This document shows, in pieces, positions 1 to 60,871 of a DNA stretch of 60,871 bases. Position numbers and translations under genes: made by a program. Source of the DNA: a bacterium (GTDB lineage Bacteria > Patescibacteriota > Minisyncoccia > Portnoybacterales > JAKAHB01); contig JAKAHB010000001.1 of NCBI GenBank assembly GCA_021815315.1, positions 54,580-115,450 of the forward strand. Reading direction: 5' to 3'. Below the pieces are notes generated by a model that worked only from the letters and a program-made list of their open reading frames with translations, was not told where the DNA came from and searched no databases. How positions within the stretch are numbered: position 1 is the first letter of the stretch; every line of letters begins with the position of its first letter.

Positions 1-745
1 CCCCGAGGAGATTGATTAGGCCAGCGCTTAATTTCTGGATTGTTTTGGCCAAGGGGCCGACTTGGATCCGGAGGGTGTTGTATTCCAGCGGCCAAGGAAA
101 CCCGCCAACGAAGCTTTTTATCCATAAATTATTTTTTCTAAAATCACCAAAAACACCTGGTTGATTATCAAGCAGAGGCGTTAAACGCGAGTATTCTTGA
201 CCGGCGTGAAAATCGTGCGGTTTTATTTCAGGAGAAATTTCAAGTTTATCTTCGCCGATGAAACAGTTAAGACAGATTTTATCTTTGGTTTTTTGTCCGT
301 GACGACGGCAACCAAGCAAAGAAGTAACCGCTATTAACAAAGTCCGGCAAAGCCAGAGTCTGTCTTTTTTGGTAACTACCAAAAAGTCAAAGTCTGAGCT
401 TTCTTTTGAATTATCAATGTTAAAAGAGCCGCTCAAACAAATGAGCCTAACAAAAGGCAGGAATTTCAGCCAATGAAGCTTTGCCTTTAATAGCCGCCTC
501 TTTTTAATAGCCAGCTTTTGTTTGGCTATTCTGGCTTTGGCCAAGCGTTCTTCACCGGGCAGAAAATAAAAACCGCTCAAAGCGGCGATCTTTCCTCTCT
601 CCAGAAGCCTATTTATGGCTAAGTCCAGTTCTGAAATACCAGGCTTGCGCGGAGAGGCAAAAAATTTGACTATTTCCGTGAAGGTAAGCGGATAGTCGTT
701 GATGCTATAATAGGCAATCGTTACAAAAGCATCCTTCTCTGACAT
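1..745 (-). CDS. Nucleotidyltransferase-fold protein; C-terminus lies beyond the window edge
   Basis: Absent from the ORF track because it runs off the window. My translation from the ATG at 745 gives MSEKDAFVTIAYYSINDYPLTF...CLSGSFNIDNSKESSDFDFLVVTKKDRLW. This contains a G-S...D-x-D minimal nucleotidyltransferase signature. Confidence 0.5.
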   Translation of the reverse strand, partial: MSEKDAFVTIAYYSINDYPLTFTEIVKFFASPRKPGISELDLAINRLLERGKIAALSGFYFLPGEERLAKARIAKQKLAIKKRRLLKAKLHWLKFLPFVRLICLSGSFNIDNSKESSDFDFLVVTKKDRLWLCRTLLIAVTSLLGCRRHGQKTKDKICLNCFIGEDKLEISPEIKPHDFHAGQEYSRLTPLLDNQPGVFGDFRKNNLWIKSFVGGFPWPLEYNTLRIQVGPLAKTIQKLSAGLINLLG

Positions 746-749
746 GCGT

Positions 750-2294
750 TTAAAGCTTTTCCAGCATTCTGTCCAAGCTGGCAAAAGCGCTTTCTCGCGA
801 AGTGGTAATCAAAAGTAATCCGTCAACGATGACATAATCAAGACTTAAACTGGGGTCGGAAAAATTTTGATATTTGACCAGGGTTCCGCGATAAAAATTT
901 TCCTGAAAGGATTCCGTTTGGGGTTGCCCGATATTTTTGTCTAAAAAAAGCACCGGCAAATCATTGACTAGCGTTTTTTCCCAAGACAATAAGGCTTTTT
1001 GCAACTGTTCTTTGTCTTTAATGGAAACAACCAAAAGAAGCCTTTTATTGGCGGTAAAGTCTTGTTCCTGGAAAGGAGAAGCTTGGTCGCCCTGCTTTTG
1101 TTGATAAACCAAGAGATTGTAGTCGTCGGCCAAGTTTGCCCGGACATCTTGGGGCATGGAGTTGCCAAAACCGGCTAAAAATTCATCAAGGGTGAGATAA
1201 GACTCCTTAACGTCTACCACCTTTTTGATAAAAATATTTTTAAAATACCCCTCCCTGATCTCTTTGGCCAAGGCCGATTTTAACGATTGACGCAATTCTT
1301 CTTTATCGGTGTAATTCAGCGTTTCTTCAAATTGTCCGGAAATAAGTTTTTTTGGAGGCGAGGCGGGAACAACGCTGGGATTTTTGGCTGGGGGCGGCGT
1401 TGTTTGGTTACTTTTTCCTTGAAAATAGAAAATGGCGGCAGCCGCTATCCCGACAACCAAAACCACTAGAGAAAGGGCAAAAATAATTTTGGACCAATCC
1501 AGCGAAGTTTGACGGGTTGTTGGAGCGGCGGAAGGAGCAAAACCTTTTTTTTCTTCTTCTTCAAAGGGGGCTCTTTGGGGCGGCTTTGTCGCGGGAAAGG
1601 GCTGAGGTGAAGCGGGAAGAGTTGGGCGAGGAGTCGGTGGTTCAATCACCAACGAAGAGGAAAGCGGTTTTGGGGAAACTGCCGCTGGAGGCATTTTTTG
1701 AACAGAGATCTTTTTTTGGGCTTTTTTTAGAGCTCCTTTAGCCTTGAATCTTAAGAAGAAAGATGCCCGGGGGCTATTAACGACTCGAGCTAGCTGTTCG
1801 GCGGCTTCCGGGTAGAAGTTTTTTTGATACAAAGAAACTCCTTCTGCAAAGAAAGTTTCCAGTTCCTGTTTCTCTTTTTGGACGGGTGTTGGCTGTGGCG
1901 ACTCTTTTCTTATAACTGGCCTTGAGGGCTCTATTATCGGAGCCGGCTCTTTTTTGATAACATCGGCCTTTATTTGGGGCAGGCCGAAGGACGTTACGGC
2001 CGGAGGCGATTTTTTTGGAGGAGACGGAAGAGCTGGGGCCGACATTCCGGAGTAAACAGGCGGGGGCGGCGATGGAATCGGTCTGGCGGCAACAGGAGCT
2101 GGCTGGGCCGTTACTTTTGGTCCGATGCCAGGTTTTTCGGACATTTCTAAATCCTTCTCCATGGTTTTTATTTCCATGACAGGCAGGTTTTGCGGAGGAG
2201 CGCTAAAATCTTTTTTCCCTCCCGGATTTGGGACTTTAGTTATTTGACTGTTTTGAGTCTCCATTATCGTTATTTGGATTACCGCCTTGAGCAT
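750..2294 (-). CDS. Proline-rich single-pass membrane protein, function unknown
   Basis: 514-aa ORF. The N-terminal half is Pro/Ser/Ala-rich, followed by one TM (IIFALSLVVLVVGIAAAAIFYF) and a ~230-aa C-terminal domain. The annotated start overlaps the pnp 3' end by 59 nt, so an internal ATG near 2177 may be the true start. Confidence 0.5.
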   Translation of the reverse strand: MLKAVIQITIMETQNSQITKVPNPGGKKDFSAPPQNLPVMEIKTMEKDLEMSEKPGIGPKVTAQPAPVAARPIPSPPPPVYSGMSAPALPSPPKKSPPAVTSFGLPQIKADVIKKEPAPIIEPSRPVIRKESPQPTPVQKEKQELETFFAEGVSLYQKNFYPEAAEQLARVVNSPRASFFLRFKAKGALKKAQKKISVQKMPPAAVSPKPLSSSLVIEPPTPRPTLPASPQPFPATKPPQRAPFEEEEKKGFAPSAAPTTRQTSLDWSKIIFALSLVVLVVGIAAAAIFYFQGKSNQTTPPPAKNPSVVPASPPKKLISGQFEETLNYTDKEELRQSLKSALAKEIREGYFKNIFIKKVVDVKESYLTLDEFLAGFGNSMPQDVRANLADDYNLLVYQQKQGDQASPFQEQDFTANKRLLLVVSIKDKEQLQKALLSWEKTLVNDLPVLFLDKNIGQPQTESFQENFYRGTLVKYQNFSDPSLSLDYVIVDGLLLITTSRESAFASLDRMLEKL

Positions 2295-4389
2295 CTTTCA
2301 AGGAAAGATTGATTCTTCCTTGGTCGTCAATGTCTTTTACTTTGACGGGGACCACGTCTCCGATTTTAACCACATCTTCAACTTTAGCCACTCGGTAATT
2401 TGCCAGCTCGGAAATGTGGATTAGCCCTTCTTGTCCCGGTAAAATTTCCGCAAAAGCGCCAAAAGTAAGAATGCGGGTTATTCTACCCTGAAAAAGTTCT
2501 CCCCGTTGGACTTCATGGGTAAGATTTTTTATCCAATCAATTGCTTTTTTAGCCGCTTCATCGCTCTTTGAGGTTATAACCACCAAACCTGTATCTTCTA
2601 TGTCTATTGTAACACCGGTTTCGTCAATTATGTTGTTGATAACTTTTCCTCCCGGCCCGATTACGGTTCTGATTTTATCGGGATTTATTTGGAGCGTATA
2701 GATGCGCGGCGCCCAGGGCGAGAGATCCGGTCTGGGGGCGGCAATTATCTGTTTCATTTTTTCTAAAATAAACAGTCTGGCCTGTTTTCCTTTTTGCAGG
2801 GTCTGAGCCAGCATCTGTTGGCTTATCCCCTCAATCTTCACATCCATTTGGATAGCAGTGATGCCCGCCTCCGTTCCAGCCACTTTCAGGTCCATATCGC
2901 CATAGTGGTCTTCCGGCCCTTGAATGTCGGTTAAAATTTCATAGTTTTCCCCTTCCATCATCAGCCCCAGGGCAATTCCGGCTACCGGTTTTTTGATGGG
3001 GACGCCAGCGTCCATCAAGGCCAAGCTGGAGCCGCAGGTTGAAGCCATGGACGAAGAGCCGTTGGAAGAGAGAATCTCTGAAACCACTCGGATGGTGTAA
3101 GGAAAGATTTCTTTCTCGGGTAAAACCGGTATCAACGCTTTTTCGGCCAGATGGCCGTGGCCAATATCACGGCGAGCTGGGCCAACCATTCTTTTGACTT
3201 CTCCGGTAGAAAAGGGTAGGAAATTATAGTGATGAAAATATCTTTTTGTTTGCTCCAGGGTTTCCATGCCATCTAGTAACTGAATGTCGCCGGGTCCGCC
3301 CAGAGTTACGACTGAAAGGGCTTGGGTTTGTCCGCGCTTGAACAAGGCAGAGCCGTGGGTGCGCGGCAAAATTCCGACTTCCGGCTCCAGGTTTCGAATC
3401 TCATCCAAGCCTCGCCCGTCAACACGAGCCTTTTCTTGTAGGAGCTTTCTGTGGACGAATTGGTTTACCGCTTCCTCAAGGACGTGCAGAGCGTCGGCGG
3501 TGGCTTTGGTTTCCTTCAGCCCCAATTCGGCGGCTTTGCTGGCCACCAATTCAAAGAGAGCCTCTTTAACGGAAGAAAGCTGTTCATTTTTTTCGCTCTT
3601 TTCTTTGGCGAACAGGGCGTCGTTGATTTTGTCTTTTAGAAATTCTTCGGTTAGGCCTTGTATCCCGGGATTGATTTTTTCAATCAGATCGTCTTGCTTT
3701 TGTTTGCCGATTTCACTCTTGATTTGATTTTGAAAGTCAATCATTTTTTGTAACTCCCCCATCATTGTTCCCACCGAGGCTAACAATTGGTCTTCGGTGA
3801 TCTCGTTACCGCCGCTTTCAATCATGTTGATTTTATTGGCGGTTGCGGCGATAACCAAATTTCCTTTGTTTTCTTGTTGTTCCGCAAAACTGGGAGAAAA
3901 AGTCCAGTGGTCGTCTTGGCTTAAGCCGGCCTTTAGGGCGGCGATGGGTCCTTCCCAGGGGATGTCAGAAATCATCAAGGCCAAAGAAGCGGCATTGAGA
4001 GCCAAAATCTCAACATTATTTTTGTTATCCAAAGATAAGGTTGTGATAATGACCTGGATTTCCCGGCGCAAAGAATGATTAAATCGGGGGCGAATAGCGC
4101 GGTCAATCATGCGGCCATAAAGGACGCTTTCTTCGGTGGGTTTGCCTTCCCTTTTCATGAACCGGCTATGCTTGATAAACCCGGCGGCGTAGAGTCTTTC
4201 TTCAAAATCAACTGACAGCGGAAAGAAGTCTATTCCTTCACGATTTTTGTCGGACATAACGCAAGTAGCCAAAACAGCGGTCTCTCCCCATTGGGCGAAA
4301 ACCGCTCCGTTGGCTTGTTCGGCCATCCTGCCAACCTCAAAAATCAAAGGTTGACCAGCGAAGTCCAGAGTATATCTTTTGGTATCCAT
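2236..4389 (-). CDS. pnp: Polyribonucleotide nucleotidyltransferase (PNPase)
   Basis: 717 aa with two RNase PH-like halves, a KH region and a C-terminal S1 domain (GELFQGRITRILTFGAFAEILPGQEGLIHISELA). N-terminus is MDTKRYTLDFAGQPLIFEVGRMAEQANGAV. Confidence 0.95.
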   Translation of the reverse strand: MDTKRYTLDFAGQPLIFEVGRMAEQANGAVFAQWGETAVLATCVMSDKNREGIDFFPLSVDFEERLYAAGFIKHSRFMKREGKPTEESVLYGRMIDRAIRPRFNHSLRREIQVIITTLSLDNKNNVEILALNAASLALMISDIPWEGPIAALKAGLSQDDHWTFSPSFAEQQENKGNLVIAATANKINMIESGGNEITEDQLLASVGTMMGELQKMIDFQNQIKSEIGKQKQDDLIEKINPGIQGLTEEFLKDKINDALFAKEKSEKNEQLSSVKEALFELVASKAAELGLKETKATADALHVLEEAVNQFVHRKLLQEKARVDGRGLDEIRNLEPEVGILPRTHGSALFKRGQTQALSVVTLGGPGDIQLLDGMETLEQTKRYFHHYNFLPFSTGEVKRMVGPARRDIGHGHLAEKALIPVLPEKEIFPYTIRVVSEILSSNGSSSMASTCGSSLALMDAGVPIKKPVAGIALGLMMEGENYEILTDIQGPEDHYGDMDLKVAGTEAGITAIQMDVKIEGISQQMLAQTLQKGKQARLFILEKMKQIIAAPRPDLSPWAPRIYTLQINPDKIRTVIGPGGKVINNIIDETGVTIDIEDTGLVVITSKSDEAAKKAIDWIKNLTHEVQRGELFQGRITRILTFGAFAEILPGQEGLIHISELANYRVAKVEDVVKIGDVVPVKVKDIDDQGRINLSLKDAQGGNPNNDNGDSKQSNN

Positions 4390-4404
4390 TCTAAGTGCGC
4401 GAGC

Positions 4405-4490
4405 GACGAGCCGGAGAAGACTAAGAAGAGAAAGCTGATAAGGACACTTATCTCCTTTCTTCTCCTATCTTTTTCCGGCTAGCTCTCGTC
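4405..4490 (-). promoter_or_regulatory. Long imperfect hairpin in the pnp 5' leader
   Basis: Left arm gacgagccggagaagactaagaagagaaagctgataag pairs with right arm cttatctcctttcttctcctatctttttccggctagctctcgtc. Many mismatches become G-U pairs in RNA. It sits immediately upstream of the pnp ATG. Confidence 0.35.
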
Positions 4491-4494
4491 TGGG

Positions 4495-5043
4495 TTAAGA
4501 TTTATTAAATAACTTGATATTGCTGATTAAAAACTGCCTGGGGTTTTGGCACAAATCAATAAAATCATCCGCTGTTTCTTTCAATTTGCTGGAAGCACTT
4601 TTGCCGAAGGCAATCGCCTCCACTTGTTTGCCCTGGTTTTTCAAATATTCAACTAGGGGAACAAAATCCCCGTCTCCGCTAACCAGCACAATTACGTCCA
4701 GACTGGGAGCTAAACGGATGGCGTCAACGGTAATACCCACATCCCAATCGGCCTTTTTAAGTCCGTCGTAGAAAATTTGCAAGTTTTTATTTTTGGTTTC
4801 TATACCCAAGTGGGTTAAAGCGTCAAAAAAAGCTTTTTCTTCTCCGGATTCTGTTTTAATCACATAGGCAATGGCTCGAACAAGCCTTCTTTTTTCAACG
4901 GCGACTTTTAGAACCTCTTTAAAGTCCACCTTGGCTTTATAAAGATTTTTAGCCGAGTGGTAGAGGTTTTGGACGTCTATTAACACCCCGACTCTTTGTT
5001 CTTTGTGCTTGATGACAGACATAACATGGTTGATAAAGAGCAA
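4495..5043 (-). CDS. NYN-domain (LabA/DUF88-like) putative RNase
   Basis: 182 aa. VGVLIDVQNLYHSAKNLY near the N-terminus and VLVSGDGDFVPLVEYLK are typical of LabA-like NYN domains. Confidence 0.7.
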   Translation of the reverse strand: MLFINHVMSVIKHKEQRVGVLIDVQNLYHSAKNLYKAKVDFKEVLKVAVEKRRLVRAIAYVIKTESGEEKAFFDALTHLGIETKNKNLQIFYDGLKKADWDVGITVDAIRLAPSLDVIVLVSGDGDFVPLVEYLKNQGKQVEAIAFGKSASSKLKETADDFIDLCQNPRQFLISNIKLFNKS

Positions 5044-5077
5044 AAGAGCGCCACTTTAAGGGTGGGGCTCTTTTGGT

Positions 5078-5356
5078 TTATTTCTTAAGGCCTAATTTTT
5101 TGACTACCTTCAAATAGCGTTTCTCGTCAGTTTTTTTGAGATAGTTCAAAAACTTTCTTCTTTGAGATACCATTTGCAACAAGCCGCGTCTGGAATGATT
5201 GTCTTTGGCGTGCTTTTTGAGATGGCGGCTTAGTTCCTCAATTCTCTCGGTCAAGACGGCAATTTGGACGTCGGCGGAGCCGGTGTCGTCTTCGTGGATC
5301 TTAAAATCAGCTATCACTTTTTGCTTTTTCTTCGTGTTTATCATAAAAATGCTCAT
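5078..5356 (-). CDS. rpsO: 30S ribosomal protein S15
   Basis: GSADVQIAVLTERIEELSRHLKKHAKDNHSRRGLLQMVSQRRKFLNYLKK is a canonical S15 core. The start could be the second Met (MINTKK). Confidence 0.9.
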   Translation of the reverse strand: MSIFMINTKKKQKVIADFKIHEDDTGSADVQIAVLTERIEELSRHLKKHAKDNHSRRGLLQMVSQRRKFLNYLKKTDEKRYLKVVKKLGLKK

Positions 5357-5492
5357 CTGCCGGGCGAAGGATTGGCAAACGACGTTTATTAGAATGTCTA
5401 AATACTATCATAAATAATTAATTTTGGCAAGACCCGTTAGAGTTTGCCTTAAGTCTCTTTCCCCAATGCTCATTATGTCGTAAAATATAACT

Positions 5493-6446
5493 ATGACCAT
5501 CAAAGAAGCGGTTGACCAGTATCTGGCCTATATTGAAGTGGAAAAAGGCCGTTCCGCTAAAACCAGCGAGAACTATGGCCGTTATCTGACGCGTTTTGAA
5601 AAATGGCTGGCTGAAGAAGAAAAAAAAGATCCGGCTAAAATGAAAGCCGAGAGCCTGACTTTGGATTCAGCTAGGAAATATCGACTTTTTCTGAATAGAA
5701 CGCTTAATGCCAAGGGCGAACCATTAAAAAAAATTACCCAAAACTACCACGTTATCGCTTTGCGAGGGCTCTTAAAATATTTGGCCAAGATTGACATCAA
5801 AACTTTGCCGGCGGAGCAAGTGGAGCTAGCCAGACAGGACCAGCGGACGGTTGATTTTTTAGAGGAAGAAGACCTGGAAAGATTACTGCAGTCGCCAGAC
5901 AGCCGGACTTTGCGCGGTCTGCGCGATTGCGCCATTTTGGAAACCCTGTTTTCCACCGGATTGCGCGTTTCCGAGCTTTGCGGGCTGAATCGTCATGAAA
6001 TTAACCTGGAAAAAGGAGAATTAAGCGTCCGCGGCAAGGGCGGAAAGGTGCGAGTGGTTTTTTTTTCCGACCGAGCCATTGCTGCCCTACAGCAATATTT
6101 GGCCAAAAGATATGACCTGGACAAAGCTCTGTTTGTGCGCGTTCCCAAAGGCAAGGCCCCGCGATTCAATCAGGGCGACGATTGGCGGCTAACTCCCCGC
6201 TCAATTCAGCGGTTGATAAAAAAGTACGCGATTAAAGCCGGGATTATAGGCAAAAAAGTGACTCCTCATGTGATGCGCCACTCTTTCGGCACCGATTTAC
6301 TGCGATCTGGAGCCGATATCCGTTCCGTGCAAGCCTTGCTGGGACACTCAAACATTTCCACGACCCAAGTTTATACCCATGTGACAGATAAGCATTTAAA
6401 AGAAATCCACGAAGCCTTTCACGGAAGGATGAGAAGGAAAAAATAA
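5493..6446 (+). CDS. Tyrosine recombinase, XerC/XerD family
   Basis: 317 aa with an N-terminal SAM-like domain. The catalytic region reads HVMRHSFGTDLLRSGADIRSVQALLGHSNISTTQVYTHV, giving the R..H-x-x-R..Y pattern. Confidence 0.85.
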   Translation: MTIKEAVDQYLAYIEVEKGRSAKTSENYGRYLTRFEKWLAEEEKKDPAKMKAESLTLDSARKYRLFLNRTLNAKGEPLKKITQNYHVIALRGLLKYLAKIDIKTLPAEQVELARQDQRTVDFLEEEDLERLLQSPDSRTLRGLRDCAILETLFSTGLRVSELCGLNRHEINLEKGELSVRGKGGKVRVVFFSDRAIAALQQYLAKRYDLDKALFVRVPKGKAPRFNQGDDWRLTPRSIQRLIKKYAIKAGIIGKKVTPHVMRHSFGTDLLRSGADIRSVQALLGHSNISTTQVYTHVTDKHLKEIHEAFHGRMRRKK

Positions 6447-6477
6447 TTTTTTTTGGCACAGGTCGTTGTTGGTTGAT

Positions 6478-6551
6478 TGGTCGGGCTGCTGGGAATCGAA
6501 CCCAGTCTACCTGCTCCCAAAGCAGGCGTACTGCCGGTATACTACAGCCCG
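6478..6551 (-). tRNA. tRNA-Pro (anticodon TGG), CCA encoded
   Basis: Hand fold: acceptor CGGGCTG/CAGCCCG, T-arm CTGGG-aatcgaa-CCCAG seen on plus, anticodon stem CCTGC/GCAGG, loop UUUGGGA. Confidence 0.85.
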
Positions 6552-6733
6552 TTAGACGAATTTTTGATTTTAAATTCTAAATTTTAATTGAAGTCTAAAT
6601 AACAAAATTTTAAAGCGGCCCTTTTCGCGCGCCGACTCTCCTGCTATTTTCTGATTTTAAAATAAAGCATGCCGAAAAGCAAGAAAAAAAGCGTGTTTTT
6701 GACTGAATTTTTTCCCAAAAGGCGCCAGATTTA

Positions 6734-6762
6734 TTGACTCTCCGCTTGGTTTGACTTATATT
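6734..6762 (+). promoter_or_regulatory. Sigma70-like promoter for the tRNA-Arg/Lys/Gly cluster
   Basis: TTGACT (6734-6739), 17-nt spacer, TATATT (6757-6762), about 45 nt upstream of tRNA-Arg(TCT). Confidence 0.45.
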
Positions 6763-6805
6763 TAAAAGCGGTATCAAAGACTATTCTTGCGTCCCCGCGT
6801 CAGGA

Positions 6806-6879
6806 GTCCCCGTAGCTCATTTGGATAGAGCGACTGCCTTCTAAGCAGTAGGTAGCAGGTTCGAATCCTGCCGGGGACG
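6806..6879 (+). tRNA. tRNA-Arg (anticodon TCT)
   Basis: Acceptor GTCCCCG/CGGGGAC, anticodon stem ACTGC/GCAGT with loop CTTCTAA, T-arm GCAGG-TTCGAAT-CCTGC. Confidence 0.85.
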
Positions 6880-6927
6880 CTTACAAAATTTAAGAGCGGA
6901 GAACAGTGTGAGGCTTAAATATCATTT

Positions 6928-7000
6928 GCCCCGTTAGCTCAGTTGGTAGAGCAGTTGCCTCTTAAGCAAACGGTCGGGGGTTCGAATCCCTCACGGGGCA
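6928..7000 (+). tRNA. tRNA-Lys (anticodon CTT)
   Basis: Acceptor GCCCCGT/ACGGGGC, D-arm AGCTCAGTTGGTAGAGC, anticodon loop CTCTTAA, T-arm GGGGG-TTCGAAT-CCCTC. Confidence 0.85.
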
Positions 7001-7006
7001 CTTTTT

Positions 7007-7077
7007 GCGGGAGTAACACAGTGGTAGTGTGTCAGCCTTCCAAGCTGAATATGCGGGTCCGATTCCCGTCTCCCGCT
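7007..7077 (+). tRNA. tRNA-Gly (anticodon TCC)
   Basis: Acceptor GCGGGAG/CTCCCGC, anticodon stem TCAGC/GCTGA with loop CTTCCAA. Confidence 0.85.
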
Positions 7078-7132
7078 CATTTACCCGGCAAATAGCAGAC
7101 GGCAAAAGTTAACTGATTGAATGACCAGTACC

Positions 7133-7158
7133 AAAACCGCCCGAGAGGGCGGTTTTTT
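7133..7158 (+). terminator. Rho-independent terminator after the tRNA cluster
   Basis: aaaaCCGCCCgagaGGGCGGtttttt. Confidence 0.7.
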
Positions 7159-7226
7159 GGTCGGCAAAACTATTTTTTGCCTGGCGAAAGATTAAAAGGC
7201 GGAATCGGAGAACTGCCCCAAAACCA

Positions 7227-7255
7227 TTGACATTTGAGGCTGGTTGTGATAATAT
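7227..7255 (+). promoter_or_regulatory. Sigma70-like promoter of the 3D-domain gene
   Basis: TTGACA (7227-7232), 17-nt spacer, TAATAT preceded by TG. Confidence 0.45.
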
Positions 7256-7296
7256 AATACATTCTCCAAAAAGGGAGAATAAGCAAAAACAAACTT

Positions 7297-7908
7297 ATGA
7301 AAAACCAAAAAAATAGCGAATTTTTCAGTAGAAAAAACATCGCTGGTGCAATCGGTTTGTTCTCTGTCATCTCAATCCCCGTCTCCGGATTCAACCCCCT
7401 CGCGGATAACAATAGCGCCGCCCTTGCTTCCATGGAACAAGTGTCCACTAGCTCTCCCTTGGAGAACTACCTTGATTCTTCTCAATTGCAGAGAGAAGAA
7501 ACGGAGCAACCTTTGTTAGCGGTCCAGGATAATGCTCTGGTGGCTTATGCTGTCGCCAATCAAAGTGGCCAGAACCGGTCTGAGATCAAAAAACCTTCCT
7601 TGGCTGTAACGACCAAGAAAGTTCCCGGTAGAGTTGAAATGACCGCCTATTCTTCAACTCCGGACCAGACTGACAGTTCGCCGTTTATCACCGCCAATGG
7701 CACCCATGTCCATGAAGGAACCCTGGCCTGCAACTTTTTGCCCTTTGGCACTAAAGTTAAAATTCCCGAATACTTTGGCGATAGAATCTTTATCGTTGAA
7801 GATAGAATGGCCGTCAGGTTTTCAAACCGTATGGACGTTTGGTTCCCAAACAGATCCGATGCGATGCAATTTGGAGTTAGACAGCTGGCCTATGAGGTCG
7901 TGGAATAA
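7297..7908 (+). CDS. Secreted 3D-domain (RlpA/MltA-like double-psi beta-barrel) cell-wall protein
   Basis: Has an N-terminal signal/TM segment. The C-terminus RVEMTAYSSTPDQTDSSPFITANGTHVHEGTLACNFLPFGTKVKIPEYFGDRIFIVEDRM...MDVWF matches the 3D domain pattern. Confidence 0.7.
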   Translation: MKNQKNSEFFSRKNIAGAIGLFSVISIPVSGFNPLADNNSAALASMEQVSTSSPLENYLDSSQLQREETEQPLLAVQDNALVAYAVANQSGQNRSEIKKPSLAVTTKKVPGRVEMTAYSSTPDQTDSSPFITANGTHVHEGTLACNFLPFGTKVKIPEYFGDRIFIVEDRMAVRFSNRMDVWFPNRSDAMQFGVRQLAYEVVE

Positions 7909-7934
7909 TGGCTTAAAAATCTTGAACCGAAAGA

Positions 7935-7972
7935 TAAAAAAACACCCGCCCCAAAAAGGCGGGTGTTTTTTT
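7935..7972. terminator. Bidirectional terminator hairpin
   Basis: aaaaaaaCACCCGCCccaaaaaGGCGGGTGttttttt, with an A-run before and a T-run after. Confidence 0.65.
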
Positions 7973-7983
7973 GGGGAAAGAAA

Positions 7984-8007
7984 TAAAAAACCCACGCGTG
8001 GCGTGGG
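7984..8007 (-). terminator. Terminator downstream of pyrE
   Basis: The minus strand reads CCCACGC-CAC-GCGTGGG followed by TTTTTTATTT. Confidence 0.55.
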
Positions 8008-8029
8008 CCGGGTCGCTTTCGCGAACCCG

Positions 8030-8716
8030 TTAGAGGCCGAGGTAGGAGATGATCTCGGCATAGGTGCTGTCCTGGATGAGCCCCTCTTCCAGATAGAGGT
8101 CCAGAACCTCCTTGATGGTGAAGGCGGTCATGACCCGGTAGCCGCGCTCTTGGAGTTCCTGGACGCCGCCCTGCAGGCGGTCCACCAGAACGACCAGCCC
8201 GGAAACCACGAGGCTGGCGGCCTCTATGGCCTGGATGGCTTCCAACTTGGTCAGGGCGTGGGTAACCAAGTCGTCCGCCAAGAGGACGCTCATGCCGGGC
8301 CGAAGGCGGGGGTCGGGGTTGACTCGGGCAATGCGCCGGCCATCGGGGCCGGTTTCTTTGGCCAGGGTGATCAAGGGTTTGCCCGGGAACCAGCGCCCTT
8401 GGAGATGCCGGGCGATGGGGTTGCCGGCATTGGGAATACCGGCGATGAAATCAAAATCGAGGCTCCAGCCGTAGCCGGAGTCCACGACGACGTCGGCCAA
8501 GGTTTCGCCGATGTCGTACAAGACACCGTCCGTGAGCGGCCCGGGCTTGGGGTTGTCGGGAGTCCGCAGGTTGAGGTAGAAGGGCGAAAGCGGGGCGGTT
8601 GGGTCTTTCTCGTGCAATTTCAGTTTGAAGCCCAAACCGCCCGGTGACTGCTCTTTGGTCTGGATGGCGCCGATTTTCAACAGGCGCCGAGCCAGGCTTT
8701 CTTGGAGAGTTTTCAT
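8030..8716 (-). CDS. pyrE: Orotate phosphoribosyltransferase-like PRTase (high-GC)
   Basis: The N-terminus LLKIGAIQT...LSPFYLNLR resembles OPRTase. A PRPP loop is present (VLLADDLVTHALTK) but lacks the canonical TTGG. The ORF lies in a high-GC block with many shadow ORFs. Confidence 0.6.
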   Translation of the reverse strand: MKTLQESLARRLLKIGAIQTKEQSPGGLGFKLKLHEKDPTAPLSPFYLNLRTPDNPKPGPLTDGVLYDIGETLADVVVDSGYGWSLDFDFIAGIPNAGNPIARHLQGRWFPGKPLITLAKETGPDGRRIARVNPDPRLRPGMSVLLADDLVTHALTKLEAIQAIEAASLVVSGLVVLVDRLQGGVQELQERGYRVMTAFTIKEVLDLYLEEGLIQDSTYAEIISYLGL

Positions 8717-8730
8717 GGCTTGCCCTTTCT

Positions 8731-9483
8731 TTAGGCGTTGCGGGCTTCAAGGCCCTGGGTGATCTCCTCAACGATAAGCCGAGCCATATCGGCGCAACTC
8801 TTGCCCTCTTGAGGCTTGCTGATAGCCCGCCCGACGACGATGGCGTCGACGTCTTTTTCGATGGCCTCGGCCGGAGTCATTGTCCGGCGTTGGTCGTTTT
8901 GGGGTTGGCCGGGAAGTCGGATGGCCGGGGTGATTTTGATGAGCCCCTTGAGCTCGGGGTAGTCCCGGAACATCTCCAGCTCTTGGGGAGAGCAAATGAT
9001 GCCGTCGGCCCCGCCCAAAACCAGATTGCGGGCACAGTAAAGGACCTGGGCTCGGACTGAACGCCCCAGTAAAAGTTCGGCCTCCACCGGGTCAATGGAG
9101 GTGAGGACGCTCACACCCAACAAGATGGCCCTACCCTTGTTTTGGGCGGCGGCCCGGATAGCCGCCAGGCTGTTGTCGGCGTGGATGTTGATCATGCTGG
9201 CTCCTTGGGCGACAGCCGCTTTTATGGTTGCGCCCACGGTGTTGGGAATGTCCTTGGCCTTGATGTCCAGGAACCAGGGAGCTTCGAAGTCTCCCAGGAT
9301 AGCGGCCATGCGGGGGACGCCTGCGGCCGCGATAAGTTCCAGGCCGACTTTGAACAAGCCGACCTCGTCTTTGAGCTCCGCGATAAGAGAGATCGCTTCG
9401 GCGGAGGTTGGGACGTCCAAGGCAAAGATCAGCCGATCCTTGGGCTCCTTGAACAACTCACTTTTGTGCGAGGCAATTTGCAT
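8731..9483 (-). CDS. pyrF: Orotidine 5'-phosphate decarboxylase (high-GC)
   Basis: Carries DRLIFALDVP, FKVGLEL and FLDIKAKDIPNTV, the D-x-K-x-x-D-I-P-N-T signature of OMP decarboxylase. Confidence 0.8.
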   Translation of the reverse strand: MQIASHKSELFKEPKDRLIFALDVPTSAEAISLIAELKDEVGLFKVGLELIAAAGVPRMAAILGDFEAPWFLDIKAKDIPNTVGATIKAAVAQGASMINIHADNSLAAIRAAAQNKGRAILLGVSVLTSIDPVEAELLLGRSVRAQVLYCARNLVLGGADGIICSPQELEMFRDYPELKGLIKITPAIRLPGQPQNDQRRTMTPAEAIEKDVDAIVVGRAISKPQEGKSCADMARLIVEEITQGLEARNA

Positions 9484-9541
9484 GACAACCCTCTCTATGT
9501 TTAGTGTGCGGGATCATCCAGCCACAAGGGATGGATGATTT

Positions 9542-9570
9542 ATTATAGGGTAAAAGATTTTTAAACGCAA
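9542..9570 (-). promoter_or_regulatory. Sigma70-like promoter for pyrF-pyrE
   Basis: The minus strand reads TTGCGT, a 17-nt spacer, then TATAAT. An 8-bp inverted repeat ATCATCCA...TGGATGAT (9513-9539) follows in the leader. Confidence 0.45.
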
Positions 9571-9629
9571 GAGAAAAGTGAAAATAAAAGCCAGCCTTTT
9601 TGGGAGGCGGCCTTTTGAGGGTTTGATGT

Positions 9630-9714
9630 TGGTGCCCGGGGCGGGACTTGAACCCGCACGGATTGCTCCACAAGATTTTAAGTCTTGCGTGTCTGCCAGT
9701 TCCACCACCCGGGC
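9630..9714 (-). tRNA. tRNA-Leu (anticodon TAA), class II, CCA encoded
   Basis: Acceptor GCCCGGG/CCCGGGC, anticodon stem CAAGA/TCTTG with loop CTTAAAA, long variable arm, T-arm GCGGG-TTCAAGT-CCCGC. Confidence 0.85.
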
Positions 9715-9721
9715 GTTGGTA

Positions 9722-9976
9722 TTACCTTGCTGATTCTCTTACTATCTGTCTAAGAGAGCTTCTACCTTTACTTGTTTTGAAATATTTTTCTCTCCTAATC
9801 GCATCCTTTTTACTTAAAAATGCTTCATAGAAAATCAGCTTGACGGGAAGCATTCTTTTTGTTGTCCAAACTTTTCCGCTTTTGTGTTCCAAAAAACGTC
9901 TTTTGAGATTATCGGTCCTGCCAATATATAGTCGGTCGTTTTCTCTTTCACTTCTTAATATATATACGTAATGCAT
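9722..9976 (-). CDS. Small GIY-YIG nuclease (COG2827/UPF0213-like, catalytic domain only)
   Basis: 84 aa. MHYVYILRSERENDRLYIGRTDNLKRRFLEHKSG has the Y-I-L...Y-I-G-x-T...R...E pattern of GIY-YIG. Confidence 0.8.
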   Translation of the reverse strand: MHYVYILRSERENDRLYIGRTDNLKRRFLEHKSGKVWTTKRMLPVKLIFYEAFLSKKDAIRREKYFKTSKGRSSLRQIVRESAR

Positions 9977-9988
9977 CTTTTATATTTT

Positions 9989-10040
9989 ACCCCGAACCAC
10001 ATGGGGTTCGGGGTACCCGGCACCCTACGTGGTGCCGGGT
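9989..10040. repeat. Two adjacent GC-rich 10-bp-stem hairpins
   Basis: ACCCCGAACC-acatgg-GGTTCGGGGT (9989-10014) is followed directly by ACCCGGCACC-ctacgt-GGTGCCGGGT (10015-10040). Confidence 0.8.
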
Positions 10041-10075
10041 AAGTCTTGCGTGTCTGCCAGTTCCACCACCCGGGC
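10040..10075 (-). repeat. Duplicated 5' half of tRNA-Leu(TAA), positions 1 to about 35
   Basis: The 36 nt taagtcttgcgtgtctgccagttccaccacccgggc at 10040-10075 are identical to 9679-9714. Confidence 0.9.
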
Positions 10076-10215
10076 TTTATCTTTTTTTCTGTCCTAATCG
10101 TAATTTTTATGGCCCCAAAATCTCGTTTCATAATGAACGGCTAATGCCTGCTAAGCCTTTATTTAAGCGACAATTAGCCACTGGTCGCTAGACCCTAGTC
10201 GCTAAGAACGCTGTG

Positions 10216-10287
10216 AGGCCGGGAGGAGAATCGAACTCCTGAATAAGGGTTTTGCAGACCCTCGCCTTACCACTTGGCTACCCGGCC
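10216..10287 (-). tRNA. tRNA-Cys (anticodon GCA)
   Basis: Acceptor GGCCGGG/CCCGGCC, anticodon stem AGGGT/ACCCT with loop CTGCAAA. Confidence 0.85.
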
Positions 10288-10296
10288 TTTGGTTCA

Positions 10297-11328
10297 TTAA
10301 AGTTTTTTTCTCTGCTTTATTTTTTTTACAAAATCTCGGTAAGTGTCCCGTGGCGTTTTTTCTGTTTCAAATCCGGCGGCCACCAGGTGCCCTCCACCGC
10401 CAAACAAATTGGCGAGAGAGGCGACGTCGTATTCTTTCTCACTGCGCAAACTGGCTTTTGTTTTTTTGGGTTCCCATTCAAAGAGGGTCAGAGAAAAATC
10501 TATCCCTGGGACACCAGCCAAGATGTTGGCAAGCCCAGTCAAGCTCTCACGATTTATATTATATTTTTCTATTGTTTGATGGTCAAGTTGGAGGTAGGCA
10601 AAATTAACTTCCCGATTGATCTCCAACCGCTCAAAGGCGAGAGACAAGGCCCTGGTCGCGCTTTTTAAATCTTTTTGGGCGGTTTGTCTAATAATTTTTT
10701 CCATCAGCACCCCCTTGTTAAGCAGGCGGCTGGCAACCTCCAACGTTTTTGAAGTGGTAGAAATATGGCGAAAATTTCCAGTGTCGCTGACAATTCCGGC
10801 CAAAAGGCAGGTGGCAATTTCTTTTTTAAAGTCTATCCTATTGAGATAAAAAAAGTCGGCAATGATTTCGCAGGTTGAGGAAGCCTTTTCATCAACAACC
10901 AAAATATCCCCAATCTGGTTATACCGTAAATGATGATCAATGGTTATAAAAAAGATTTCTTTTTTGGCGATGTCCTCTTTGATTTCTTTGGGAAAAGCCA
11001 AACGGTCAAAATTGCCGTAATCAAGGCCGATGGCAACCTTAGGTGAAAAACTATCCGATGGTATTATTGCACTCTTTTGCACTATTTTGCACTCTTTTGC
11101 ACTCAAATTTAAGGCATCTTTTATCCCGGGGAGAAAATAAAAATCTTTATAGGAGTCATCTTGAAAAAGAATGGCACTTTTTTTGTTTTGTTGTTTTAAC
11201 CAAAGATGTAACGCCAGGGCGGAGCCAATCCCATCGGCATCGGCCTGTTGATGGCAAGCGAGAACAAAGCTTTCTTCTCTTTTTAAGACGGCAAAAATCT
11301 CTTTAAGTTTTTGTTCTCTTTCGTCCAT
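10297..11328 (-). CDS. nrnA: DHH/DHHA1 phosphoesterase (NrnA-like oligoribonuclease/pAp phosphatase)
   Basis: Carries HQQADADGIGSALAL, ITIDHH and GGGGHLVAAGF motifs. Confidence 0.8.
   Translation of the reverse strand: MDEREQKLKEIFAVLKREESFVLACHQQADADGIGSALALHLWLKQQNKKSAILFQDDSYKDFYFLPGIKDALNLSAKECKIVQKSAIIPSDSFSPKVAIGLDYGNFDRLAFPKEIKEDIAKKEIFFITIDHHLRYNQIGDILVVDEKASSTCEIIADFFYLNRIDFKKEIATCLLAGIVSDTGNFRHISTTSKTLEVASRLLNKGVLMEKIIRQTAQKDLKSATRALSLAFERLEINREVNFAYLQLDHQTIEKYNINRESLTGLANILAGVPGIDFSLTLFEWEPKKTKASLRSEKEYDVASLANLFGGGGHLVAAGFETEKTPRDTYRDFVKKIKQRKKL
11067..11103. repeat. Four TTGCACT motifs at exact 10-nt spacing inside nrnA
   Basis: ttgcactc ttttgcacta ttttgcactc ttttgcactc. The motif starts at 11067, 11077, 11087 and 11097. 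Confidence 0.9.
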
Positions 11329-11689
11329 GACCCTTGCTTTGTTTGATTAAATTGTCAATAAAACCGGCTTTTTCTTGAAAATCATCAACAACGAAATGAA
11401 TAAGAGGCAGAGGCCTCATGAATAATCTGTCCGCCAGTCGTCGTTGCAAAAGGGCCTTCTTCTTATCCAATAATTCCAGAATTTCGCCGGCTCGTTCAAA
11501 AGGGTAGACGCTAAAAAAAACTAAAGCTCTCCGGAGGTTTTTTGTTGTTTCTACTCTTGAAACGGTGACTAAGACGTGGTGGAATTTAATTTCCAGGCCC
11601 AGCAACCTGCCTAGCTCGTCTTTTATAAGCTCGTTTATTTTTGTGATTCTATTTAGCAAGGTTGCGTTATTAATTGCACTTTTTTGCAC
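11303..11689 (-). CDS. rbfA: Ribosome-binding factor A
   Basis: 128 aa. NRITKINELIKDELGRLL...VTVSRVETTKNLRRALVFFSV fits RbfA, and the position after infB is conserved. The track start at 11689 is a GTG. Confidence 0.8.
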   Translation of the reverse strand: MQKSAINNATLLNRITKINELIKDELGRLLGLEIKFHHVLVTVSRVETTKNLRRALVFFSVYPFERAGEILELLDKKKALLQRRLADRLFMRPLPLIHFVVDDFQEKAGFIDNLIKQSKGHGRKRTKT

Positions 11690-11702
11690 TCAACTTTGCA
11701 CT
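11674..11702. repeat. Three TTGCACT motifs (10- and 12-nt spacing) at the infB/rbfA junction
   Basis: ttgcact ttt ttgcact caac tttgcact, with motif starts at 11674, 11684 and 11696. Confidence 0.85.
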
Positions 11703-11709
11703 CAACTTT

Positions 11710-13278
11710 TTATATTTCCTGCTTTTTCTTATGCTCTTCATAGATTTCCAAGACATCTTTGGGCTGGATAGAAGCTTCGCTTTCCACCAAGAGACCACAT
11801 TCTTTATCCTTGGTTACTTCGGACACGTCTTGCTTGTTGTGCTGCAATTGGGTAAGCTTGCCTTCGCCTTGATATTCTCCGTCTCGCAGAATATCAACCT
11901 TTAAACCCCTAATTATTTTTCCTTCCAAGACCTTGCCGCCGATAACCTTTTTAACTCCGGTTTCTTTGAAAGAGGCCAGCACTTCCAGTTTCCCCATAAC
12001 TTTTTTTTCTATCACTGGCTCTAGCAAATTGGCCATGCTTTCGCGAACAGCTTGGATCAATTCATAAATGATATTAAAAATACCGACAGCAACGCCCTCG
12101 CGCTGGGCAATACTTTCAAACTGTTTTTGCACTTTTATTTTAAAGCCGAAGATGCTCGCGTTGGCGGAGCCGGCTAATTTAATGTCGCCTTCGTTTATAT
12201 CGCCGGCGGCGCTTTCTAGAATTCTAATCAGAACTTTTTCCTGATTAATTGCTCCCAGCGCGTCGCTAACAGCCTCTAGTGTGCCGATGGCATCGGCCTT
12301 GAGAATGACGTTCAGGACTTTTTGATCGGCCGTTGGGCTGATAAATTCGCTGGCTCTTCTCTTGACTTCTTCAATGACTCTCTTCTTGGCGGCAATTTCT
12401 TTGGCTATTTCCAAGTTTGGTTGCGCTTGCCATTCTTCACCGACAAAAGGAACATCATTCAGTCCGAGCGCCTGCACGGCCATAGAAGCAGGGGCGGTGA
12501 CAATATTCTTCCTTTGCCAGTCGGTCATGTTTTTGATAATCCCAAAAGTGCTTTCACAGCTGATAATGTCTTTCACTTTTAATTCGCCATTTTTTACCAG
12601 AAGAGTGGCGGTTGCGCCCTTGTTCGCATCCATGTTTGATTCAATGACTACCCCTTGCGCGGGCAAATTGGGGTCGTAGCGCAATTCAGCCATTTCAGCC
12701 AACAGCAAAATCATGTCCAGCAAATCGTCAATGCCTTGGCCAGTTTTAGCGGAAACTTCAACCGCTGGAATGTCGCCGCCATAGGATTCAACAAAAACTT
12801 CGTTTTCTGCCAATTCCTGCTTTACTCTTTGGACATCAATGCCCGGTTTATCAATTTTGTTTAGCGCGACCATAAAGGGCAGGCCGGAGTTTTTAATATG
12901 CGAAATAGCCTCTTTTGTTTGAGGTTTTATGCCCTCGTCGGCCGCCACCACCAAAACGGCGATATCAGCTACTTTGGCTCCGCGCGAACGCATGGCTGAA
13001 AAAGCCTCGTGGCCGGGAGTATCAATAAAGGTAATTAGTTTGTTTTGCGCCGTAGTCACTTGGTAAGCGCCGATATGCTGGGTAATCCCGCCTGATTCTT
13101 TGGCTACCACTTTGGTTTGGCGAATGTAGTCCAAAATAGAAGTTTTGCCATGATCAACGTGACCCAAAACAACCACGACCGGAGGACGAGCCAAAAGACT
13201 ATCTTTTTTAACTACTTTTTGTTTTTCTGGCATTTTAAGTGGGTAATTTTTAATTTCCAATTTTTGAATAAAGCCCAA
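11710..13278 (-). CDS. infB: Translation initiation factor IF-2 (short form)
   Basis: G-domain motifs [25 protein letters not shown] and NKID are present. At 522 aa it lacks the long N-terminal region. Confidence 0.95.
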
Positions 13279-13327
13279 GTCCTGACTTCCCTGTCCAATT
13301 TTATTCCCTGAAGTGGCTACCCGGGAG

Positions 13328-13795
13328 TTATTTCTTCACGGCCTCTTTCAGTGTTTTTTCTTCCTCTTTGATCAACGGATGTTCCGGTTTGCCGTTGATG
13401 ATGTTTTTGGCGAAGACTCGATTGCCGTCGCGAGTAAACAGACTTGAAAGTATAACACCGGAGTTTTTAGCGTCAAGCAAGCAGATGGAAAAACTTTGAT
13501 TGCCCCGAGTGTCTTGGAAGGAATTAAAACGACTGACACCAATTTTTTGCAGACCGGAAGCAGCCATTTCTTCCAGATAGAAAGTGAATTTCTTGATATC
13601 GCGAATCTCCTTTTGGCTTTCTCTCAACCGTTTGATTTGCTCAGCTATTATTCCCTCTAGATCTTTGGCCTGGCCGCCCAAAAAGAGCCTGGTTAGTCTT
13701 TTGCGCAAGGATAGGCACTGAATTTGCAAAAAAATATTCCAACCAAACAGGATTAAGATGCCGACAAAAATTAGAGTTGAAGAAAAGGTTGTCAC
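13328..13795 (-). CDS. DUF4446-like membrane-anchored protein
   Basis: N-terminal TM, a coiled segment, then GVSRFNSFQDTRGNQSFSICLLDAKNSGVILSSL, which is typical of DUF4446. Confidence 0.55.
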   Translation of the reverse strand: MTTFSSTLIFVGILILFGWNIFLQIQCLSLRKRLTRLFLGGQAKDLEGIIAEQIKRLRESQKEIRDIKKFTFYLEEMAASGLQKIGVSRFNSFQDTRGNQSFSICLLDAKNSGVILSSLFTRDGNRVFAKNIINGKPEHPLIKEEEKTLKEAVKK

Positions 13796-13823
13796 GGTTG
13801 GTTAATTTTTTAATTTCTGGTGG

Positions 13824-14339
13824 CTAATTTATGAAACCGTTTTCTTTTAGAAGTTCAAGCGTCCTGGCGATAACCCTCTTTTTTCCTTGCTGTTCCAGCT
13901 TTTTTGCTATGGCCAATCCCTCCCGGGAGGAAACCCATTTAAAATCGCTGTATTCTATTTTTTCGGGATCAGCTGGTTCTTTTTGGGCTGCCAAACAAAT
14001 ATAATATTTTTTGCCGACCATAGGGATTTCTTTTCCCCTTGATCTTAGAATCTTTTTTTGCAGGCTTTCTTTGGGAAAAAGAATTCTATCAACAGCAACC
14101 AGCGGATTTGGAGGGATAACCAATGACCCGGAAAACTTTTCGCCCAATTCTTCCTTAGCCTCTCGCAAGATGGCGTCTTTAAAATCGGCCTCTTCTTCGC
14201 GGATGCCTCCCTGGGGAATTTCCCAGATATTATATTCGCCTTTAAGCCCCAAAAGAATTTTTCTTTCCCGGTTGATAACGCAAATTACAACATCGGGTCG
14301 CAAGCCTTGGGCGCGGTCGGCTAAAAAAAGATTTTGCAT
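13824..14339 (-). CDS. NUDIX hydrolase
   Basis: Nudix box GGIREEEADFKDAILREAKEELGE. Confidence 0.85.
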   Translation of the reverse strand: MQNLFLADRAQGLRPDVVICVINRERKILLGLKGEYNIWEIPQGGIREEEADFKDAILREAKEELGEKFSGSLVIPPNPLVAVDRILFPKESLQKKILRSRGKEIPMVGKKYYICLAAQKEPADPEKIEYSDFKWVSSREGLAIAKKLEQQGKKRVIARTLELLKENGFIN

Positions 14340-14607
14340 AGAGGAAGTTGAGTTCTTTTTTGTTGATTATGCCGTAAAAATAGAAAAAAAACAAGACCCT
14401 GACGAGTCCGCTTTGTCCGTTTATTTTGATTCCGAAACTTGGCGATGTATTTTGAAAATAGCTCGAACGGAATTCTGCCCTCGCCGTGCGGAGCGCGGTT
14501 CGGTGCGGCAGGGAAAAAATGCGCGGCTCCGCCGCGCACGCTGACAATTTCAAGTTTTTCTTTGGCGGAATACAAATTCGAGCGTGCGGAGCACGCACAA
14601 AATTGTT

Positions 14608-14654
14608 CTTTCAGAAAAGAAGAAGCCCGCCAGAGGTCCGAAGACATGGCGGGC
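14608..14654 (-). terminator. Terminator of the high-GC membrane gene
   Basis: The minus strand reads GCCCGCCA-tgtcttcggacctc-TGGCGGGC followed by TTCTTCTTTTCT, 6 nt after the stop. Confidence 0.65.
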
Positions 14655-14659
14655 GGGAT

Positions 14660-15253
14660 TCAGCGGATTTCCGCTTTGGCCTTGTGGTTTCGCCGAACGA
14701 AGATGAGCGTCGCGATGATTCCGCTCCCGAGGAACATGTAAATCGAGTAAACGGATATCGCAAACGTCCATGTCTCGACGGCGAATAGGTTAGCGGTGTT
14801 GCCTGCAAAGAACAGAGCCCATGCGGTGCGGTCCGCACTCTCTGGTTCGTGGTACGCCTTCCGAATCGTCGGAAGTGCGGCCACGAAAAAGATGAAGAGG
14901 TTGATGAGCAACGCGACGAGCGGTGAACTGAACATCCACCACAGCACCGCACTCACTCCTGCACCGAGCAGACAGCTCCTGTCGAACCGAGTCCAGCCAC
15001 CTTTGTCGTACTCGATTGACAGAATCGCGGTAGCGAATGACCCGATGTTGTAGCTCACGGGGACCCAGATGGTGTGGTTCGCGCCGGAGGAATAGTAACT
15101 CGCTCCGAGCATGAGACTGACCACCGTCCAAATCCACCATATTGCCCGATTGGGCCTCGTCTTACCTCGCAGAATTGCAAGAATGTATGGAATGAAGGCG
15201 ACAAGAGAGACAAAGCCCGCCACCTTCCCAGCAATAGCCGTGATGCCAGGCAT
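14660..15253 (-). CDS. High-GC polytopic (about 6-7 TM) membrane protein, possibly PQ-loop/SWEET-like
   Basis: I place the start at MPGITAIAG, preceded by AGGAGGGTGA; the track gives an upstream start at 15307. There are repeated TM-then-basic-loop motifs (IPYILAILRGKTRP and LPTIRKAYHEP). The family call is tentative. Confidence 0.55.
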   Translation of the reverse strand: MPGITAIAGKVAGFVSLVAFIPYILAILRGKTRPNRAIWWIWTVVSLMLGASYYSSGANHTIWVPVSYNIGSFATAILSIEYDKGGWTRFDRSCLLGAGVSAVLWWMFSSPLVALLINLFIFFVAALPTIRKAYHEPESADRTAWALFFAGNTANLFAVETWTFAISVYSIYMFLGSGIIATLIFVRRNHKAKAEIR

Positions 15254-15388
15254 TTCACCCTCCTTCTGGCTCGAGTTTTGTGCTATTGCTCGACAAGACC
15301 ACCTCACCGAGCTTCAAAACTACGCTAGTGTATTAAGGCATAAAAGTCAATAACCGGCAAGTTTGCCGATTATTGATAAAAATCTGAT

Positions 15389-15478
15389 TGGCGGAGGGTA
15401 GAGGATTCGAACCCCTGAAGGAATTGCTCCCTTACCGCATTTCGAGTGCGGCCCATTCGTCCGCTCTGGCAACCCTCC
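15389..15478 (-). tRNA. tRNA-Ser (anticodon CGA), class II, CCA encoded
   Basis: Acceptor GGAGGGT/ACCCTCC, anticodon stem CCGCA/TGCGG with loop CTCGAAA, long variable arm. Confidence 0.85.
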
Positions 15479-15521
15479 TTCGGGCGTAGCCCCGCGGGCG
15501 AGCCCAAAGTCTCTGACTATT

Positions 15522-15980
15522 CTACGAACTTAATTTCTCGTTCCAATAAATCGCTTCAATTTTTCTTTTGCCCTTATACGTCCAGTGATGCGTTGTCGGT
15601 TTTTTATTTTGCGAACTGTTGCTGATGGCCCTATCGTTGCCCGCGTAAAACCCGATATGGTCATTCCAGGTTTTGTTGTTGTAGGCTTTTTCCCAAACAA
15701 GAACAGCCCCAATTTTAGGCCTGGCAATCTTTTTCCAGCCGGACTTTTCCAAATCTTTTTCTAGCCCAGCGACGGTCAGGTGCGGGTCTTTGACCAGGCC
15801 GAAAAAATGTAAAATTGTTGAAACGAAAAAAGCGCAAGAAAGCCGGCCGTCGTTGGTAATTTCACTTTTTCTGCCGCTAGTGACCAAATAAAAACCGCGG
15901 AACATATTGCTCCCCACGGCGTTTTTTATCATCGCCAGGTAGCTGTCTTTCAAGGCTATTTTTGGTTTTTTGTCGGGCAT
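15522..15980 (-). CDS. Cytoplasmic NlpC/P60-like (papain-fold) hydrolase, tentative
   Basis: Candidate nucleophile RLSCAFFVS, and later GAVLVWEK...HIGFYAGNDRAISNSS, giving the C...H...polar order of NlpC/P60. No signal peptide. Confidence 0.45.
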   Translation of the reverse strand: MPDKKPKIALKDSYLAMIKNAVGSNMFRGFYLVTSGRKSEITNDGRLSCAFFVSTILHFFGLVKDPHLTVAGLEKDLEKSGWKKIARPKIGAVLVWEKAYNNKTWNDHIGFYAGNDRAISNSSQNKKPTTHHWTYKGKRKIEAIYWNEKLSS

Positions 15981-15981
15981 A

Positions 15982-16524
15982 TTATTTTAATTTGACAAAT
16001 TTTTTCCAGTTTTTTTTGTACCACTCAAATTTTGTTTCAAAATCTTTTTTTGGGGTGGGGAGAACCTTAAGTCGCTTGAAAACATCCTTGACTTGGCCTA
16101 AAGCTTTGCCTGCTTGGTTGGAGGTGGTTAATTTTTCTACCTCTAAAATATAACCATAGCCCCGGGTGAAATCAACGGCAATGTCGCAACCTTGCCACTC
16201 AAAATTATTTCTGGTTCTGTCCCAGGCAATTTCTATTTTGTAGCCTAAAGTTAAAAATAAATTTTTTAATTTGGAAAAATCTTTTTTATCAACTTTTATC
16301 TCAACCTCCTCCCTTGCGTTCGCGTGCAGTTTGCCTCCTTTCAGCCAAACTTTGGCATAGTTGTCACTTTTTTGAATCCGCAGATCGGCCGGGCCGGAGA
16401 AATAATAAGTCAGCTGCTTTTCTTGTTCCAAAAACTTCGCCTTTTTCTTCAAAAATTTTATTAAATCAAGATATTTTTGTTTGTTGATGAAACTGCGAAT
16501 TTCAACTTCTACGTTCTTTCTCAT
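15982..16524 (-). CDS. CYTH-domain (triphosphate tunnel metalloenzyme) protein
   Basis: The N-terminus VEVEIRSF matches the E-x-E-x-K/R signature. A later REEVEIKVD strand fits, and the 180-aa size is right. Confidence 0.6.
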   Translation of the reverse strand: MRKNVEVEIRSFINKQKYLDLIKFLKKKAKFLEQEKQLTYYFSGPADLRIQKSDNYAKVWLKGGKLHANAREEVEIKVDKKDFSKLKNLFLTLGYKIEIAWDRTRNNFEWQGCDIAVDFTRGYGYILEVEKLTTSNQAGKALGQVKDVFKRLKVLPTPKKDFETKFEWYKKNWKKFVKLK

Positions 16525-16563
16525 CGGGAAATTAAAAATAATAAAATTGAAAATTACCTTCAG

Positions 16564-16635
16564 TACCCCCGGTAGGAATCGAACCTACATCTACAGCTTA
16601 GGACGCCGCTGTTCTATCCATTGAACTACGGGGGC
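16564..16635 (-). tRNA. tRNA-Arg (anticodon CCT)
   Basis: Acceptor GCCCCCG with a G1-U72 wobble, anticodon loop GTCCTAA, T-arm GTAGG-TTCGATT-CCTAC. Confidence 0.75.
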
Positions 16636-16784
16636 TTGGAGAGGGAGCCACGAGAGCAGGAGCGCTTACCGGCTCGGTGAACGTTTATTCTAAAATAATA
16701 TTTGGGGCCAAACGCATTTAAAGTGTATGAAAATAAAGAGCTTTAAGCAAGGGACGAAGGTTGATGAGGGGCCTGCTTCAGCGA

Positions 16785-16809
16785 CCAAAAAACCGCCCTG
16801 GGGCGGTTT
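16785..16809 (-). terminator. Rho-independent terminator
   Basis: The minus strand reads CCGCCC-ca-GGGCGG followed by TTTTTTGG. Confidence 0.6.
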
Positions 16810-16916
16810 GGGAGGTGGTGTTTGTTTGAAAAAGTCAGAACCCATTTTGCGGAGAACCTTGATTGACCGCCTCCGCTTCGCTCCGGCGGAACGCTCGGGC
16901 GCGGCGGAATTCCTCT

Positions 16917-16993
<77 letters not shown>

Positions 16994-17057
16994 TGAAAAC
17001 AAAACGAGCTTTTTAGCTCGTTTTTCATAATACAATTATTTTTTTAAAAAAGCAATC

Positions 17058-17369
17058 TCAAACCAGCGCGATTACCAGCAAAACAACTCCGATAATAATC
17101 AAAGAAAACAAAAAAGTATGAGCCAAAATTTGCAGGGCTTTTTTGATTTCCCTTTCTAAGATTAAAAAGGCGGGATAGCCAAAAACCAAAAGGCCGGTAA
17201 CGGCGGCGGAGAAAACCAGAAGCAAGAGTAAAACGACCGTGCCCCAAAATTCGGGGGGTTGGGGAGAAATTGTTTTGGCCAATTTGAAAAAGAGGCCGAT
17301 CAAGACACAATAAAGAGCGACGCTTAGAGCCTGGAGAAAGCCGATTAGGGCCGGGTGTCTATTTCTCAT
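17058..17369 (-). CDS. Small 3-TM membrane protein, unknown function
   Basis: 103 aa, three hydrophobic spans, no recognisable motif. Confidence 0.45.
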   Translation of the reverse strand: MRNRHPALIGFLQALSVALYCVLIGLFFKLAKTISPQPPEFWGTVVLLLLLVFSAAVTGLLVFGYPAFLILEREIKKALQILAHTFLFSLIIIGVVLLVIALV

Positions 17370-17409
17370 ATGTTTATTTGTTTAATAATACGCGATAGAA
17401 ATCTACGTA

Positions 17410-17485
17410 GGGGTGGCTAGAGGGAATCGGACCCTCGTCACCGGGACCACAACCCGGCGCTTTGCCACTAAGCTATAGCCACCCC
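17410..17485 (-). tRNA. tRNA-His (anticodon GTG) with encoded G-1
   Basis: Extra 5' G (GGGGTGGC...), anticodon stem CCGGG/CCCGG with loop TTGTGGT. Confidence 0.85.
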
Positions 17486-17513
17486 TCCGCAGACTTCCCC
17501 CATTCTCTTTTTT

Positions 17514-17590
17514 TGGTGCGCCCGGCAGGACTCGAACCTGCAACCTCTTGGTCCGAAGCCAAGCACTCTATCCAATTGAGCTACGGGCGC
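17514..17590 (-). tRNA. tRNA-Arg (anticodon TCG), CCA encoded
   Basis: Acceptor GCGCCCG, anticodon stem CTTGG/CCAAG with loop CTTCGGA. Confidence 0.85.
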
Positions 17591-17626
17591 TATTTTCACG
17601 CTAACACAAAGTAAATTTATCTTAAA

Positions 17627-19153
17627 ATGGAGATTTCGTCAATTGTCAAACCCGTTTTTTTGGGCTATGCTTTGAATATGAAAATTCCCCAGGAAATTAC
17701 TGCTATACTGGAAAAATTGGAAGCTTCGGGACACGAGGCCTGGCTTGTCGGTGGCTGTGTCCGGGACCTGATGCTGGAGCGGAAAATAGAAGATTGGGAC
17801 ATTGCCACCAGCGCCAAGCCGGAAGAAATTATGGCTGTTTTTCCCGATTCAAAATATGAAAATGAATTTGGGACGGTGCTGGTCAAACTAGATGAAGCAG
17901 TCCGGGAAAAAACTGGCATTAAAGTCGTGGAGATTACCACTTTTCGCCAGGAGGCTCGCTATTCCGATAAACGTCATCCCGACCAAGTGGAATTTACCGA
18001 CAAACTGGAAGACGATTTGGCGCGGCGGGATTTTACTATCAACGCCCTAGCGTTGAATCATAAGGCCACAACCAAAAAGTCAAAACTTGGCTATGAGCTG
18101 GTTGACCTGTTTTATGGTCAGCGAGACCTGGATGACAAAATAATCAGGGCGGTGGGCGAACCGGAAAAAAGATTTGGCGAAGACGCCCTGCGGATGATGC
18201 GCGCAGTGCGTTTTGCGGCCCAGCTCGGCTTTGAAATTGAAAGTAAAACCAAAGAAGCGATAAAAAAGAACGCGCCTTGGCTGGAAAAAATTTCCCAAGA
18301 GAGAATTAGGGTGGAATTGGAAAAAATTATTTTAAGTGACAATGCCGAGCAAGGAATTCGCGATTTGCAAGAAATGGGTCTTTTGGGTTTTATTATGCCG
18401 GAGCTGGAAAAAGGAATCGGGGTGGCTCAGAACAGACACCATGTTTACGAAGTTTTTGAACACAACGTGCGCTCTTTGGGTTTTGCCGTCCAAAAAAAGT
18501 TTTCTTTGGCGGTGCGTCTGGCCGCGTTGCTACACGATATTGGCAAAGTGCAAACCAAGCAGGGAAGCGGCCTTGAGGCGACTTTTTACAATCACGAGTA
18601 TGTAAGCGCCAAGCAAGCCGAAAATATTTTGGAACGACTGCGATTTTCTCGGGAGATGACAAAAAAAATTACTCACTTGGTTCGCTACCATATGTTTGTT
18701 TATGACGTGGGAACGGTTTCAGAGGCGGGGGTGCGGCGCTTGATTAAGCGTCTTGGCCCGGAAAATTTGGACGAAGCTTTTAATTTACGCGTGGCCGACC
18801 GGCTGGGTTCGGGTTGCCCCAAAGCGGTACCTTATAAACTGCGGCACCTGCGCTATATGATGGAAAAGGTTGCCAAAGACCCGATTTCAGTTAAAATGCT
18901 AAAAGTAAACGGTCGCGACATTATGCGATCCCTGGGAGTCGCGCCGGGGCCGAAAGTGGGAGCGATTTTGGATGTATTGTTGGCCGAGGTGATTGAAGAT
19001 CCCAAGCGCAACACCAAAGAATATTTAGAAAGGCGAGTTTTAAAACTGGATAAGGAAAACTTGGCCAAGCTGCGAGAAATGGCCAAAGAGGTGATTGAAG
19101 AAAAGAGAGGGGAGGAAGACAAAGAGATAAAACAAAAACATTGGGTGGAGTAG
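17627..19153 (+). CDS. cca: CCA-adding tRNA nucleotidyltransferase with HD domain
   Basis: Carries LVGGCVRDLML, DWDIAT, RRDFTINALA and HDIGK. The likely true start is MKIPQEI at 17678. Confidence 0.85.
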   Translation: MEISSIVKPVFLGYALNMKIPQEITAILEKLEASGHEAWLVGGCVRDLMLERKIEDWDIATSAKPEEIMAVFPDSKYENEFGTVLVKLDEAVREKTGIKVVEITTFRQEARYSDKRHPDQVEFTDKLEDDLARRDFTINALALNHKATTKKSKLGYELVDLFYGQRDLDDKIIRAVGEPEKRFGEDALRMMRAVRFAAQLGFEIESKTKEAIKKNAPWLEKISQERIRVELEKIILSDNAEQGIRDLQEMGLLGFIMPELEKGIGVAQNRHHVYEVFEHNVRSLGFAVQKKFSLAVRLAALLHDIGKVQTKQGSGLEATFYNHEYVSAKQAENILERLRFSREMTKKITHLVRYHMFVYDVGTVSEAGVRRLIKRLGPENLDEAFNLRVADRLGSGCPKAVPYKLRHLRYMMEKVAKDPISVKMLKVNGRDIMRSLGVAPGPKVGAILDVLLAEVIEDPKRNTKEYLERRVLKLDKENLAKLREMAKEVIEEKRGEEDKEIKQKHWVE

Positions 19154-19174
19154 GTGAATTTGGAATTTAGCCAA

Positions 19175-19248
19175 CGGGCCATAGTATACCGGTAGTACGC
19201 ACGCTTCGGGTGCGTGTAGACTGGGTTCGATTCCCAGTGGCCCGACCA
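19175..19248 (+). tRNA. tRNA-Pro (anticodon CGG), CCA encoded
   Basis: Acceptor CGGGCCA/TGGCCCG, anticodon stem CACGC/GCGTG with loop TTCGGGT. Confidence 0.85.
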
Positions 19249-19341
19249 GGGAATCATTATTTGTTTTTAACTTTGACTTTGTTTGGCTGGGCGCATACGA
19301 GTGTTCAGTCTGGCGTAAAATAAAAGCATTTAATAAAATGC

Positions 19342-20457
19342 ATGAACAAGGAAAAACAAGTTGTTGAATCATTGCTTAAAAACACGGGGATTATAATAAA
19401 CGGAAGCAATCCGTGGGATCCGCAAATACACAAAGAAGATTTTTACAGCCGCGTGTTGCGGCAAGGGTCGTTGGGGCTTGGCGAATCATATATGGATGGT
19501 TGGTGGGATTGCGAAAAGCTTGACCAGTTTTTTCACAAGATACTCGCGGCCGATCTTGATAGTCAAATCAAACAAAACTGGAGCCTAGCGTTCAAGTTTG
19601 CCTTAAGTTTTATTCTAAACACAGGGAGAAAGTCCAAAGCCTTTGAAATAGGAAAAAGACATTATGACATTGGCAACGATCTATACTGCGCGATGCTTGA
19701 TAAACGCTTGACCTATACCGGTGGCTACTGGGAAAACGTTGAAAATTTGGATGACGCGCAGGAAGCCAAACTGGATCTGGTTTGCAGAAAAATCGGACTC
19801 AAACGCGGACAAAAAGTGCTTGATATTGGTTCGGGTTGGGGAAGCTTTACCGGCTATGCCGCCCAAAAGTATGGCGCAAACGCAGTGGGAGTCACCGTGT
19901 CAAAAGAACAGAAGGCACTCGCGGACGTTCTCTACAAAGATCTTCCCGTTGAAACACGACTTTGCGATTATCGCGATATCAACGAAAAATTTGACCACAT
20001 TGTTTCGCTGGGGATGTTTGAACACGTGGGCTACAAAAATTACCGCACTTTTATGAAGGTCGCGCATAAAGCCTTAAAAGACGAGGGGTTATTTTTATTG
20101 CACACGATAGGCGGTAACCAATCGGTAAGAAAGACGGATCCTTGGATTGAAAAATATATTTTCCCCAATTCCATGGTCCCCTCAATCAAGCAAATCAGCC
20201 AGTCAATAGAAGGATTGTTTGTGATAGAGGACGTGCATAGTTTTGGGGTCAATTACGACAAAACCCTTATGGCTTGGCACGCTAATTTTGAAAATAACTG
20301 GGAGAAGATAAAAGCAAACTACGATGAAAGATTTTATAGAATGTGGCGGTACTATCTCCTGGCTTGCGCCGGATCGTTTCGGGCCAGGAAAAATCAATTA
20401 TGGCAGATTGTTCTATCCAAAAAGGGAGTTTTTGGCGGGTATAAATCGATAAGATAA
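19342..20457 (+). CDS. cfa: Cyclopropane-fatty-acyl-phospholipid synthase
   Basis: Carries GESYMDGWWDCEKLDQFF, SAM motif VLDIGSGWGSF and YYLLACAGSFRAR. Confidence 0.85.
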   Translation: MNKEKQVVESLLKNTGIIINGSNPWDPQIHKEDFYSRVLRQGSLGLGESYMDGWWDCEKLDQFFHKILAADLDSQIKQNWSLAFKFALSFILNTGRKSKAFEIGKRHYDIGNDLYCAMLDKRLTYTGGYWENVENLDDAQEAKLDLVCRKIGLKRGQKVLDIGSGWGSFTGYAAQKYGANAVGVTVSKEQKALADVLYKDLPVETRLCDYRDINEKFDHIVSLGMFEHVGYKNYRTFMKVAHKALKDEGLFLLHTIGGNQSVRKTDPWIEKYIFPNSMVPSIKQISQSIEGLFVIEDVHSFGVNYDKTLMAWHANFENNWEKIKANYDERFYRMWRYYLLACAGSFRARKNQLWQIVLSKKGVFGGYKSIR

Positions 20458-20547
20458 TGAATACGTCAAGAAGGCTACTGGGGCGTTTTATGGTATAATA
20501 AACAAAAGGTCGAATAGTTTTTTGTTAATTAAACAAAAAATAAAAAT

Positions 20548-20760
20548 ATGAAATTTAGCGCTATAGATTGGATCGCCATTGTGCTTGTCATCATTGGCGG
20601 GCTTAACTGGGGCCTGATTGGTCTGTTTAAGTTTGATCTGGTGGCCGCTATTTTTGGAAATATGTCGGGCTTGTCTCGCTTTGTCTATGACCTGGTCGGG
20701 CTGGCCGCTCTTTGGATGCTCTATGTTGCCTTCGGAAAAATGGGTAGGAACGAAGGCTGA
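20548..20760 (+). CDS. DUF378 small membrane protein
   Basis: IDWIAIVLVIIGGLNWGLIGLFKFDLVAAIFG is the DUF378 pattern. Confidence 0.7.
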   Translation: MKFSAIDWIAIVLVIIGGLNWGLIGLFKFDLVAAIFGNMSGLSRFVYDLVGLAALWMLYVAFGKMGRNEG

Positions 20761-20890
20761 TTTTAATAGTCCTAACTAAAAGAGTAAATTTGTTTGCTCT
20801 TTTAGTTTGTTCAAAATTTCCGCAGGTTGCTTGACCTGTTTTTTTGTTGGGAATAAAATGGAAGTAGAAATAATTATCAAATATATTTTT

Positions 20891-21217
20891 ATGACTCACG
20901 CCAAAAACACGAAGACCGATTCACAAAAAAAAGAAAGCAGCCAAACCTTTTGCCACGATTGCGGCCAGGAAATAAAAATTAACGGTCAAGAAATTACCGA
21001 GGGGAAGCTATTGGTTTATCAAACCGATGGCCAAAAAATAGAGATTTTTAAATGCGACGCTTGTTACAAGAAAAATCCCAGGCTGACCAACTATCGCGAT
21101 TGCGAGGTCTATTCCAGGATTGTCGGCTATCTTCGCCCGGTTCAGCAGTGGAATAAAGGAAAAAAACAGGAATTTTCCGAAAGGAAAGAATTTGTTGTTA
21201 AGAGTTGTGATTGCTAA
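20891..21217 (+). CDS. Stand-alone NrdD C-terminal-like module (Cys4 zinc ribbon plus glycyl-radical loop)
   Basis: CHDCG...CDAC is followed by EVYSRIVGYLRPVQQWNKGKKQEFSERKEF. This matches the R-x-x-G-Y...W-N-x-G-K...E...R tail of class III RNR. I chose the start at MTHAKN; the track starts at 20807. Confidence 0.65.
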   Translation: MTHAKNTKTDSQKKESSQTFCHDCGQEIKINGQEITEGKLLVYQTDGQKIEIFKCDACYKKNPRLTNYRDCEVYSRIVGYLRPVQQWNKGKKQEFSERKEFVVKSCDC

Positions 21218-21233
21218 CTTGTAAAATAAAAAC

Positions 21234-21806
21234 ATGAAAAAGACCTTGCAAAACCTAACCAAAGCGTTTATTGGCGAGTCTCAAGCCAGAAATCGCTACA
21301 CGATGTATGGCAAGGTGGCCAAAAAAGAAGGTTTTGAACAAATTGCTGGTATTTTTGTTGAAACTGCCGATCAAGAAAGAGAGCACGCCGCTCAATTGTT
21401 CAAACTGATTAACGAGTTAAAAACGGATAATCAAGACATTGTTGTCGAGGCATCAGCGCCAACGACTTATGGTGCTACGGCCGATAATCTGAAAGCGGCC
21501 ATTGCCGGGGAACATTACGAAAGCGTCACGATGTATCCGGAATTTGCCACCACGGCGGCGGAAGAAGGCTATCCGGAAATCGCCCAGCGTTTGCGTTCCA
21601 TCGCCAAAGCCGAAGAGCATCACGAGGAACGCTATCAAAAACTCCTGGCGCAAGTTGAAGCCGGCACGGTGTTTAAAAAAGATAAAGAAGTTTGGTGGGT
21701 TTGTCGGGAATGTGGTTACCAGCACTTTGGGGTGGAACCGCCGGAAAAGTGTCCTGCTTGCGACCACGAGCGAGCCTTTTACCAGTTTAAATGCGAAGAA
21801 TACTAA
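21234..21806 (+). CDS. rbr: Rubrerythrin
   Basis: Ferritin-like E-x-x-H repeats (EREHAAQ, EEHHEER) and a C-terminal rubredoxin CRECG...CPAC. Confidence 0.9.
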   Translation: MKKTLQNLTKAFIGESQARNRYTMYGKVAKKEGFEQIAGIFVETADQEREHAAQLFKLINELKTDNQDIVVEASAPTTYGATADNLKAAIAGEHYESVTMYPEFATTAAEEGYPEIAQRLRSIAKAEEHHEERYQKLLAQVEAGTVFKKDKEVWWVCRECGYQHFGVEPPEKCPACDHERAFYQFKCEEY

Positions 21807-21980
21807 GATTGTTACACCCGCTTTGTGACCCGGCCTGTGGATAACATTTGTTGCTTCCGTGAAAATCTGCTATAATTTGAGTACGTCCTCGAGGTAAACT
21901 ATTTTTACCAAACGTAAAACAACCCCTGCTATTTCGCGGGGGATTGTTTTTTTATGACTTTTTGTGTAGTTTTAGTTTGA

Positions 21981-22051
21981 GGGCTTATAGTACAGTGGTA
22001 GTACGCCGCATTCGCATTGCGGAGACGCGAGTTCGATTCTCGCTAAGTCCA
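21981..22051 (+). tRNA. tRNA-Ala (anticodon CGC)
   Basis: Acceptor GGGCTTA/TAAGTCC with the G3-U70 Ala identity pair. Anticodon stem CCGCA/TGCGG with loop TTCGCAT. Confidence 0.85.
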
Positions 22052-22084
22052 CATTCACGGGTAAGCCCACCAAGATTATCGGGA

Positions 22085-22118
22085 CATTGCGGAGACGCGA
22101 GTTCGATTCTCGCTAAGT
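22085..22118 (+). repeat. Duplicated 3' half of tRNA-Ala(CGC)
   Basis: The 34 nt cattgcggagacgcgagttcgattctcgctaagt at 22085-22118 are identical to 22015-22048. The spacer contains TAAGCCCACCA (22062-22072). Confidence 0.9.
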
Positions 22119-22140
22119 TCGCCAATTTATATTTACCCCT

Positions 22141-22575
22141 ATGCCAACCTCCAAAAAAACAGTTGTCGTTTCAGGCGGGTTTGACCCGCTGCATATCGGG
22201 CACATCAGAATGTTCAAACGCGCCAGAGAACTGGGTGACCGGCTGGTGGTGATTTTAAACTCGGACCGGTTTTTGTTAAAGAAAAAAGGCTATGTTTTCA
22301 TGCCTTTTAAGGAAAGACGAGAAATGATTGAGAGCATTCGGTTTGTGGACAAGGTGGCGCCTTGCATAGATAAGGACCAGACCGTTTGCAAGACGCTGGA
22401 GAAATTAAAACCAGATGTTTTTGCCAACGGCGGAGACCGAACCAAAAAAAATATTCCCGAAGACGAAGTTTGCCAGCGCCTGGGCATAGAAATGGTTTTT
22501 GGCGTTGGCGGCGGGAAGGTCCAATCCAGCAGCTGGTTGGTGAACGACGTAAAGAACAAGAAAAATAAAAAGTAA
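22141..22575 (+). CDS. Cytidylyltransferase-like (HIGH-motif) nucleotidyltransferase
   Basis: [35 protein letters not shown] is typical of the TagD/RfaE-II/RibL-like family. Confidence 0.7.
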
Positions 22576-22597
22576 ACGGCCTTCGGGCTGTTTTTTT

Positions 22598-22993
22598 ATG
22601 ACGACTGATAAAAAAATTTTAGGGGACTTGGGCGAAAAAGTGGCAGCCAAACATCTGGAAAAACTGGGTTTTAAAATTATAGCTTGCAATTGGCGCTGTC
22701 GCTACGGCGAATTGGACATCGTGGCCGTCAAACAAAAGGGATTTTTAAAGCTCAAGATTGAGGAAATTTGTTTTGCGGAGGTCAAAAGCGGTTTTGCCGG
22801 CGGCGGCTGGGCGCCGGAACTGCATCTTGATAAAAATAAAATGCGCCGGATGCACAGAAGCATCCAAAGCTTTTTGAACCAGCAGAAAGGTTTTGATTCC
22901 AGCCAAATTGTTTTAAAAGCGGAGGCTTTCGTGGTATTATTTAACCAAGATTTTAAGCTTCAAACGATAAGAAGCTATCAACTTAATTTTTGA
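22598..22993 (+). CDS. YraN-family (UPF0102) endonuclease-like protein
   Basis: [37 protein letters not shown]...AEVK. Confidence 0.75.
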
Positions 22994-25243
22994 GTGCTTA
23001 TGGAGATCCCAAAATCACAAAAACCAAACATAGACTGGAAAGAAATAGAAGCGGCGGAAAGAAAAACCGAAGGGAGAAAAGCCCGGCGACTTGAGGGCGA
23101 GTTGGCAAGAGGGGGCAGTCGCGGCTTATCCTCCGTGTTTGGGGAAAGGAAAGAGGTCCGACTGCGCAAAGAGCTGGAAAGCTTCCAGGCCATGGGAGAA
23201 GACTGGGAAGAAAAAGCGCGAACCAAACAGCAGTGGCTGGAAACAACCCTGGAAAAAATGCCCGGGTTGAAAAATCCGGAGAAAATAAAAAAAGAAGTTC
23301 GTCAGGAAGTGGAAGCCTATCTGGCTAAGGCCCGAAGAGCCCGGCTGGAGGCTCGGGCCCGGGAATTGCGTCTGGCCGGTACGGATACCTACGAAAAGCG
23401 CAAGAGCAACCAGGTCATGGAAAGAAGCTGGAAAAAATTAGTCGCTCCCTTTGAAGAGCTGTTTCAGGTTTACGAACAAGCGCTAAACAATACCCAGGAA
23501 ATATTAAGAGAAGCCGAGTGGGAAGCCGTTGCCGCGAGAGATAGGGCGCTGGAAATGGAAATAACCCTCAACGACTGCGTTGAGATGAGAAAAGAGATGG
23601 GGATTGTCAAAAGACTCTACAGAAGTGTTCTTGGTAAAGACCGGGGCTTGGAATCTTTAATCAAGGAAGCCAGAGGGCAGCTTATAATTTTTGAAAAACA
23701 AGCAAAGCAGTGGGAAAAGAAAGCCGCGCGCTTGAGGGAGGCTTTAATTAAGTTAGAAGACAGAAGAGAGAAAAAAGAGACGGTGCTAGGAAATTACAAA
23801 AGAATATACGAGGACAAAATTAAAAATTTTGGGGCTGATGCCGAACAAGACGTGGCCAGGGAAGCCGAAACCGGCGTTGACGCGTCTTTGGTCGCTGAAA
23901 CAGACGAACCAGAAGTTGATATCCCCACGGGAAGTTTTACCTTGGGCGGTTTGGACGCGAGCGGATCTTTTGAAGAAGAACAATCCGACCGGGAAGAACT
24001 GGCCGTCGGGGCTCCTTTAGAGCCAGAGGGAAGGGAAGAGCCGGCGCGAGGTGGAGCCGCGAGGGAAGCGGAAGCGCCAAAAAAAGTGGAAAACCCGGAG
24101 ACGGTGGGAGACTATTTGCGAGCTTGGAACGATCTTTACGAGCAAGATAATCCGGAATTGATTTTTGATCTGGATGCTTTTTCGCCAAAAGTAAAAAGTG
24201 TTTTGGACAAGAAAGTCAGCGGCGAAAAGATAAAAGAAGTTTTTATCAGTTTGGTTGAAAAAAAGTTTGTGAAGCCGGGGACAATGGCGCCCTGGATTAC
24301 CGAGGCCTTGGAGCGGGCTCTGCCCTCGGCCGTTTTTGGTAAACGTTTGGGCATTGTTTACGAGGCCTTGGAGAAAAAACCGCGGCCGAAGTATTTGGGA
24401 GTCGAGAAAAAGGCAGAGCCAAAACCGGAAGCAGTAGAGTTGGAAAGACCGGAAAGGGTGGAGGCGCATGTTCTAAAAAGCCTGAAAAAATATCTTCTTG
24501 ACTGGAACAAGAAGTACCCCCGCCTGGCTCTTGCTCCGCTGAATTTCCCTCCGGAAGTTTTAACAAATTTGCAAAAAGGGGTTAAGCCCGATGACGCCAA
24601 GAATTTTTTGATCGGTTCATTAAGGATTGTTCTTGTTAATCGTGGACTGGCCAAGCCGGAATTGCTGGAGATTTTGCAAAACCTTTCTCTGGAAGATATT
24701 TTAAATGGCGCGAAAGAGAAAGAAATAGACGACACTTTTATAAGGCCAATAGAAAATGAGGGAACGATAAGCAAAAAAAAGAGGGAGAGCAAGGCAAAAA
24801 TGATTGAGGTGGGGAAAGATAAAGCGGATAATTTAGGCCGCAAGCTCAAAGCTTTTGTTGAATTTCTTGGAAAAAGAAAAGAAGCGGGCTTTAACCCGTA
24901 TGTCAGCGAAGAAGGGATAGCCGGGATGAAAACAAGCAGGGAATTATTTCTTGGGTTGGACGCGAAAATCGGGGCGAGCGATTTTAATAAGAAGTTGGGT
25001 GTTTTTGTGAAAGCCCTGGAGGGGGTAGGAAGAAACCTCGGAGAGTTTGAGCCAGATAACGCAGAGTCTATCCAAGAGGTGCGAGACGTTTTTGAGGATG
25101 TAGAGAAGGCTTTTACGGAAGTTGCGGAGTCTATCCCCCAGGGGCAGAAAACTAAGCTGGTTGCGTCAAGGCTGAACAAGGCGAGCCAGTTAATCGGAAA
25201 GAAAAATGACTTTTTACGCCGGTTACAAGAATTAAAAAAATAA
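22994..25243 (+). CDS. Large Glu/Lys-rich coiled-coil protein with internal repeat, unknown function
   Basis: 749 aa. The track start is a GTG and an ATG lies at 23000. Two related modules are present (VGDYLRAWNDLYEQDNPELIFDLDAFSPKV... and LKKYLLDWNKKYPRLALAPLNFPPEV...). Confidence 0.5.
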   Translation: MLMEIPKSQKPNIDWKEIEAAERKTEGRKARRLEGELARGGSRGLSSVFGERKEVRLRKELESFQAMGEDWEEKARTKQQWLETTLEKMPGLKNPEKIKKEVRQEVEAYLAKARRARLEARARELRLAGTDTYEKRKSNQVMERSWKKLVAPFEELFQVYEQALNNTQEILREAEWEAVAARDRALEMEITLNDCVEMRKEMGIVKRLYRSVLGKDRGLESLIKEARGQLIIFEKQAKQWEKKAARLREALIKLEDRREKKETVLGNYKRIYEDKIKNFGADAEQDVAREAETGVDASLVAETDEPEVDIPTGSFTLGGLDASGSFEEEQSDREELAVGAPLEPEGREEPARGGAAREAEAPKKVENPETVGDYLRAWNDLYEQDNPELIFDLDAFSPKVKSVLDKKVSGEKIKEVFISLVEKKFVKPGTMAPWITEALERALPSAVFGKRLGIVYEALEKKPRPKYLGVEKKAEPKPEAVELERPERVEAHVLKSLKKYLLDWNKKYPRLALAPLNFPPEVLTNLQKGVKPDDAKNFLIGSLRIVLVNRGLAKPELLEILQNLSLEDILNGAKEKEIDDTFIRPIENEGTISKKKRESKAKMIEVGKDKADNLGRKLKAFVEFLGKRKEAGFNPYVSEEGIAGMKTSRELFLGLDAKIGASDFNKKLGVFVKALEGVGRNLGEFEPDNAESIQEVRDVFEDVEKAFTEVAESIPQGQKTKLVASRLNKASQLIGKKNDFLRRLQELKK

Positions 25244-25246
25244 TTT

Positions 25247-25441
25247 ATGCCGAAAGAGACGAGTCAAAACCTAAAAACCAAATTAAAACAGCTATTGGAA
25301 GATAACGAAAAATTTTTGGAACAAAGCGAGCGGAGGTTGGGGAAGTTGCAGCTGGAAGCCGAAAAAATCATGGCCAGGCTGTCTGATGACGAAGAACGGC
25401 TGGACGCTAAAATCGGCCAAGCCGCGGCGGAGCTTGACTAA
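25247..25441 (+). CDS. Small coiled-coil protein
   Basis: 64 aa and charged. It starts 4 nt after the preceding stop. Confidence 0.35.
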   Translation: MPKETSQNLKTKLKQLLEDNEKFLEQSERRLGKLQLEAEKIMARLSDDEERLDAKIGQAAAELD

Positions 25442-25460
25442 AAACAAGGCATTGTTTTGG

Positions 25461-25489
25461 TTGACAGCAGGAAGCCAATCTGCTAAACT
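25461..25489 (+). promoter_or_regulatory. Sigma70-like promoter upstream of nusA
   Basis: TTGACA, 17-nt spacer, TAAACT. Confidence 0.45.
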
Positions 25490-25614
25490 ACCGTTGAATG
25501 ATTTTTTGGTCCGTCTGCAAAACGGGCCGTTATTTTTAATAGGATTACCGATTTACGGATCAGTATGGATTTACAAACCTGTCTATCCGTGACAATCTGC
25601 AAATCCGTAATTAT

Positions 25615-26991
25615 ATGAACGAATTTATTTCTGCCATTGATCAGATTTGTGAAGAAAAGGGCATTTCCCGAGACAAGGTTATTGAAACTGTGGAGATGGC
25701 CATTGCCGCGGCCTATAAAAAAGACCACGGCCTGAAAGGTTTAAGCATTCGCGCCGATTATAACGAAAAATCGGAAGATTTTGATGTTTTCCAAGCCAGG
25801 TTGGTGCTGGACCCGGAAATGGTTTGGAGCGAAGAAGAATTAGCCGAAATGGCTCAACGTGGCGAAGAAGAGGAAGAAACTCGGGAGCTGGAGATAGTAG
25901 AGCCTATCGCCGACAGAAAAATCAGATTCAACGAAGAAAAGCATCTTTTTTTGGAAAACGCTCAAAAGCTCAACCTTGTTTTTAAAGAGGAGGACGCTAG
26001 AAAGTTTGAAGAAAAAGAAGAAAAATTTAACGTATTTTTGGTGTCTGAAAAAAAGAAAGAAGGAAAGGGTAAAAAAATCAAAGTCGCCGTGGGAGACGAG
26101 ATTTGGTTCGCTTTGGCAGGCAAAGAGAGTTACGGTCGTATCGCCGCTCAAACCGCGAAGCAGGTAGTCATCCAAAGAATCCGCGAGGCGGAGCGGGAAG
26201 CTGTTTTTGACGAATTTAAAAATAAAGAAGGCGAGGTTATTTCCGCCACGGTTCAGCGCATTGAAAAAGGCATAGTTTTTGTTGATATCGGGAAGGGTAA
26301 TGGCATTATGTTCCCGGAAGATCAAATTCCGGGAGAATATTACAGAATCGGTCAGCGTTTGCGAGTCTACGTGGCCGAAGTCAAAAAAGATGTCAAAGGG
26401 CCTGGCATTATTGTCTCGCGAACTCGGCCGGAAATGATTGTTGAGTTGTTTCATTTGGAAGTGCCGGAAATCGCCGCGGGTAGCGTGGAAGTAAAAGCCG
26501 TGGCCAGAGAAGCCGGTTCTCGCTCTAAAATTGCTGTGGTCTCTGTGGAGGATGGCGTGGACGCTATCGGCGCTTGCGTAGGACAGCGCGGCACCAGAGT
26601 ACAGGCGATTATAAACGAACTAGGGGGCGAGAAGGTGGATATTATTGAATGGTCAAAAGATCCGGCCAAATTTATCGGTAATTCTTTGTCTCCGGCCAAA
26701 GTTATCAACGTTGAGGTCAAGGAAAAAGAGAAGATCGCCCTGGTGCAGGTGCCCGAAGATCAGCTGTCTTTGGCAATCGGTAAACAAGGCCAAAACGTCA
26801 GGTTGGCGGCCAAATTAACCGGCTGGAAAATTGATATTTTGACTGAAGCCAGCCAACAGGCAGAAGCCGTTCCCGAGGAGGGCGCTAAACCCCAGGACGA
26901 GGACGCCACCGCTCAAAAAACTGAAAAGAAAAAAGCGGTCAAACCCAAAAAAACAAAGAAGAAAGAAAAGGTAAAGAAGGAAGAAAAATAA
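25615..26991 (+). CDS. nusA: Transcription termination/antitermination factor NusA
   Basis: The NTD carries an acidic/basic insertion of about 60 aa. S1 (GEVISATVQRIEKGIVFVDIG), two KH domains (GACVGQRGTRVQAI, AIGKQGQNVRLA) and a Lys-rich tail follow. Confidence 0.9.
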   Translation: MNEFISAIDQICEEKGISRDKVIETVEMAIAAAYKKDHGLKGLSIRADYNEKSEDFDVFQARLVLDPEMVWSEEELAEMAQRGEEEEETRELEIVEPIADRKIRFNEEKHLFLENAQKLNLVFKEEDARKFEEKEEKFNVFLVSEKKKEGKGKKIKVAVGDEIWFALAGKESYGRIAAQTAKQVVIQRIREAEREAVFDEFKNKEGEVISATVQRIEKGIVFVDIGKGNGIMFPEDQIPGEYYRIGQRLRVYVAEVKKDVKGPGIIVSRTRPEMIVELFHLEVPEIAAGSVEVKAVAREAGSRSKIAVVSVEDGVDAIGACVGQRGTRVQAIINELGGEKVDIIEWSKDPAKFIGNSLSPAKVINVEVKEKEKIALVQVPEDQLSLAIGKQGQNVRLAAKLTGWKIDILTEASQQAEAVPEEGAKPQDEDATAQKTEKKKAVKPKKTKKKEKVKKEEK

Positions 26992-27013
26992 TAAACAATG
27001 AATCCAAACAAAC

Positions 27014-27946
27014 ATGTTAATTATCGGGCATAAAAATCCGGACACAGACAGTGTTGTCTCGGCTTTAGTGCTGGCTCAATTGTTGCAAAAAAAGCCCTTG
27101 CTTAGGGGAAGAGTTTTTGCCGGCCGGGCTGGGGAGGTTAACAACGAAACAAAATTTGTTTTAAATTATTTTAAGGTTAAAGCTCCGGCTTTGGTTAAGT
27201 CAATCAAAAGCAAAGAAGTTTTTTTGGTGGATCACAACTCAATCGCGGAGTCGGCCGAAGGCCGAGAAGAGAGTGTTTTATTAGGCGTTTTGGACCACCA
27301 CTGCTTGGGCGGCGTATCCACGGCCAGCCCCGTTTATTACCGTTGCGAAGCCGTGGGCAGCACCAGTACCCTAGTGGCTAAAATGTTTGAAGAAAACAGC
27401 GTAAAACCAAACAGGCTTCAAGCGGGGCTTTTGCTAGCGGGCCTTTTATCCGATACGCTTAATTTTACTTCGCCCACCACCTCCAAGGAGGATAAAAAAA
27501 TAGCGAGCAAGCTGCAAAAAATCTCCGGTTTGAAAATAAATGAATTTGCTAAGAAAATGTTTGAAGCGAAATCTTCATTGGCCGGCGTTAAACTGGAAGA
27601 AGTCATTAGCAAGGACTACAAAGAATTTAAATTTGGTAAAGTTAAGTTCGGCTTTGGCGTCTGGGAAACGGTTATGCCGCAGGCCTTACTTGAAAAAAAA
27701 GAGCGGCTCATTAAGTCTTTAAGGGAACTAAAGCAAAAAAGCAAGTTGGACTTGGTGTTTTTTGCAGTCGTTGATATTCTGAAAAATCAAAGCCACTTGA
27801 TAGCCCCGGGAAGCGGGGAAGAGCAGGCCGCTAGCAAAGCGTTGGGGGTTCAGACCGAAGACAGTCTGGCTTTTATGCCGGGCGTTGTTTCTCGCAAGAA
27901 GCAGATGATCCCGCCTTTGGCCGAATATTTTGAAAAATTAAACTGA
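27014..27946 (+). CDS. ppaC: Family II (DHH) inorganic pyrophosphatase
   Basis: Carries GHKNPDTDSVVSA, LVDHN, LDHH and SDTLNFTSPTTS. Confidence 0.8.
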   Translation: MLIIGHKNPDTDSVVSALVLAQLLQKKPLLRGRVFAGRAGEVNNETKFVLNYFKVKAPALVKSIKSKEVFLVDHNSIAESAEGREESVLLGVLDHHCLGGVSTASPVYYRCEAVGSTSTLVAKMFEENSVKPNRLQAGLLLAGLLSDTLNFTSPTTSKEDKKIASKLQKISGLKINEFAKKMFEAKSSLAGVKLEEVISKDYKEFKFGKVKFGFGVWETVMPQALLEKKERLIKSLRELKQKSKLDLVFFAVVDILKNQSHLIAPGSGEEQAASKALGVQTEDSLAFMPGVVSRKKQMIPPLAEYFEKLN

Positions 27947-27950
27947 TTTT

Positions 27951-29246
27951 ATGGTTACAAAACTGGAGAAACTGCCCAAATCCAAGGTGAAAATAGAGGT
28001 GACAATCCCCGCTGTTGATTTTGAAGAATACATCAGTGAAGCCTATAAGGCGATCAGCCGGGAAATAAAAACTGACGGTTTTCGTCCTGGAAAAGCTCCG
28101 CGTCAAGTGGTTGAGCAAAAAGTTAATCAGGGACACATTCTTCAAGACGCGGCCGATTTAGCCTTGAGAGATTCATACCTTAAAATTTTGGGCGAACACA
28201 AATTGGAGCCATTGGGCAATCCGGAAATAAAAATTTTAAAACTGGCTCAGGGCAACGACTTTGTTTACGAGGCGGAGATTTTTGTTTTGCCGGAAGTAAT
28301 TTTGGCTAACTACAAGAGCATCAGCTCTAAGATCTTACGGCAAAAGTCAAAAGACAAGATTGAAGTATCCGATAAAGAATTGAAGGACGCTTTAAACTGG
28401 CTGGTTGATTCTCGCGCCAAGTTTATTAGTGTAAAACGCGCCGCAAAGCAAGGAGATAAACTGGAAATTGACTTTGACGTTTTCCGAGATGGAACACCCA
28501 TAGAAAATGGCCAGTCACAAAACCACCCCCTGATTCTTGGGCAGGGAAAATTTATGCCCGGGTTTGAGGAGCAGTTGGAAGGGATGGAGGAGGGAGAGGA
28601 AAAGAAGTTTTCCTTGAATTTCCCGGAAGATTACCACGAAAAAAGCTTGGCGGGTCAGCCAGCTGAATTCAAAGTGAAGGTAAGAAGCGTGCTGGAAAAG
28701 CAAGTCCCCGAACTTGATGATGATTTCGCGGCCAGTTTGGGCGAATTTAAGACACTGGGCGACTTGGAAAAGAGCATCAGAAACGGACTAAAACAGGAGA
28801 GAGAGGCCAGAGAGAAGGAAAAAACCAGAATAGCCATCATTTCCAAAATTGCCGAAGAATCGCAATTTGAGACTCCGGAGATTTTGGTTGAGGGAGAACT
28901 GGATAAGATGCTGCGCGAATTTAAAATGGAAATCGCCCAAATGGGCTTGGAGTTTGAAAAATATTTGACTGGTATCAAAAAAAGCGAAGATGATTTGAAG
29001 AAAGAATGGACTAAAAAGTCTCAAGAGCGAGTAAGAATTGGGCTGGTATTGCAGGCTATTGCCGGAAAGGAAAAAATCGAGCCCACGGAACAAGAAATTG
29101 AAGCAGAGGCCGGGAAGGTTCTGCAAGCCTACGGCAGGGCGGAACAGGCTCAAAAGAACATTGACAGTGCCAGACTGCGCGAATATACTAAAAATACGCT
29201 AGTTAACGAAAAAGTATTCCAATTTTTGGATAATATTGAGGAGTAA
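27951..29246 (+). CDS. tig: Trigger factor
   Basis: The N-terminus KVKIEVTIPAVDFEEYISEAYKAISREIKTDGFRPGKAPRQVVE and a central FKBP-like region fit trigger factor. Confidence 0.9.
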   Translation: MVTKLEKLPKSKVKIEVTIPAVDFEEYISEAYKAISREIKTDGFRPGKAPRQVVEQKVNQGHILQDAADLALRDSYLKILGEHKLEPLGNPEIKILKLAQGNDFVYEAEIFVLPEVILANYKSISSKILRQKSKDKIEVSDKELKDALNWLVDSRAKFISVKRAAKQGDKLEIDFDVFRDGTPIENGQSQNHPLILGQGKFMPGFEEQLEGMEEGEEKKFSLNFPEDYHEKSLAGQPAEFKVKVRSVLEKQVPELDDDFAASLGEFKTLGDLEKSIRNGLKQEREAREKEKTRIAIISKIAEESQFETPEILVEGELDKMLREFKMEIAQMGLEFEKYLTGIKKSEDDLKKEWTKKSQERVRIGLVLQAIAGKEKIEPTEQEIEAEAGKVLQAYGRAEQAQKNIDSARLREYTKNTLVNEKVFQFLDNIEE

Positions 29247-29327
29247 TTTGTCGCGGAAAACAGACCATTATGATTTTTTGTGCCAAAAACCAAAAGACGA
29301 AGATCAAAAAAAGCGCGTTTTTCTTTA

Positions 29328-29355
29328 TTTTGACTCTTGGCTTTTGACTTTTGAC
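29328..29355. promoter_or_regulatory. Four tandem heptamers immediately upstream of clpP
   Basis: TTTGACT CTTGGCT TTTGACT TTTGACC. The reverse complement is GGTCAAA AGTCAAA AGCCAAG AGTCAAA. The array ends 8 nt before the clpP GTG. Confidence 0.4.
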
Positions 29356-29363
29356 CTAGGTTC

Positions 29364-29942
29364 GTGTTAATTCCCACCGTTATAGAAAAATCGCAATATG
29401 GAGAGAGAGCCTACGATATCTATTCTAGGCTTCTCAAAGAAAGAATTATCTTTCTTGGCGGTCCTGTTGACGACCAAGTTGCCAATATTATTATTGCGCA
29501 ACTTTTGTTTTTGGAAAGCCAAGATTCCAAGAAGGACATTAAGCTTTACATCAATAGCCCTGGCGGTTCGGTAACGTCCGGCATGGCTATTTACGATACG
29601 ATGCAGTATGTCAAACCGGACGTTTCCACTATCTGTGTTGGCATGGCTGCTTCAATGGGGGCCGTTCTTTTGGCCGCTGGCGCCTCGGGCAAGCGTTACG
29701 CTCTGCCCAATTCCCAAATTTTGCTGCATCAGGTTATGGGTGGAGCGACGGGGCAGGCGACAGATGTGGCCATAGCGGCCAAACATATCATTAACGTTAA
29801 AAACCTGCTTAATCAGATTTTAGTCAAACATACCAAACAGGAATTGAACCAAATTGAAAGAGATACGGATAGAGATTTTTATATGTCCGCCAAAGAAGCT
29901 AAAAATTACGGGGTTATTGATAAAATAATTACCAAAGCTTGA
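29364..29942 (+). CDS. clpP: ATP-dependent Clp protease proteolytic subunit
   Basis: Carries [20 protein letters not shown] and [11 protein letters not shown] start. Confidence 0.95.
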
Positions 29943-29991
29943 AGCGGAGATGCTTGTTTGACTTGATTTAGTTTAGGCCGAGAACATTTTT

Positions 29992-31512
29992 ATGCAGTTG
30001 ATTATCGGGGGCGTTGCGGCGCTGGTTATAGGTATTGTCTTGGGATATTTTGCCAGACAAGCCATAGCGAAAAAGCAAGCCGGAACACTGGAAGCCAAGC
30101 TCAACAAGCTGGCGGAAGACTCAAAAAACGAAGCCAACAAGATTTTATTGGAGGCGAAAGAAAAGGCGGTCGTAATTTTAGAAGAAGCCAAAAAAGAAGA
30201 AAAAGAGAGAAAGGAGTATCTGCTAAAGAGCGAGCAACGCCTGGAGCACAAAGAACAGTCGCTGGAGAAACAAGAAAAGGGCATTGAAGAACAGGCCAGG
30301 GACCTAGAACTCAAAGTTTCCAAAGTCAAGCAGATCAAAGAAGATCTGCAAAAGTTACAGTCTCAAAAGATTACCGAACTTGAAAAAGTAGCCTCTTTAT
30401 CTCGCGATGAAGCCAAGGCTGAATTGTTGTCTTTGATTGAAAAGGAAAATCAGGAAATAATAATGGAACGGGTAAAACGCCTGGAGAAAGAGAACCAGGA
30501 AGAGTTGGAAAAGAGAGCCAAAGACATGATGGTTTTGGCCATGCAGAGATATGCCGGGTCCCAGGCTTCTGAAGTGAGCACCTCAACCGTGGCTTTGCCT
30601 AGCGAGGATTTAAAAGGCAGAATTATCGGCAAAGAAGGAAGAAACATAAAAACCCTGGAAAAGCTGACTGGAGTGGAAATTATTATTGATGACGCTCCCG
30701 ATGCCATTGTTATTTCGGCTTTTGATCCGATAAGAAGGCAAATTGCTAAAATTTCTTTGGAAAAATTGATCGCCGATGGCCGAATTCAGCCGGCTAGAAT
30801 TGAAGAAACCGTGGAAAAGGCCAAAGAAGAGATTGGCCAAAAAATTCAGGAAGCCGGCGAAGCGGCGGTTTATGACACCGGCGTGGCGGGGCTAGACCCC
30901 AAGTTGGTTAAAATTTTGGGCCGATTAAGATTTCGTACCAGTTACGGCCAAAATGTTTTGCTCCATTCAATCGAAGTGGCCCATCTAGCCGGCGCGATTG
31001 CCGGTGAACTGGGGGCAAATATTAGCTTAGCCAAAAAAGCGGGACTTTTGCACGACATTGGCAAGGCGGTGGACCATGAAATTCAGGGTTCGCACGTAGA
31101 AATTGGCCGGATGTTGCTCAAAAAATTTAATTTGCCCGAAGAAGTCATCCAGACAATGGAAGCTCACCACGAAGAACATCCCTACGCCAATATAGAATCC
31201 AGGATAATCCAAGTGGCTGATGCTTTGTCCTCGTCTCGCCCGGGAGCCAGAAAAGACACCCTGGAAGCCTATCTTAAGCGCCTGGAGGAATTGGAACAAA
31301 TAGCCAATTCTTTTGAGGGCATAGAAAAATCTTACGCCATTCAAGCCGGAAGGGAGATTAGAGTTTTTGTCAGACCGGAAGAAATTGACGATTTGGGCGC
31401 TCGGGAGATGGCTCGCAAAATCGCCGACAAGATTCAAGATGACCTGAATTATCCGGGGGAAATTAAAATTAGCGTGATTAGAGAAACTAGGATAGTGGAA
31501 TACGCCAGATAA
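29992..31512 (+). CDS. rny: Ribonuclease Y
   Basis: N-terminal TM, coiled coil, KH (GRIIGKEGRNIKTLE) and HD domain (LLHDIGKAVDHE). Confidence 0.9.
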   Translation: MQLIIGGVAALVIGIVLGYFARQAIAKKQAGTLEAKLNKLAEDSKNEANKILLEAKEKAVVILEEAKKEEKERKEYLLKSEQRLEHKEQSLEKQEKGIEEQARDLELKVSKVKQIKEDLQKLQSQKITELEKVASLSRDEAKAELLSLIEKENQEIIMERVKRLEKENQEELEKRAKDMMVLAMQRYAGSQASEVSTSTVALPSEDLKGRIIGKEGRNIKTLEKLTGVEIIIDDAPDAIVISAFDPIRRQIAKISLEKLIADGRIQPARIEETVEKAKEEIGQKIQEAGEAAVYDTGVAGLDPKLVKILGRLRFRTSYGQNVLLHSIEVAHLAGAIAGELGANISLAKKAGLLHDIGKAVDHEIQGSHVEIGRMLLKKFNLPEEVIQTMEAHHEEHPYANIESRIIQVADALSSSRPGARKDTLEAYLKRLEELEQIANSFEGIEKSYAIQAGREIRVFVRPEEIDDLGAREMARKIADKIQDDLNYPGEIKISVIRETRIVEYAR

Positions 31513-31590
31513 AAGTGGAAATAGAGGCGAAGAAATAAGAACGAAAAATCTTTTATTATCCGCCCCTTAGTTTTAAAGGTCTAGCTTGTT

Positions 31591-32253
31591 ATGAAGATTT
31601 TATTTTTTGGCGATATCATGGGGAAGGCGGGGAGAGAGGCCTTGGCCGCGGCTCTGCCCAAACTTAAAAAAAAGTATGAGCCGGATTTTGTTATTGCCAA
31701 CGGAGAAAACTTGGCCCATGGTTTGGGAATAACCAGGAGAACCTTTAAGGAATTAATGGATTTTGGAGTGGACGCGGTAACAGGTGGAAACCATATTTTT
31801 TCCAAAGAGGACGGGTTGAGTTTGCTCAAAGACGATAGGAAGATGATTATCAGGCCCCTAAACTATCCGGAAAAGACAGTGGGCAGAGGCTTCTTGATAC
31901 TTCAGGCGGGCATAAAGCGTTTATTGTTGATCAATCTTAACGGTCGAGTTTTTATGAAAGAGGATCTCAACGATCCCTTTGCCGAAGTTGAGGCGCTTCT
32001 TGAAAGCTATGGTCTTGGCAAAGAAGCTTTTGACGAGGGGAAGGAGAGGGTGGATGGAATTTTAGTTGATTTTCACGCGGAAGCAACCTCTGAAAAAAAG
32101 GCAATGGGCTATTTTTTGGATGGGCGGGTTTCCGGCGTGCTGGGAACCCATACTCACGTGCAGACAAATGATGATAGAATTTTAAATGGCGGAACCGCCT
32201 ATGTTTCGGACGCGGGCATGGTCGGAGTGGAAGATTCGGTTATCGGCGCTTAA
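31591..32253 (+). CDS. ymdB: YmdB-type metallophosphoesterase, interrupted by an in-frame TAA
   Basis: MKILFFGDIMGKAGREAL...VIANGENLAHGLGIT...HAEATSEK...GTHTHVQTND...DSVIGA then TAA. Confidence 0.8.
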   Translation: MKILFFGDIMGKAGREALAAALPKLKKKYEPDFVIANGENLAHGLGITRRTFKELMDFGVDAVTGGNHIFSKEDGLSLLKDDRKMIIRPLNYPEKTVGRGFLILQAGIKRLLLINLNGRVFMKEDLNDPFAEVEALLESYGLGKEAFDEGKERVDGILVDFHAEATSEKKAMGYFLDGRVSGVLGTHTHVQTNDDRILNGGTAYVSDAGMVGVEDSVIGA

Positions 32254-32415
32254 AAAGATAAAATTGTTAATCGTTTTTTAGATAGATTTGACAATAAAAT
32301 AAAAGTGGCTGACGATGGCCCGGTTGAAATTAACGGCATCTTTTTAAAACTGGATAAAAAAACCGGGTTGGCCCTAAACATTGAAAAAATAAGGGAGAAA
32401 GTGGTAAAATACTAG
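32254..32415 (+). other. In-frame continuation encoding the expected YmdB C-terminus
   Basis: In the same frame after the TAA it reads KDKIVNRFLDRFDNKIKVADDGPVEINGIFLKLDKKTGLALNIEKIREKVVKY, then TAG at 32413-32415. Confidence 0.7.
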
Positions 32416-32515
32416 GGTGAGGGCCAAGGCTAAAGGGCAAAATTAAAATAATTTCCCACGAGTGTTTCTGCAAAAATTATTCCGTTAAATTTTTTTATGA
32501 AGGGAGGTGATAATT

Positions 32516-32788
32516 GTGACTAGAGATCAATTATTGGATACGATGGCCAAAAAGGCCGAAATTTCTAAAAGAGCCGCTGGTGACGCTTTAGGCGCCATGA
32601 CGGAAGCTGTTACCAAAACCTTGCAAAAGGGAGACAAACTAACCTTGACCGGTTTTGGCACCTTCTCTATTTCCAAAAGAGCAGCCAGACAAGGCGTTAA
32701 TCCTAAGACTGGAGCCAAGATTAAAATTCCGGCGATGAAAGTCCCAAAATTCAAAGCGGGCAAAGCCTTGAAAGAAGCAGTGAGATAA
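32516..32788 (+). CDS. hup: HU-family DNA-binding protein
   Basis: GFGTFSISKRAARQGVNPKTGAKIKIPAMKVPKFKAGKALKEAV. I favour the GTG at 32516, 8 nt after GGAGGTGA; the track start is 32507. Confidence 0.9.
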   Translation: MTRDQLLDTMAKKAEISKRAAGDALGAMTEAVTKTLQKGDKLTLTGFGTFSISKRAARQGVNPKTGAKIKIPAMKVPKFKAGKALKEAVR

Positions 32789-32800
32789 TTTTAGCTAAAT

Positions 32801-32864
32801 AAAAACCCCTACTATCCGGTTTTCTCTTTTTGCTGGGAGAAGATCGAAAAGTAGGGGTTTTTTT
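32801..32864. terminator. Bidirectional terminator between hup and the kinase gene
   Basis: aaaaaCCCCTACT...AGTAGGGGttttttt with a long internally paired loop. Confidence 0.5.
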
Positions 32865-32874
32865 GGTCGATTTA

Positions 32875-34437
32875 TTAGTGATTGTTGCCAACTGGCACCG
32901 GGGGACACACTCGCGGTGGCAACTTCAGCGGCAACTCGACGGTAAAAACAGTTTCCTTATTTTCTTCGCTGACAAAAGAAATGGCCCCTCCATGTTTTTC
33001 AACGATGTTTTTAGTGATGAAAAGACCAAGACCGGTACCGTCCGTTTCCATTTTGATAACATTGGAACCGCGAAAAAACCGATTGAAAATTCGTTGTTGT
33101 TGGTCTCGAGGAATGCCCGCTCCCTGGTTGGCGATAGTAATTAGGTAACGATCCAACTCTTTTTTGAGGGTGGTCGTTACCTTGCTCCGGGGATTGGAGT
33201 ATTTGATGGCATTATCAATTAAATTTTGAAAGACTATTTTTATTTTTTGAGCATCGGCTATAATATCCGGTAAAATTATTTTAGGAGCGTTAAATTCCAG
33301 TGTTACCCCGTTTTTGGCAGCCACGGCTATATTTTCTTCCAGCACTTGTTCTATCAAATCCTTAAGAGACACTTTTTCAAAATCAAAGAGAAACCTTCCT
33401 TCTTCAATTTTAGTCACATTCAGCAAATCGTTAATCAAAATAATCATTCTTTCGTTGGAATCATAGCCTTTTTGCAGGAAAGATTTTTGAGCCGGGCTTA
33501 CCGGTCCCAAATCCTCGGAAATGAGCATATGGAATATCCACTTAATGGCCGAAAGAGGTGTTCTTAATTGATGGGCGGCGATACTGATAAATTCGGACTT
33601 CATCCGATTGATTAATTTCTCTCGAGTAACGTCATGGAGGCTCAAGATGTAAGAGGACGGGAGATGGTCCCGAGGATTTAGAGGCACAAAGTTAGCCACG
33701 AAAAATCTGTCTTCCTGCTGGTTATCCTGAAGACAGACTTCTTTCTTTAGAGATCGGCTAACGGGACGGTTTCTTATCTCCCGGTAAAGGTTGATGATAT
33801 TTTTGTCCAAAGATGTTTTGTCCAGGGGCCGTCCCAACAGGGTTTCTTTCTTAGCGCCTAAAATCATTTCGGCCCAAGGATTGACCAGGGAGATGACGCC
33901 TTGATCGTCAAACAAAATAATGCCCTCAACAAGATTTTCAACAATGGCCCTTATTTTGTCCCTCTCCAGTTTTAGCTCGGCGGAAGCTTCTACCAATTTC
34001 CAATCTCGTCTGGTCAAGACTTCCGCTTCGTGCGCGAGCAACTCCCGTTGGTTTTTAACGCCCAGGGAAATTTTGTCTAGCCAAAAAGCAAGCTCGTCAA
34101 ATTCGTCGTTTCGTGGTTTCGTGTCTTTTTGATTATTGAAAAGATACCGGCCCTCAAAAATGGCTTGAGCTTGATTTTTTAAATAAAAAAGATTGGAAGA
34201 TACCTTGCGAGTCAGCAAATAAGCAAAGAAGACGGTAAGAGCTAGCACAGAAATGATGATGGCCAAGAAATCGGATTGGCCGAAAAAAAGCGAAAGATGG
34301 TTCAAAAAAAAAGTAAAAAAATTAACCCCGCTTTGTTGCTCATAGGCCAAGACGAGCAGGACAAAAAATAAGGCTAGCAGAAAAACAAGAGAGCAAAGAA
34401 AAATTTTTAGGAAGATGTTATTCTTGAATTTTTTCAT
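32875..34437 (-). CDS. Membrane sensor histidine kinase (orphan, no adjacent response regulator)
   Basis: Two TMs and a PAS-like region. H-box FISIAAHQLRTPLSAI, N-box QNLIDNAIKYS, G-box GTGLGLFITKNIVEKHGG. Confidence 0.85.
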   Translation of the reverse strand: MKKFKNNIFLKIFLCSLVFLLALFFVLLVLAYEQQSGVNFFTFFLNHLSLFFGQSDFLAIIISVLALTVFFAYLLTRKVSSNLFYLKNQAQAIFEGRYLFNNQKDTKPRNDEFDELAFWLDKISLGVKNQRELLAHEAEVLTRRDWKLVEASAELKLERDKIRAIVENLVEGIILFDDQGVISLVNPWAEMILGAKKETLLGRPLDKTSLDKNIINLYREIRNRPVSRSLKKEVCLQDNQQEDRFFVANFVPLNPRDHLPSSYILSLHDVTREKLINRMKSEFISIAAHQLRTPLSAIKWIFHMLISEDLGPVSPAQKSFLQKGYDSNERMIILINDLLNVTKIEEGRFLFDFEKVSLKDLIEQVLEENIAVAAKNGVTLEFNAPKIILPDIIADAQKIKIVFQNLIDNAIKYSNPRSKVTTTLKKELDRYLITIANQGAGIPRDQQQRIFNRFFRGSNVIKMETDGTGLGLFITKNIVEKHGGAISFVSEENKETVFTVELPLKLPPRVCPPVPVGNNH

Positions 34438-34512
34438 TGTTTAAATTATAGCACAGTAATTTTATTGTTAGAAAATAAAAAACAAGGCTTGGGGAAGCCT
34501 CATTTTTCAGTG

Positions 34513-34584
34513 AGCGGGTGAGCGGAATCGGACCGCCGTCTCAGCCTTGGCAAGGCCGTGTAATAGCCACTATACGACACCCGC
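34513..34584 (-). tRNA. tRNA-Gly (anticodon GCC)
   Basis: Acceptor GCGGGTG/CACCCGC, anticodon stem CGGCC/GGCTG with loop TTGCCAA. Confidence 0.85.
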
Positions 34585-34625
34585 GAACATGGCTGCGAAT
34601 AATTGCTTCGGGTTGTGCCGGGGGA

Positions 34626-34697
34626 GAGAATCGGACTCTCGACACCATGATTTTCAGTCATGTGCTCTACCACTGAGCTACCCCGGCCAGTTTCAAC
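34626..34697 (-). tRNA. tRNA-Phe (anticodon GAA)
   Basis: Acceptor GCCGGGG/CCCCGGC, anticodon stem CATGA/TCATG with loop CTGAAAA. Confidence 0.85.
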
Positions 34698-34754
34698 TAC
34701 TAGGGTTTAGCCAATAGGTTATAGCCACTAGACCCTAGCTATCAGTGAACAGGG

Positions 34755-34828
34755 TGGGCGCGAAAGGACTCGAACCCTTGGCCTCCTCGGTGTAAACGAG
34801 GCGCTCTAACCAGCTGAGCTACGCGCCC
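34755..34828 (-). tRNA. tRNA-Val (anticodon TAC)
   Basis: Acceptor GGGCGCG/CGCGCCC, anticodon stem CCTCG/CGAGG with loop TTTACAC. Confidence 0.85.
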
Positions 34829-34883
34829 GATATGGCTAATGGCGGGCCACCACGAGCAACGCGCTATCCGCAATAAGCCGATT

Positions 34884-34970
34884 TGGTGCCGTGGGAGGGA
34901 CTTGAACCCTCACGCCCTAATGGGCACTAGCCCCTCAAGCTAGCCTGTCTACCAATTCCAGCACCACGGC
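34884..34970 (-). tRNA. tRNA-Leu (anticodon GAG), class II, CCA encoded
   Basis: Acceptor GCCGTGG/CCACGGC, anticodon stem CTAGC/GCTAG with loop TTGAGGG, long variable arm. Confidence 0.85.
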
Positions 34971-34977
34971 CCGGTAT

Positions 34978-35400
34978 TTAAGCCTCTTTCTCCGGAGTTT
35001 CTTCCTGTTTTTGCTGCTCCATCAAGATCGTTTCTTGGCCAGGAATTTGCAGATTTTTCATACGAGCGGAGCGTCCGAATCTATTTCTCATGTAATAGAG
35101 CTTGGAGCGTCTGACTTTGGCTTTTTTGAGGATGTCGATCTTCGCTACGCTAGGCGAGAAAAACGGATAGACCCTTTCTACTCCCACGCCAGAAGCGATT
35201 TTGCGCACGGTAAAAGTACCGTTTAAGCCTTTGCCATGTTTAACGGCCAAAACCAGCCCTTCAAAAGGTTGGAGTCTTTCCTTTCCGGCTTCTATTATTT
35301 TTTGGTAAACACGAACAGTGTAACCTGGCTTGAGATTGGGCACGGTTCGTCCGGAATCTTTGATAATTTTTTCGTTAAATAAATCCAGTTTTGTGGCCAT
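34978..35400 (-). CDS. rplS: 50S ribosomal protein L19 with C-terminal extension
   Basis: Carries PGYTVRVYQKIIEAGKERLQPFEGLVLAVKHGKGLNGTFTVRKI and VERVYPFFSP. I use the ATG at 35400; the track starts at a TTG at 35412. Confidence 0.9.
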   Translation of the reverse strand: MATKLDLFNEKIIKDSGRTVPNLKPGYTVRVYQKIIEAGKERLQPFEGLVLAVKHGKGLNGTFTVRKIASGVGVERVYPFFSPSVAKIDILKKAKVRRSKLYYMRNRFGRSARMKNLQIPGQETILMEQQKQEETPEKEA

Positions 35401-35485
35401 AGTGATTAGCAAAAAACACCCTTGAGGGTGATTAAGACAGAGTTAATTTCACACAGTGACATTTTCGCATTTTTTTAAATATTAG

Positions 35486-36436
35486 TCAAGCGAGTACAGG
35501 GGCCTTGATCCTTCCCAGTGTTTTCTTTAAATCGGGAGGCAGGGGAGCGGAAACGTCTACCTTCTCTCCTTCTAGATTGGTAAAACCGATACTTTGAGCG
35601 TGCAAAAATTGCCTTTTCAGCCCCCGGGTGTCTTTTAGCGTTTTTTGGGTATATTTTCTATCCCCGACGATTGGCAATCCGACAACAGCCAAATGGACCC
35701 TGATTTGATGCATCCGGCCGGTTTTGGGAGAAGCTTCAATCAAGCTGTAATTTTTAAATTCTTCTTTTACTCGGTAAAAAGTTTTAGCGGGTCGCGGCTT
35801 GGTTTTTTGTTGATGAGCGTTACGTTTGCCCAGAGCCACTTGCTTGGTGGGGTCTTTGAGCGAACGGGCGATAGGGAAGTCAATCCAGCCGGATTTTCTT
35901 TTTGACTTGCCAAAAACCAAGGCCAGATATCTTTTATCTATCAGACGTTCTTTAAACTGGTTTTTTAAATTTTCAAAAGCTTCTTTATTTTTTGCTATCA
36001 GCATGACTCCCGAGGTGTCTTTGTCCAGGCGGTGAACAATACCGGGGCGAAGCTCGGGATTATCACCCACATTTCTCACGGCGGGATAGTGGCTGATTAA
36101 CCAACTGGCAACAGTATCGTTGCGCGGAGGATTGCCGGGGTGGACAGAAATTCCGGCGGGCTTGTTTATGACCAGCATGTCGGGGTCTTCATAGAGAACC
36201 GCAATTTTGATGTCGGGGTTTGGCTTGAGCAAGAAGGGCTTGGGCTCTTTCAGGTCTATTTCCAGCACATCATTTTTTTTGAGCCGGTAGCTTTGTTTTT
36301 TAATTTCTCCGTTAACCAAAACATGCCCGGCTTTGATCTCCTTTTTTAGCCAGGCGCGGGATTTGTCATGAAATTTTGTGGCCAGCCAAAGATCCAAGCG
36401 TTGGGAGATGTCTTTATCGGCGATTTCATTTTGCAT
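35486..36436 (-). CDS. rluD: RluA-family 23S rRNA pseudouridine synthase (RluD-like)
   Basis: S4 domain RLDLWLATKF...VLVNGE and catalytic HRLDKDTSGVML. The track start at 36538 overlaps tRNA-Val, so I use MQNEIADKD at 36436. Confidence 0.85.
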   Translation of the reverse strand: MQNEIADKDISQRLDLWLATKFHDKSRAWLKKEIKAGHVLVNGEIKKQSYRLKKNDVLEIDLKEPKPFLLKPNPDIKIAVLYEDPDMLVINKPAGISVHPGNPPRNDTVASWLISHYPAVRNVGDNPELRPGIVHRLDKDTSGVMLIAKNKEAFENLKNQFKERLIDKRYLALVFGKSKRKSGWIDFPIARSLKDPTKQVALGKRNAHQQKTKPRPAKTFYRVKEEFKNYSLIEASPKTGRMHQIRVHLAVVGLPIVGDRKYTQKTLKDTRGLKRQFLHAQSIGFTNLEGEKVDVSAPLPPDLKKTLGRIKAPVLA

Positions 36437-36504
36437 AAAGATATTGTGGCATAGAATAAAGGAAATAGGCAAACAAAAACAGCCCGGAGGCTGCTTCAAT
36501 AAGG

Positions 36505-36578
36505 TGGGTCCGAGAGGACTTGAACCTCTGGCCTTCACAATGTCAATGTGACGCTCTAGCCAACTGAGCTACGGACCC
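36505..36578 (-). tRNA. tRNA-Val (anticodon GAC)
   Basis: Acceptor GGGTCCG/CGGACCC, anticodon stem TCACA/TGTGA with loop TTGACAT. Confidence 0.85.
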
Positions 36579-36650
36579 TTTTTGGCGGATAGCGGGTGGC
36601 GATGGCTCGCAGGAATACTATCTGCCCCAGGCTATTATCTGCCGTTGACG

Positions 36651-36724
36651 TGGGCCTGGATGGACTCGAACCATCGACCCCAGCTTTATAAGAGCTGTGC
36701 TCTGACCAACTGAGCTACAGGCCC
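36651..36724 (-). tRNA. tRNA-Ile (anticodon TAT)
   Basis: Acceptor GGGCCTG/CAGGCCC, anticodon stem CAGCT/AGCTG with loop CTTATAA, so positions 34-36 are UAU. Confidence 0.8.
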
Positions 36725-36733
36725 CCTAGAGAT

Positions 36734-38554
36734 TTAACCGGCGGCTACCAAGGCCTCAAATTCTTCTTTTTCTAAGATTTCTTTTTCTATTAGAGTCTTG
36801 GCTATCTGATTCAGCAACGCTCTTTTTTCCTTGAGAATATCTAAGGCTTTTTTGTAGGCGTTGTCAATAAAGACATAAATTTCTTTATCAATTTTAGAGG
36901 CCATCTCTTCGGAGTAGTTTTTTTGTTCAGAAATTTCTTTGCCCAAAAATACTAATTCATCGCGGTCACCGAAGACAACGGGACCCAAATTTTCCGACAT
37001 ACCCCAACGGGTAACCAGGCTTCTGGCCAGCTCGGTTGTTTTTTCCAGGTCGTTGGAAGCCCCGGTAGTGATTTCATTAAAGACCGTTTTTTCAGCGGCG
37101 TATCCGCCCAAAAGCACGGACAATTCTTCCAAAAACTCTGTCTTGGAGTGGAAATGTTTGTCTTCCGTTGGCAATTTCAGGGTATAACCGGCGGCCCGCC
37201 CACGGGAAATAATGGAAATTTTTCTGATCGGATCCATGTGCGGCAAAGAAGCGGCCACCAAAGCATGCCCGGCTTCGTGATAGGCGGCAATCTCTTTTTC
37301 TTTGGGCGTTAAGACAAAGCTGCGACGTTCCGGCCCTAGCATAACTTTTTCAATGGAGGCAATTAATTCTTCCATGCCAATTTCCGTTTTATCTTTTTGG
37401 GCGGTCAAAATTGCCGCTTCATTCATCAGGTTAGCCAAATCGGCTCCTGAAAATCCGGGAGTTCTTTCGGCAATTTGACGCAGTTTAACGTCTTTGGTTA
37501 AGGGTTTGCCTTTGGCGTGAATATTCAAAATAGCTTCGCGATCTTTAATATCCGGTAAATCCAAAATAACCCGTCTGTCAAAGCGTCCCGGACGCAACAA
37601 GGCCGGATCTAAAATATCCGGGCGATTAGTGGCCGCCAGCACAATGACTTGAGTGTTGGGGTCAAAGCCGTCCATTTCCACCAGGATTTGGTTAAGGGTT
37701 TGCTCTCGTTCGTCATGTCCTCCGCCCAGACCGGCGCCGCGATGTCGACCGATGGCGTCCAATTCGTCAATGAATAGAATTGCCGGAGCGCTTTTTTTGG
37801 CCAAAGCGAAAGTGTCGCGGACGCGCGAAGCGCCGACACCAACAAAGAGCTCCACAAATTCCGAGCCGGAAATATGAAAAAAGGGCACGTTAGCTTCACC
37901 GGCTACGGATCGGGCCAACATGGTTTTCCCGGTTCCCGGGGGGCCAACCAGCAAGATGCCTTTGGGGATTTTTGCGCCTAAAGCTAAAAACTTTTTGGGT
38001 TCTTTCAAGAATTCCACTACTTGCTCCAGTTCTTCTTTGGCCTCTATAAGACCGGCGACATCCTTAAAGGTAGCTTTGGGTTTATTTTTATCGTCGGGCA
38101 TGATCATCCGCACCAGGGACTTGGTGAACCCAAAAGCTTGGTTGGAGCCGCGTTGCGCTTGGCGCATCATAAACCAAAAGAAAAAACCAATAATAAGAAG
38201 AGGAAAGACAAACGGGAGAAGAGTGGCGAACCAGAAGCGCCAACCAGAAACCTCTTTGACTTCCAAATTGACTCCGGCCAATTTTTCCGCGCTAACCCCG
38301 TAATTTTTTAAAGTTTCAGTCAAGGGAGCGTCGGTTTCTTTTTTGGCTGTTTGCTCGGTGTTATCAACCAATTTCAGGCCGAGTTCATTTTCGGTTACGG
38401 TAATTTGTTTAACCTTCCCCTCGTTGATTTCCAGGGCTAATTTAGAAAGAGAGACTACCTCGGGAGATTTGCCGCTATTAAACAAAGAAAAAATAGCCGT
38501 CAGAGCAATGAAGGTTACGAGAATATAAAAAAGATTTTTGAAGAGAGGCTTCAT
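36734..38554 (-). CDS. ftsH: ATP-dependent zinc metalloprotease FtsH
   Basis: Two TMs, Walker [16 protein letters not shown], zinc motif HEAGHAL. Confidence 0.95.
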
Positions 38555-38652
38555 AAAAAACTCAAAACCAAAATGTCAAAGGTCAATCTTAAAGCTTCTA
38601 GTTTAAATTGCTAATTAGGGACTGGAGGCAATAAAAATTTTAAAAGCGAAGG

Positions 38653-39837
38653 CTATTCTTTCTCGGTAGAAACAGCTTTTTCTTCAGCTGCCTTTTTTTG
38701 GGCCAGAGTTAGCGCCATTTTGTGAGATTTGATATCAACTGAAGTTATTTTAAAGTCATAGTCCTTGCCAATTTCTAATTGAGCGCGCATGGCGTCTTGA
38801 TCTTGAAATTCGGAAACATGGATTAGCCCCTGGATATCCTTATCCAACTGGACGAAAGCGCCGAAAGGATTAAACTTGGTTACCGCTCCCTTAACCTTTT
38901 TTCCTTCCTTATATTTGTTAGCCGCTTTGGCCCAAGGATCTTCTTTCAAGGCCTTGAGAGACAAGGAAAGGCGGTCTTTATCAATGCCGATAATTTGGGC
39001 TTTAACTTTGTCGCCAACCCGGATTATTTTTCTGGGGTCTTCTATCAGCTGCCAATCAAGTTCAGAAATGTGGATCAACCCTTCTAGCATATCGGGCTGG
39101 GAGCTGGCCTCTTCGGCTTCGTCTTCCGCCGCTGTTTGTTTGGTCTTGAATTTGATAAAGGCTCCAAAATCAACCACGCCGGAGATTTCTCCTTCTACTA
39201 TCTCTCCGACTTTATACTGGCTTAAGACTTCTTTCAGTTTTTTAGCTTCCATAGCTTTTTCTGAAACAATGAGCTTCTCTTGGGTCGGGTCGGCGTCAAT
39301 AACCTTAACAGCCATTTCTTTGTTCACAAATTTATTAAGATGTTGCAGGATCTTGTTTTTGTCCCCTTCTTCAACGCGAGGATAGTTCTCGGTAGCCAAT
39401 TGCGAAACCGGTAAGAAACCGACAATGCCGTTAAGATTTATAATCAACCCGCCGCGATTGGCGGCTGTTATTTTGACCATGATGGTTTCTTTGTTTTTTC
39501 TGGCTTCGTCCAGGCTATTCCAGGTTTGTTCTCGGAAGGCTTTTTTAACCGAGAGTTCAATGTAACCGTCATTGTTTTCCGGTTCGGCAATAACAGCCGA
39601 GATTTTATCACCAGACTTGAGTTCTTTGAAAAGCTGGCGATTTTCTTTGATTTCACGGCCGAAGATGATGCCGGTACCCAGACTTCCCAAATCAACAAAA
39701 ATTATATTTTTGCCGATTTCAACAACCGTCCCTTCCACCAGATCGTCAACCTGGGGGACAAAAGTATGGAGACGCACGAGTTCGCTCATCAACTCATTAT
39801 CTTTGGTTTGAGTTTTTGTAGTTTTGGTTTCAGTCAT
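38653..39837 (-). CDS. rpsA: 30S ribosomal protein S1 (four S1 domains)
   Basis: Repeated S1 OB-fold units (GTVVEIGKNIIFVDLG, GLIHISELDW, GAVTKFNPFGAFVQL...GLIHVSE). Confidence 0.85.
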   Translation of the reverse strand: MTETKTTKTQTKDNELMSELVRLHTFVPQVDDLVEGTVVEIGKNIIFVDLGSLGTGIIFGREIKENRQLFKELKSGDKISAVIAEPENNDGYIELSVKKAFREQTWNSLDEARKNKETIMVKITAANRGGLIINLNGIVGFLPVSQLATENYPRVEEGDKNKILQHLNKFVNKEMAVKVIDADPTQEKLIVSEKAMEAKKLKEVLSQYKVGEIVEGEISGVVDFGAFIKFKTKQTAAEDEAEEASSQPDMLEGLIHISELDWQLIEDPRKIIRVGDKVKAQIIGIDKDRLSLSLKALKEDPWAKAANKYKEGKKVKGAVTKFNPFGAFVQLDKDIQGLIHVSEFQDQDAMRAQLEIGKDYDFKITSVDIKSHKMALTLAQKKAAEEKAVSTEKE

Positions 39838-39906
39838 ACAAAGAATAGTATAGAGGAATAATTTGACTTTGGCAAGAGCCAGCGGCTGGCCAAAAACGTT
39901 GGCCGC

Positions 39907-39935
39907 TTGAAACGATTATTTTTCTTTGCTATACT
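39907..39935 (+). promoter_or_regulatory. Sigma70-like promoter upstream of the MBL-fold gene
   Basis: TTGAAA, 17-nt spacer, TATACT. A GC-rich leader of about 50 nt with paired segments follows. Confidence 0.4.
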
Positions 39936-40015
39936 TTACCCTACAAGGGGCTCCAGCCTCGCCTAACGCGAGTCCAGGCGGGAAGCCCTTTATTTATTGT
40001 TTACACTAAAACGTC

Positions 40016-40666
40016 ATGATAATTTCTTGGTACGGCCACTCGTGCTTCAAAATCCAGGCTTCTTCCGGGGGCAGCCAGCTGGTTATTGTTACCGATCCTT
40101 TTGCCAAGGAAGCGGGATTAACGCCGCCTCGCCTGCAGGCGGACATTGTCACTGTTTCTCATCAGCATTTTGACCATAACAATGCGGAAGCGATCGGGGG
40201 AAATCCCTTCGTGGTTAATCTGCCCGGTGAATATGAGGTAAAAAGCGTGATTATAAAAGGTGTTCCCAGTTTTCATGACAAAAGCGAGGGTGCTGAAAGA
40301 GGAGGGAACACCATCTACCACATCAAAGCGGAGGGCATTTCTCTTTGTCATTTGGGTGATTTGGGGCAGGAAAAGTTAACGGCCCAACAATTAGAACAGA
40401 TTGGCGACGTGGACGTTTTATTTGTGCCGATTGGAGGCAAGTACACTCTGGACGGCTCGGAAGCGGCCGAAATTATCAATCAAATTGAGCCAAAGATTGT
40501 AATCCCGATGCATTATAAAGTAGCCGGGCTGGCTATCGGTCTGGATGATGAAAAAGAATTTTTGAAAGAAATCGGAGAAGCGGAAACGGTTGACAAAATA
40601 GTGTTAAAGAAAAAAGACTTGCCGGAAGAAGGCGCGCCCACGAAAGTATATATAATGAAAGTCTGA
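40016..40666 (+). CDS. MBL-fold metal-dependent hydrolase (UPF0173-like)
   Basis: MIISWYGHSCFKIQ...VSHQHFDHNN...HLGDLG. Confidence 0.75.
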   Translation: MIISWYGHSCFKIQASSGGSQLVIVTDPFAKEAGLTPPRLQADIVTVSHQHFDHNNAEAIGGNPFVVNLPGEYEVKSVIIKGVPSFHDKSEGAERGGNTIYHIKAEGISLCHLGDLGQEKLTAQQLEQIGDVDVLFVPIGGKYTLDGSEAAEIINQIEPKIVIPMHYKVAGLAIGLDDEKEFLKEIGEAETVDKIVLKKKDLPEEGAPTKVYIMKV

Positions 40667-40734
40667 AAAAGCCAAGCTTATAAAGTTGGAAGTTTAGGGG
40701 CTGGTAATTTGACGAGTTTTATTTCAAAAGATAT

Positions 40735-41100
40735 ATGAACCTAGCTGATTGGCTGGAAAGAATTCAGCGTAAACCCCACCAAGAGCGCTTAAAGTTGCTT
40801 TGGGTTTGCGTGTCAATCTCAATGTTTATAGTTTTTTGTTTTTGGCTGGTTTCTTTGAACAGCTTGATAAAGGGAGGAGGAAGCGAGACGCAATCGGCGC
40901 AAAGTCAGCAGGCCCTGGATAGTGCCAACAAAAGCTACCAACAGATGAAAAGCCAAGTGCCCACTCTGTGGCAAACACTAAAAGCTTCCATCTTGGGTTC
41001 GGCTAGCCAACCGGCTGAAGATTCAAAAGCATCACAACCAAAAACCAATTCTATTTTTAAAGACCAAACGAGTTCGTCAACCAATTCGGGACAAGAATAA
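40735..41100 (+). CDS. Membrane-anchored Ser/Gln-rich protein, unknown function
   Basis: 121 aa with one TM (LLWVCVSISMFIVFCFWLVSL) and a low-complexity tail. Confidence 0.4.
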   Translation: MNLADWLERIQRKPHQERLKLLWVCVSISMFIVFCFWLVSLNSLIKGGGSETQSAQSQQALDSANKSYQQMKSQVPTLWQTLKASILGSASQPAEDSKASQPKTNSIFKDQTSSSTNSGQE

Positions 41101-41124
41101 TCAAAGTAATTGAACAGTTAATTT

Positions 41125-43623
41125 ATGAACGGAGAGAACGAAAACAAACTCACGGAAACAGGCTATATCCAGCCAACAGAGATAACTCAAGAGATGGAGG
41201 AGGCCTATCTTGACTATGCAATGTCGGTTATTGTCGGCCGCGCTTTGCCGGACGTAAGAGACGGTTTAAAGCCGGTGCATCGACGCATTCTTTATGCCAT
41301 GTGGGATGTGGGCTTGCGTTCCAATGGCAAATTTAAAAAATCAGCCACAGTGGTCGGCGAAGTTTTGGGTAAATATCACCCCCACGGCGACGTGGCGGTA
41401 TATGACTCCATGGTGAGAATGGCGCAGGATTTCTCCATGCGTTACCCGTTGGTTCATGGCCAGGGAAACTTCGGCTCTATGGACGGAGACGCGCCGGCGG
41501 CGATGCGTTACACCGAAGCCAAAATGTCCGGCATCGCCGAGGAGATGCTTTTGGATATTGAAAAAAATACGGTTGATTTTATTGATAACTACGACGGCTC
41601 CCGTCAAGAGCCGCTGGTGCTTCCGGCCAAAATTCCCCAGATGTTGCTAAACGGATCGGTGGGTATTGCCGTGGGCATGGCCACCTATATTCCTCCTCAT
41701 AATTTGAGCGAGATTGTGGATGCCACCGTGACCCTTATTGATAACCCGAAAGCAACTGGTGAAGATCTTTTGCAATTTGTTAAAGGCCCGGACTTTCCAA
41801 CCGGAGCTTTTATCTATGACAAAAAAGCGATCGCCGCGGCCTATGCCACCGGAAAGGGAGCGATTGTTTGTCGAGCCAAAGCGGAAATAACTGAAGATAA
41901 AAAGGGAAGGTTCAAAATTATTGTGTCGGAGATGCCCTATCAAGTTAACAAAGCCTCTCTATTGGAAAAAATAGCGGAGCTGGTAAAAACCAAAAAAATT
42001 GAAGGCATTAAAGATCTGCGCGATGAATCGGACAAAGACGGGGTGCGCGTGGTGGTAGAGTTAAAAGCGGATGCTTTCCCGCAAAAAGTTCTAAACCGGC
42101 TGTTCAAGTTAACCGATTTGCAAAAAACTTTTCACTTAAACATGCTCTCCCTGGTTGACGGTCTGCAACCCCAGGTCCTTTCTCTAAAGAGCATTCTTGA
42201 ATACTACATTAAACATCGCCGGGAGGTCATAACCAGAAGAACACAATTTGAGCTGGATAAGGCCAAAGATCGCGCGCATATCCTGGAGGGCTTGAAAAAA
42301 GCGCTAGACCACATTGACGAAGTAATCGCCACGATTAAGAAATCTCCAACTAAAGAAGAGGCTCATGCAAACTTGATGGGTAAGTTCAAGCTGTCCGACA
42401 GGCAGGCTTCGGCCATTTTGGAAATGAGATTGCAAACCTTAGCCGGATTGGAAAGGAAAAAGATTGAAGACGAATTAAAAGAAAAAATAAAATTAATCGC
42501 CGAGTTAGAAGCTTTGCTAGGCAGTCCGAAAAAAATTCTGGGAGTGGTTAAAAAGGAGTTGCTAGAAATAAAAGGCAAGTATGGGGACGAAAGAAGAACC
42601 AGGGTTTTTGCTTCTGCGGTGGGGCAATTTAGCGAAGAGGATTTGATTCCCAACGAAGAATGCATTATTGCCCTGACAAAAGGTGGTTATATAAAGAGGA
42701 TGAACCCCAAAAACTATAAATTGCAAAAAAGAGGGGGCAAGGGCATTATCGGTATTGCTACTCGAGAGGAAGATGCCGTTGACTTTTTCTTTTCTGTTTC
42801 TACCCACGACAATCTCTTGTTTTTTACTAACAACGGCAAAGTTTTTCAAACCAAAGCCTATGAGATTCCCGAAACCAGCCGAGTAGCCAGAGGCCAAGCG
42901 GTAGTCAATTTTTTGCAATTGGCGCCGGGGGAATTGGTTACCGCCATGGTGCCAGTGTTACGCCAGAACCAAAAAGCGGACAAAGAAGACGAGGGCTTTA
43001 AAGAGGATAAGTTTTTGGTGATGACTACGAACAATGGTATAATTAAAAAAACGCCTCTCTCTGATTTTGCCAACGCGCGCCGAAACGGTTTAATCGCTAT
43101 CAGTCTGCAAAAAGGATCAATTCTCTCTTGGGCGCAAATTTCCGAAGGACGTGATCAAATCATCTTGGCGACTGCTTCGGGGCAAGGCATCCACTTTAAC
43201 GAAAAAGATGTCCGTCCCATGGGCCGCACCGCGGCCGGAGTGAAGGCCATTAAACTAAAAAAAGGCGACCAGGTTGTCGGCATGAGCGTGATTAAAGAAG
43301 CCGCCTTGCAAAATAAAAATAAGCAGGAATTAATCGTCGTGACTGAAAACGGCTATGGCAAACGCACCGATCTCAAATTATTCAAAATTCAAAAAAGAGG
43401 TGGTAGCGGCCTGAAAGCGGCAAACGTTACTTCCAAAACCGGTAAAATCATTTCTGCCTTCATCCTTAATCCCCAAGAAGAAGATTTAATCGCCATTTCA
43501 GCTAAGGGCCAGGTAATCAGAACCCAAATTGCTTCGGTTTCCGTTTTGGGCAGAGCCACACAAGGGGTCAGAGTTATGAAAGTCAACCCCGGCGACAAAG
43601 TAGTTTCGGTGACGACACTTTAA
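41125..43623 (+). CDS. gyrA: DNA gyrase subunit A
   Basis: Carries [32 protein letters not shown], the active-site Tyr context [10 protein letters not shown], and C-terminal beta-pinwheel repeats. Confidence 0.95.
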
Positions 43624-43680
43624 GCTACTTAGCTGCTAGGGGCAAATCACCAGACTTTAAACTCCAGGGGCTAAAATATT

Positions 43681-44232
43681 ATGACCACTCTTCCGGCCGG
43701 TTCCGGCGGATTCATTAATCCAGCCGCGGTAATCTCTCAACTGCCGATAAAAGAAGGCATGAAGGTAGCCGGTTTTGGCTGCGGTCACGGTTATTTCGTT
43801 ATTCCTTTGGCCAAAATGGTAGGCAATACGGGCAAAGTTTACGCGATTGACATCTTGGAAGACGCTCTGGCCAGTGTGCGCAGCAAGGCGGAAACCGAAG
43901 GACTAAAAAACATTGAGACCATCAGGGCCAACCTGGAAAAAGAAGGTGGTTCGGGTCTGCCCAACGCGGAGTGTGATTTTGTTATCCTGGCCAACATCCT
44001 TTTTCAAAGTCAAAAGAAACAAGAAATAATCAAAGAAGCGGCCCGAGTTTTAAAAAGCCAAGGGAGATTAGTGGTCATAGACTGGAGAACTGAAGACTTG
44101 AGCATCGGCCCCAAAGAGGGCTGGCGCATTGGGCCCCAAGAATTGACCGCTTTGGCCCGCCAAGAAGGAGTTTTAATTTTAAAAGAATTTAATACCGGCA
44201 ATTTCCATTACGGATTAATTTTTGTAAAATAA
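43681..44232 (+). CDS. Class I SAM-dependent methyltransferase
   Basis: Motif I VAGFGCGHGYF; 183 aa. Confidence 0.7.
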   Translation: MTTLPAGSGGFINPAAVISQLPIKEGMKVAGFGCGHGYFVIPLAKMVGNTGKVYAIDILEDALASVRSKAETEGLKNIETIRANLEKEGGSGLPNAECDFVILANILFQSQKKQEIIKEAARVLKSQGRLVVIDWRTEDLSIGPKEGWRIGPQELTALARQEGVLILKEFNTGNFHYGLIFVK

Positions 44233-44265
44233 TTTTAAAGGATCGATCTCGGATTATTTTTCTTT

Positions 44266-45579
44266 ATGCTTAATAAACGCAACCTGATAATTATCGTTAT
44301 TATCGTTCTACTGGTGGCTTTTGGTTTATTGGTGGCGCAATATGGCTTCAAACAAAGTCCCAACCAAAACAAGGCAGAGATAGTGGTTTGGGGCTTGTTT
44401 GACGATTCGGGCGACATGAGAAGCTTGCTAGAAAAGTTTAATGTTGATTACCCCAACATTAAAGTAAATTATTATAAAAAAACTGTTGATACTTACGAGA
44501 AAGACCTGTTGGAAGCCCTGGCTACCGGCCGAGGACCGGACGTATTTTTGATTCACAATACTTGGTTGCCCAAGCATCAGGACAAACTCCAGCCACTACC
44601 GGACGGCTGGATGAGTTTGCGTGAATTTCAAGACAACTTTGTGGATGTGGCCTATCAGGATTTTGTTGCAAACGGAAAAATATTCAGCCTGCCAGTGTGG
44701 TGCGACACCATGGCGCTTTATTGGAATAAAGACTTTTTTAATAAAGAAAGCATCGCTCGACCGCCGTTAACCTGGGAAGAGTTTTCTCGGGACGTGGAAT
44801 TATTGACTATCAGAAACGAGAAAGGCGACATTTTGAGATCGGGCGCCGCTATCGGCACCGCGCGCAATATTAACCGTTCTTCGGATATTCTAAGTTTGTT
44901 AATGCTGCAAACCGGCACTAAAATGGTTAATACCGCCAGCAATAAAGCCACGTTTAATATCGCGGTAAAGAATAATGGTCAGGATTACAATTCTGGCGAA
45001 GAGGCCCTGCGTTTCTATACGGATTTTGCCAGCGCGCAGAAAAGTGTCTACACTTGGAATAACGCGCGCGATTACTCCATTGATTCATTCGTTCGGGGGG
45101 ATGTGGCGATGATGTTTAATTATGCTTATAATTTGCAACTGATTAAGGCTCGTTCGCCTCATCTTAATTTTGCCGTGGCCGGCATGCCGCAGGCAGAAAG
45201 CGCCAGTAAAAAAGTCAACTACGCCAACTATTGGTCATATGGCGTTAGCCGGGCCAGCCAAGCCAGCCAGCAATCCTGGATTTTCACTTTTTGGCTAAGC
45301 CAAAAGACAAACGCCAAAATTTATTTGGATACGTTCAAGCGTCCGGCCGCCAGAAGAGATTTAATAGAAGAGCAAAAAGGGGATGAGGAACTGGGTGTTT
45401 TCGCCGAGCAGGCCCTTACGGCTCAATCTTGGTATCAAGTTGATAATTCGGCGATTGAACAAATTTTTGCGGATATGATTGACGATGTTGTTTTGGGTCG
45501 TTCCGTGGCCAAAGATGCCATAGAAAGAGCGGTTTCTCGGGTTAATTTGTTGATGGAAAACAAAAAAAGCGGTAATTAA
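44266..45579 (+). CDS. Extracellular solute-binding protein (family 1, sugar-type ABC SBP), no adjacent permease
   Basis: N-terminal TM anchor. VVWGLFDD...YKKTVDTYEKDLLEALATGRGPDVFLIHNTWLPK is typical of SBP_bac_1. Confidence 0.7.
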   Translation: MLNKRNLIIIVIIVLLVAFGLLVAQYGFKQSPNQNKAEIVVWGLFDDSGDMRSLLEKFNVDYPNIKVNYYKKTVDTYEKDLLEALATGRGPDVFLIHNTWLPKHQDKLQPLPDGWMSLREFQDNFVDVAYQDFVANGKIFSLPVWCDTMALYWNKDFFNKESIARPPLTWEEFSRDVELLTIRNEKGDILRSGAAIGTARNINRSSDILSLLMLQTGTKMVNTASNKATFNIAVKNNGQDYNSGEEALRFYTDFASAQKSVYTWNNARDYSIDSFVRGDVAMMFNYAYNLQLIKARSPHLNFAVAGMPQAESASKKVNYANYWSYGVSRASQASQQSWIFTFWLSQKTNAKIYLDTFKRPAARRDLIEEQKGDEELGVFAEQALTAQSWYQVDNSAIEQIFADMIDDVVLGRSVAKDAIERAVSRVNLLMENKKSGN

Positions 45580-45585
45580 AGCTAT

Positions 45586-45990
45586 ATGAGAAAAACAATT
45601 TTAAAAATGTTTTTGCCCGCTATCACTTTTTTATATCTGGCTATCCCAACTCTGGTAGCGGCGGACGGGTTGGTGCCTTGTAGCGGGCCAGATTGCGATT
45701 TCTGCAAACTATTACAACTTATTTTAAACATTATTAATTTTGTCGCCAAAACCTTGACTCCGGCGGTGGCTGGATTATTGGTTGTGATTGGTGGTATAAT
45801 GTATTTATTGGCGGGAGCCAATCCTAGTTTGCTTAGCAAAGCCAAAGGGATTTTACTCAATGTTGTGGTCGGCTTAATTATCATCTACGTTTCTTATTTG
45901 ATAGTTTATACCGTTTTAAATGTCCTATCTTCCAATACGGCGGGATTCACCATCAGCGGCTGGGTTTCCGGCAGTCTAAATTGTCCATAA
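45586..45990 (+). CDS. TrbC/VirB2-like type IV secretion pilin-like protein
   Basis: Signal peptide, then GLVPCSGPDCDFCKLLQLILNIINFV, then two TM helices. This architecture is common in CPR pilin-like genes. Confidence 0.6.
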   Translation: MRKTILKMFLPAITFLYLAIPTLVAADGLVPCSGPDCDFCKLLQLILNIINFVAKTLTPAVAGLLVVIGGIMYLLAGANPSLLSKAKGILLNVVVGLIIIYVSYLIVYTVLNVLSSNTAGFTISGWVSGSLNCP

Positions 45991-46374
45991 ATGTTTTTCA
46001 TCAAGAAAAAGGCAATCTTTTTTATCTCAGCGCTTTATCTCTCTTTTTGTTTTCCTTTTTTTTGTTTCAATTCAGCGCTAGCGGCAGAGGGGAGTAGCGG
46101 CGCCGGGGGGGCATCCCTGCCTAACTTTTTGGGAGAAGGCGCCACTTTCCCGACCTTACTGGAAAGAATTGTTGATTTTTTGTTAACGTTGGCCGGTCCT
46201 TTTGCGGTGATTATGGTTTTGTGGGCGGCTTTTCTGTATATTACTTCTTCCGGTAATGCCAACAGAATCAGCCAGGCTCATAAGGTCATTTTGTGGACGG
46301 TGGTAGGCGTGGGAGTGCTGGTTCTTTCCAAGGGACTTATTTCTTTAATTGTCGATATTCTTGGAGGTAATTAA
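45991..46374 (+). CDS. TrbC/VirB2-like pilin-like protein (paralog 2)
   Basis: Signal peptide, Gly-rich linker, two TM helices (PFAVIMVLWAAFLYITSSG, VILWTVVGVGVLVL). Confidence 0.55.
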   Translation: MFFIKKKAIFFISALYLSFCFPFFCFNSALAAEGSSGAGGASLPNFLGEGATFPTLLERIVDFLLTLAGPFAVIMVLWAAFLYITSSGNANRISQAHKVILWTVVGVGVLVLSKGLISLIVDILGGN

Positions 46375-46398
46375 ATGTTTAGAAGGGAGGTGAGGTTT

Positions 46399-46743
46399 AT
46401 GAAAAAGAAAATTATGTCAGCCCTTTCGTCTTTGGCGATTTTAGCCCTGCCTTTAACGGCCGGCGCTCAACAGGCTTTGCCGACAATAACGGCACGTTCC
46501 GGGTCCTTGGATCAAGGCGCCGTGACTTCGATTTTGGGAAAAGTGGCCACTTTTGCCTTGGGTATCATCGGCGGCGTGGCGGTTATTATGATTTTGTATG
46601 CTGCCTTTTTGTTTGTAACTTCACAGGGTGGTGAAAGCACCACCAAGGCGAGAAAGACCCTGACTTGGGGAATCATTGGTGTGGTAGTTGCGATTCTTTC
46701 TTACGCGCTTATCAACTTTGTTTCTTCTTTCTTCGCCAGTTAG
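46399..46743 (+). CDS. TrbC/VirB2-like pilin-like protein (paralog 3)
   Basis: Start MKKKIMSAL follows AGGGAGGTGA; the track start is 46375. It has a signal peptide ending in AGAQQ and two TM helices with an FVTSQGG loop. Confidence 0.55.
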   Translation: MKKKIMSALSSLAILALPLTAGAQQALPTITARSGSLDQGAVTSILGKVATFALGIIGGVAVIMILYAAFLFVTSQGGESTTKARKTLTWGIIGVVVAILSYALINFVSSFFAS

Positions 46744-46767
46744 TTTTTGTTTAAAACTTTCTATCTC

Positions 46768-46799
46768 AAAACCGCCTCTTTTGGAGGCGGTTTTGTTGT
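46768..46799 (+). terminator. Terminator after the pilin triplet
   Basis: aaaACCGCCTCttttgGAGGCGGTtttgttg. Confidence 0.65.
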
Positions 46800-46890
46800 C
46801 TTTGTTCTGCGAGGGTTGAGTTTCTGGGCCGGCGCTTTCTTTGCTCTCGTCCAGAAAATTCTAGCCTCGCTCAAGACGGACGAGGAAATA

Positions 46891-46945
46891 AATAAAAAAA
46901 GCCCGGGAGAAGAGAGAACGACGAGGCGCTCTTCCTCTCCCGGGC
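46891..46945 (-). terminator. Strong terminator of the high-GC three-gene operon
   Basis: The minus strand reads GCCCGGGAGA...TCTCCCGGGC followed by TTTTTTTATTT, 7 nt after the stop of the 346-aa ORF. Confidence 0.7.
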
Positions 46946-46951
46946 AGGGGG

Positions 46952-47992
46952 TCAAAGCGAGCCGATATGCGGCTCGCCCAGCCGGGGCTTAGCCCCGGCT
47001 GGATAACGGATGACGATCCGGAACTCCCGGTCCAGGGGGTTATTCATCTTTAGGCCAGTGTCGCCTGGGGGGACCGAAACGGTCTTACCCCAAGGCCGGT
47101 TGTCAATCGTCCGCCAATGAGCGGTAAAACCGCTCGGATTGGCCAAAACCGGCCAGCTAACCTGACCCCGAGGAGGGACCACCGTGGGCAAGATCTCCTC
47201 GACGAACTGTTGCCCGGCGGCGTGCGCGAGCGGCTTGTCCAGCTCGCTTTCCAGCTCCGGGAACTGCCAGTGGGTTAGCCCCGCGGCTAAACCACTAAGG
47301 AGCAGTAATCCGCCCAGGAAGCCGAAGAAGTTCCTGGCCGGCATCCTGGAGCCAAACACCAGGGCGAGGGCCAGAAAGATGGCGCCAAGGGTGAGGCAGA
47401 CGATGCCGGCTCCCCTTAAGGCCGACTTCTTGGCTCGGGCTTGAGACAGGCTGTTCTTGAGCTCTTCGCTCTTTTGGCGGTTCTTGCCAATTTCCTTGAT
47501 GACCGTCATGGTTTGGGTTTGGGCCTGCTCCAGGCTCAATGTCCCCCGATCCAGGCCGGAGCGAATCTCGGCTAGTTTCTTGCCGTCTTCTGCCCCGATC
47601 CGGTCCTCTAGGTTCTGCAGGTGCGCGCCCGCTTCGCGGCGGGAGCGCAGCATCTCGGGGTTGGTCTGGAGAAAGACCTCCAGATCGCGCGCTAGGAGCG
47701 CGCGCCGGGCGGCTTCTCCCGACATCCCCGTGTAGGAGTCAAAAGACGTTGTGGTTGCCGTCCACCAGTCCCGGGCGACGGTGCCCAGGAGCCCAGTGGA
47801 GAGCATGACCAGCATGCTTGCCGCAATCACGAGGTTGCGGCCGCGGAAGAGGGGAACGGTCTGCAACAACCATCCCCAGATGAAGACCACGGCGCCGATG
47901 GCAAACACCGTCCAGATGGTGTCCACATAACCGGCGATCCTCAAGACTATCGCCAGCGGCACTCCGGCCGCCAACACTACCCAATGGGGCAT
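46952..47992 (-). CDS. High-GC polytopic membrane protein with central coiled-coil and beta-rich C-terminal domain, unknown family
   Basis: 346 aa. About 3-4 N-terminal TMs, a charged helical region of about 110 aa (ARDLEVFLQTNPEMLRSRREAGAHLQNLEDRIGAEDGKKLAEIRSGL...), two more TMs, then VSWPVLANPSGFTAHWRTIDNRPWGKTVSVPPGD... An AAGGAAGGAGAGGG RBS precedes it. Confidence 0.6.
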   Translation of the reverse strand: MPHWVVLAAGVPLAIVLRIAGYVDTIWTVFAIGAVVFIWGWLLQTVPLFRGRNLVIAASMLVMLSTGLLGTVARDWWTATTTSFDSYTGMSGEAARRALLARDLEVFLQTNPEMLRSRREAGAHLQNLEDRIGAEDGKKLAEIRSGLDRGTLSLEQAQTQTMTVIKEIGKNRQKSEELKNSLSQARAKKSALRGAGIVCLTLGAIFLALALVFGSRMPARNFFGFLGGLLLLSGLAAGLTHWQFPELESELDKPLAHAAGQQFVEEILPTVVPPRGQVSWPVLANPSGFTAHWRTIDNRPWGKTVSVPPGDTGLKMNNPLDREFRIVIRYPAGAKPRLGEPHIGSL

Positions 47993-48009
47993 GGCCCTCT
48001 CCTTCCTTG

Positions 48010-48705
48010 TTAGTGGCGGCGAATGAGCCGCTCAACAAAGCCGCCAAAGACTTCGCTCAAGATCTCTAAGGGGATGAAGACTTGGAACATCTTCCAGAAG
48101 TTCCCCTTGGTCGTTGTCGTCGCGGTGGCGTCCGTCGTGGTGGGGGCTTCCAGCGAAATCCGTTGGTGCCGCAGTTGGTGGTTGTCTACCGCCCACCAGT
48201 AGGCGCTCCGAATTTCGTCCCAGAGCGCCACCGGGGTGGACACCAGCGCCAGCAAGAAGCTGGCTCCGCAGAGCCACCACCATAGCCAGGTGCCTTGCGG
48301 CTTGGCCGAAGCGGCAACTTCCGCAACAGCCTGTTGCTCCAAGCGGAGCTTTTCTTGGGGCGAAGGCCCCCAGGCGCTCGGCCAATAGTTTTGGGCTATT
48401 GACCTTTCTGTCCCCTGTTCCACCTTCGGAGCAACAGGGGACTTATTAACCGGCGGGCCGCCGCCTTGGATGATGGCGTTGACCAGCAGACCAAGGAAAG
48501 CCACCCAGAAAATGACCAGCGCCCAGTTGTTGAGGCACTGGTTCTTCATCAGTCGCCACCACAGCCAGCCCGAAAGAAGCGAGCCGGCGATGACAAAAGA
48601 CGTTTTGGACCCCAGCAGAAGCGAAGCGGCCAAAGCCGCCGCTCCGGTGAGTAACAGCCAGAGGCCGGGGTAACCGGCCCAGCGCCAATGCCAGAACCAG
48701 TTCAT
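48010..48705 (-). CDS. High-GC Trp-rich 4-TM membrane protein, unknown family
   Basis: I place the start at MNWFWHWRW, where TGATG overlaps the upstream stop and GGAAGGAGG lies 5 nt upstream. The track gives 48738. Confidence 0.55.
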   Translation of the reverse strand: MNWFWHWRWAGYPGLWLLLTGAAALAASLLLGSKTSFVIAGSLLSGWLWWRLMKNQCLNNWALVIFWVAFLGLLVNAIIQGGGPPVNKSPVAPKVEQGTERSIAQNYWPSAWGPSPQEKLRLEQQAVAEVAASAKPQGTWLWWWLCGASFLLALVSTPVALWDEIRSAYWWAVDNHQLRHQRISLEAPTTTDATATTTTKGNFWKMFQVFIPLEILSEVFGGFVERLIRRH

Positions 48706-48983
48706 CACAGCCTCCTTCCGCGAAAGGTCTCTCTCCAAATGTGCTGACCGCCGAAAGCGGCCAGCTCAATTTCTATGTGCCGATGCTCGCCCGGGATAAG
48801 GGTGAATTCGTGCTCCGCCCGGCCGTCGGTGTCAGCCAGGACAAACGACTTCACCTTGTTGGTCCGGACGATGATCCTTGTGCCCGGAACTCCTTGGCTG
48901 TTCTCACCACCGACAAAAAGTCGGATGGTGACGGTGTTTTTGTCTCGTTCTGGATGGACATCCAGGAACTTCGGGGTGGTCAT
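48705..48983 (-). CDS. High-GC small soluble beta-rich protein (prealbumin/CarboxypepD_reg-like pattern, tentative)
   Basis: 92 aa. VTIRLFVGGENSQGVPGTRIIVRTN...TDGRAEHEFTLIPGEH. AGGAGGG lies 5 nt upstream of the ATG. No signal peptide. Confidence 0.55.
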   Translation of the reverse strand: MTTPKFLDVHPERDKNTVTIRLFVGGENSQGVPGTRIIVRTNKVKSFVLADTDGRAEHEFTLIPGEHRHIEIELAAFGGQHIWRETFRGRRL

Positions 48984-49049
48984 AATTCCCTCCTGATCTA
49001 ACGCGCAAGGCGTGCTTTTTATTTAGTTGTTAGGGTACTGATTCTTAAC

Positions 49050-49079
49050 ATTATAGCACAAGGACTCGATATTTGTCAA
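49050..49079 (-). promoter_or_regulatory. Near-consensus sigma70 promoter of the high-GC operon
   Basis: The minus strand reads TTGACA, an 18-nt spacer, then TATAAT, within an AT-rich stretch about 65 nt upstream of the first ATG. Confidence 0.55.
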
Positions 49080-49148
49080 GGGCAAACGTTCGCCAAAAAA
49101 ATCGCCGGTTTAAGCGATTTTTTTGGCGAGTGGCTAGTCTCAATTTTT

Positions 49149-49233
49149 TGGTGCCGATGGTGGGACTTGAACCCACACGAGTTTCCTCACTAGGTCCTAA
49201 ACCTAGCGCGTCTGCCAGTTCCGCCACATCGGC
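49149..49233 (-). tRNA. tRNA-Leu (anticodon TAG), class II, CCA encoded
   Basis: Acceptor GCCGATG/CATCGGC, anticodon stem CTAGG/CCTAG with loop TTTAGGA, long variable arm. Confidence 0.85.
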
Positions 49234-49254
49234 AATTCCAAGTTATCCAGCGTC

Positions 49255-51015
49255 TTATTCCAGCGGATTTTTTTCTATTTTATGATACAATGCCGGCGAT
49301 TTATAATTGGAAAAAAAAGTTTGCATTCGAACCAGTTTTTCATTTTTCCAAACCTCTTGGGTCAAAATAGTTTTCATTGAGCCATCGGGATTGGCCTCCA
49401 GCACGAAAGGCCCTTTTAGCCGAGTTTCTCTTCCGTCGGCAGTGCCAAAAATCTCAAAGAAAATTTTATTCCCTTTGATGTAGGATTGCAAGAGAAGATT
49501 GTTGGGGGTGTCATTTTTGAACCGCAAATCGGGGTGGGGGGGATAGATGGTTGAATCAAAACCTTGAGGATTGTAATAGGCAACCGGATAAGCGTGAGGC
49601 GTCCTTTCCGTGATTGGCAGCCCGGCGTTAACCGCGGCCCGGAACAAGGTGGTAGAAACCTGGCAAAGCCCGCCGCCGTATTCGGGAATGGTTCTGTTAT
49701 CTTTAATAACCAACTCCGGCAGATAACCGGAAGCCGCGTCAACGCTCCCCAGCAGTCCGTTAAAAGAAAATTCTTTCTCGGCTTGCAGCAAAATTCCATC
49801 AAACTTAGCCGCTCCTGTTTTGATATTATATCTTCGATTGACCGGCGAGCCGGAAAAATCGGAAACGCCGGTGGCCAGCAAGGAGACAAGGCCCAAATTT
49901 GCAAGCGACCGGGAATCAATTCGCGGTTTGACCTCTACGACCGTCAAATTAATGTTTCTCGCGCCTTCAAAGAGAACTTTTTTAACAATTTTGAGACTGG
50001 CATCAATGTTCAGTTTCTGCCCGGCTTGCGAGACTTGAGTCGCGACTACTTCATTGTTTTCGTTCACTTGGAGTCGCGCGTTTGAGGGCTCGCGGTTAAT
50101 TGTGGGAGCCAATTGCGCGAGCGTGGTGGTGATGGCATCTTCATTTAAGTCGGGAAAAATAAATTTGATTTTTGAATCATTGTTGGTTTCGTTTTCAGTC
50201 ATTGGCGATGTAAACTTGGTCCAGAGAGCTTGCAATTTTTTGTAATCTTCTTGGTTGACAATCCTAAAGTCAAGCCAGCCAAAAATGTCGTTAGCGTCGT
50301 AGCTCCAAGTTTCTTGATTGAAGCGGAAAGTTACAGGGACCAGAGAGATGATTCTGTTGGTTAACCAAAGAGCGGTGGTTGCCTGACGGCTATCAACGAT
50401 TGGGTTTTTGTCAATCAGTCGTAAATTAACCTTGGTTGGAAGCAGGCGGGGAGGGTTGGTCAAGATTGAACGCAGAAGAACTTCTCGGTCAAAAACCTTT
50501 CCGATGCGGCTGGGTTCAAGATAGGCCACCTTGGTTTTGGGGTTTATTTTAATTTGCGCGTCTTGGGGTTGTGATTCTTTTGCTGCCAAATCGCTCAAGA
50601 AAGCGTGTAATTTTTTCTGGTCAACCACCAAGGTCAACTCAATTTCTTTTTTTAGGAACAAACTTTTTAATTGAAGCCCGGTCTTTTCCGGCCAGGAGCC
50701 GGTATGGCCGTTATTTTTCAAGACTTGCAAGGCGGGCCTGGGATCAAGGCTCAAGCCCAGAGAAGAAGGCTGAAGTGATAATTTTTTTTGCTCAATAACA
50801 ATCTCCACGGGGCTGCTAAGGTAGTCGCTTATTGACTGGCTCAGTTTCTGCTCCGCTTGGTCGGAATTTAGCCCGCCATAAGGAGAGTCGGCCACGATTG
50901 TTCCCAAGATAACCTTATCTTGGTTGAGCCAATTGAGCCAAAGAGACAATAACAAAATCAGGGCGATTAAACCGCCGGTAAGCAAAAAAGTTTTTTTCAA
51001 AAAAGAGGTAAACAT
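49255..51015 (-). CDS. VanW-family protein with N-terminal membrane anchor
   Basis: The C-terminal GGGLCQVSTTLFRAAVNAGLPITERTPHAYPVAYY is the VanW core. Confidence 0.8.
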   Translation of the reverse strand: MFTSFLKKTFLLTGGLIALILLLSLWLNWLNQDKVILGTIVADSPYGGLNSDQAEQKLSQSISDYLSSPVEIVIEQKKLSLQPSSLGLSLDPRPALQVLKNNGHTGSWPEKTGLQLKSLFLKKEIELTLVVDQKKLHAFLSDLAAKESQPQDAQIKINPKTKVAYLEPSRIGKVFDREVLLRSILTNPPRLLPTKVNLRLIDKNPIVDSRQATTALWLTNRIISLVPVTFRFNQETWSYDANDIFGWLDFRIVNQEDYKKLQALWTKFTSPMTENETNNDSKIKFIFPDLNEDAITTTLAQLAPTINREPSNARLQVNENNEVVATQVSQAGQKLNIDASLKIVKKVLFEGARNINLTVVEVKPRIDSRSLANLGLVSLLATGVSDFSGSPVNRRYNIKTGAAKFDGILLQAEKEFSFNGLLGSVDAASGYLPELVIKDNRTIPEYGGGLCQVSTTLFRAAVNAGLPITERTPHAYPVAYYNPQGFDSTIYPPHPDLRFKNDTPNNLLLQSYIKGNKIFFEIFGTADGRETRLKGPFVLEANPDGSMKTILTQEVWKNEKLVRMQTFFSNYKSPALYHKIEKNPLE

Positions 51016-51188
51016 TAAAGAGATTTTTTACGACAAGCAGCGCTCTTATAGCCGCCAAGAAGTCTTTACTTTTCATCATAGCATCCAAATTTTTGTCTTG
51101 GCAACGTGCCAGCCGCTGGCTAGAGTTTGTAGCCGACAATAAAACTCCGGACAAACCGGAGTTTTAAAGTAGGAGTCACGGGATTATC

Positions 51189-51707
51189 TTAAAAGCCCTT
51201 TACTTTGATTTTTCTGGTTTTCACTTTTTCAATCTTGGGAAGGCGGATAGTCAAAATCCCATTTTTCATGCTGGCTTCAGCGGCATCAGCCTCCACATCC
51301 ACCGGCAAAATAATTGAACGGGAAAATGTTCCCCAGTAGCATTCTTGGTAATAATAATCTTCGGAATTAATATCTTCGTCTTTTTCTCGCTTGCCTTTTA
51401 TCGTCACCATATCGTTGGTTAAGGTTAAGTCCAAATCGGACGGGTCAACCCCGGCGATGGTTGACTTGATAACAATGTCATTGGGGGTTTGGTAAACGTC
51501 AATCGTCAGCTGGCCTTCGGAATCGGGTAACCATTGATCCGAAGCTGTCTCCCCAAAAACTTCCGGGCGCGCTTCTTCGGGCTCGTCGTTTAACGGTTCC
51601 TCGTTGGCGGGGCGGTTGATATTTTTGATTTCTCTGGCGTCTATTTCATCTTCCATTTCCAGGGTTCCAGTCAGCCGTTCAAGAAGAGAAGGTTTTTTTG
51701 GGGGCAT
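51189..51707 (-). CDS. Hsp20/alpha-crystallin small heat-shock protein
   Basis: EGQLTIDVYQTPNDIVIKSTIAGVDPSDLDLTL...FSRSIILPVDV...ASMKNGILTIRLPK. Confidence 0.85.
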   Translation of the reverse strand: MPPKKPSLLERLTGTLEMEDEIDAREIKNINRPANEEPLNDEPEEARPEVFGETASDQWLPDSEGQLTIDVYQTPNDIVIKSTIAGVDPSDLDLTLTNDMVTIKGKREKDEDINSEDYYYQECYWGTFSRSIILPVDVEADAAEASMKNGILTIRLPKIEKVKTRKIKVKGF

Positions 51708-51725
51708 GATGTTTATTTTCCCGGC

Positions 51726-51758
51726 AACAGGAATATTCTCCTAGTCAACATTCCTGTT
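51726..51758. promoter_or_regulatory. Perfect 9-bp inverted repeat in the hsp20 upstream region
   Basis: AACAGGAAT, a 15-nt spacer, then ATTCCTGTT. The repeat ends 18 nt upstream of the ATG (minus-strand sense). Confidence 0.4.
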
Positions 51759-51773
51759 AGCGTAAAATTTTGT

Positions 51774-52520
51774 TTAATTATTTTTTAATTCGCAAGTTGA
51801 AGATTTATTTTCAAGGCGTCTGAATTGCGAGAGAACCGTAAGAGTCATTAAGAGCAGCAGGAAGAAGGTTGCCAACGTGAACAATCCCGGCCCTTCAATT
51901 CCTTGTTGGTAGATAAAATAATTATAGCAACTGTGCAGAATGGTCGCAAGTAAAAAACCGAACCAAGCTAAAAATTTATTTGATTTTTGCAAAGACTTGG
52001 CGACCCAATAGCCGGCGATAGCAGTGGCGGAAGCGTGCAGCAGGGTTGAGCTGACAAAGCGGAAAGAGAGAAGCAGAAAAACTCCTTTTAGCGTTTGCTC
52101 TTGCAAAACGGATAATAAATTTTCAATACCGGCAAATCCCAAACCGACTACGACGCAGTATATCATTACGTCGGATGGTTCGTCAAAAAAAGTTTTTTTT
52201 AGCAGATTGAAATAAACAATACCGATTTTCAGGGCCTCTTCAACCAGCGGGCCGATGAAAAAAATCAACAAAAGAAGGGTTAATTGAGGGGCCGAGGAGA
52301 GAGAAAAAAGCGACCGACCAAAGCTGGGCTCAAGAACAAACCTGAAACCAAGTTCCAAAAGCAAAGCCGGCGCCGCCAATAAGATGCCCCAGAAAAAAAT
52401 TTTTACGAGCAGACCTTTTGGTTCGGGATGCTTGTCTTCGCGGTAATAAAAAATGAGCCAGAGCAAGCTGGGGACAAAAGCGGCGACGGCAACGAGTAAC
52501 TTTGATGAATAAAAAAACAT
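51774..52520 (-). CDS. PrsW-family intramembrane metalloprotease
   Basis: Multi-TM with GPLVEEALK and HASATAIAGY...HSCYN motifs. Confidence 0.7.
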   Translation of the reverse strand: MFFYSSKLLVAVAAFVPSLLWLIFYYREDKHPEPKGLLVKIFFWGILLAAPALLLELGFRFVLEPSFGRSLFSLSSAPQLTLLLLIFFIGPLVEEALKIGIVYFNLLKKTFFDEPSDVMIYCVVVGLGFAGIENLLSVLQEQTLKGVFLLLSFRFVSSTLLHASATAIAGYWVAKSLQKSNKFLAWFGFLLATILHSCYNYFIYQQGIEGPGLFTLATFFLLLLMTLTVLSQFRRLENKSSTCELKNN

Positions 52521-52578
52521 TACAAATTTATTATAGCTTGTCTTAAAAAAATAAAAAAAGACCGGAGCTTTGTTCGAA

Positions 52579-53652
52579 TTAAAATCTCAGATTGGCGGCC
52601 GCTTTGATTTGGCGCCACTTTTTCGGTTTAGTCCCGCTGCGGATGTCCAGCAGGGCCGCTAGGGCAATCATTAACGCGTTGTCGGTGCAAAGCTCTTGAG
52701 GGGGCAACAAAAATTCAACCTTCATTTCCGCGGCAACCCGCGTTAGGGCCTTTCTTAATTTTTTGTTTGAGGCTACTCCGCCGCTCATTATTAAGGTTTT
52801 TGGAGAAAATTTTTGGAGGGCTCGCTTGATTTTCACGGCCAAGGTTTCAATGATGGCGTTCTCAAAAGAGGCGCAGAGATTGTCAACGGTAGCAGGCGAA
52901 AGTTTTCCGGTTTGTCTTTGCAAGTCTTTTACCAAATAAAGCAAAGCCGTTTTTAAACCAGAAAAACTGAAATCAAAATTAGGTTGGCCGATCATGGGGC
53001 GAGGCAGGGGATATTGGTCGGGATTTTTTGCCCGACTGGCGTGTTGAGAAACAAGCGGTCCCCCCGGATAGCCCAAGCCCAACAACTTCGCAGCCTTATC
53101 AAAAGCTTCTCCGGCGGCGTCATCTCTGGTTTCTCCAATGATTTTCAGCTTTTTCCAGCTCTCGGCCAAGATAATTTCCGTGTGTCCTCCAGAGACAATC
53201 AAGACCAGGGCCGGGAAAATATTATCACGGAAAGTAAAAGATTTTTTCGTACCGGCGATTAAACCGGCGGCCAGATGCCCCCGGAGATGGTTAACTCCGG
53301 CCAAAGGCTTTTGCCAAGAGAGGGCAAGGGCTTTGGCGGCGGTTACGCCCACCAACAAAGCGGGAATTAGCCCCGGGCCTTGAGTGACCGCGAACAAATC
53401 GGGAGCCCTTTTTGTTTTTTTAAAAGTTTGGTCTATCAAGACGGGTAGATTTTTTTGGTGTTCTCGGGCGGCTAAATTAGGGACAACTCCGCCGAAAGGA
53501 GCGTGGACTTTAATTTGCGAAGAAATAAGGTTTGATAAGACTTTTATTTTTTTAGCGCCAAATTCCAAAACAGCCACGCCCGTGTCGTCGCAACTGGTTT
53601 CAACGGCCAAAATTGTTTGGGTTTTGTTTTTGAGCATCGCTTCTTGGGACAA
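52579..53652 (-). CDS. tsaD: tRNA N6-adenosine threonylcarbamoyltransferase
   Basis: ILAVETSCDDTGVAVLE...HLRGHL...SGGHTE...GGVASN. Confidence 0.9.
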   Translation of the reverse strand: MSQEAMLKNKTQTILAVETSCDDTGVAVLEFGAKKIKVLSNLISSQIKVHAPFGGVVPNLAAREHQKNLPVLIDQTFKKTKRAPDLFAVTQGPGLIPALLVGVTAAKALALSWQKPLAGVNHLRGHLAAGLIAGTKKSFTFRDNIFPALVLIVSGGHTEIILAESWKKLKIIGETRDDAAGEAFDKAAKLLGLGYPGGPLVSQHASRAKNPDQYPLPRPMIGQPNFDFSFSGLKTALLYLVKDLQRQTGKLSPATVDNLCASFENAIIETLAVKIKRALQKFSPKTLIMSGGVASNKKLRKALTRVAAEMKVEFLLPPQELCTDNALMIALAALLDIRSGTKPKKWRQIKAAANLRF

Positions 53653-53743
53653 GAGTCAGGCTTTATTTTAAGCCGTTTCTTGATTTTTTTCAAGATATCG
53701 GGTATATTTTTATTGCCGGTGTTTGTCGGCTTTTTATTTAGCT

Positions 53744-53815
53744 GGCCCGTTCGTCTAGTGGTTAGGACTCCAGGTTTTCATCCTGGCAACAGGGGTTCGA
53801 TTCCCCTACGGGCTA
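53744..53815 (+). tRNA. tRNA-Glu (anticodon TTC)
   Basis: Acceptor GGCCCGT/ACGGGCT (G1-U72 wobble), anticodon stem CCAGG/CCTGG with loop TTTTCAT. Confidence 0.8.
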
Positions 53816-53837
53816 CGATTTTACACAAAGTTTCGGA

Positions 53838-55415
53838 GTGACGAGCAGCTTAAGCGACCATAATCTTATGACTCTGGACGCCGAGAAAAGATATTATTTA
53901 GAAGTGGGGCGCGCTGAAGATCTGCGAGGCAAAGACAGGGTTATTTACCGATTCTTTGAAATGTTGCCCGGGATTTTGGCCTGGTCAACTTTGGTTGCGA
54001 TTTTCGTTCTCTCTTGGCTGGCTCCCATTTTCACGGCCTTTTTTATTATTGTTTTTGATCTCTTCTGGCTTTTGAAAACGGTTTTTTTGTCGTTGCATTT
54101 GAGAGTTAGCTATAACCGTACCAAAAAGCACTTAAAAATAAAATGGTTTGAATGCCTGCAAGCGGATTTCGATCAACAATGGCAAGAGATTACTCATTTA
54201 TTGATCTATCCTTTTTACGACGAATCTTTTGAGGTGCTAGACACCACCCTCGGCTCTCTATTGCAGTCGCGTTATGATTTAAAAAAACTGATGATTGTCT
54301 TGGGAGTAGAAAGAAGAGCGGGCCAAGGAGCGTTAAAAGTTGCCGAGCGGGTTAAGGAAAAATACGCGGAAAATTTTGGAGATTTTTTAATTACCATCCA
54401 TCCCGATAATATCGTGGGCGAAATTGCCGGCAAAGGATCCAACGAAACTTGGATGGGCAAAGAGGCCAAGGAAAAGCTGATAGACAAGCGCGGCCTGAAC
54501 TACAAAAAAGTCGTTGTTTCTGTTTTTGACGCGGACACTCAAGTTTACCCCGAGTATTTTGGCTGTTTAACTTGGCATTATTTGAAGGCGGCCAAACCTC
54601 ATCGTTGCAGTTTTCAACCGATTCCGGTCTTTCACAATAACATTTGGGACGCGCCATTTTTTTCTCGAGTGGCGGCTCTTTCCTGCACTTTTTGGCAGAT
54701 GATGCAACAAGCCCGAGCCGATCGCCTGACTACTTTTTCTTCTCAAGCCTTGAGTTTCCAGGGCTTGGCTGATATGGATTTTTGGAATCCGAAAAATGTT
54801 TCTGAAGACTCGCGGGTTTTTTGGAAAGCTCTGTTGGCCTTTGACGGGGACTATTCCGTGGTCCCTCTTTATTACCCCGTTTCCATGGATGCCAATTTGG
54901 CCCCCACTTTTTGGGAGACTGCCAAAAACGTTTACAAACAGCAACGCCGTTGGGGCTGGGGCTCTGAAAATGTCGCTTATCTTCTTTTCGGGTCAATAAA
55001 AAATAAAAAGATGCCTTTAAGATTAAGGCTTAAGCATAACCTCAATCAGATTGAAGGTTTTTGGTCATGGGCGACTAACGCTCTGATGATTTTTCTTTTG
55101 GGTTGGTTGCCGTTAATGGTTGGCGGGCAACAGTTCAATCAAACCGCGCTGGCTTATAATCTTCCCAGACTGACTCGCTGGATTATGACTTTCGCCATGA
55201 TCGGAATTGTCAGCTCGGTTATCTACAGTTTGACTTTAATGCCTAAAAGACCGGGAAAATACGGAAAGCGCAAATATTTCGCGATGGCTTTGCAATGGTT
55301 GACCTACCCCATAAATTTAATAATCCTGGGAGCTATCCCTGGCCTGGAGGCGCAGACAAGATTGATGTTGGGTAAGTACATGGGTTTCTGGGTAACGCCC
55401 AAGGCGAGGAAATAA
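53838..55415 (+). CDS. Membrane-embedded family 2 glycosyltransferase (processive-type)
   Basis: Flanking TMs. VFDADT and QQRRWGWGSE (Q-x-x-R-W) motifs. GTG start per the track. Confidence 0.7.
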   Translation: MTSSLSDHNLMTLDAEKRYYLEVGRAEDLRGKDRVIYRFFEMLPGILAWSTLVAIFVLSWLAPIFTAFFIIVFDLFWLLKTVFLSLHLRVSYNRTKKHLKIKWFECLQADFDQQWQEITHLLIYPFYDESFEVLDTTLGSLLQSRYDLKKLMIVLGVERRAGQGALKVAERVKEKYAENFGDFLITIHPDNIVGEIAGKGSNETWMGKEAKEKLIDKRGLNYKKVVVSVFDADTQVYPEYFGCLTWHYLKAAKPHRCSFQPIPVFHNNIWDAPFFSRVAALSCTFWQMMQQARADRLTTFSSQALSFQGLADMDFWNPKNVSEDSRVFWKALLAFDGDYSVVPLYYPVSMDANLAPTFWETAKNVYKQQRRWGWGSENVAYLLFGSIKNKKMPLRLRLKHNLNQIEGFWSWATNALMIFLLGWLPLMVGGQQFNQTALAYNLPRLTRWIMTFAMIGIVSSVIYSLTLMPKRPGKYGKRKYFAMALQWLTYPINLIILGAIPGLEAQTRLMLGKYMGFWVTPKARK

Positions 55416-55499
55416 GCAGCTGGCAAGCAGTTGGCAGAAGATGAAATTAAAACCCGCTCCGATATTTTATCGGAGCGGGTTTTAAGAGCGCCGAAAAAA

Positions 55500-57662
55500 T
55501 TATTCTCGGTGGACTTGCCTTTCTAAAAATTCAATTCTGGTTTTTATTGCCGGCAAATTTTTAAGCTGGGGATCTTTCGTCAAGACATTCAACGCTGCTT
55601 GTCTGGCTTTTTTTATCAGGCCAATGTTGGTTAGGGAGGCCATGGAAACATCGGGTAATCCCGATTGGTGTTCGCCGATAAATTCACCCGGGCCGCGTAG
55701 CAGCAGATCTTTTTCGGCCAATTCAAACCCGTCGCGACTTGTTTTCAAAACCTCAAGACGCTTCAAAGTTTCTGGTTGGTTTGAGCCGCTAAACAAAAAA
55801 CAATAACTTTGATGTTCGCCGCGGCCAACTCGGCCTCGGAATTGATGCAATTGGGCCAGGCCGAATCGGTCGGCATCCTCAATGACTATAACCGCGGCGT
55901 TGGGGATATCAATGCCGGCTTCAATAACCGAGGTTGAAACCAAAATGTTAATTTTATTTTGGCGGTAGGCATTCATAATTTTTTCTTTTTCGGGCGCTTT
56001 CATTTTGCCATGGAGCAGGGAAACTAGAAACTCGGGAAAAATCTTTTGCAGTTTAGAGTGCTCTTCGATGACCGCCTTGACGCCTTGCCAGGCGAGCTTG
56101 CGCTTATCCGCTAGCAGCTCCGCTGTTTTTGGTTCTGGCGCGCAATCGAGATTATCTTTTTGCGGATTACCCCCATCTATTTTGGGACAGACAATGAAGA
56201 TTTGCCGTCCTTCTTCAACTCGAGAACGAATGAAGTCATAAGCGCCCAGTCTTTTTTCGGGCGGGACAACAAATGTTTTGATCGCCTTTCTGTCTTTGGG
56301 CAACTCGTCCAACAGGGAAATATCCAGGTCTCCATAAACAGTCAGAGCGAGGGTGCGGGGGATGGGAGTGGCGGTCATTGAGAGCAGGTGGGGAATGGTT
56401 TGAGGCAATCCGTCTTTGGCTTTGGCAGCTTCTTTTTGCAGGGAAGCTCTTTGTCTGACGCCAAAACGGTGTTGCTCGTCAATAATAACCAGCGCCAGAT
56501 TATTAAAACGGACGTTTTTTTGGATTAGGGCGTGCGTCCCAACGACGATACCCGCCCCGCCTTCGTTTATTTTTTCAAGAAGTTCTTTTTTGGGACACTT
56601 CTTGTTGTCCAGGCAAGCTTTTTTGCTGGTCAAAAGAGAGCTTTTTATTCTTTGCCCCTTAAACAGTCTTAAAAGCTCCGAAAAATGTTGTTGGGCCAGA
56701 ATATCGGTTGGCGCCATCAGGACGCCCTGAAAGCCATTGTGGGCGGTCTGGAGCAGGGCTATGGCGGCAACCACGGTTTTTCCGGAGCCGACGTCGCCTT
56801 CAAGCAACCGGTTCATAGAATTTTTCTTGGCGACATCCTTTAAAATCTCCCAAGCCGCTTTTTTTTGAGCTGCGGTTAGTTTAAAGGGTAGGGAATCAAC
56901 AAACTTTTTTATTAACGATTGGTTAAATTTAATGGCGGGTGATCGTTGCTGCTGTTGGCCGATCTTTTTTCTTAACAAAAAAAGTTGCAAGAGAAAAAGC
57001 TCCTCAAAAGAAAGTCTTTTTTGAGCTTGCGCGAGGAGGCTTAACGAGTCGGGGAAATGAATTTGTTCAAGGGATTTTTTGAGAGATAAAAGGTTCTCTT
57101 GTTCCAACAAGTCCTGGGGGAGATTCTCCCGGATAAGAGAGGCGTATTTCCCCAGGGCTTTTTGGATGAAGAATCTTAACCAGCGCGAAGTCAACCCGCG
57201 AGTTTCTCTGTAAATTGGCACTAAGCGGCCGGTGTTTCTCGTCTTGGCGCCGGTCAGTTTTTCGTAAGAGGGATTGGAAAAAATAGGCTCCTTACCGGAC
57301 AAGCTTAAAGTTCCGGCTAGATTGAGACTGTCTCCTTTTTTTAAATTTTTAACCATAAAAGGCTGATTAAACCAAATAGCCTTTAAAAATCCGGAAGAAT
57401 CTTGGATGATGGCCGTGGTTATAACCATTCTCTTTCTCCAGGTTCTTTGATTTTTAATATCAAAAACGCAACCCGAAACCGTCGCTGGCTCGTCCAATTT
57501 TAAGCGGGCGATGGGAATCGTCTTTGAAAAATCAAGATAGCGGGTGGGCGCGTAATAAAAAAGATCACGCAAACAAAAAACGCCAACTTGGTGTAGGCGC
57601 TTAAGATAGGGCGAGGAAATCCGGACTGTTTTTTCAATTGGCTGGGTTAAAATGTCCATCAA
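55500..57662 (-). CDS. recG: ATP-dependent DNA helicase RecG
   Basis: Wedge/OB N-terminus, Walker A GDVGSGKT, DEQHRFGV, TATPIPRT, QLHQFRGRVGRG. Confidence 0.9.
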   Translation of the reverse strand: MMDILTQPIEKTVRISSPYLKRLHQVGVFCLRDLFYYAPTRYLDFSKTIPIARLKLDEPATVSGCVFDIKNQRTWRKRMVITTAIIQDSSGFLKAIWFNQPFMVKNLKKGDSLNLAGTLSLSGKEPIFSNPSYEKLTGAKTRNTGRLVPIYRETRGLTSRWLRFFIQKALGKYASLIRENLPQDLLEQENLLSLKKSLEQIHFPDSLSLLAQAQKRLSFEELFLLQLFLLRKKIGQQQQRSPAIKFNQSLIKKFVDSLPFKLTAAQKKAAWEILKDVAKKNSMNRLLEGDVGSGKTVVAAIALLQTAHNGFQGVLMAPTDILAQQHFSELLRLFKGQRIKSSLLTSKKACLDNKKCPKKELLEKINEGGAGIVVGTHALIQKNVRFNNLALVIIDEQHRFGVRQRASLQKEAAKAKDGLPQTIPHLLSMTATPIPRTLALTVYGDLDISLLDELPKDRKAIKTFVVPPEKRLGAYDFIRSRVEEGRQIFIVCPKIDGGNPQKDNLDCAPEPKTAELLADKRKLAWQGVKAVIEEHSKLQKIFPEFLVSLLHGKMKAPEKEKIMNAYRQNKINILVSTSVIEAGIDIPNAAVIVIEDADRFGLAQLHQFRGRVGRGEHQSYCFLFSGSNQPETLKRLEVLKTSRDGFELAEKDLLLRGPGEFIGEHQSGLPDVSMASLTNIGLIKKARQAALNVLTKDPQLKNLPAIKTRIEFLERQVHRE

Positions 57663-57675
57663 AGAGAGAAAACTT

Positions 57676-57729
57676 GAGGCGCAAGAGACGAAATGGGGTT
57701 TGCACCTCGCGTCTCAAATCTCGCGCCTC
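57676..57729 (-). terminator. Long hairpin after tRNA-Arg(GCG)
   Basis: GAGGCGC..GAGACG...CGTCTC..GCGCCTC, followed on the minus strand by AAGTTTTCTCTCTTT. Confidence 0.4.
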
Positions 57730-57742
57730 TTGTTTTGTAACG

Positions 57743-57816
<74 letters not shown>

Positions 57817-57919
57817 TCATAATCTGGCGATGGAAGGTGGCTCGCATGGCCAGAGTCTCGGCGAATTGGCACTTACTATTTCTAAAACTTTCCGCCCCCC
57901 TTGTCAATCAAGCCAAGAC

Positions 57920-58402
57920 CTAAAAACCGATTTTCCCAAGTAATAAGTCAACGAACGATTCTTGTTGTTCTTTTTCGGGGAGGTGTTTTTTCAAAAAGCT
58001 TCGCAACGCTTCAAGGTCTTGCTTTTTGTTTACGGGGATAAATAAATTATTGTTTATCTTGGATTTGAGAATCAAGGAAATTTCGGGGGGATGGGGAAAA
58101 GGTTTTTGGAAGATCCAAAAAGAAGAAATATCTTTAAAGTGCACGAGTTTGCTGTTGATGTAGAGACCTTCTGCCGCCACTGAAAAAAAGTAATTTCGCG
58201 GCTGTTTTAACGCATGGACGAAGAAAGAGAAGCCGGCAATAACCAAAAGAAACAGAAGAAAATAATTCTCCAGCAGGATTGAGGCGACAACCAAGACTAG
58301 GCTGATGGTTCCAGCCCAGATGAGCCACTTTTTTGTTTTGGGCAAGTAGACGAACTCTTTTTCTTCCCAGTGAAAATTAGCGGTAGAGTTTTTTGTTTCC
58401 AT
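57920..58402 (-). CDS. Two-TM membrane protein, unknown function
   Basis: 160 aa with a TM hairpin (WLIWAGTISLVLVVASILL, FLLFLLVIAGFSFFV) and a soluble C-terminal domain. Confidence 0.45.
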   Translation of the reverse strand: METKNSTANFHWEEKEFVYLPKTKKWLIWAGTISLVLVVASILLENYFLLFLLVIAGFSFFVHALKQPRNYFFSVAAEGLYINSKLVHFKDISSFWIFQKPFPHPPEISLILKSKINNNLFIPVNKKQDLEALRSFLKKHLPEKEQQESFVDLLLGKIGF

Positions 58403-58583
58403 AAGCCTAGCTATTTTAGCACAAGAAAGACGCCACTCACAAGTTGACTAAGCTTGGCGGGAAAGTTATTATTTAATTTGTAATCAGCGCGAGAGAATGA
58501 TTGATTGAGCGATTAAATTCTTTGAAAAGTTAAACAGTCGGAGGCGATGCCCGGGGGTGTTTGCCTGCCAGACTATGTTTGAA

Positions 58584-58673
58584 GGAGAGATGGCTGAGCG
58601 GTTGAAAGCAGCACCCTGCTAAGGTGCTGAGCCTTTACGGGCTCCGTGGGTTCGAATCCCACTCTCTCCGCCA
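58584..58673 (+). tRNA. tRNA-Ser (anticodon GCT), class II, CCA encoded
   Basis: Acceptor GGAGAGA/TCTCTCC, anticodon stem GCACC/GGTGC with loop CTGCTAA, long variable arm, T-arm GTGGG-TTCGAAT-CCCAC. Confidence 0.85.
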
Positions 58674-58685
58674 GTAGTTTTGAAA
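58665..58685 (+). repeat. att-like core copy 1 (tRNA-Ser 3' end plus 12 nt)
   Basis: tctccgccagtagttttgaaa, identical to 59399-59419. Confidence 0.9.
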
Positions 58686-58771
58686 GATGAACATTGGAAG
58701 GTCCTTATTTTACGGCGCATTTTAGAAAATAAATTTGATAAAATAGCTGAACCCGCAAGGGATTCGAACTT

Positions 58772-59212
58772 ATGTGTAAAGTAATCTTTTATTCATTTAG
58801 AACTAATAAAAGTCTTAAAGAATTCCAAGAGAATAAGATTCCTGTTTTTGTATTCGGTTCATTGAAAAAAGATTTTGAGAAGTTTTCAAAAATTTTGGAA
58901 AAAGATAAGCCGGAGGTGGTGCTTGGATTCGCAGCTGTTAAATCAAAATCTCGATCAGAATCAGTCACTGTAAATCGCTTTGGACGAGATAGAAAAATAA
59001 ATCGAGACGGCCAAGATTATTATAATTTAGAAAGTCTGACAGATGGTCAGTTTGAATCAGCGAAAGTTCCTACGACATCTTTTTGCAACTGGACAATTTA
59101 TAAAACAAAAGAATTCATCAAAAATAAATCTTTAAATACCAGGGTCAGTTTTATACATTTCAATCCAAAAGACACCTTGGAATTATTGGATTTATGCAAA
59201 AACTTAAGCTAA
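58772..59212 (+). CDS. Islet 1 cargo: 146-aa protein, weak peptidase C15 (pyroglutamyl peptidase)-like pattern
   Basis: VVLGFAAVKSKSRSESVTVNRF and SFCNWTIYK loosely resemble the Pcp core and Cys motif. The call is tentative. Confidence 0.35.
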   Translation: MCKVIFYSFRTNKSLKEFQENKIPVFVFGSLKKDFEKFSKILEKDKPEVVLGFAAVKSKSRSESVTVNRFGRDRKINRDGQDYYNLESLTDGQFESAKVPTTSFCNWTIYKTKEFIKNKSLNTRVSFIHFNPKDTLELLDLCKNLS

Positions 59213-59233
59213 CAAATTACAGCTATATTAGTG

Positions 59234-59263
59234 TAGCCGATTGTAGCGGATTATAGCGGCAAA
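59234..59263. repeat. Three tandem 10-mers (TAGCGGATTA-like) at the islet 1 right end
   Basis: tagccgattg tagcggatta tagcggcaaa. The homologous triplet tagcggatta caacggattg tagtggtaaa lies at 59923-59952. Confidence 0.8.
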
Positions 59264-59265
59264 TT

Positions 59266-59439
59266 TTAGTAAATTCTTTGGGTGAAAAACGGAACATCAA
59301 ACAAACTAGGATTTTCTTTGTAGATTCGCCGCAAATTCCGTATAATCTTACCAATCTGACTAAAATTGAGCCGTACCGGTTCTAATTTCGGGACATCGTC
59401 TCCGCCAGTAGTTTTGAAAAGTAAGCAATAAATAAACAC
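59266..59439 (-). CDS. Conserved small ORF running through the att core (islet end module)
   Basis: The frame reads ...FKTTGGDDVPKLEPVRLNFSQIGKIIRNLRRIYKENPSLFDVPFFTQRIY. The paralogous frame at 59953-60108 reads IKTHCGDNVPKLEPVRVLSSHHVDKIIRNLRRIYKENLNNFDIPEFAQKIY. The two differ by synonymous and conservative changes and stop at the same position. The start codon is uncertain (GTG at 59439). Confidence 0.35.
   Translation of the reverse strand: MFIYCLLFKTTGGDDVPKLEPVRLNFSQIGKIIRNLRRIYKENPSLFDVPFFTQRIY
59399..59419 (+). repeat. att-like core copy 2
   Basis: tctccgccagtagttttgaaa. It is preceded by ccgtaccggttctaatttcgggacatcg, a diverged copy of the tRNA-Ser T-arm/acceptor region. Confidence 0.9.
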
Positions 59440-59514
59440 TTATTTTACACTACTTTTCTAAGACAAAGTTTGTTAAAATGAGTGAACCCCGAAGGGATTT
59501 GAACCAAGAAGTAG

Positions 59515-59925
59515 ATGAGAAATACAGGACCAATTTATAAATTACTTATATCTGTAGTTAATGTTGCGTTAACTTTTATCATCGCCCTGCCATTTCTTAT
59601 CCACTACGGATTCAGCATTCAGTGGAGATTTGCATGGATTGGAGCTTTCTTTATTTATAACATTGTTTGTGAAATGTTATTTGGAAAATGCGTAGGAATG
59701 ATGTTGTTTAAGGCGCACTACGAAATCCAAGTGCCAGTCTGGCGAAAAATATTATATGTCATTCTCTATACTGTGTCGTTCAGCACCTTACTTCTCCATA
59801 TCTGGTTTCCGTTCGACATTCTCTTGATCAATATTCTTGCGATACAATTGCCATGTGTTCTGCTCACTGGCACTACCCTCCATGGTTTCTTGAGCGGAAA
59901 TGTTAGAACCGTATTTGATATATAG
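59515..59925 (+). CDS. Islet 2 cargo: 136-aa polytopic membrane protein (RDD-like, tentative)
   Basis: Four hydrophobic spans; no firm motif. Confidence 0.4.
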   Translation: MRNTGPIYKLLISVVNVALTFIIALPFLIHYGFSIQWRFAWIGAFFIYNIVCEMLFGKCVGMMLFKAHYEIQVPVWRKILYVILYTVSFSTLLLHIWFPFDILLINILAIQLPCVLLTGTTLHGFLSGNVRTVFDI

Positions 59926-60088
59926 CGGATTACAACGGATTGTAGTGGTAAATCAGTAGATCTTTTGAGCAAATTCAGGAATATCGAAATTGTTAAGATT
60001 TTCTTTGTAGATTCGTCGCAAATTTCGTATAATTTTATCAACATGATGGGATGAAAGCACCCGTACCGGTTCCAACTTTGGAACATTG

Positions 60089-60109
60089 TCTCCGCAATGG
60101 GTTTTGATC
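60089..60109 (+). repeat. att-like core copy 3 (degenerate, 15/21)
   Basis: tctccgcaatgggttttgatc, preceded by ccgtaccggttccaactttggaacattg, which is homologous to the flank of copy 2. Confidence 0.7.
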
Positions 60110-60218
60110 TAATTGAAGAAAACCAACGGCGCGACGAAGTCCGTCAGGGGGTTCGCGTAGGCGATTTTTACTCTCTCAAGCAGGGGGTAGAGCCCCCGCT
60201 TGTTCTTAACTGTAATCT

Positions 60219-60871
60219 ATGTCGCAAGAGCTGGTTTGGGAAAAAGAATATCGTAACCCGCAGTTATTAACCAAGGGAGATAAACCTCAAAAAGATGTCT
60301 TGAGGTTTTTTAAATTTTTGAAAAAAGAGGCGGGTCTGGTTTTGGAAAATTTGGATGTTTTGGACTTGGGTTCGGGCACGGGTCGAAACGCCAATTACCT
60401 AGCCCAGCTAGGCAACAGAGTGGTGGGCATGGAAACGGCGCCGACGGCCCTGGCGCTGGCTAAAACTAGAGCCCAAGAAAAGGGCCTCGCGGTTGATTAT
60501 CTGTTACGCGACATCGGAGCCAAATATCCTTTTAGTGATTCTTTTTTTGACTTGGCCCTGGATATAACCTCTTCAAACTCGCTGAATGAAGAAGAGAGAA
60601 AGATCTATTTAAACGAGGTTAATCGCGTTTTGAAAACAGGGGGATATTTCTTCGTGAAAACTCTGTGCAAGGAGGGGGATAGAAACGCCAAAATCTTATT
60701 AAAAAAGAGCCCGACCGAAGAAAAAGACATCTATTTCAATCAAGCCCTGGGCTTGCGGGAAAGGGTTTTTGCTAGGGAAGATTTAATAAAATTATATTCT
60801 CAACATTTTCAAATCCTTAGGCTTTTGAAAAAAACAAGCTACACCAGGTTTAAAAATCAAAGCTATAAAAG
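60219..60871 (+). CDS. Class I SAM-dependent methyltransferase (C-terminus beyond window)
   Basis: Not in the track because it runs off the edge. My translation gives MSQELVWEKEYRNPQLL...VLDLGSGTGRNANYLAQLGNRVVGME...VLKTGGYFFV. Confidence 0.7.
   Translation, partial: MSQELVWEKEYRNPQLLTKGDKPQKDVLRFFKFLKKEAGLVLENLDVLDLGSGTGRNANYLAQLGNRVVGMETAPTALALAKTRAQEKGLAVDYLLRDIGAKYPFSDSFFDLALDITSSNSLNEEERKIYLNEVNRVLKTGGYFFVKTLCKEGDRNAKILLKKSPTEEKDIYFNQALGLRERVFAREDLIKLYSQHFQILRLLKKTSYTRFKNQSYK

Follow-up and report, generated by a model that had tools for sequence, protein, structure and literature searches.

The free-standing GIY-YIG endonucleases of phages (the Seg proteins of T4, which act in intronless homing) and I-TevI are encoded beside their presumed targets and spread by a break-and-copy process in which flanking sequence is co-converted. 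These proteins of ~200–250 aa join an N-terminal GIY-YIG domain to a C-terminal, sequence-specific DNA-binding domain. One of them, SegB, is reported to work within a cluster of tRNA genes and to drive segmental amplification (PMC13096335). Integrase-type islands and prophages also insert in tRNA genes, commonly in the anticodon loop or T-loop; because the element brings tRNA sequence of its own to replace what it displaces, the gene is left whole, and the element ends up flanked by a partial direct repeat. Their recombinases are of the tyrosine or serine type, the repeated part is the 3′ portion of the gene, and their length runs to kilobases. IS200/IS605 elements and REP/BIME sequences with RAYT combine small palindromic hairpins, often in inverted doublets, with one small nuclease gene, and single-stranded DNA structure is their suspected substrate; the transposase is of the HUH Y1 type, the hairpins lie at both ends or are dispersed, and no target duplication is made. 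In cyanobacteria and plastids, tRNA-Leu(UAA) itself is interrupted in its anticodon by a group I intron. Slx1 is a structure-specific GIY-YIG nuclease that acts on branched and stem-loop DNA, requires the partner Slx4 and carries a RING domain. To our knowledge, the stand-alone bacterial Slx1/UPF0213 proteins have no known function or genomic association. Prokaryotic Slx1-like proteins have been described as a minimal domain, and some of these domains are fused to a TrmH-like tRNA methyltransferase, which was interpreted as a hint that they are involved in RNA metabolism (PMC1564403).

The locus described here lies in a 60,871-nt stretch of a Patescibacteria genome assembly (the window). As in the Seg and I-TevI systems, a GIY-YIG gene is found beside its presumed target; its spread would likewise proceed by break and copy with co-conversion of the flanks, and a 2-nt staggered cut would suit the TA duplication seen here. 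The window protein, however, has 84 aa and consists of the catalytic domain only, and its family is cellular whereas Seg is phage-borne. Unlike Seg or I-TevI, the cassette has a conserved hairpin pair and a half-tRNA repeat, leaves its target intact, and uses many tRNA species at four structural positions. Integrase-type elements resemble it in their insertion into a tRNA gene, the restored gene and the partial repeat, but the cassette has no recombinase, usually repeats the 5′ part and measures 361 nt; the window locus has neither a recombinase gene nor a tRNA 3′ repeat at the far end. Hairpin doublets and a lone small nuclease gene recall IS200/IS605 and REP/RAYT, yet in the cassette the only ORF is GIY-YIG, the hairpins stand on one side of it and are undispersed, and duplications of 2–3 nt are present. 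The group I intron interrupts the same gene within one nucleotide of the same anticodon position, whereas the cassette has no ribozyme, is accompanied by an intact gene and is found at other tRNAs and other loops. The best matches in sequence and fold are stand-alone Slx1-like/UPF0213 proteins (BH0048 and EF2693) and eukaryotic Slx1, the prokaryotic proteins sharing the minimal domain; tRNA linkage, a hairpin pair and relic tRNA copies are absent from the descriptions of Slx1-like/UPF0213 proteins that were found. Full-text literature searches returned no prior description of tRNA-linked small GIY-YIG cassettes, and the family is apparently undescribed so far.

Organization of the tRNA-Leu(UAA) locus

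The preliminary description placed, in minus-strand order, a 36-nt tRNA-Leu copy, two GC hairpins, an 84-aa GIY-YIG ORF, 7 nt and the intact tRNA-Leu(UAA), and this order was confirmed throughout (Table 1). The intact gene is the only one with that anticodon in the window and has the same orientation as the ORF. Exactly two matches to the 36-nt sequence GCCCGGGTGGTGGAACTGGCAGACACGCAAGACTTA are present in the window, at 9679–9714 and 10040–10075, both on the minus strand; a two-match outcome was obtained in 0 of 100 shuffles. With its flanks, the repeat reaches 39 nt with one mismatch. The upstream copy (the relic) had been regarded as an exact duplication of the 5′ half. The match is indeed perfect, but more than the 5′ half is present, with tRNA positions 34–39 resuming after the second hairpin. 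The upstream copy in full therefore reads tRNA 1–36, hairpin pair, tRNA 34–39, and the pair sits in the anticodon loop of the relic. The TA of U34 A35 is found ahead of H1, in the gap separating it from H2, and once more behind H2; from these three occurrences, the breaks in the window are assigned to 33/34 and 35/36.

Table 1. Features of the tRNA-Leu(UAA) locus in the window
Feature	Position	Strand	Basis or remark
Intact tRNA-Leu(UAA)	9630–9714	−	ARAGORN; Rfam tRNA 58.6 bits
Spacer TACCAAC, 7 nt, stop codon to tRNA position 1	9715–9721	−	Read from sequence
GIY-YIG ORF, 84 aa	9722–9976	−	Catalytic domain only, Slx1/UPF0213 type
Leader ATAAAAG, 7 nt, ahead of start codon	9977–9983	−	Read from sequence
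Segment B, TAAAAT, tRNA-Leu U34–U39 resuming after H2	9984–9989	−	Read from sequence; TA repeated, a 2-nt target duplication
Hairpin H2, CCCCGAACC-CCATGT-GGTTCGGGG	9990–10013	−	Inverted version of the H1 design; stem 10013–10005/9998–9990, loop CCATGT
Inter-hairpin dinucleotide TA	10014–10015	−	Complementary to flanking anticodon bases U34 A35; pattern X-H1-X′-H2-X
Hairpin H1, CCCGGCACC-ACGTAG-GGTGCCGGG	10016–10039	−	Covarying stems; stem 10039–10031/10024–10016, loop ACGTAG
Relic of tRNA-Leu(UAA) positions 1–36 (canonical 1 to A35)	10040–10075	−	36/36 identical to the functional gene
tRNA-Cys(GCA), upstream neighbor (context only)	10215–10287	−	tRNA prediction

Only ~106 nt of the 361-nt insert is non-coding. 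The 139 nt from tRNA-Cys to the relic are presumed to be the native 5′ flank of tRNA-Leu; two of the other loci discussed below (L009 and L024) likewise have tRNA-Cys upstream on the same strand. The genes flanking the window locus encode a phosphoribosyltransferase, PyrF, DHH/DHHA1 and RbfA, and no integrase or other mobility gene is among them. A scan of 9450–10350 for promoters and terminators gave nothing exceeding shuffle expectation, and a scan of 9300–10400 on both strands for known RNA families identified only the two tRNAs, the remaining matches being at chance level. The insertion is present in the window as a single copy. That its relic shows no difference from the gene suggests either a recent insertion or homogenization by gene conversion.

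A minimal Slx1-like GIY-YIG protein

The window protein matched the Pfam GIY-YIG family (PF01541) with E = 6.3e-16 and 58.9 bits, against a cut-off of 22.6. Residues Y5, Y17-I-G19, R27, H31 and E63, which are invariant or nearly so in 38 relatives, are all present, as are the family-invariant Y5, G19, R27, H31, E51, R62, E63, Y65, K67 and G71. The whole ORF corresponds to the catalytic domain, with no DNA-binding domain. A profile search against the PDB returned 1zg2 (E = 1.3e-12), 1ywl (6e-10) and an SLX1 homologue (3e-3). The AlphaFold model of the window protein (pLDDT 92.9) had BH0048, At-HIGLE and Slx1-Slx4 as its top Foldseek matches, with I-TevI at rank 15 and UvrC at rank 43; the similarity to the Slx1 fold corresponded to a TM score of 0.57–0.70. 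Slx1-like/UPF0213 minimal proteins were defined as those with the catalytic domain only (~80–110 aa) and nearer to UPF0213/Slx1 than to UvrC or I-TevI, and on sequence and modeled fold the product is assigned as a putative stand-alone nuclease of this type.

A likeness to the phage Seg endonucleases, drawn in the preliminary description, was not supported. The protein is confined to the 84-aa catalytic domain, UPF0213/Slx1 is nearest, and the score against the group I intron endonuclease family (TIGR01453) was 20.2 bits, under the cut-off of 56. A search of PHROGs with the window protein gave no family match, and a screen of 2.9 million viral contigs yielded a single relative; a phage origin was rejected on these grounds. 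Membership in a defense system was also rejected, the matches to the PADLOC candidate PDC-S14 being weak, partial and restricted to the GIY motif.

Design of the paired hairpins

Folded as single-stranded DNA, the relic and hairpins gave −25.4 kcal/mol (z = −3.9). The H1 stem can be extended by pairing of the flanking TA (10041–10040) with the TA at 10015–10014. The loop design of H2 is the reverse complement of that of H1, so that the pair is a palindrome of palindromes. The stems covary in 26 loci, with compensatory double changes in 14 of 18 stem pairs, and G-U pairs are no commoner than other mismatches, both being rare. Across loci, the spacer between the hairpins is complementary to the flanking anticodon bases and follows the anticodon: TG for Leu(CAA), CAA for Gln(UUG) and TAG for Gln(CUG). 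It is TTA in L049 and CG in T-loop sites.

Genome-wide, REP-like repeats were considered and ruled out, since H1 and H2 alone match the design in the 61-kb window, where none was found at the other 22 tRNAs, and since such hairpins cluster at GIY genes elsewhere (across the fetched loci, 96 within 450 nt of a GIY gene versus 14 elsewhere). A derivation of the H1 5′ arm, CCCGGCACCA, from the 3′ end of the tRNA, CCCGGGCACCA, was also considered. Other loci show no match to their own acceptor ends, and the likeness is therefore treated as a coincidence.

Recurrence at tRNA genes of other genomes

The preliminary description interpreted the locus as the footprint of a small GIY-YIG mobile cassette at the anticodon region of its tRNA gene and suggested a search of related genomes for the hairpin pair and GIY-YIG unit near partial tRNA copies; many further instances were found, and they support that interpretation. 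The sample comprised 307 relatives in one-genome-per-species contigs, from which 80 loci were fetched, and all sequences compared are metagenome assemblies. Among 86 homologous genes in 80 other genomes, the nearest tRNA lay within 300 nt in 72, on the same strand in all 72, and within 60 nt in 48; the background tRNA density in the fetched loci is 0.074 per kb. The same covarying hairpin pair stands against a broken tRNA copy in ~50 of the 86 homologues. With break classes set by reading the loci (automatic classification being unreliable), the breaks fall in the anticodon loop at 23 loci, the D-loop at 10, the T-loop at 3 and the 3′ end at 14. The neighboring tRNA varies by genome (Leu, Gln, Ser, Met, Tyr, Asn, Arg, Asp, Lys, Gly or Pro) and is in some cases >100 nt away. 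The hosts span many phyla, among them Patescibacteria, Omnitrophota and Planctomycetota. One homologue adjoins a serine recombinase gene.

At least 22 other loci combine the hairpin pair and GIY-YIG unit with a 5′ tRNA copy ending at anticodon base 35/36, and the tRNAs concerned are tRNA-Leu(UAA), Leu(CAA) and Gln. Their relic 5′ copies stop at base 35 (Leu) or 36 (Gln), 56–180 nt (most 56–92) upstream of the ATG, and tRNA sequence resumes after the hairpin pair in all loci of the anticodon class. The relic is exact over positions 1–36 in L026, L030, L049, L052 and L071 and over 1–35 in L007. Short target duplications of 2–3 nt are found at landmark break sites across loci. Leaders before the ATG are short and unconserved, and the spacers from ORF to tRNA (2–49 nt) are AT-rich with no conserved motif.

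Three features were used to delimit a family: an ~83-aa GIY-YIG ORF that shares the orientation of an intact tRNA ~60 nt or less away; a pair of covarying hairpins immediately 5′ of that ORF; and, abutting the pair, a loop-broken relic of this tRNA. All are present in the window, as they are in L003–L007, L009, L010, L014, L015, L018, L020, L021, L026, L028, L030, L035, L040, L049, L052, L071 and L072. The cassette thus comprises a palindromic hairpin pair, a very short leader and an ~83-aa Slx1/UPF0213-like GIY-YIG gene, always co-oriented with the tRNA and placed between a broken relic and an intact copy of one tRNA. The junction of hairpins and relic coincides exactly with a landmark that is single-stranded in the cloverleaf, in the window the anticodon loop with its 2-nt TA duplication. 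This architecture is repeated in >40 independent assemblies, and an intact tRNA stands beside the cassette at every locus.

Possible traces of movement and exchange, and age of the insertions

Some relic pieces point to a horizontal or mosaic origin. The relics of L004 and L015 agree far better with tRNAs found in foreign genomes than with the local one (34 versus 27 of 36 positions in L004, and 33 versus 27 in L015). In L015, the D-stem of the relic reads GTG/CAC where its own tRNA has GCG/CGC, and this compensatory change marks the relic as derived from a genuine other tRNA. Segment B of L021 agrees at 13 of 13 positions with the tRNA of the window and is unlike its own tRNA, and L029, at an Asn site, has a segment B that is Gln(UUG)-like. 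In L018, L026, L010 and L028, segment B has the sequence of the local tRNA specifically, which would not be expected if the cassette had simply homed in from a foreign donor; at least some events would therefore have been de novo insertions or have been followed by conversion. In keeping with re-invasion, the repeat reaches into the spacer or the 3′ end of the ORF upstream of the relic in L071, L026 and L007. Tandem GIY genes are present in L059, L072, L077 and L079, and L030 has three H1H2 units. Mosaic relics, foreign-like B segments and tandem vestiges are at most indirect traces of site-specific cleavage and one-way gene conversion. ORF-less hairpin relics also exist, with single hairpins inside the T-loops and D-loops of relics and no nearby ORF. 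L017 contains a 5′ half with hairpins and hairpins with a 3′ half, together resembling an interrupted gene. A single genome can have several lineages, L018 and L046 being from one assembly.

Nearest-neighbor proteins are usually found at the same tRNA species, and vertical inheritance with decay explains part of the pattern. Most insertions are old, because the nearest family proteins are only 60–85% identical. No polymorphism between occupied and empty sites was found, and nothing closely related to the window locus came up in the metagenome scans. An exact 46-nt tRNA pattern had no match in metagenome contigs, and a 28-nt pattern identified 24 loci (22 tRNA-Leu(UAG) and 2 tRNA-Leu(UAA)) in unrelated genomes, 0 of 24 with the cassette. 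An exact-protein look-up of the neighboring PyrF also gave no match. For the homologue P0097, identical in 24 contigs, all ten places listed have the same context.

Proposed propagation and competing explanations

The stretch 10075–9715 is probably one copy of a selfish cassette that is specific for tRNA genes and spreads by break-and-copy repair, a reading drawn from sequence comparison. The nuclease, which has no sequence-reading domain, would cut tRNA genes at the loops of folded (cloverleaf or hairpin) DNA, with a predicted staggered break of 2–3 nt. The break would be repaired by copying the cassette from an occupied allele, with tRNA sequence as both homology arms (relic 1–35 as the left arm, the full tRNA as the right arm). 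The old 5′ half would be displaced and a new one supplied by the cassette, so that the cell retains a working tRNA-Leu(UAA). Transcription of the ORF would start from the tRNA promoter and run through relic, hairpins, ORF and tRNA, with RNase P freeing the tRNA. The intact tRNA would stay a target, and re-invasion would yield tandem copies; an adjacent intact tRNA that can still be cleaved would be atypical of a homing system. What the hairpins do is not accounted for by the repair model alone. A more far-reaching proposal, which we put forward tentatively, is that the family may be a new class of autonomous element, in which a structure-specific GIY-YIG nuclease with no more than a catalytic domain would read folded tRNA-gene DNA and not sequence, make cuts staggered by 2–3 nt in the D-, anticodon- or T-loop or at the acceptor end, install the palindromic hairpin doublet with its own gene and regenerate the tRNA. 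Bacterial UPF0213/Slx1-like proteins would on this proposal gain their first biological role.

The strict co-orientation and tight spacing with tRNAs, protein clades that follow tRNA species with old divergence, and the hint of RNA metabolism in Slx1-like/TrmH-like fusions (PMC1564403) would also suit a resident gene of benefit to the host. Such a gene would encode a small GIY-YIG housekeeping factor for tRNA genes or transcripts (in processing, repair or locus maintenance), co-transcribed with the tRNA; the hairpins would be 5′ mRNA stabilizers or processing signals, and at loci of the 3′-end class tRNA 3′ processing would put the hairpin at the extreme 5′ end of the mRNA. The relics would be by-products of local tandem duplication. 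We consider this unlikely, given that the neighboring tRNA differs among genomes and is distant in some loci, that one genome can contain several lineages, that relics and B segments resemble foreign tRNAs, and that tandem and ORF-less hairpin relics are present; the rarity of G-U pairs and the mirroring of H1 by H2 fit a DNA palindrome better than a signal acting in RNA only. Lone hairpins in relics, local-specific B segments, 2–3 nt direct repeats at loop sites, the X-H1-X′-H2-X pattern and the Slx1-like fold are in keeping with a true transposon, with the hairpin pair as recombination end, the nuclease as a structure-guided transposase inserting into single-stranded loops of folded tRNA-gene DNA with a 2–3 nt target duplication, and ORF-less hairpins as non-autonomous derivatives. 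This is rather improbable: most loci have no second hairpin end downstream of the ORF, the hairpins are undispersed, a 2-nt stagger leaves the long half-tRNA repeat unexplained, and we know of no strand transfer by GIY-YIG enzymes.

The preliminary description also linked the locus to a group I intron, and we weighed the possibility that a tRNA-Leu allele collapsed next to an intron-less copy, having carried either a group I intron that contained a GIY-YIG homing gene or an intron spliced by proteins. The window break lies ≤1 nt from U34/A35, where the group I intron of tRNA-Leu(UAA) classically sits, L017 resembles an interrupted gene, and complementarity between spacer and anticodon is also known from some pre-tRNA introns. 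However, the covariance-model scan of 9300–10400 on both strands matched no group I or II intron or ribozyme model at E ≤ 10, the small non-coding part of the insert and the uninterrupted tRNA at every locus argue against a collapsed intron, and the score against intron endonucleases is well under its cut-off. The near-coincidence with the intron site is given no special weight because the same cassette also occupies D-loops, T-loops and 3′ ends, and the intron reading is very unlikely. Integrative elements classically leave partial tRNA repeats, one homologue lies beside a serine recombinase gene and the data are metagenome assemblies, all of which would suit the scar of an unrelated integrase-type element or an artefact of assembly or chance. 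Yet the window locus has no nearby integrase, its repeat is the 5′ half and brackets a mere 361 nt, an exact 36-nt repeat is unexpected by chance, and recurrence in so many independent assemblies contradicts an artefact; we regard this explanation as extremely unlikely.

If the tRNA-gene-specific cassette is the correct reading, it would be a very small (~330 nt), self-contained selfish element that avoids the cost of insertion into an essential gene through partial duplication of its target and with no splicing. It would also assign a function to the bacterial UPF0213/Slx1-like stand-alone nucleases, and it suggests that the DNA cloverleaf of tRNA genes may serve as a structural address for a nuclease. 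Annotation artefacts in genomes of uncultured bacteria, namely fragmentary tRNAs and GIY-YIG ORFs extended at the N or C terminus by tRNA-derived sequence, would be explained by the same cassette.

The tRNA-Leu(UAA) Locus

The locus was read on the minus strand and annotated with ARAGORN, Rfam, and Pfam, which bore out the order given in the preliminary description: a relic (broken tRNA copy) 36-mer, two hairpins (H1 and H2), an 84-aa GIY-YIG ORF, 7 nt, and intact tRNA-Leu(UAA). The reported duplication of the tRNA 5′ half was also found, but that account was incomplete, having overlooked the TAAAAT that follows H2. Because this segment corresponds to U34–U39 of the tRNA copied in the relic, the two hairpins lie inside the anticodon loop of that relic. 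The pair is bracketed by TA (U34 A35) as a direct repeat, and the central TA that separates H1 from H2 is the complement of this repeat. Exactly two copies of the 36-mer are present in the window; two matches were obtained in 0 of 100 shuffles. As single-stranded DNA, H1 and H2 gave a folding z of −3.9. The surrounding genes are housekeeping genes, with no integrase among the neighbors, and no hairpin pair or partial copy was found at the other 22 tRNAs of the window.

Features of the GIY-YIG locus at tRNA-Leu(UAA), in minus-strand order
Feature	Position or length	Strand	Remarks
tRNA-Cys	10287-10215	minus	
Spacer, tRNA-Cys to relic	139 nt	minus	
Relic, tRNA-Leu(UAA) positions 1-36	10075-10040	minus	
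H1, CCCGGCACC-ACGTAG-GGTGCCGGG	10039-10016	minus	Inverted repeat
TA between H1 and H2	10015-10014	minus	
H2, CCCCGAACC-CCATGT-GGTTCGGGG	10013-9990	minus	Inverted repeat
TAAAAT (segment B)	9989-9984	minus	U34-U39 of tRNA-Leu(UAA)
Leader, TAAAAT to ORF	7 nt	minus	
ORF, 84 aa	9976-9722	minus	Pfam GIY-YIG
Spacer, ORF to intact tRNA	7 nt	minus	
Intact tRNA-Leu(UAA)	9714-9630	minus	ARAGORN, Rfam

A spurious 58-aa ORF (9955-10131, minus) spans the relic and hairpins. The 23 tRNA genes in the 61-kb window include tRNA-Ile with anticodon UAU (36650-36724, minus), which is uncommon among bacteria.

Recurrence at tRNA Genes

The first clue to tRNA linkage came from N- and C-terminal extensions of database ORF calls, which proved to be translated tRNA or hairpins. 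Such calls were seen in homologues P0002, P0004, P0006, P0008, P0013, and P0038; examples are N-terminal TYPALRRVLGTLNPTWFRVK (hairpins) and C-terminal AELVDARDLKS (tRNA-Leu). These extensions are annotation artifacts and can be used to flag cassette loci. From 307 confirmed relatives, 80 loci (L-numbers) were fetched from one-genome-per-species contigs. The nearest tRNA was within 300 nt in 72 of 86 gene copies, always on the same strand (72/72), and within 60 nt in 48, against a background of 0.074 tRNA per kb in the fetched loci. In the majority of tRNA-linked copies, the ORF ends 2–49 nt 5′ of an intact tRNA (Leu UAA/CAA/UAG, Gln, Ser, Met, or Tyr); in the remainder, the intact tRNA is directly upstream and is chiefly Asn, Arg, Ser, Gln, or Asp. 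The search proposed in the preliminary description, for the hairpin pair and GIY-YIG gene beside other partial tRNA copies, returned 22 further loci of the anticodon class. In these, a 5′ relic of the downstream tRNA stops at anticodon base 35 in Leu loci and base 36 in Gln loci, followed by two hairpins, segment B (the anticodon again and a few loop or stem bases), a short leader, and the ORF.

Break classes were assigned by reading the locus sequences, with the hairpin pair abutting a broken or complete tRNA. The pair occupies the anticodon loop in 23 loci (including the window), the D-arm or D-loop in 10, the T-loop in 3, and the tRNA 3′ end, directly after the discriminator base, in 14; all four coincide with single-stranded cloverleaf landmarks. 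At loop sites, a direct repeat of 2–3 nt flanks the pair, and the spacer separating the two hairpins is complementary to that repeat (repeat/spacer/repeat TA/TA/TA in Leu(UAA), CA/TG/CA in Leu(CAA), TTG/CAA/TTG in Gln(UUG), and CG/CG/CG in T-loops). Hairpins matching the design numbered 96 near GIY genes versus 14 elsewhere in the fetched loci, and in the window they were confined to the cassette. Compensatory double changes were found at 14 of 18 stem pairs in 26 loci, which were picked with a hairpin filter, making the percentage paired circular but not the stem diversity. G-U pairs in the stems were rare, no commoner than other mismatches, and the H1 and H2 loops are reverse complements of each other; both observations favor a DNA palindrome over an RNA-only element.

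The Nuclease

The window ORF matched Pfam GIY-YIG with E = 6e-16. Its close relatives, about 83 aa long and predominantly from Patescibacteria, number more than 120; 10 positions are invariant, among them the GIY and YIG tyrosines, R27, H31, and E63. A PDB profile search returned an SLX1 homologue as well as two UPF0213 proteins, BH0048 and EF2693. The AlphaFold model (pLDDT 92.9) superimposed best on BH0048, At-HIGLE, and Slx1, with I-TevI only at rank 15. The protein fell short of the cutoff set for group I intron endonucleases, had no PHROGs match, and had a single relative in viral contigs. On these grounds, it is a catalytic-domain-only nuclease of the Slx1/UPF0213 type, not of the Seg or I-TevI type, and the analogy previously drawn with Seg proteins is not supported. 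Prokaryotic Slx1-like proteins of this kind have been described as the domain in its most reduced version, without an assigned role (Dunin-Horkawicz et al., PMC1564403).

Proposed Origin and Movement of the Cassette

Judged from sequence, these loci fit a selfish cassette specialized on tRNA genes. In the mechanism we infer, in all three of its steps, the nuclease would break tRNA genes within their loops and, lacking a reading domain, would probably recognize structure; the cassette would be copied from an occupied allele during repair, with the tRNA itself providing both homology arms; and the duplicated tRNA part would leave the gene intact, with the ORF driven by the tRNA promoter. If the intact tRNA could be cut again, tandem vestiges would result. 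Structure-guided transposition, a rival to repair copying, would explain the short duplications and the hairpin units lacking an ORF but leaves the long half-tRNA repeat and the missing second end unexplained. The collapsed intron allele entertained in the preliminary description is unlikely, because a covariance-model scan gave no ribozyme match, an intact tRNA gene is present in every case, and many insertion positions are used. The main non-selfish rival is a host-beneficial function linked to the tRNA.

Several features bear on movement of the cassette. At least 34/36 identity to the adjacent gene is retained by 12 of 23 relic 5′ halves. The relics of L004 and L015 resemble tRNAs from other genomes far more closely than the local tRNA, and compensatory changes in the L015 D-stem indicate a genuine different tRNA, not decay. 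Segment B is specific to the local tRNA in L018, L026, L010, and L028, foreign in L006 and in L021, where it is identical to the window tRNA over 13 nt, and Gln-like at the Asn site of L029. In L071, L026, and L007, the spacer is repeated 5′ of the relic, beyond tRNA position 1, together with the ORF 3′ end in L026 and L007 (a run of N interrupts this region in L007); these repeats suggest an older cassette copy formerly upstream. Several loci contain tandem genes or tandem hairpin units. Nearest neighbors of the proteins mostly share the tRNA species, at 60–85% identity. No empty site was found in metagenome contigs, and no population polymorphism in the contigs carrying one homologue.

The nearest known kinds are selfish cassettes driven by a nuclease and elements that target tRNA genes and restore them. 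No description of small tRNA-linked GIY-YIG cassettes was found in full-text literature of partial coverage, which is absence of evidence; novelty of the targeting principle is a real possibility.

Unusual Arrangements

In three double-relic loci (L017:2740-3370, L022, L050), a 5′ half plus hairpins precedes an intact tRNA-Leu(UAA) and the ORF, after which come further hairpins joined to a 3′ half comprising positions 34–86; L022 has an additional hairpin within the T-loop of the downstream relic, and the D-loop of the upstream relic in L050 holds hairpins. Some relics have a single hairpin in the T- or D-loop. At L014:4404-4600 and L048:3884-4000, tRNA-Met-like relic fragments lie 3′ of tRNA-Met genes, with single hairpins of the same design in their T-loops, 700–1200 nt from the GIY gene and without an ORF of their own. 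At L030:2821-3000, a ~67-nt unit including the hairpin pair is tandemly repeated about 2.5 times between a relic of tRNA-Leu(CAA) 1–36 and the ORF, with two complete H1-type hairpins and three of the H2 type. In one Moranbacteria-like population (L105–L114:1818-3267), the GIY-YIG gene adjoins a convergent large serine recombinase gene (Resolvase and Recombinase domains), which may be a separate element integrated at the same spot. Assembly QIFI01 has two cassette lineages, one in the tRNA-Leu(CAA) anticodon loop and the other in the tRNA-Tyr T-loop (L018 and L046); each protein resembles copies from other genomes more closely than it resembles the other.

Follow-up and report, generated by a model that had tools for sequence, protein, structure and literature searches.

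When a G+C-rich block of genes stands beside a tRNA gene, were the genes inserted there recently, or have they long belonged to the locus? We asked this of three genes (o1, o2, and o3, together the trio) in a stretch of patescibacterial DNA of 60,871 nucleotides, which we call the window (W in pairwise comparisons). G+C content is 0.600 over positions 46891 to 49079 and 0.451 in the rest of the window, where no other 2.2-kb stretch is as rich. The GC3 values of o1, o2, and o3 (0.68, 0.75, and 0.78; window median, 0.49) agree, so the abrupt compositional change reported in a preliminary description of this DNA is real. That description took the block for a horizontally acquired, autonomously expressed module with an exclusion, defense, adhesion, or host-interaction function. 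The explanation that we consider best as a whole, and hold at roughly even confidence, is that the trio represents an ancestral, clade-specific envelope module of Patescibacteria (CPR), vertically inherited at a fixed locus.

By its signals, the block is a genuine, self-contained, and independently transcribed operon of membrane or surface proteins of no recognized family. It contains o1 to o3 and no other genes. The promoter, ribosome-binding site (RBS), TGATG overlap, three open reading frames (ORFs), and hairpin with T-run terminator noted earlier are all present on the minus strand (Table 1), and the picture of an autonomously expressed envelope operon with its own promoter, RBS, coupling, and terminator holds. 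Its placement between the terminator of the pilin operon and tRNA-Leu(tag) was likewise given correctly. Upstream of the o2 start lies GGAAGGAGG, and the 17-nt spacer between o2 and o3 reads AAGGAAGGAGAGGG. Three promoter-like sites were observed in the region, where 0.7 were expected. The TTGACA...TGCTATAAT element is the same upstream of o1 in the related loci L001, L002, and L010, and similar promoter-like elements were found at five more (L015, L017, L018, L020, and L023). The block terminator had a z score of -5.47, and none of 200 shuffled sequences folded equally well. The palindrome on the tRNA side of the promoter is probably a bidirectional terminator that would shield the operon against read-through from the tRNA.

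Table 1. Features of the three-gene block and its immediate neighbors, in window coordinates.
Feature	Position	Strand	Details
o1	48705..48983	-	ORF, 92 aa
o2	48010..48705	-	ORF, 231 aa; TGATG overlap with o1 (translational coupling)
o3	46952..47992	-	ORF, 346 aa
Promoter, sigma-70-type TTGACA-18-(TG)cTATAAT	49050..49079	-	12/12 consensus match, with TG extension
RBS of o1, AGGAGGG	48988..48994	-	Direct sequence reading
Intrinsic terminator of the block	46894..46945	-	19-bp G+C-rich hairpin followed by U7; dG -34.4 kcal/mol
Inverted repeat I1, perfect 16-bp palindrome with A/T runs	49090..49129	.	100% complementary; between tRNA and promoter
tRNA-Leu(tag), upstream neighbor	49149..49233	-	ARAGORN and Rfam
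Three VirB2-like T4SS pilin genes (45586-45990, 45991-46374, 46375-46743)	45586..46795	+	PF18895 and PF04956 on identical loci
Pilin-array terminator	46767-46795	+	The array's own terminator

It is conceivable that the block is a chimeric assembly, or that its genes are shadow ORFs in G+C-rich noncoding DNA. Long ORFs do arise in all frames of high-GC DNA, and the assemblies of L007 and L008 break inside o2. However, identical block junctions were recovered in at least six independent assemblies (ENA, NCBI, and Logan); the block is therefore not a chimera, and the concern about mis-assembly raised in the preliminary description is excluded. Relative to their homologs in related genomes, o1 to o3 have dN/dS values of 0.20 to 0.35 (o1, 0.23 to 0.26; o2, 0.35), and substitutions concentrate at codon position 3 in exactly the proposed frames, which points to purifying selection on all three ORFs. 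Every domain of o3 was constrained in the comparison of the window with L001, and domain-wise dN/dS revealed no positive selection in o3 except in one short linker within the genus. Remote homologs are known for each of the three proteins as well. On these grounds we rejected both chimera and shadow ORFs and give an artifact practically no chance.

No characterized family was found for the trio proteins, as had been anticipated. Profile and sequence searches of o1 to o3 against Pfam, NCBIfam, PHROGs, PADLOC, and PDB sequences returned nothing significant, with no match at all for o2. Profile comparison of o2 and o3 with PDB sequences also gave no match. A word-index homology search recovered the window's own lineage alone, while a metagenome scan with a subset of the o3 alignment found five loci. 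With the o3 profile, a full HMMER scan yielded 19 remote homologs at E<1e-10, conserved over residues 1 to 250 only. The o3 family is small; a search space of 1.8 billion proteins yielded 28 representative clusters at E<=0.001. Two candidate identities were rejected. A defense system had only a PADLOC match of o3 to JetC (E=0.003, 13 bits), which is a coiled-coil artifact and not significant. For a holin cassette, Phage_holin_3_6 (E=0.056) fell below the cutoff, PHROG matches had E>=0.13, and no viral contig matched. The trio gave no match in a scan of viral contigs or in tblastn searches of phages and plasmids.

The smallest protein, o1, is predicted to be a soluble, Ig-like beta-sandwich without a signal peptide. 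It consists of one domain in the window's lineage and of two in most relatives (177 to 238 aa). The N-terminal domain of these longer relatives, lost in the window's 92-aa o1, matches an intimin Big_1 PDB chain (E=1e-4, family profile). Within the o1 family, one member matched the Big_1 profile at E=1e-4 and five of eight matched CarboxypepD_reg weakly (best E=0.0028); the window's own o1 had no significant match in Pfam. The original characterization of o1 as beta-rich and soluble is in keeping with these weak signals across the family. In L013, L014, and L023, which form one lineage represented by two independent assemblies, o1 is fused to o2. The fusion and the missing signal peptide are the two features that point to a cytoplasmic location for o1, unusual for an Ig-like protein.

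Tryptophan makes up 4.6% of trio residues compared with 1.5% in flanking proteins, and o2 is a Trp-rich membrane protein. Its conserved core runs from TM-QGGG(E/P)P through a loop of about 60 aa to TWxWW-TM-FWDE and a basic tail. The larger o3 has five transmembrane (TM) segments, in the order three TMs, helical domain, two TMs, and C-terminal beta domain; its hydrophobic segments, helical region, and C-terminal domain match the architecture first described. The helical domain is conserved, spans about 120 aa, and contains the motif NPxML(K/R)SR. An Ig-like beta-sandwich, variable among lineages, occupies residues 262 to 346. Homologs are 334 to 397 aa long, bar two shorter ones of 258 and 289 aa. 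The loops between TM2 and TM3 and between TM4 and TM5 are short and K/R-rich, with K/R as their only charges, suggesting that both soluble domains lie outside the cell.

An AF2 model of o3 from 19 sequences had a pLDDT of 68.5 overall, with 80 to 88 for most of the C-terminal domain and modest confidence (47 to 82) for the membrane part. Its C-terminal domain bears a weak resemblance to the Ig_3 repeats of a surface protein of the BspA type. When two o3 models were compared with the PDB, Foldseek found generic beta-sandwich matches only (E>=4.5e-3; none below E=1e-3), and the few matches to BFVD at E<1e-3 were meaningless, with TM-scores of about 0.18 and rmsd of 13 to 65 A. Neither VirB6, TrbL, nor PrgH chains were among the Foldseek PDB matches listed, for models of modest confidence in the TM region. 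TrbL/VirB6 was likewise absent among the Pfam matches listed for the 19 o3 homologs at E<=0.1, which cover 25 of 27 families. Six of the 19 homologs matched DUF2207_C weakly (best E=8e-5; window o3, E=0.32); all matches of the o3 family to DUF2207 fell below the gathering score, and its N-terminal domain is absent.

We next compared the locus across relatives (the window, L001-3, L010-12, L013/14/23, L015/16, L017, L018, L020, and L022). The genes o1, o2, and o3 co-occur in the same order in 9/9 lineages with readable context, so that the trio is always found as a unit, with o1 and o2 fused in one lineage. In the same nine lineages, the trio is convergent (tail-to-tail) to a VirB2-like T4SS_pilin array. 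NCBIfam names the array product a pilin-like conjugal transfer protein; each locus has two to five recognized, divergent T4SS_pilin genes, and the array is co-operonic with a gene for a solute-binding protein (SBP). Orthologous trios hold this locus down to about 45 to 50% SBP identity, in the order tRNA-Leu(tag), trio, convergent pilin array, and SBP, and the wider neighborhood (SBP, methyltransferase, and GyrA) is syntenic too. Upstream of the trio, the locus has been remodeled repeatedly, with VanW and a tRNA, PaaX_M, an IVP gene, or other genes. The tRNA-Leu(tag) gene also precedes the trio in L001, L002, L003, L013, and L018; its adjacency is ancestral synteny and not the scar of an integration. 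Identities between the window and L001, L010, and other lineages were 84, 65, and about 50% for SBP; 68, 49, and about 26% for o2; and 77, 32, and about 30% for o3. The ranking of o2 and o3 similarity (L001 > L010 > others) thus equals that of the flanking SBP.

The pilin genes themselves belong to a broader literature. VirB2-like pilin arrays have been reported in hundreds of Patescibacteria genomes (PMC12102498), and the arrays and their T4SS are essential in Southlakia epibionticum, the one species tested (PMC10633639; see also PMC12857230 on VirB2-like pilins and T4SS of Patescibacteria). Since the o3 family is small beside these hundreds of arrays, most patescibacterial pilin arrays presumably lack the trio. 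Among the window ORFs scanned, no VirB4, VirB6, or VirD4 core gene was recognized, three large ORFs being without a Pfam match; VirB4, VirB3, VirB8, and VirD4 domains were recognized neither there nor in the related loci. The link between trio and pilins is one of conserved adjacency only: the two units are convergent with separate terminators, and their adjacency could reflect inertia.

In most of the nine lineages, the G+C content of the trio is just 3 to 9 points above its flanks. Part of the G+C jump is intrinsic, as the proteins of every lineage abound in Gly, Ala, Arg, Pro, and Trp. The strong GC3 excess (0.75 versus 0.50) arose only in the genus-level lineage of the window, where an excess of 25 points persists across synonymous divergence above 0.65 in a small genome. 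With roughly equal probability, it would stem from allele replacement by an unsampled high-GC close relative or from GC-biased conversion linked to recombination. The relatives L001 and L002 are 95 to 99% identical in the flanks and 80 to 92% identical in o2-o3, with dS of 0.31 across o2-o3 versus 0.03 in o1. Such contrasts between near-identical relatives mark a recombination tract over o2-o3, and the locus demonstrably exchanges alleles. On the L001 and L002 branches, polarized third-position changes ran 55 from GC to AT versus 25 from AT to GC; the bias looks like amelioration of imported DNA, with parsimony bias and recombination as confounders of the count. More GC3-rich patches occur in this genome (pyrF-pyrE and a gene for a 215-aa membrane protein), and those in the window adjoin tRNA genes.

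Could the locus be ancestral while its present alleles are not? Under orthologous (xenologous) replacement, the native operon would have been overwritten by homologous recombination in the common ancestor of the window's and the L001 lineages, the donor being an unsampled close patescibacterium of about 65% G+C and the allele slowly ameliorating since. Given the relations between G+C at each codon position and genomic G+C, the GC1/GC2/GC3 values of o3 (0.62/0.48/0.78) resemble those of genes equilibrated at about 65% genomic G+C. The recombination tract covers exactly o2-o3 between two genomes that are 97% identical, and the excess of GC-to-AT changes and the further GC3-rich patches fit as well. 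In addition, o2 and o3 show a pS of 0.44 between the window and L001, below the 0.54 to 0.77 of the flanks. Yet 1.8 billion representatives yielded no donor-like sequence. Outside the lineage, the nearest homolog is only about 30% identical and belongs to the trio of the lineage whose flanking genes are the closest as well. Any donor would therefore have to be very closely related and yet differ strongly in G+C content. Moreover, the step in G+C content falls at the start codon and the terminator and not at flanking homology, the promoter is native and common to L010, and parsimony inflates the count of common-to-rare base changes. We regard replacement as possible but well short of probable.

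Much less probable is the original proposal of a new, autonomous island at tRNA-Leu with a foreign exclusion, defense, or adhesion function. It draws on the abrupt G+C and GC3 step, the adjacent tRNA gene, the operon's own promoter and terminator, and the unrecognizable family. Atypical composition is indeed found in the window's lineage, but orthologs of ordinary G+C content occupy the same site in 9/9 related lineages, so the trio is not absent from relatives, and tRNA-Leu(tag) is an ancestral neighbor. The ranking of o2 and o3 is congruent with that of the flanks, although a recombination tract exists within the genus. No att-like repeats or duplicated tRNA end were found in 46600 to 49400, and the block contains no integrase or other mobile-element genes; viral contigs, phage genomes, plasmids, and PADLOC gave nothing significant, the only PADLOC match being the coiled-coil one to JetC. 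With orthologs at one locus and similarity that follows SBP, horizontal acquisition is unsupported, and vertical inheritance remains the reading that we prefer. A sharp G+C island beside a tRNA gene, then, need not be a recent insertion.

If the trio forms a complex, o1 would be its cytoplasmic Ig-like adaptor, docked on the cytoplasmic N-terminal side of o2 or fused with it. As a small Trp-rich membrane protein, o2 would expose a loop of about 60 aa on the outside and keep a basic tail in the cytoplasm. Crossing the membrane five times, o3 would display two parts on the surface: the conserved helical domain (about 120 aa) and an Ig-like tip that varies among lineages. There is no conserved catalytic motif, so the complex would be structural or adhesive and not enzymatic. 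Its most likely role, which we put forward tentatively, is that of a surface or host-interface module that acts in anchoring, adhesion, or partner recognition alongside the neighboring VirB2-like pilus of these epibionts. Of the functions suggested in the preliminary description, host interaction at the surface stays plausible; exclusion or defense, with no significant PADLOC match, is without support. More speculatively, and in our judgment rather unlikely, the trio would be a previously undescribed accessory apparatus of the patescibacterial VirB2-like pilus, with o2 and o3 as platform and o1 as adaptor, in which the filament is anchored, or partner and host specificity set, by the surface-exposed helical domain and an exchangeable Ig-like tip, at a locus that is a recombination hot spot. 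If true, allele exchange, possibly with GC-biased conversion, drives both the diversification of the locus and its anomalous G+C content.

The trio may also be read as a clade-specific membrane complex unrelated to pilins, serving envelope maintenance, stress response, or transport, with adjacency a matter of gene order only. Convergent transcription and separate terminators are in keeping with this, as are the synteny of the wider neighborhood, the weak matches of 6/19 o3 homologs to DUF2207_C, a generic predicted membrane family, and the inferred lack of the trio at most patescibacterial pilin arrays (PMC12102498). Against it, the pilin junction is kept in 9/9 lineages down to 43 to 50% SBP identity whereas the upstream side is often remodeled, and a lineage-variable Ig-like surface tip on o3 together with allele exchange is typical of interaction surfaces. 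We regard this reading, too, as possible but well short of probable. Patescibacteria (CPR) account for a large share of uncultivated bacterial diversity, and the cultivated ones live attached to other microbes. A three-protein module of no known family that has kept its place by a pilin array through deep divergence, bears a variable surface tip, and exchanges alleles between strains is a testable candidate for the host interface of one CPR clade.

Several known systems resemble parts of this locus. Like tRNA-linked genomic islands, it has a G+C step beside the 3' side of a tRNA gene; unlike them, it has neither integrase nor att repeats, and its tRNA-trio arrangement is ancestral. In the o1 family, beside the match to Big_1 (intimin/invasin), the weak CarboxypepD_reg matches come with a TDxxG(R) motif and hydrophobic strands in alternation. 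Both domains are normally extracytoplasmic, whereas o1 has no signal peptide and in one lineage is joined to o2 on its cytoplasmic side. With the C-terminal domain of DUF2207 (PF20990), the o3 family shares a helical linker that leads into a TM hairpin, but DUF2207 is itself uncharacterized, so a match would carry no functional information. Members of the VirB6/TrbL group, including "extended VirB6," are polytopic, with about five hydrophobic helices and large central and C-proximal hydrophilic domains (PMC12857230), and o3 is also encoded beside VirB2-like pilin genes. This resemblance is architectural only: the predicted topology of o3 places the N terminus inside and the C terminus outside, and the trio does not adjoin VirB4, VirB3, or VirB8. 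Compared with the VirB2-like arrays of Patescibacteria, finally, the trio lies outside every described T4SS gene set, is transcribed convergently, and occurs in one small clade only, yet such an array is its invariant neighbor.

The trio o1, o2, and o3 forms a self-contained operon, as the preliminary description had proposed. On the minus strand, the sequence contained all of the elements described there. With its own promoter, coupled ORFs, and terminator, the trio is an independent operon in which o1 and o2 are translationally coupled. Three promoter-like sites were observed in the 2.9-kb region, compared to an expectation of 0.7 from shuffled sequences. In most lineages, a hairpin of 4 to 12 bp precedes the o1 Shine-Dalgarno sequence by a few nucleotides, and its sequence differs from lineage to lineage. 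The hairpin may stabilize the mRNA or tune translation; the window copy is weak (-4.4 kcal/mol), and shuffled sequences fold equally well.

Features of the window and of related loci from other assemblies (L numbers). Positions refer to the window unless a locus is named.
Feature	Position	Strand	Details
Promoter TTGACA-18-TATAAT	49079-49050	-	perfect, with extended -10 TG
5' UTR hairpin	about 49000-49016	-	equivalents in L001, L002, L013, L015, L020, L023
Ribosome-binding site AGGAGGG	48994-48988	-	
o1	48983-48705	-	92 aa
o2	48705-48010	-	231 aa; start within TGATG overlap
Spacer o2/o3			17 nt, purine-rich
o3	47992-46952	-	346 aa
Terminator	46945-46894	-	19-bp G+C hairpin then U7; dG -34.4 kcal/mol, z-score -5.5
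Palindrome	49090-49129		perfect, 16 bp, between promoter and tRNA-Leu(tag)
tRNA-Leu(tag)	49149-49233		
SBP_bac_1 and three pilin genes	44266-46743	+	
Longer o1, for comparison	L010 409-942; L015 1212-1814; L020 4577-5293		
Low-identity tract	L001 9300-11200 vs L002 3900-5850		window equivalent about 48630-46660
Contig breaks in L007/L008	about 48150-48180		window equivalent
Pilin/TrbC fusion and bAvd-like/IVP region	L013 8701-10477 and 13459-13836; L023 4352-5728		
pyrF-pyrE patch	8030-9483	-	G+C 0.60-0.66, GC3 0.74-0.81
tRNA-Leu(taa)	9630-9714		
GIY-YIG gene	9722-9976		
Tyrosine recombinase	5493-6446		
Third GC3-rich gene	14660-15307	-	G+C 0.55, GC3 0.68
tRNA-Ser(cga)	15389-15478		
Large ORFs	750-2294; 22994-25243; 53838-55415		no Pfam match

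The same three ORFs occur in two diverged relatives of the window (L001 and the pair L002/L003), with identities to the window of 60 to 62% for o1, 66 to 69% for o2, and 77% for o3. In codon-aligned comparisons, we found an excess of third-position substitutions and dN/dS values of 0.20 to 0.35 in all three ORFs. Constraint extended to every o3 domain between the window and L001, and a 27-residue o3 linker was relaxed in the within-genus pair. Furthermore, proteins identical to those of the window, with unchanged neighbors on either side, were recovered in at least six independent assemblies (ENA, NCBI, and Logan). Because the ORFs are conserved and constrained at the codon level in all three frames, shadow ORFs were ruled out; because the junctions recur, so was a chimera, at the assembly level.

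The three products had no meaningful match in Pfam, PHROGs, NCBIfam, PADLOC, or PDB sequences, and a word-indexed search of 5.8 billion proteins recovered the window's own lineage alone. They represent undescribed families and are new at the family level. Using an o3 profile in an exhaustive HMMER scan, we identified 28 representative proteins at E <= 0.001, including 19 at E < 1e-10. These homologs, mostly 334 to 397 aa long, are alignable only across residues 1 to 250, which comprise, in order, three transmembrane (TM) segments, a conserved helical region bearing the motif NPxML(K/R)SR, and two further TM segments. Between lineages, the roughly 100-aa C-terminal domain could not be aligned. 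AlphaFold2 modeling of o3 from 19 sequences gave a mean pLDDT of 68.5, with values mostly of 80 to 88 in the C-terminal beta-sandwich (residues 262 to 346). Foldseek matched the model to generic beta-sandwiches and nothing more specific, and in the window lineage the domain weakly resembles Ig_3 repeats of a BspA-type surface protein. In all o3 homologs, the charged residues of the short TM2-TM3 and TM4-TM5 loops are K/R, with almost no D/E. By the positive-inside rule, the helical domain and the beta tip would both be extracellular.

Homologs of o2 have in common a basic tail and, around two core TM segments, the motifs QGGG(E/P)P, TWxWW, and FWDE. Most o1 homologs contain two beta-sandwich domains, the N-terminal of which matches intimin Big_1 (E = 1e-4); five of eight o1 members also gave weak matches to CarboxypepD_reg. 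The window o1 retains the second domain alone. Loss of the N-terminal Ig-like (Big_1-like) domain in the window lineage is accompanied by a length of 92 to 100 aa, versus 177 to 238 aa elsewhere. No signal peptide was found in any o1. In one lineage (L013, L014, and L023), o1 and o2 are fused as a single protein of 406 to 460 aa, which supports a physical complex between them and would place o1 on the cytoplasmic side. The trio would form a membrane complex in which o1 and the o2 tail make up the cytoplasmic face, and the outer face consists of the o2 loop, the conserved helical domain of o3, and the variable Ig-like tip. We saw no conserved catalytic residues in the trio.

The context of an o3 homolog was readable in nine lineages (the window; L001/L002/L003; L010-12; L013/14/23; L015/16; L017; L018; L020; L022). 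In all nine, o1, o2, and o3 occur together and in that order, followed by a convergent array of two to five recognized T4SS_pilin (VirB2-like) genes and usually then by an SBP_bac_1 gene, encoding a solute-binding protein (SBP). The upstream side is variable: VanW and tRNA-Leu in some loci, tRNA-Leu and then PaaX_M in others, and elsewhere an IVP gene, tRNA-Leu, and a small ORF in that order. Since tRNA-Leu(tag) recurs upstream of the trio among distant lineages, its adjacency is ancestral. Identities to the window ranked the same way in the trio as in the flanking SBP, which was 84% identical in L001, 65% in L010, and about 50% in the others; the corresponding values were 68%, 49%, and about 26% for o2 and 77%, 32%, and about 30% for o3. 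One homolog was labeled "Patescibacteria group bacterium." We found no integrase or att repeats at the trio locus and no match to the trio among phages, plasmids, or viral contigs. Given the shared locus order, the congruent ranking, and the lack of mobility signs, the trio is probably an ancestral envelope operon, specific to one Patescibacteria clade and vertically inherited there, and not a newly acquired island. The envelope module originally proposed therefore stands as a real, self-contained, and unrecognizable set of genes that always occurs as a trio, whereas its horizontal acquisition was wrong as stated.

The abrupt change in composition was borne out: G+C content is 0.600 across positions 46891 to 49079 and 0.451 elsewhere, the highest of any 2.2-kb stretch in the window. 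GC3 reaches 0.68 in o1, 0.75 in o2, and 0.78 in o3, against a window median of 0.49. In other lineages, the trio lies just 3 to 9 points above its flanks. In every lineage it has more GARP residues than the flanks (0.27 to 0.32 versus 0.23 to 0.27), low K/(K+R), and high Trp, and much of the 3- to 9-point excess is amino acid composition. The large GC3 excess (0.66 to 0.78) is limited to the window and the L001/L002/L003 group, with some o3 genes elsewhere being intermediate.

L001 and L002 are 95 to 99% identical in their flanks and 80 to 92% identical in o2-o3 and the downstream spacer; the o1 protein is 97% identical, and dS is 0.31 in o2-o3 and 0.03 in o1. This pattern marks a recombination tract, through which operon alleles are exchanged. 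Both alleles of the tract are high-GC. Between the window and L001, pS in o2 and o3 was 0.44, below that of the flanks (0.54 to 0.77). On the branches to L001 and L002, polarized changes at third positions comprised 55 from GC to AT and 25 from AT to GC, with an implied equilibrium GC3 of 0.60 versus the current 0.76 (flank equilibrium, 0.44). Import of an allele from a closely related but high-GC organism, with slow amelioration since then, would fit, but the HMMER scan with the o3 profile found no donor-like sequence. Local recombination-linked bias that keeps GC3 high fits as well, and the present data are compatible with both alike. The persistent GC3 island is puzzling. In L007 and L008, two assemblies obtained independently from the same organism, the sequence breaks within o2, about 160 to 180 nt upstream of o3, which could reflect strain-level polymorphism at a recombining locus or coverage loss in a G+C-rich stretch.

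The window contains three GC3-rich patches, and each immediately follows a same-strand tRNA gene for Leu or Ser. The pyrF-pyrE patch adjoins tRNA-Leu(taa) and encodes OMP decarboxylase (pyrF; NCBIfam E = 4.5e-51) and a divergent orotate phosphoribosyltransferase-like protein. Its context is the same in several independent assemblies, and it is possibly a genuine horizontal transfer of pyrimidine genes into a CPR genome. A GIY-YIG gene lies just past this tRNA gene, and a tyrosine recombinase is also present. The third, milder patch adjoins tRNA-Ser(cga) and encodes a polytopic, roughly 200-aa membrane protein without a Pfam match. The window holds 23 tRNA genes within 61 kb, together with housekeeping genes that include those for PNPase, IF-2, NusA, trigger factor, RNase Y, GyrA, RecG, and FtsH. 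This gene content is typical for genomes of very small size.

Arrays of VirB2-like pilin genes typify Patescibacteria and are essential in Southlakia epibionticum (PMC12102498, PMC10633639, PMC12857230). In the window, 6 nt separate the end of the SBP_bac_1 gene from the first of three pilin genes, so these genes look cotranscribed. The pairing is kept in L001, L010, L013, L018, L020, and L022, and no ABC permease or ATPase gene adjoins it in the window. In a related lineage (L013 and L023), the array holds a 458-aa T4SS_pilin/TrbC fusion that is flanked by bAvd-like/23S_rRNA_IVP genes. Since such genes encode accessory proteins of diversity-generating retroelements, the pilins of this lineage may be targets of these elements.

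The most likely role of the trio is at the cell surface or host interface, as a module that works together with the pilus. Its pairing with the pilin array was invariant in the lineages examined. However, the two units converge and each has its own terminator, synteny extends to the wider neighborhood, and o3 homologs are far less common than pilin arrays, so that the link to the pilus is tentative; an envelope function unrelated to the pilus is about as likely. For CPR specialists, the trio is worth testing as a partner of the VirB2-like pilus.

Compared to known systems, the trio lacks three of the four defining features of the genomic-island model. Among its products, o1 has a generic sandwich fold of the Ig-like or prealbumin-like type, and o3 has a subthreshold match to DUF2207_C. 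Although none of the membership tests that we ran placed o3 with VirB6, its architecture is similar to that of "extended VirB6" subunits, which combine about five TM segments with central and C-proximal hydrophilic domains (PMC12857230).
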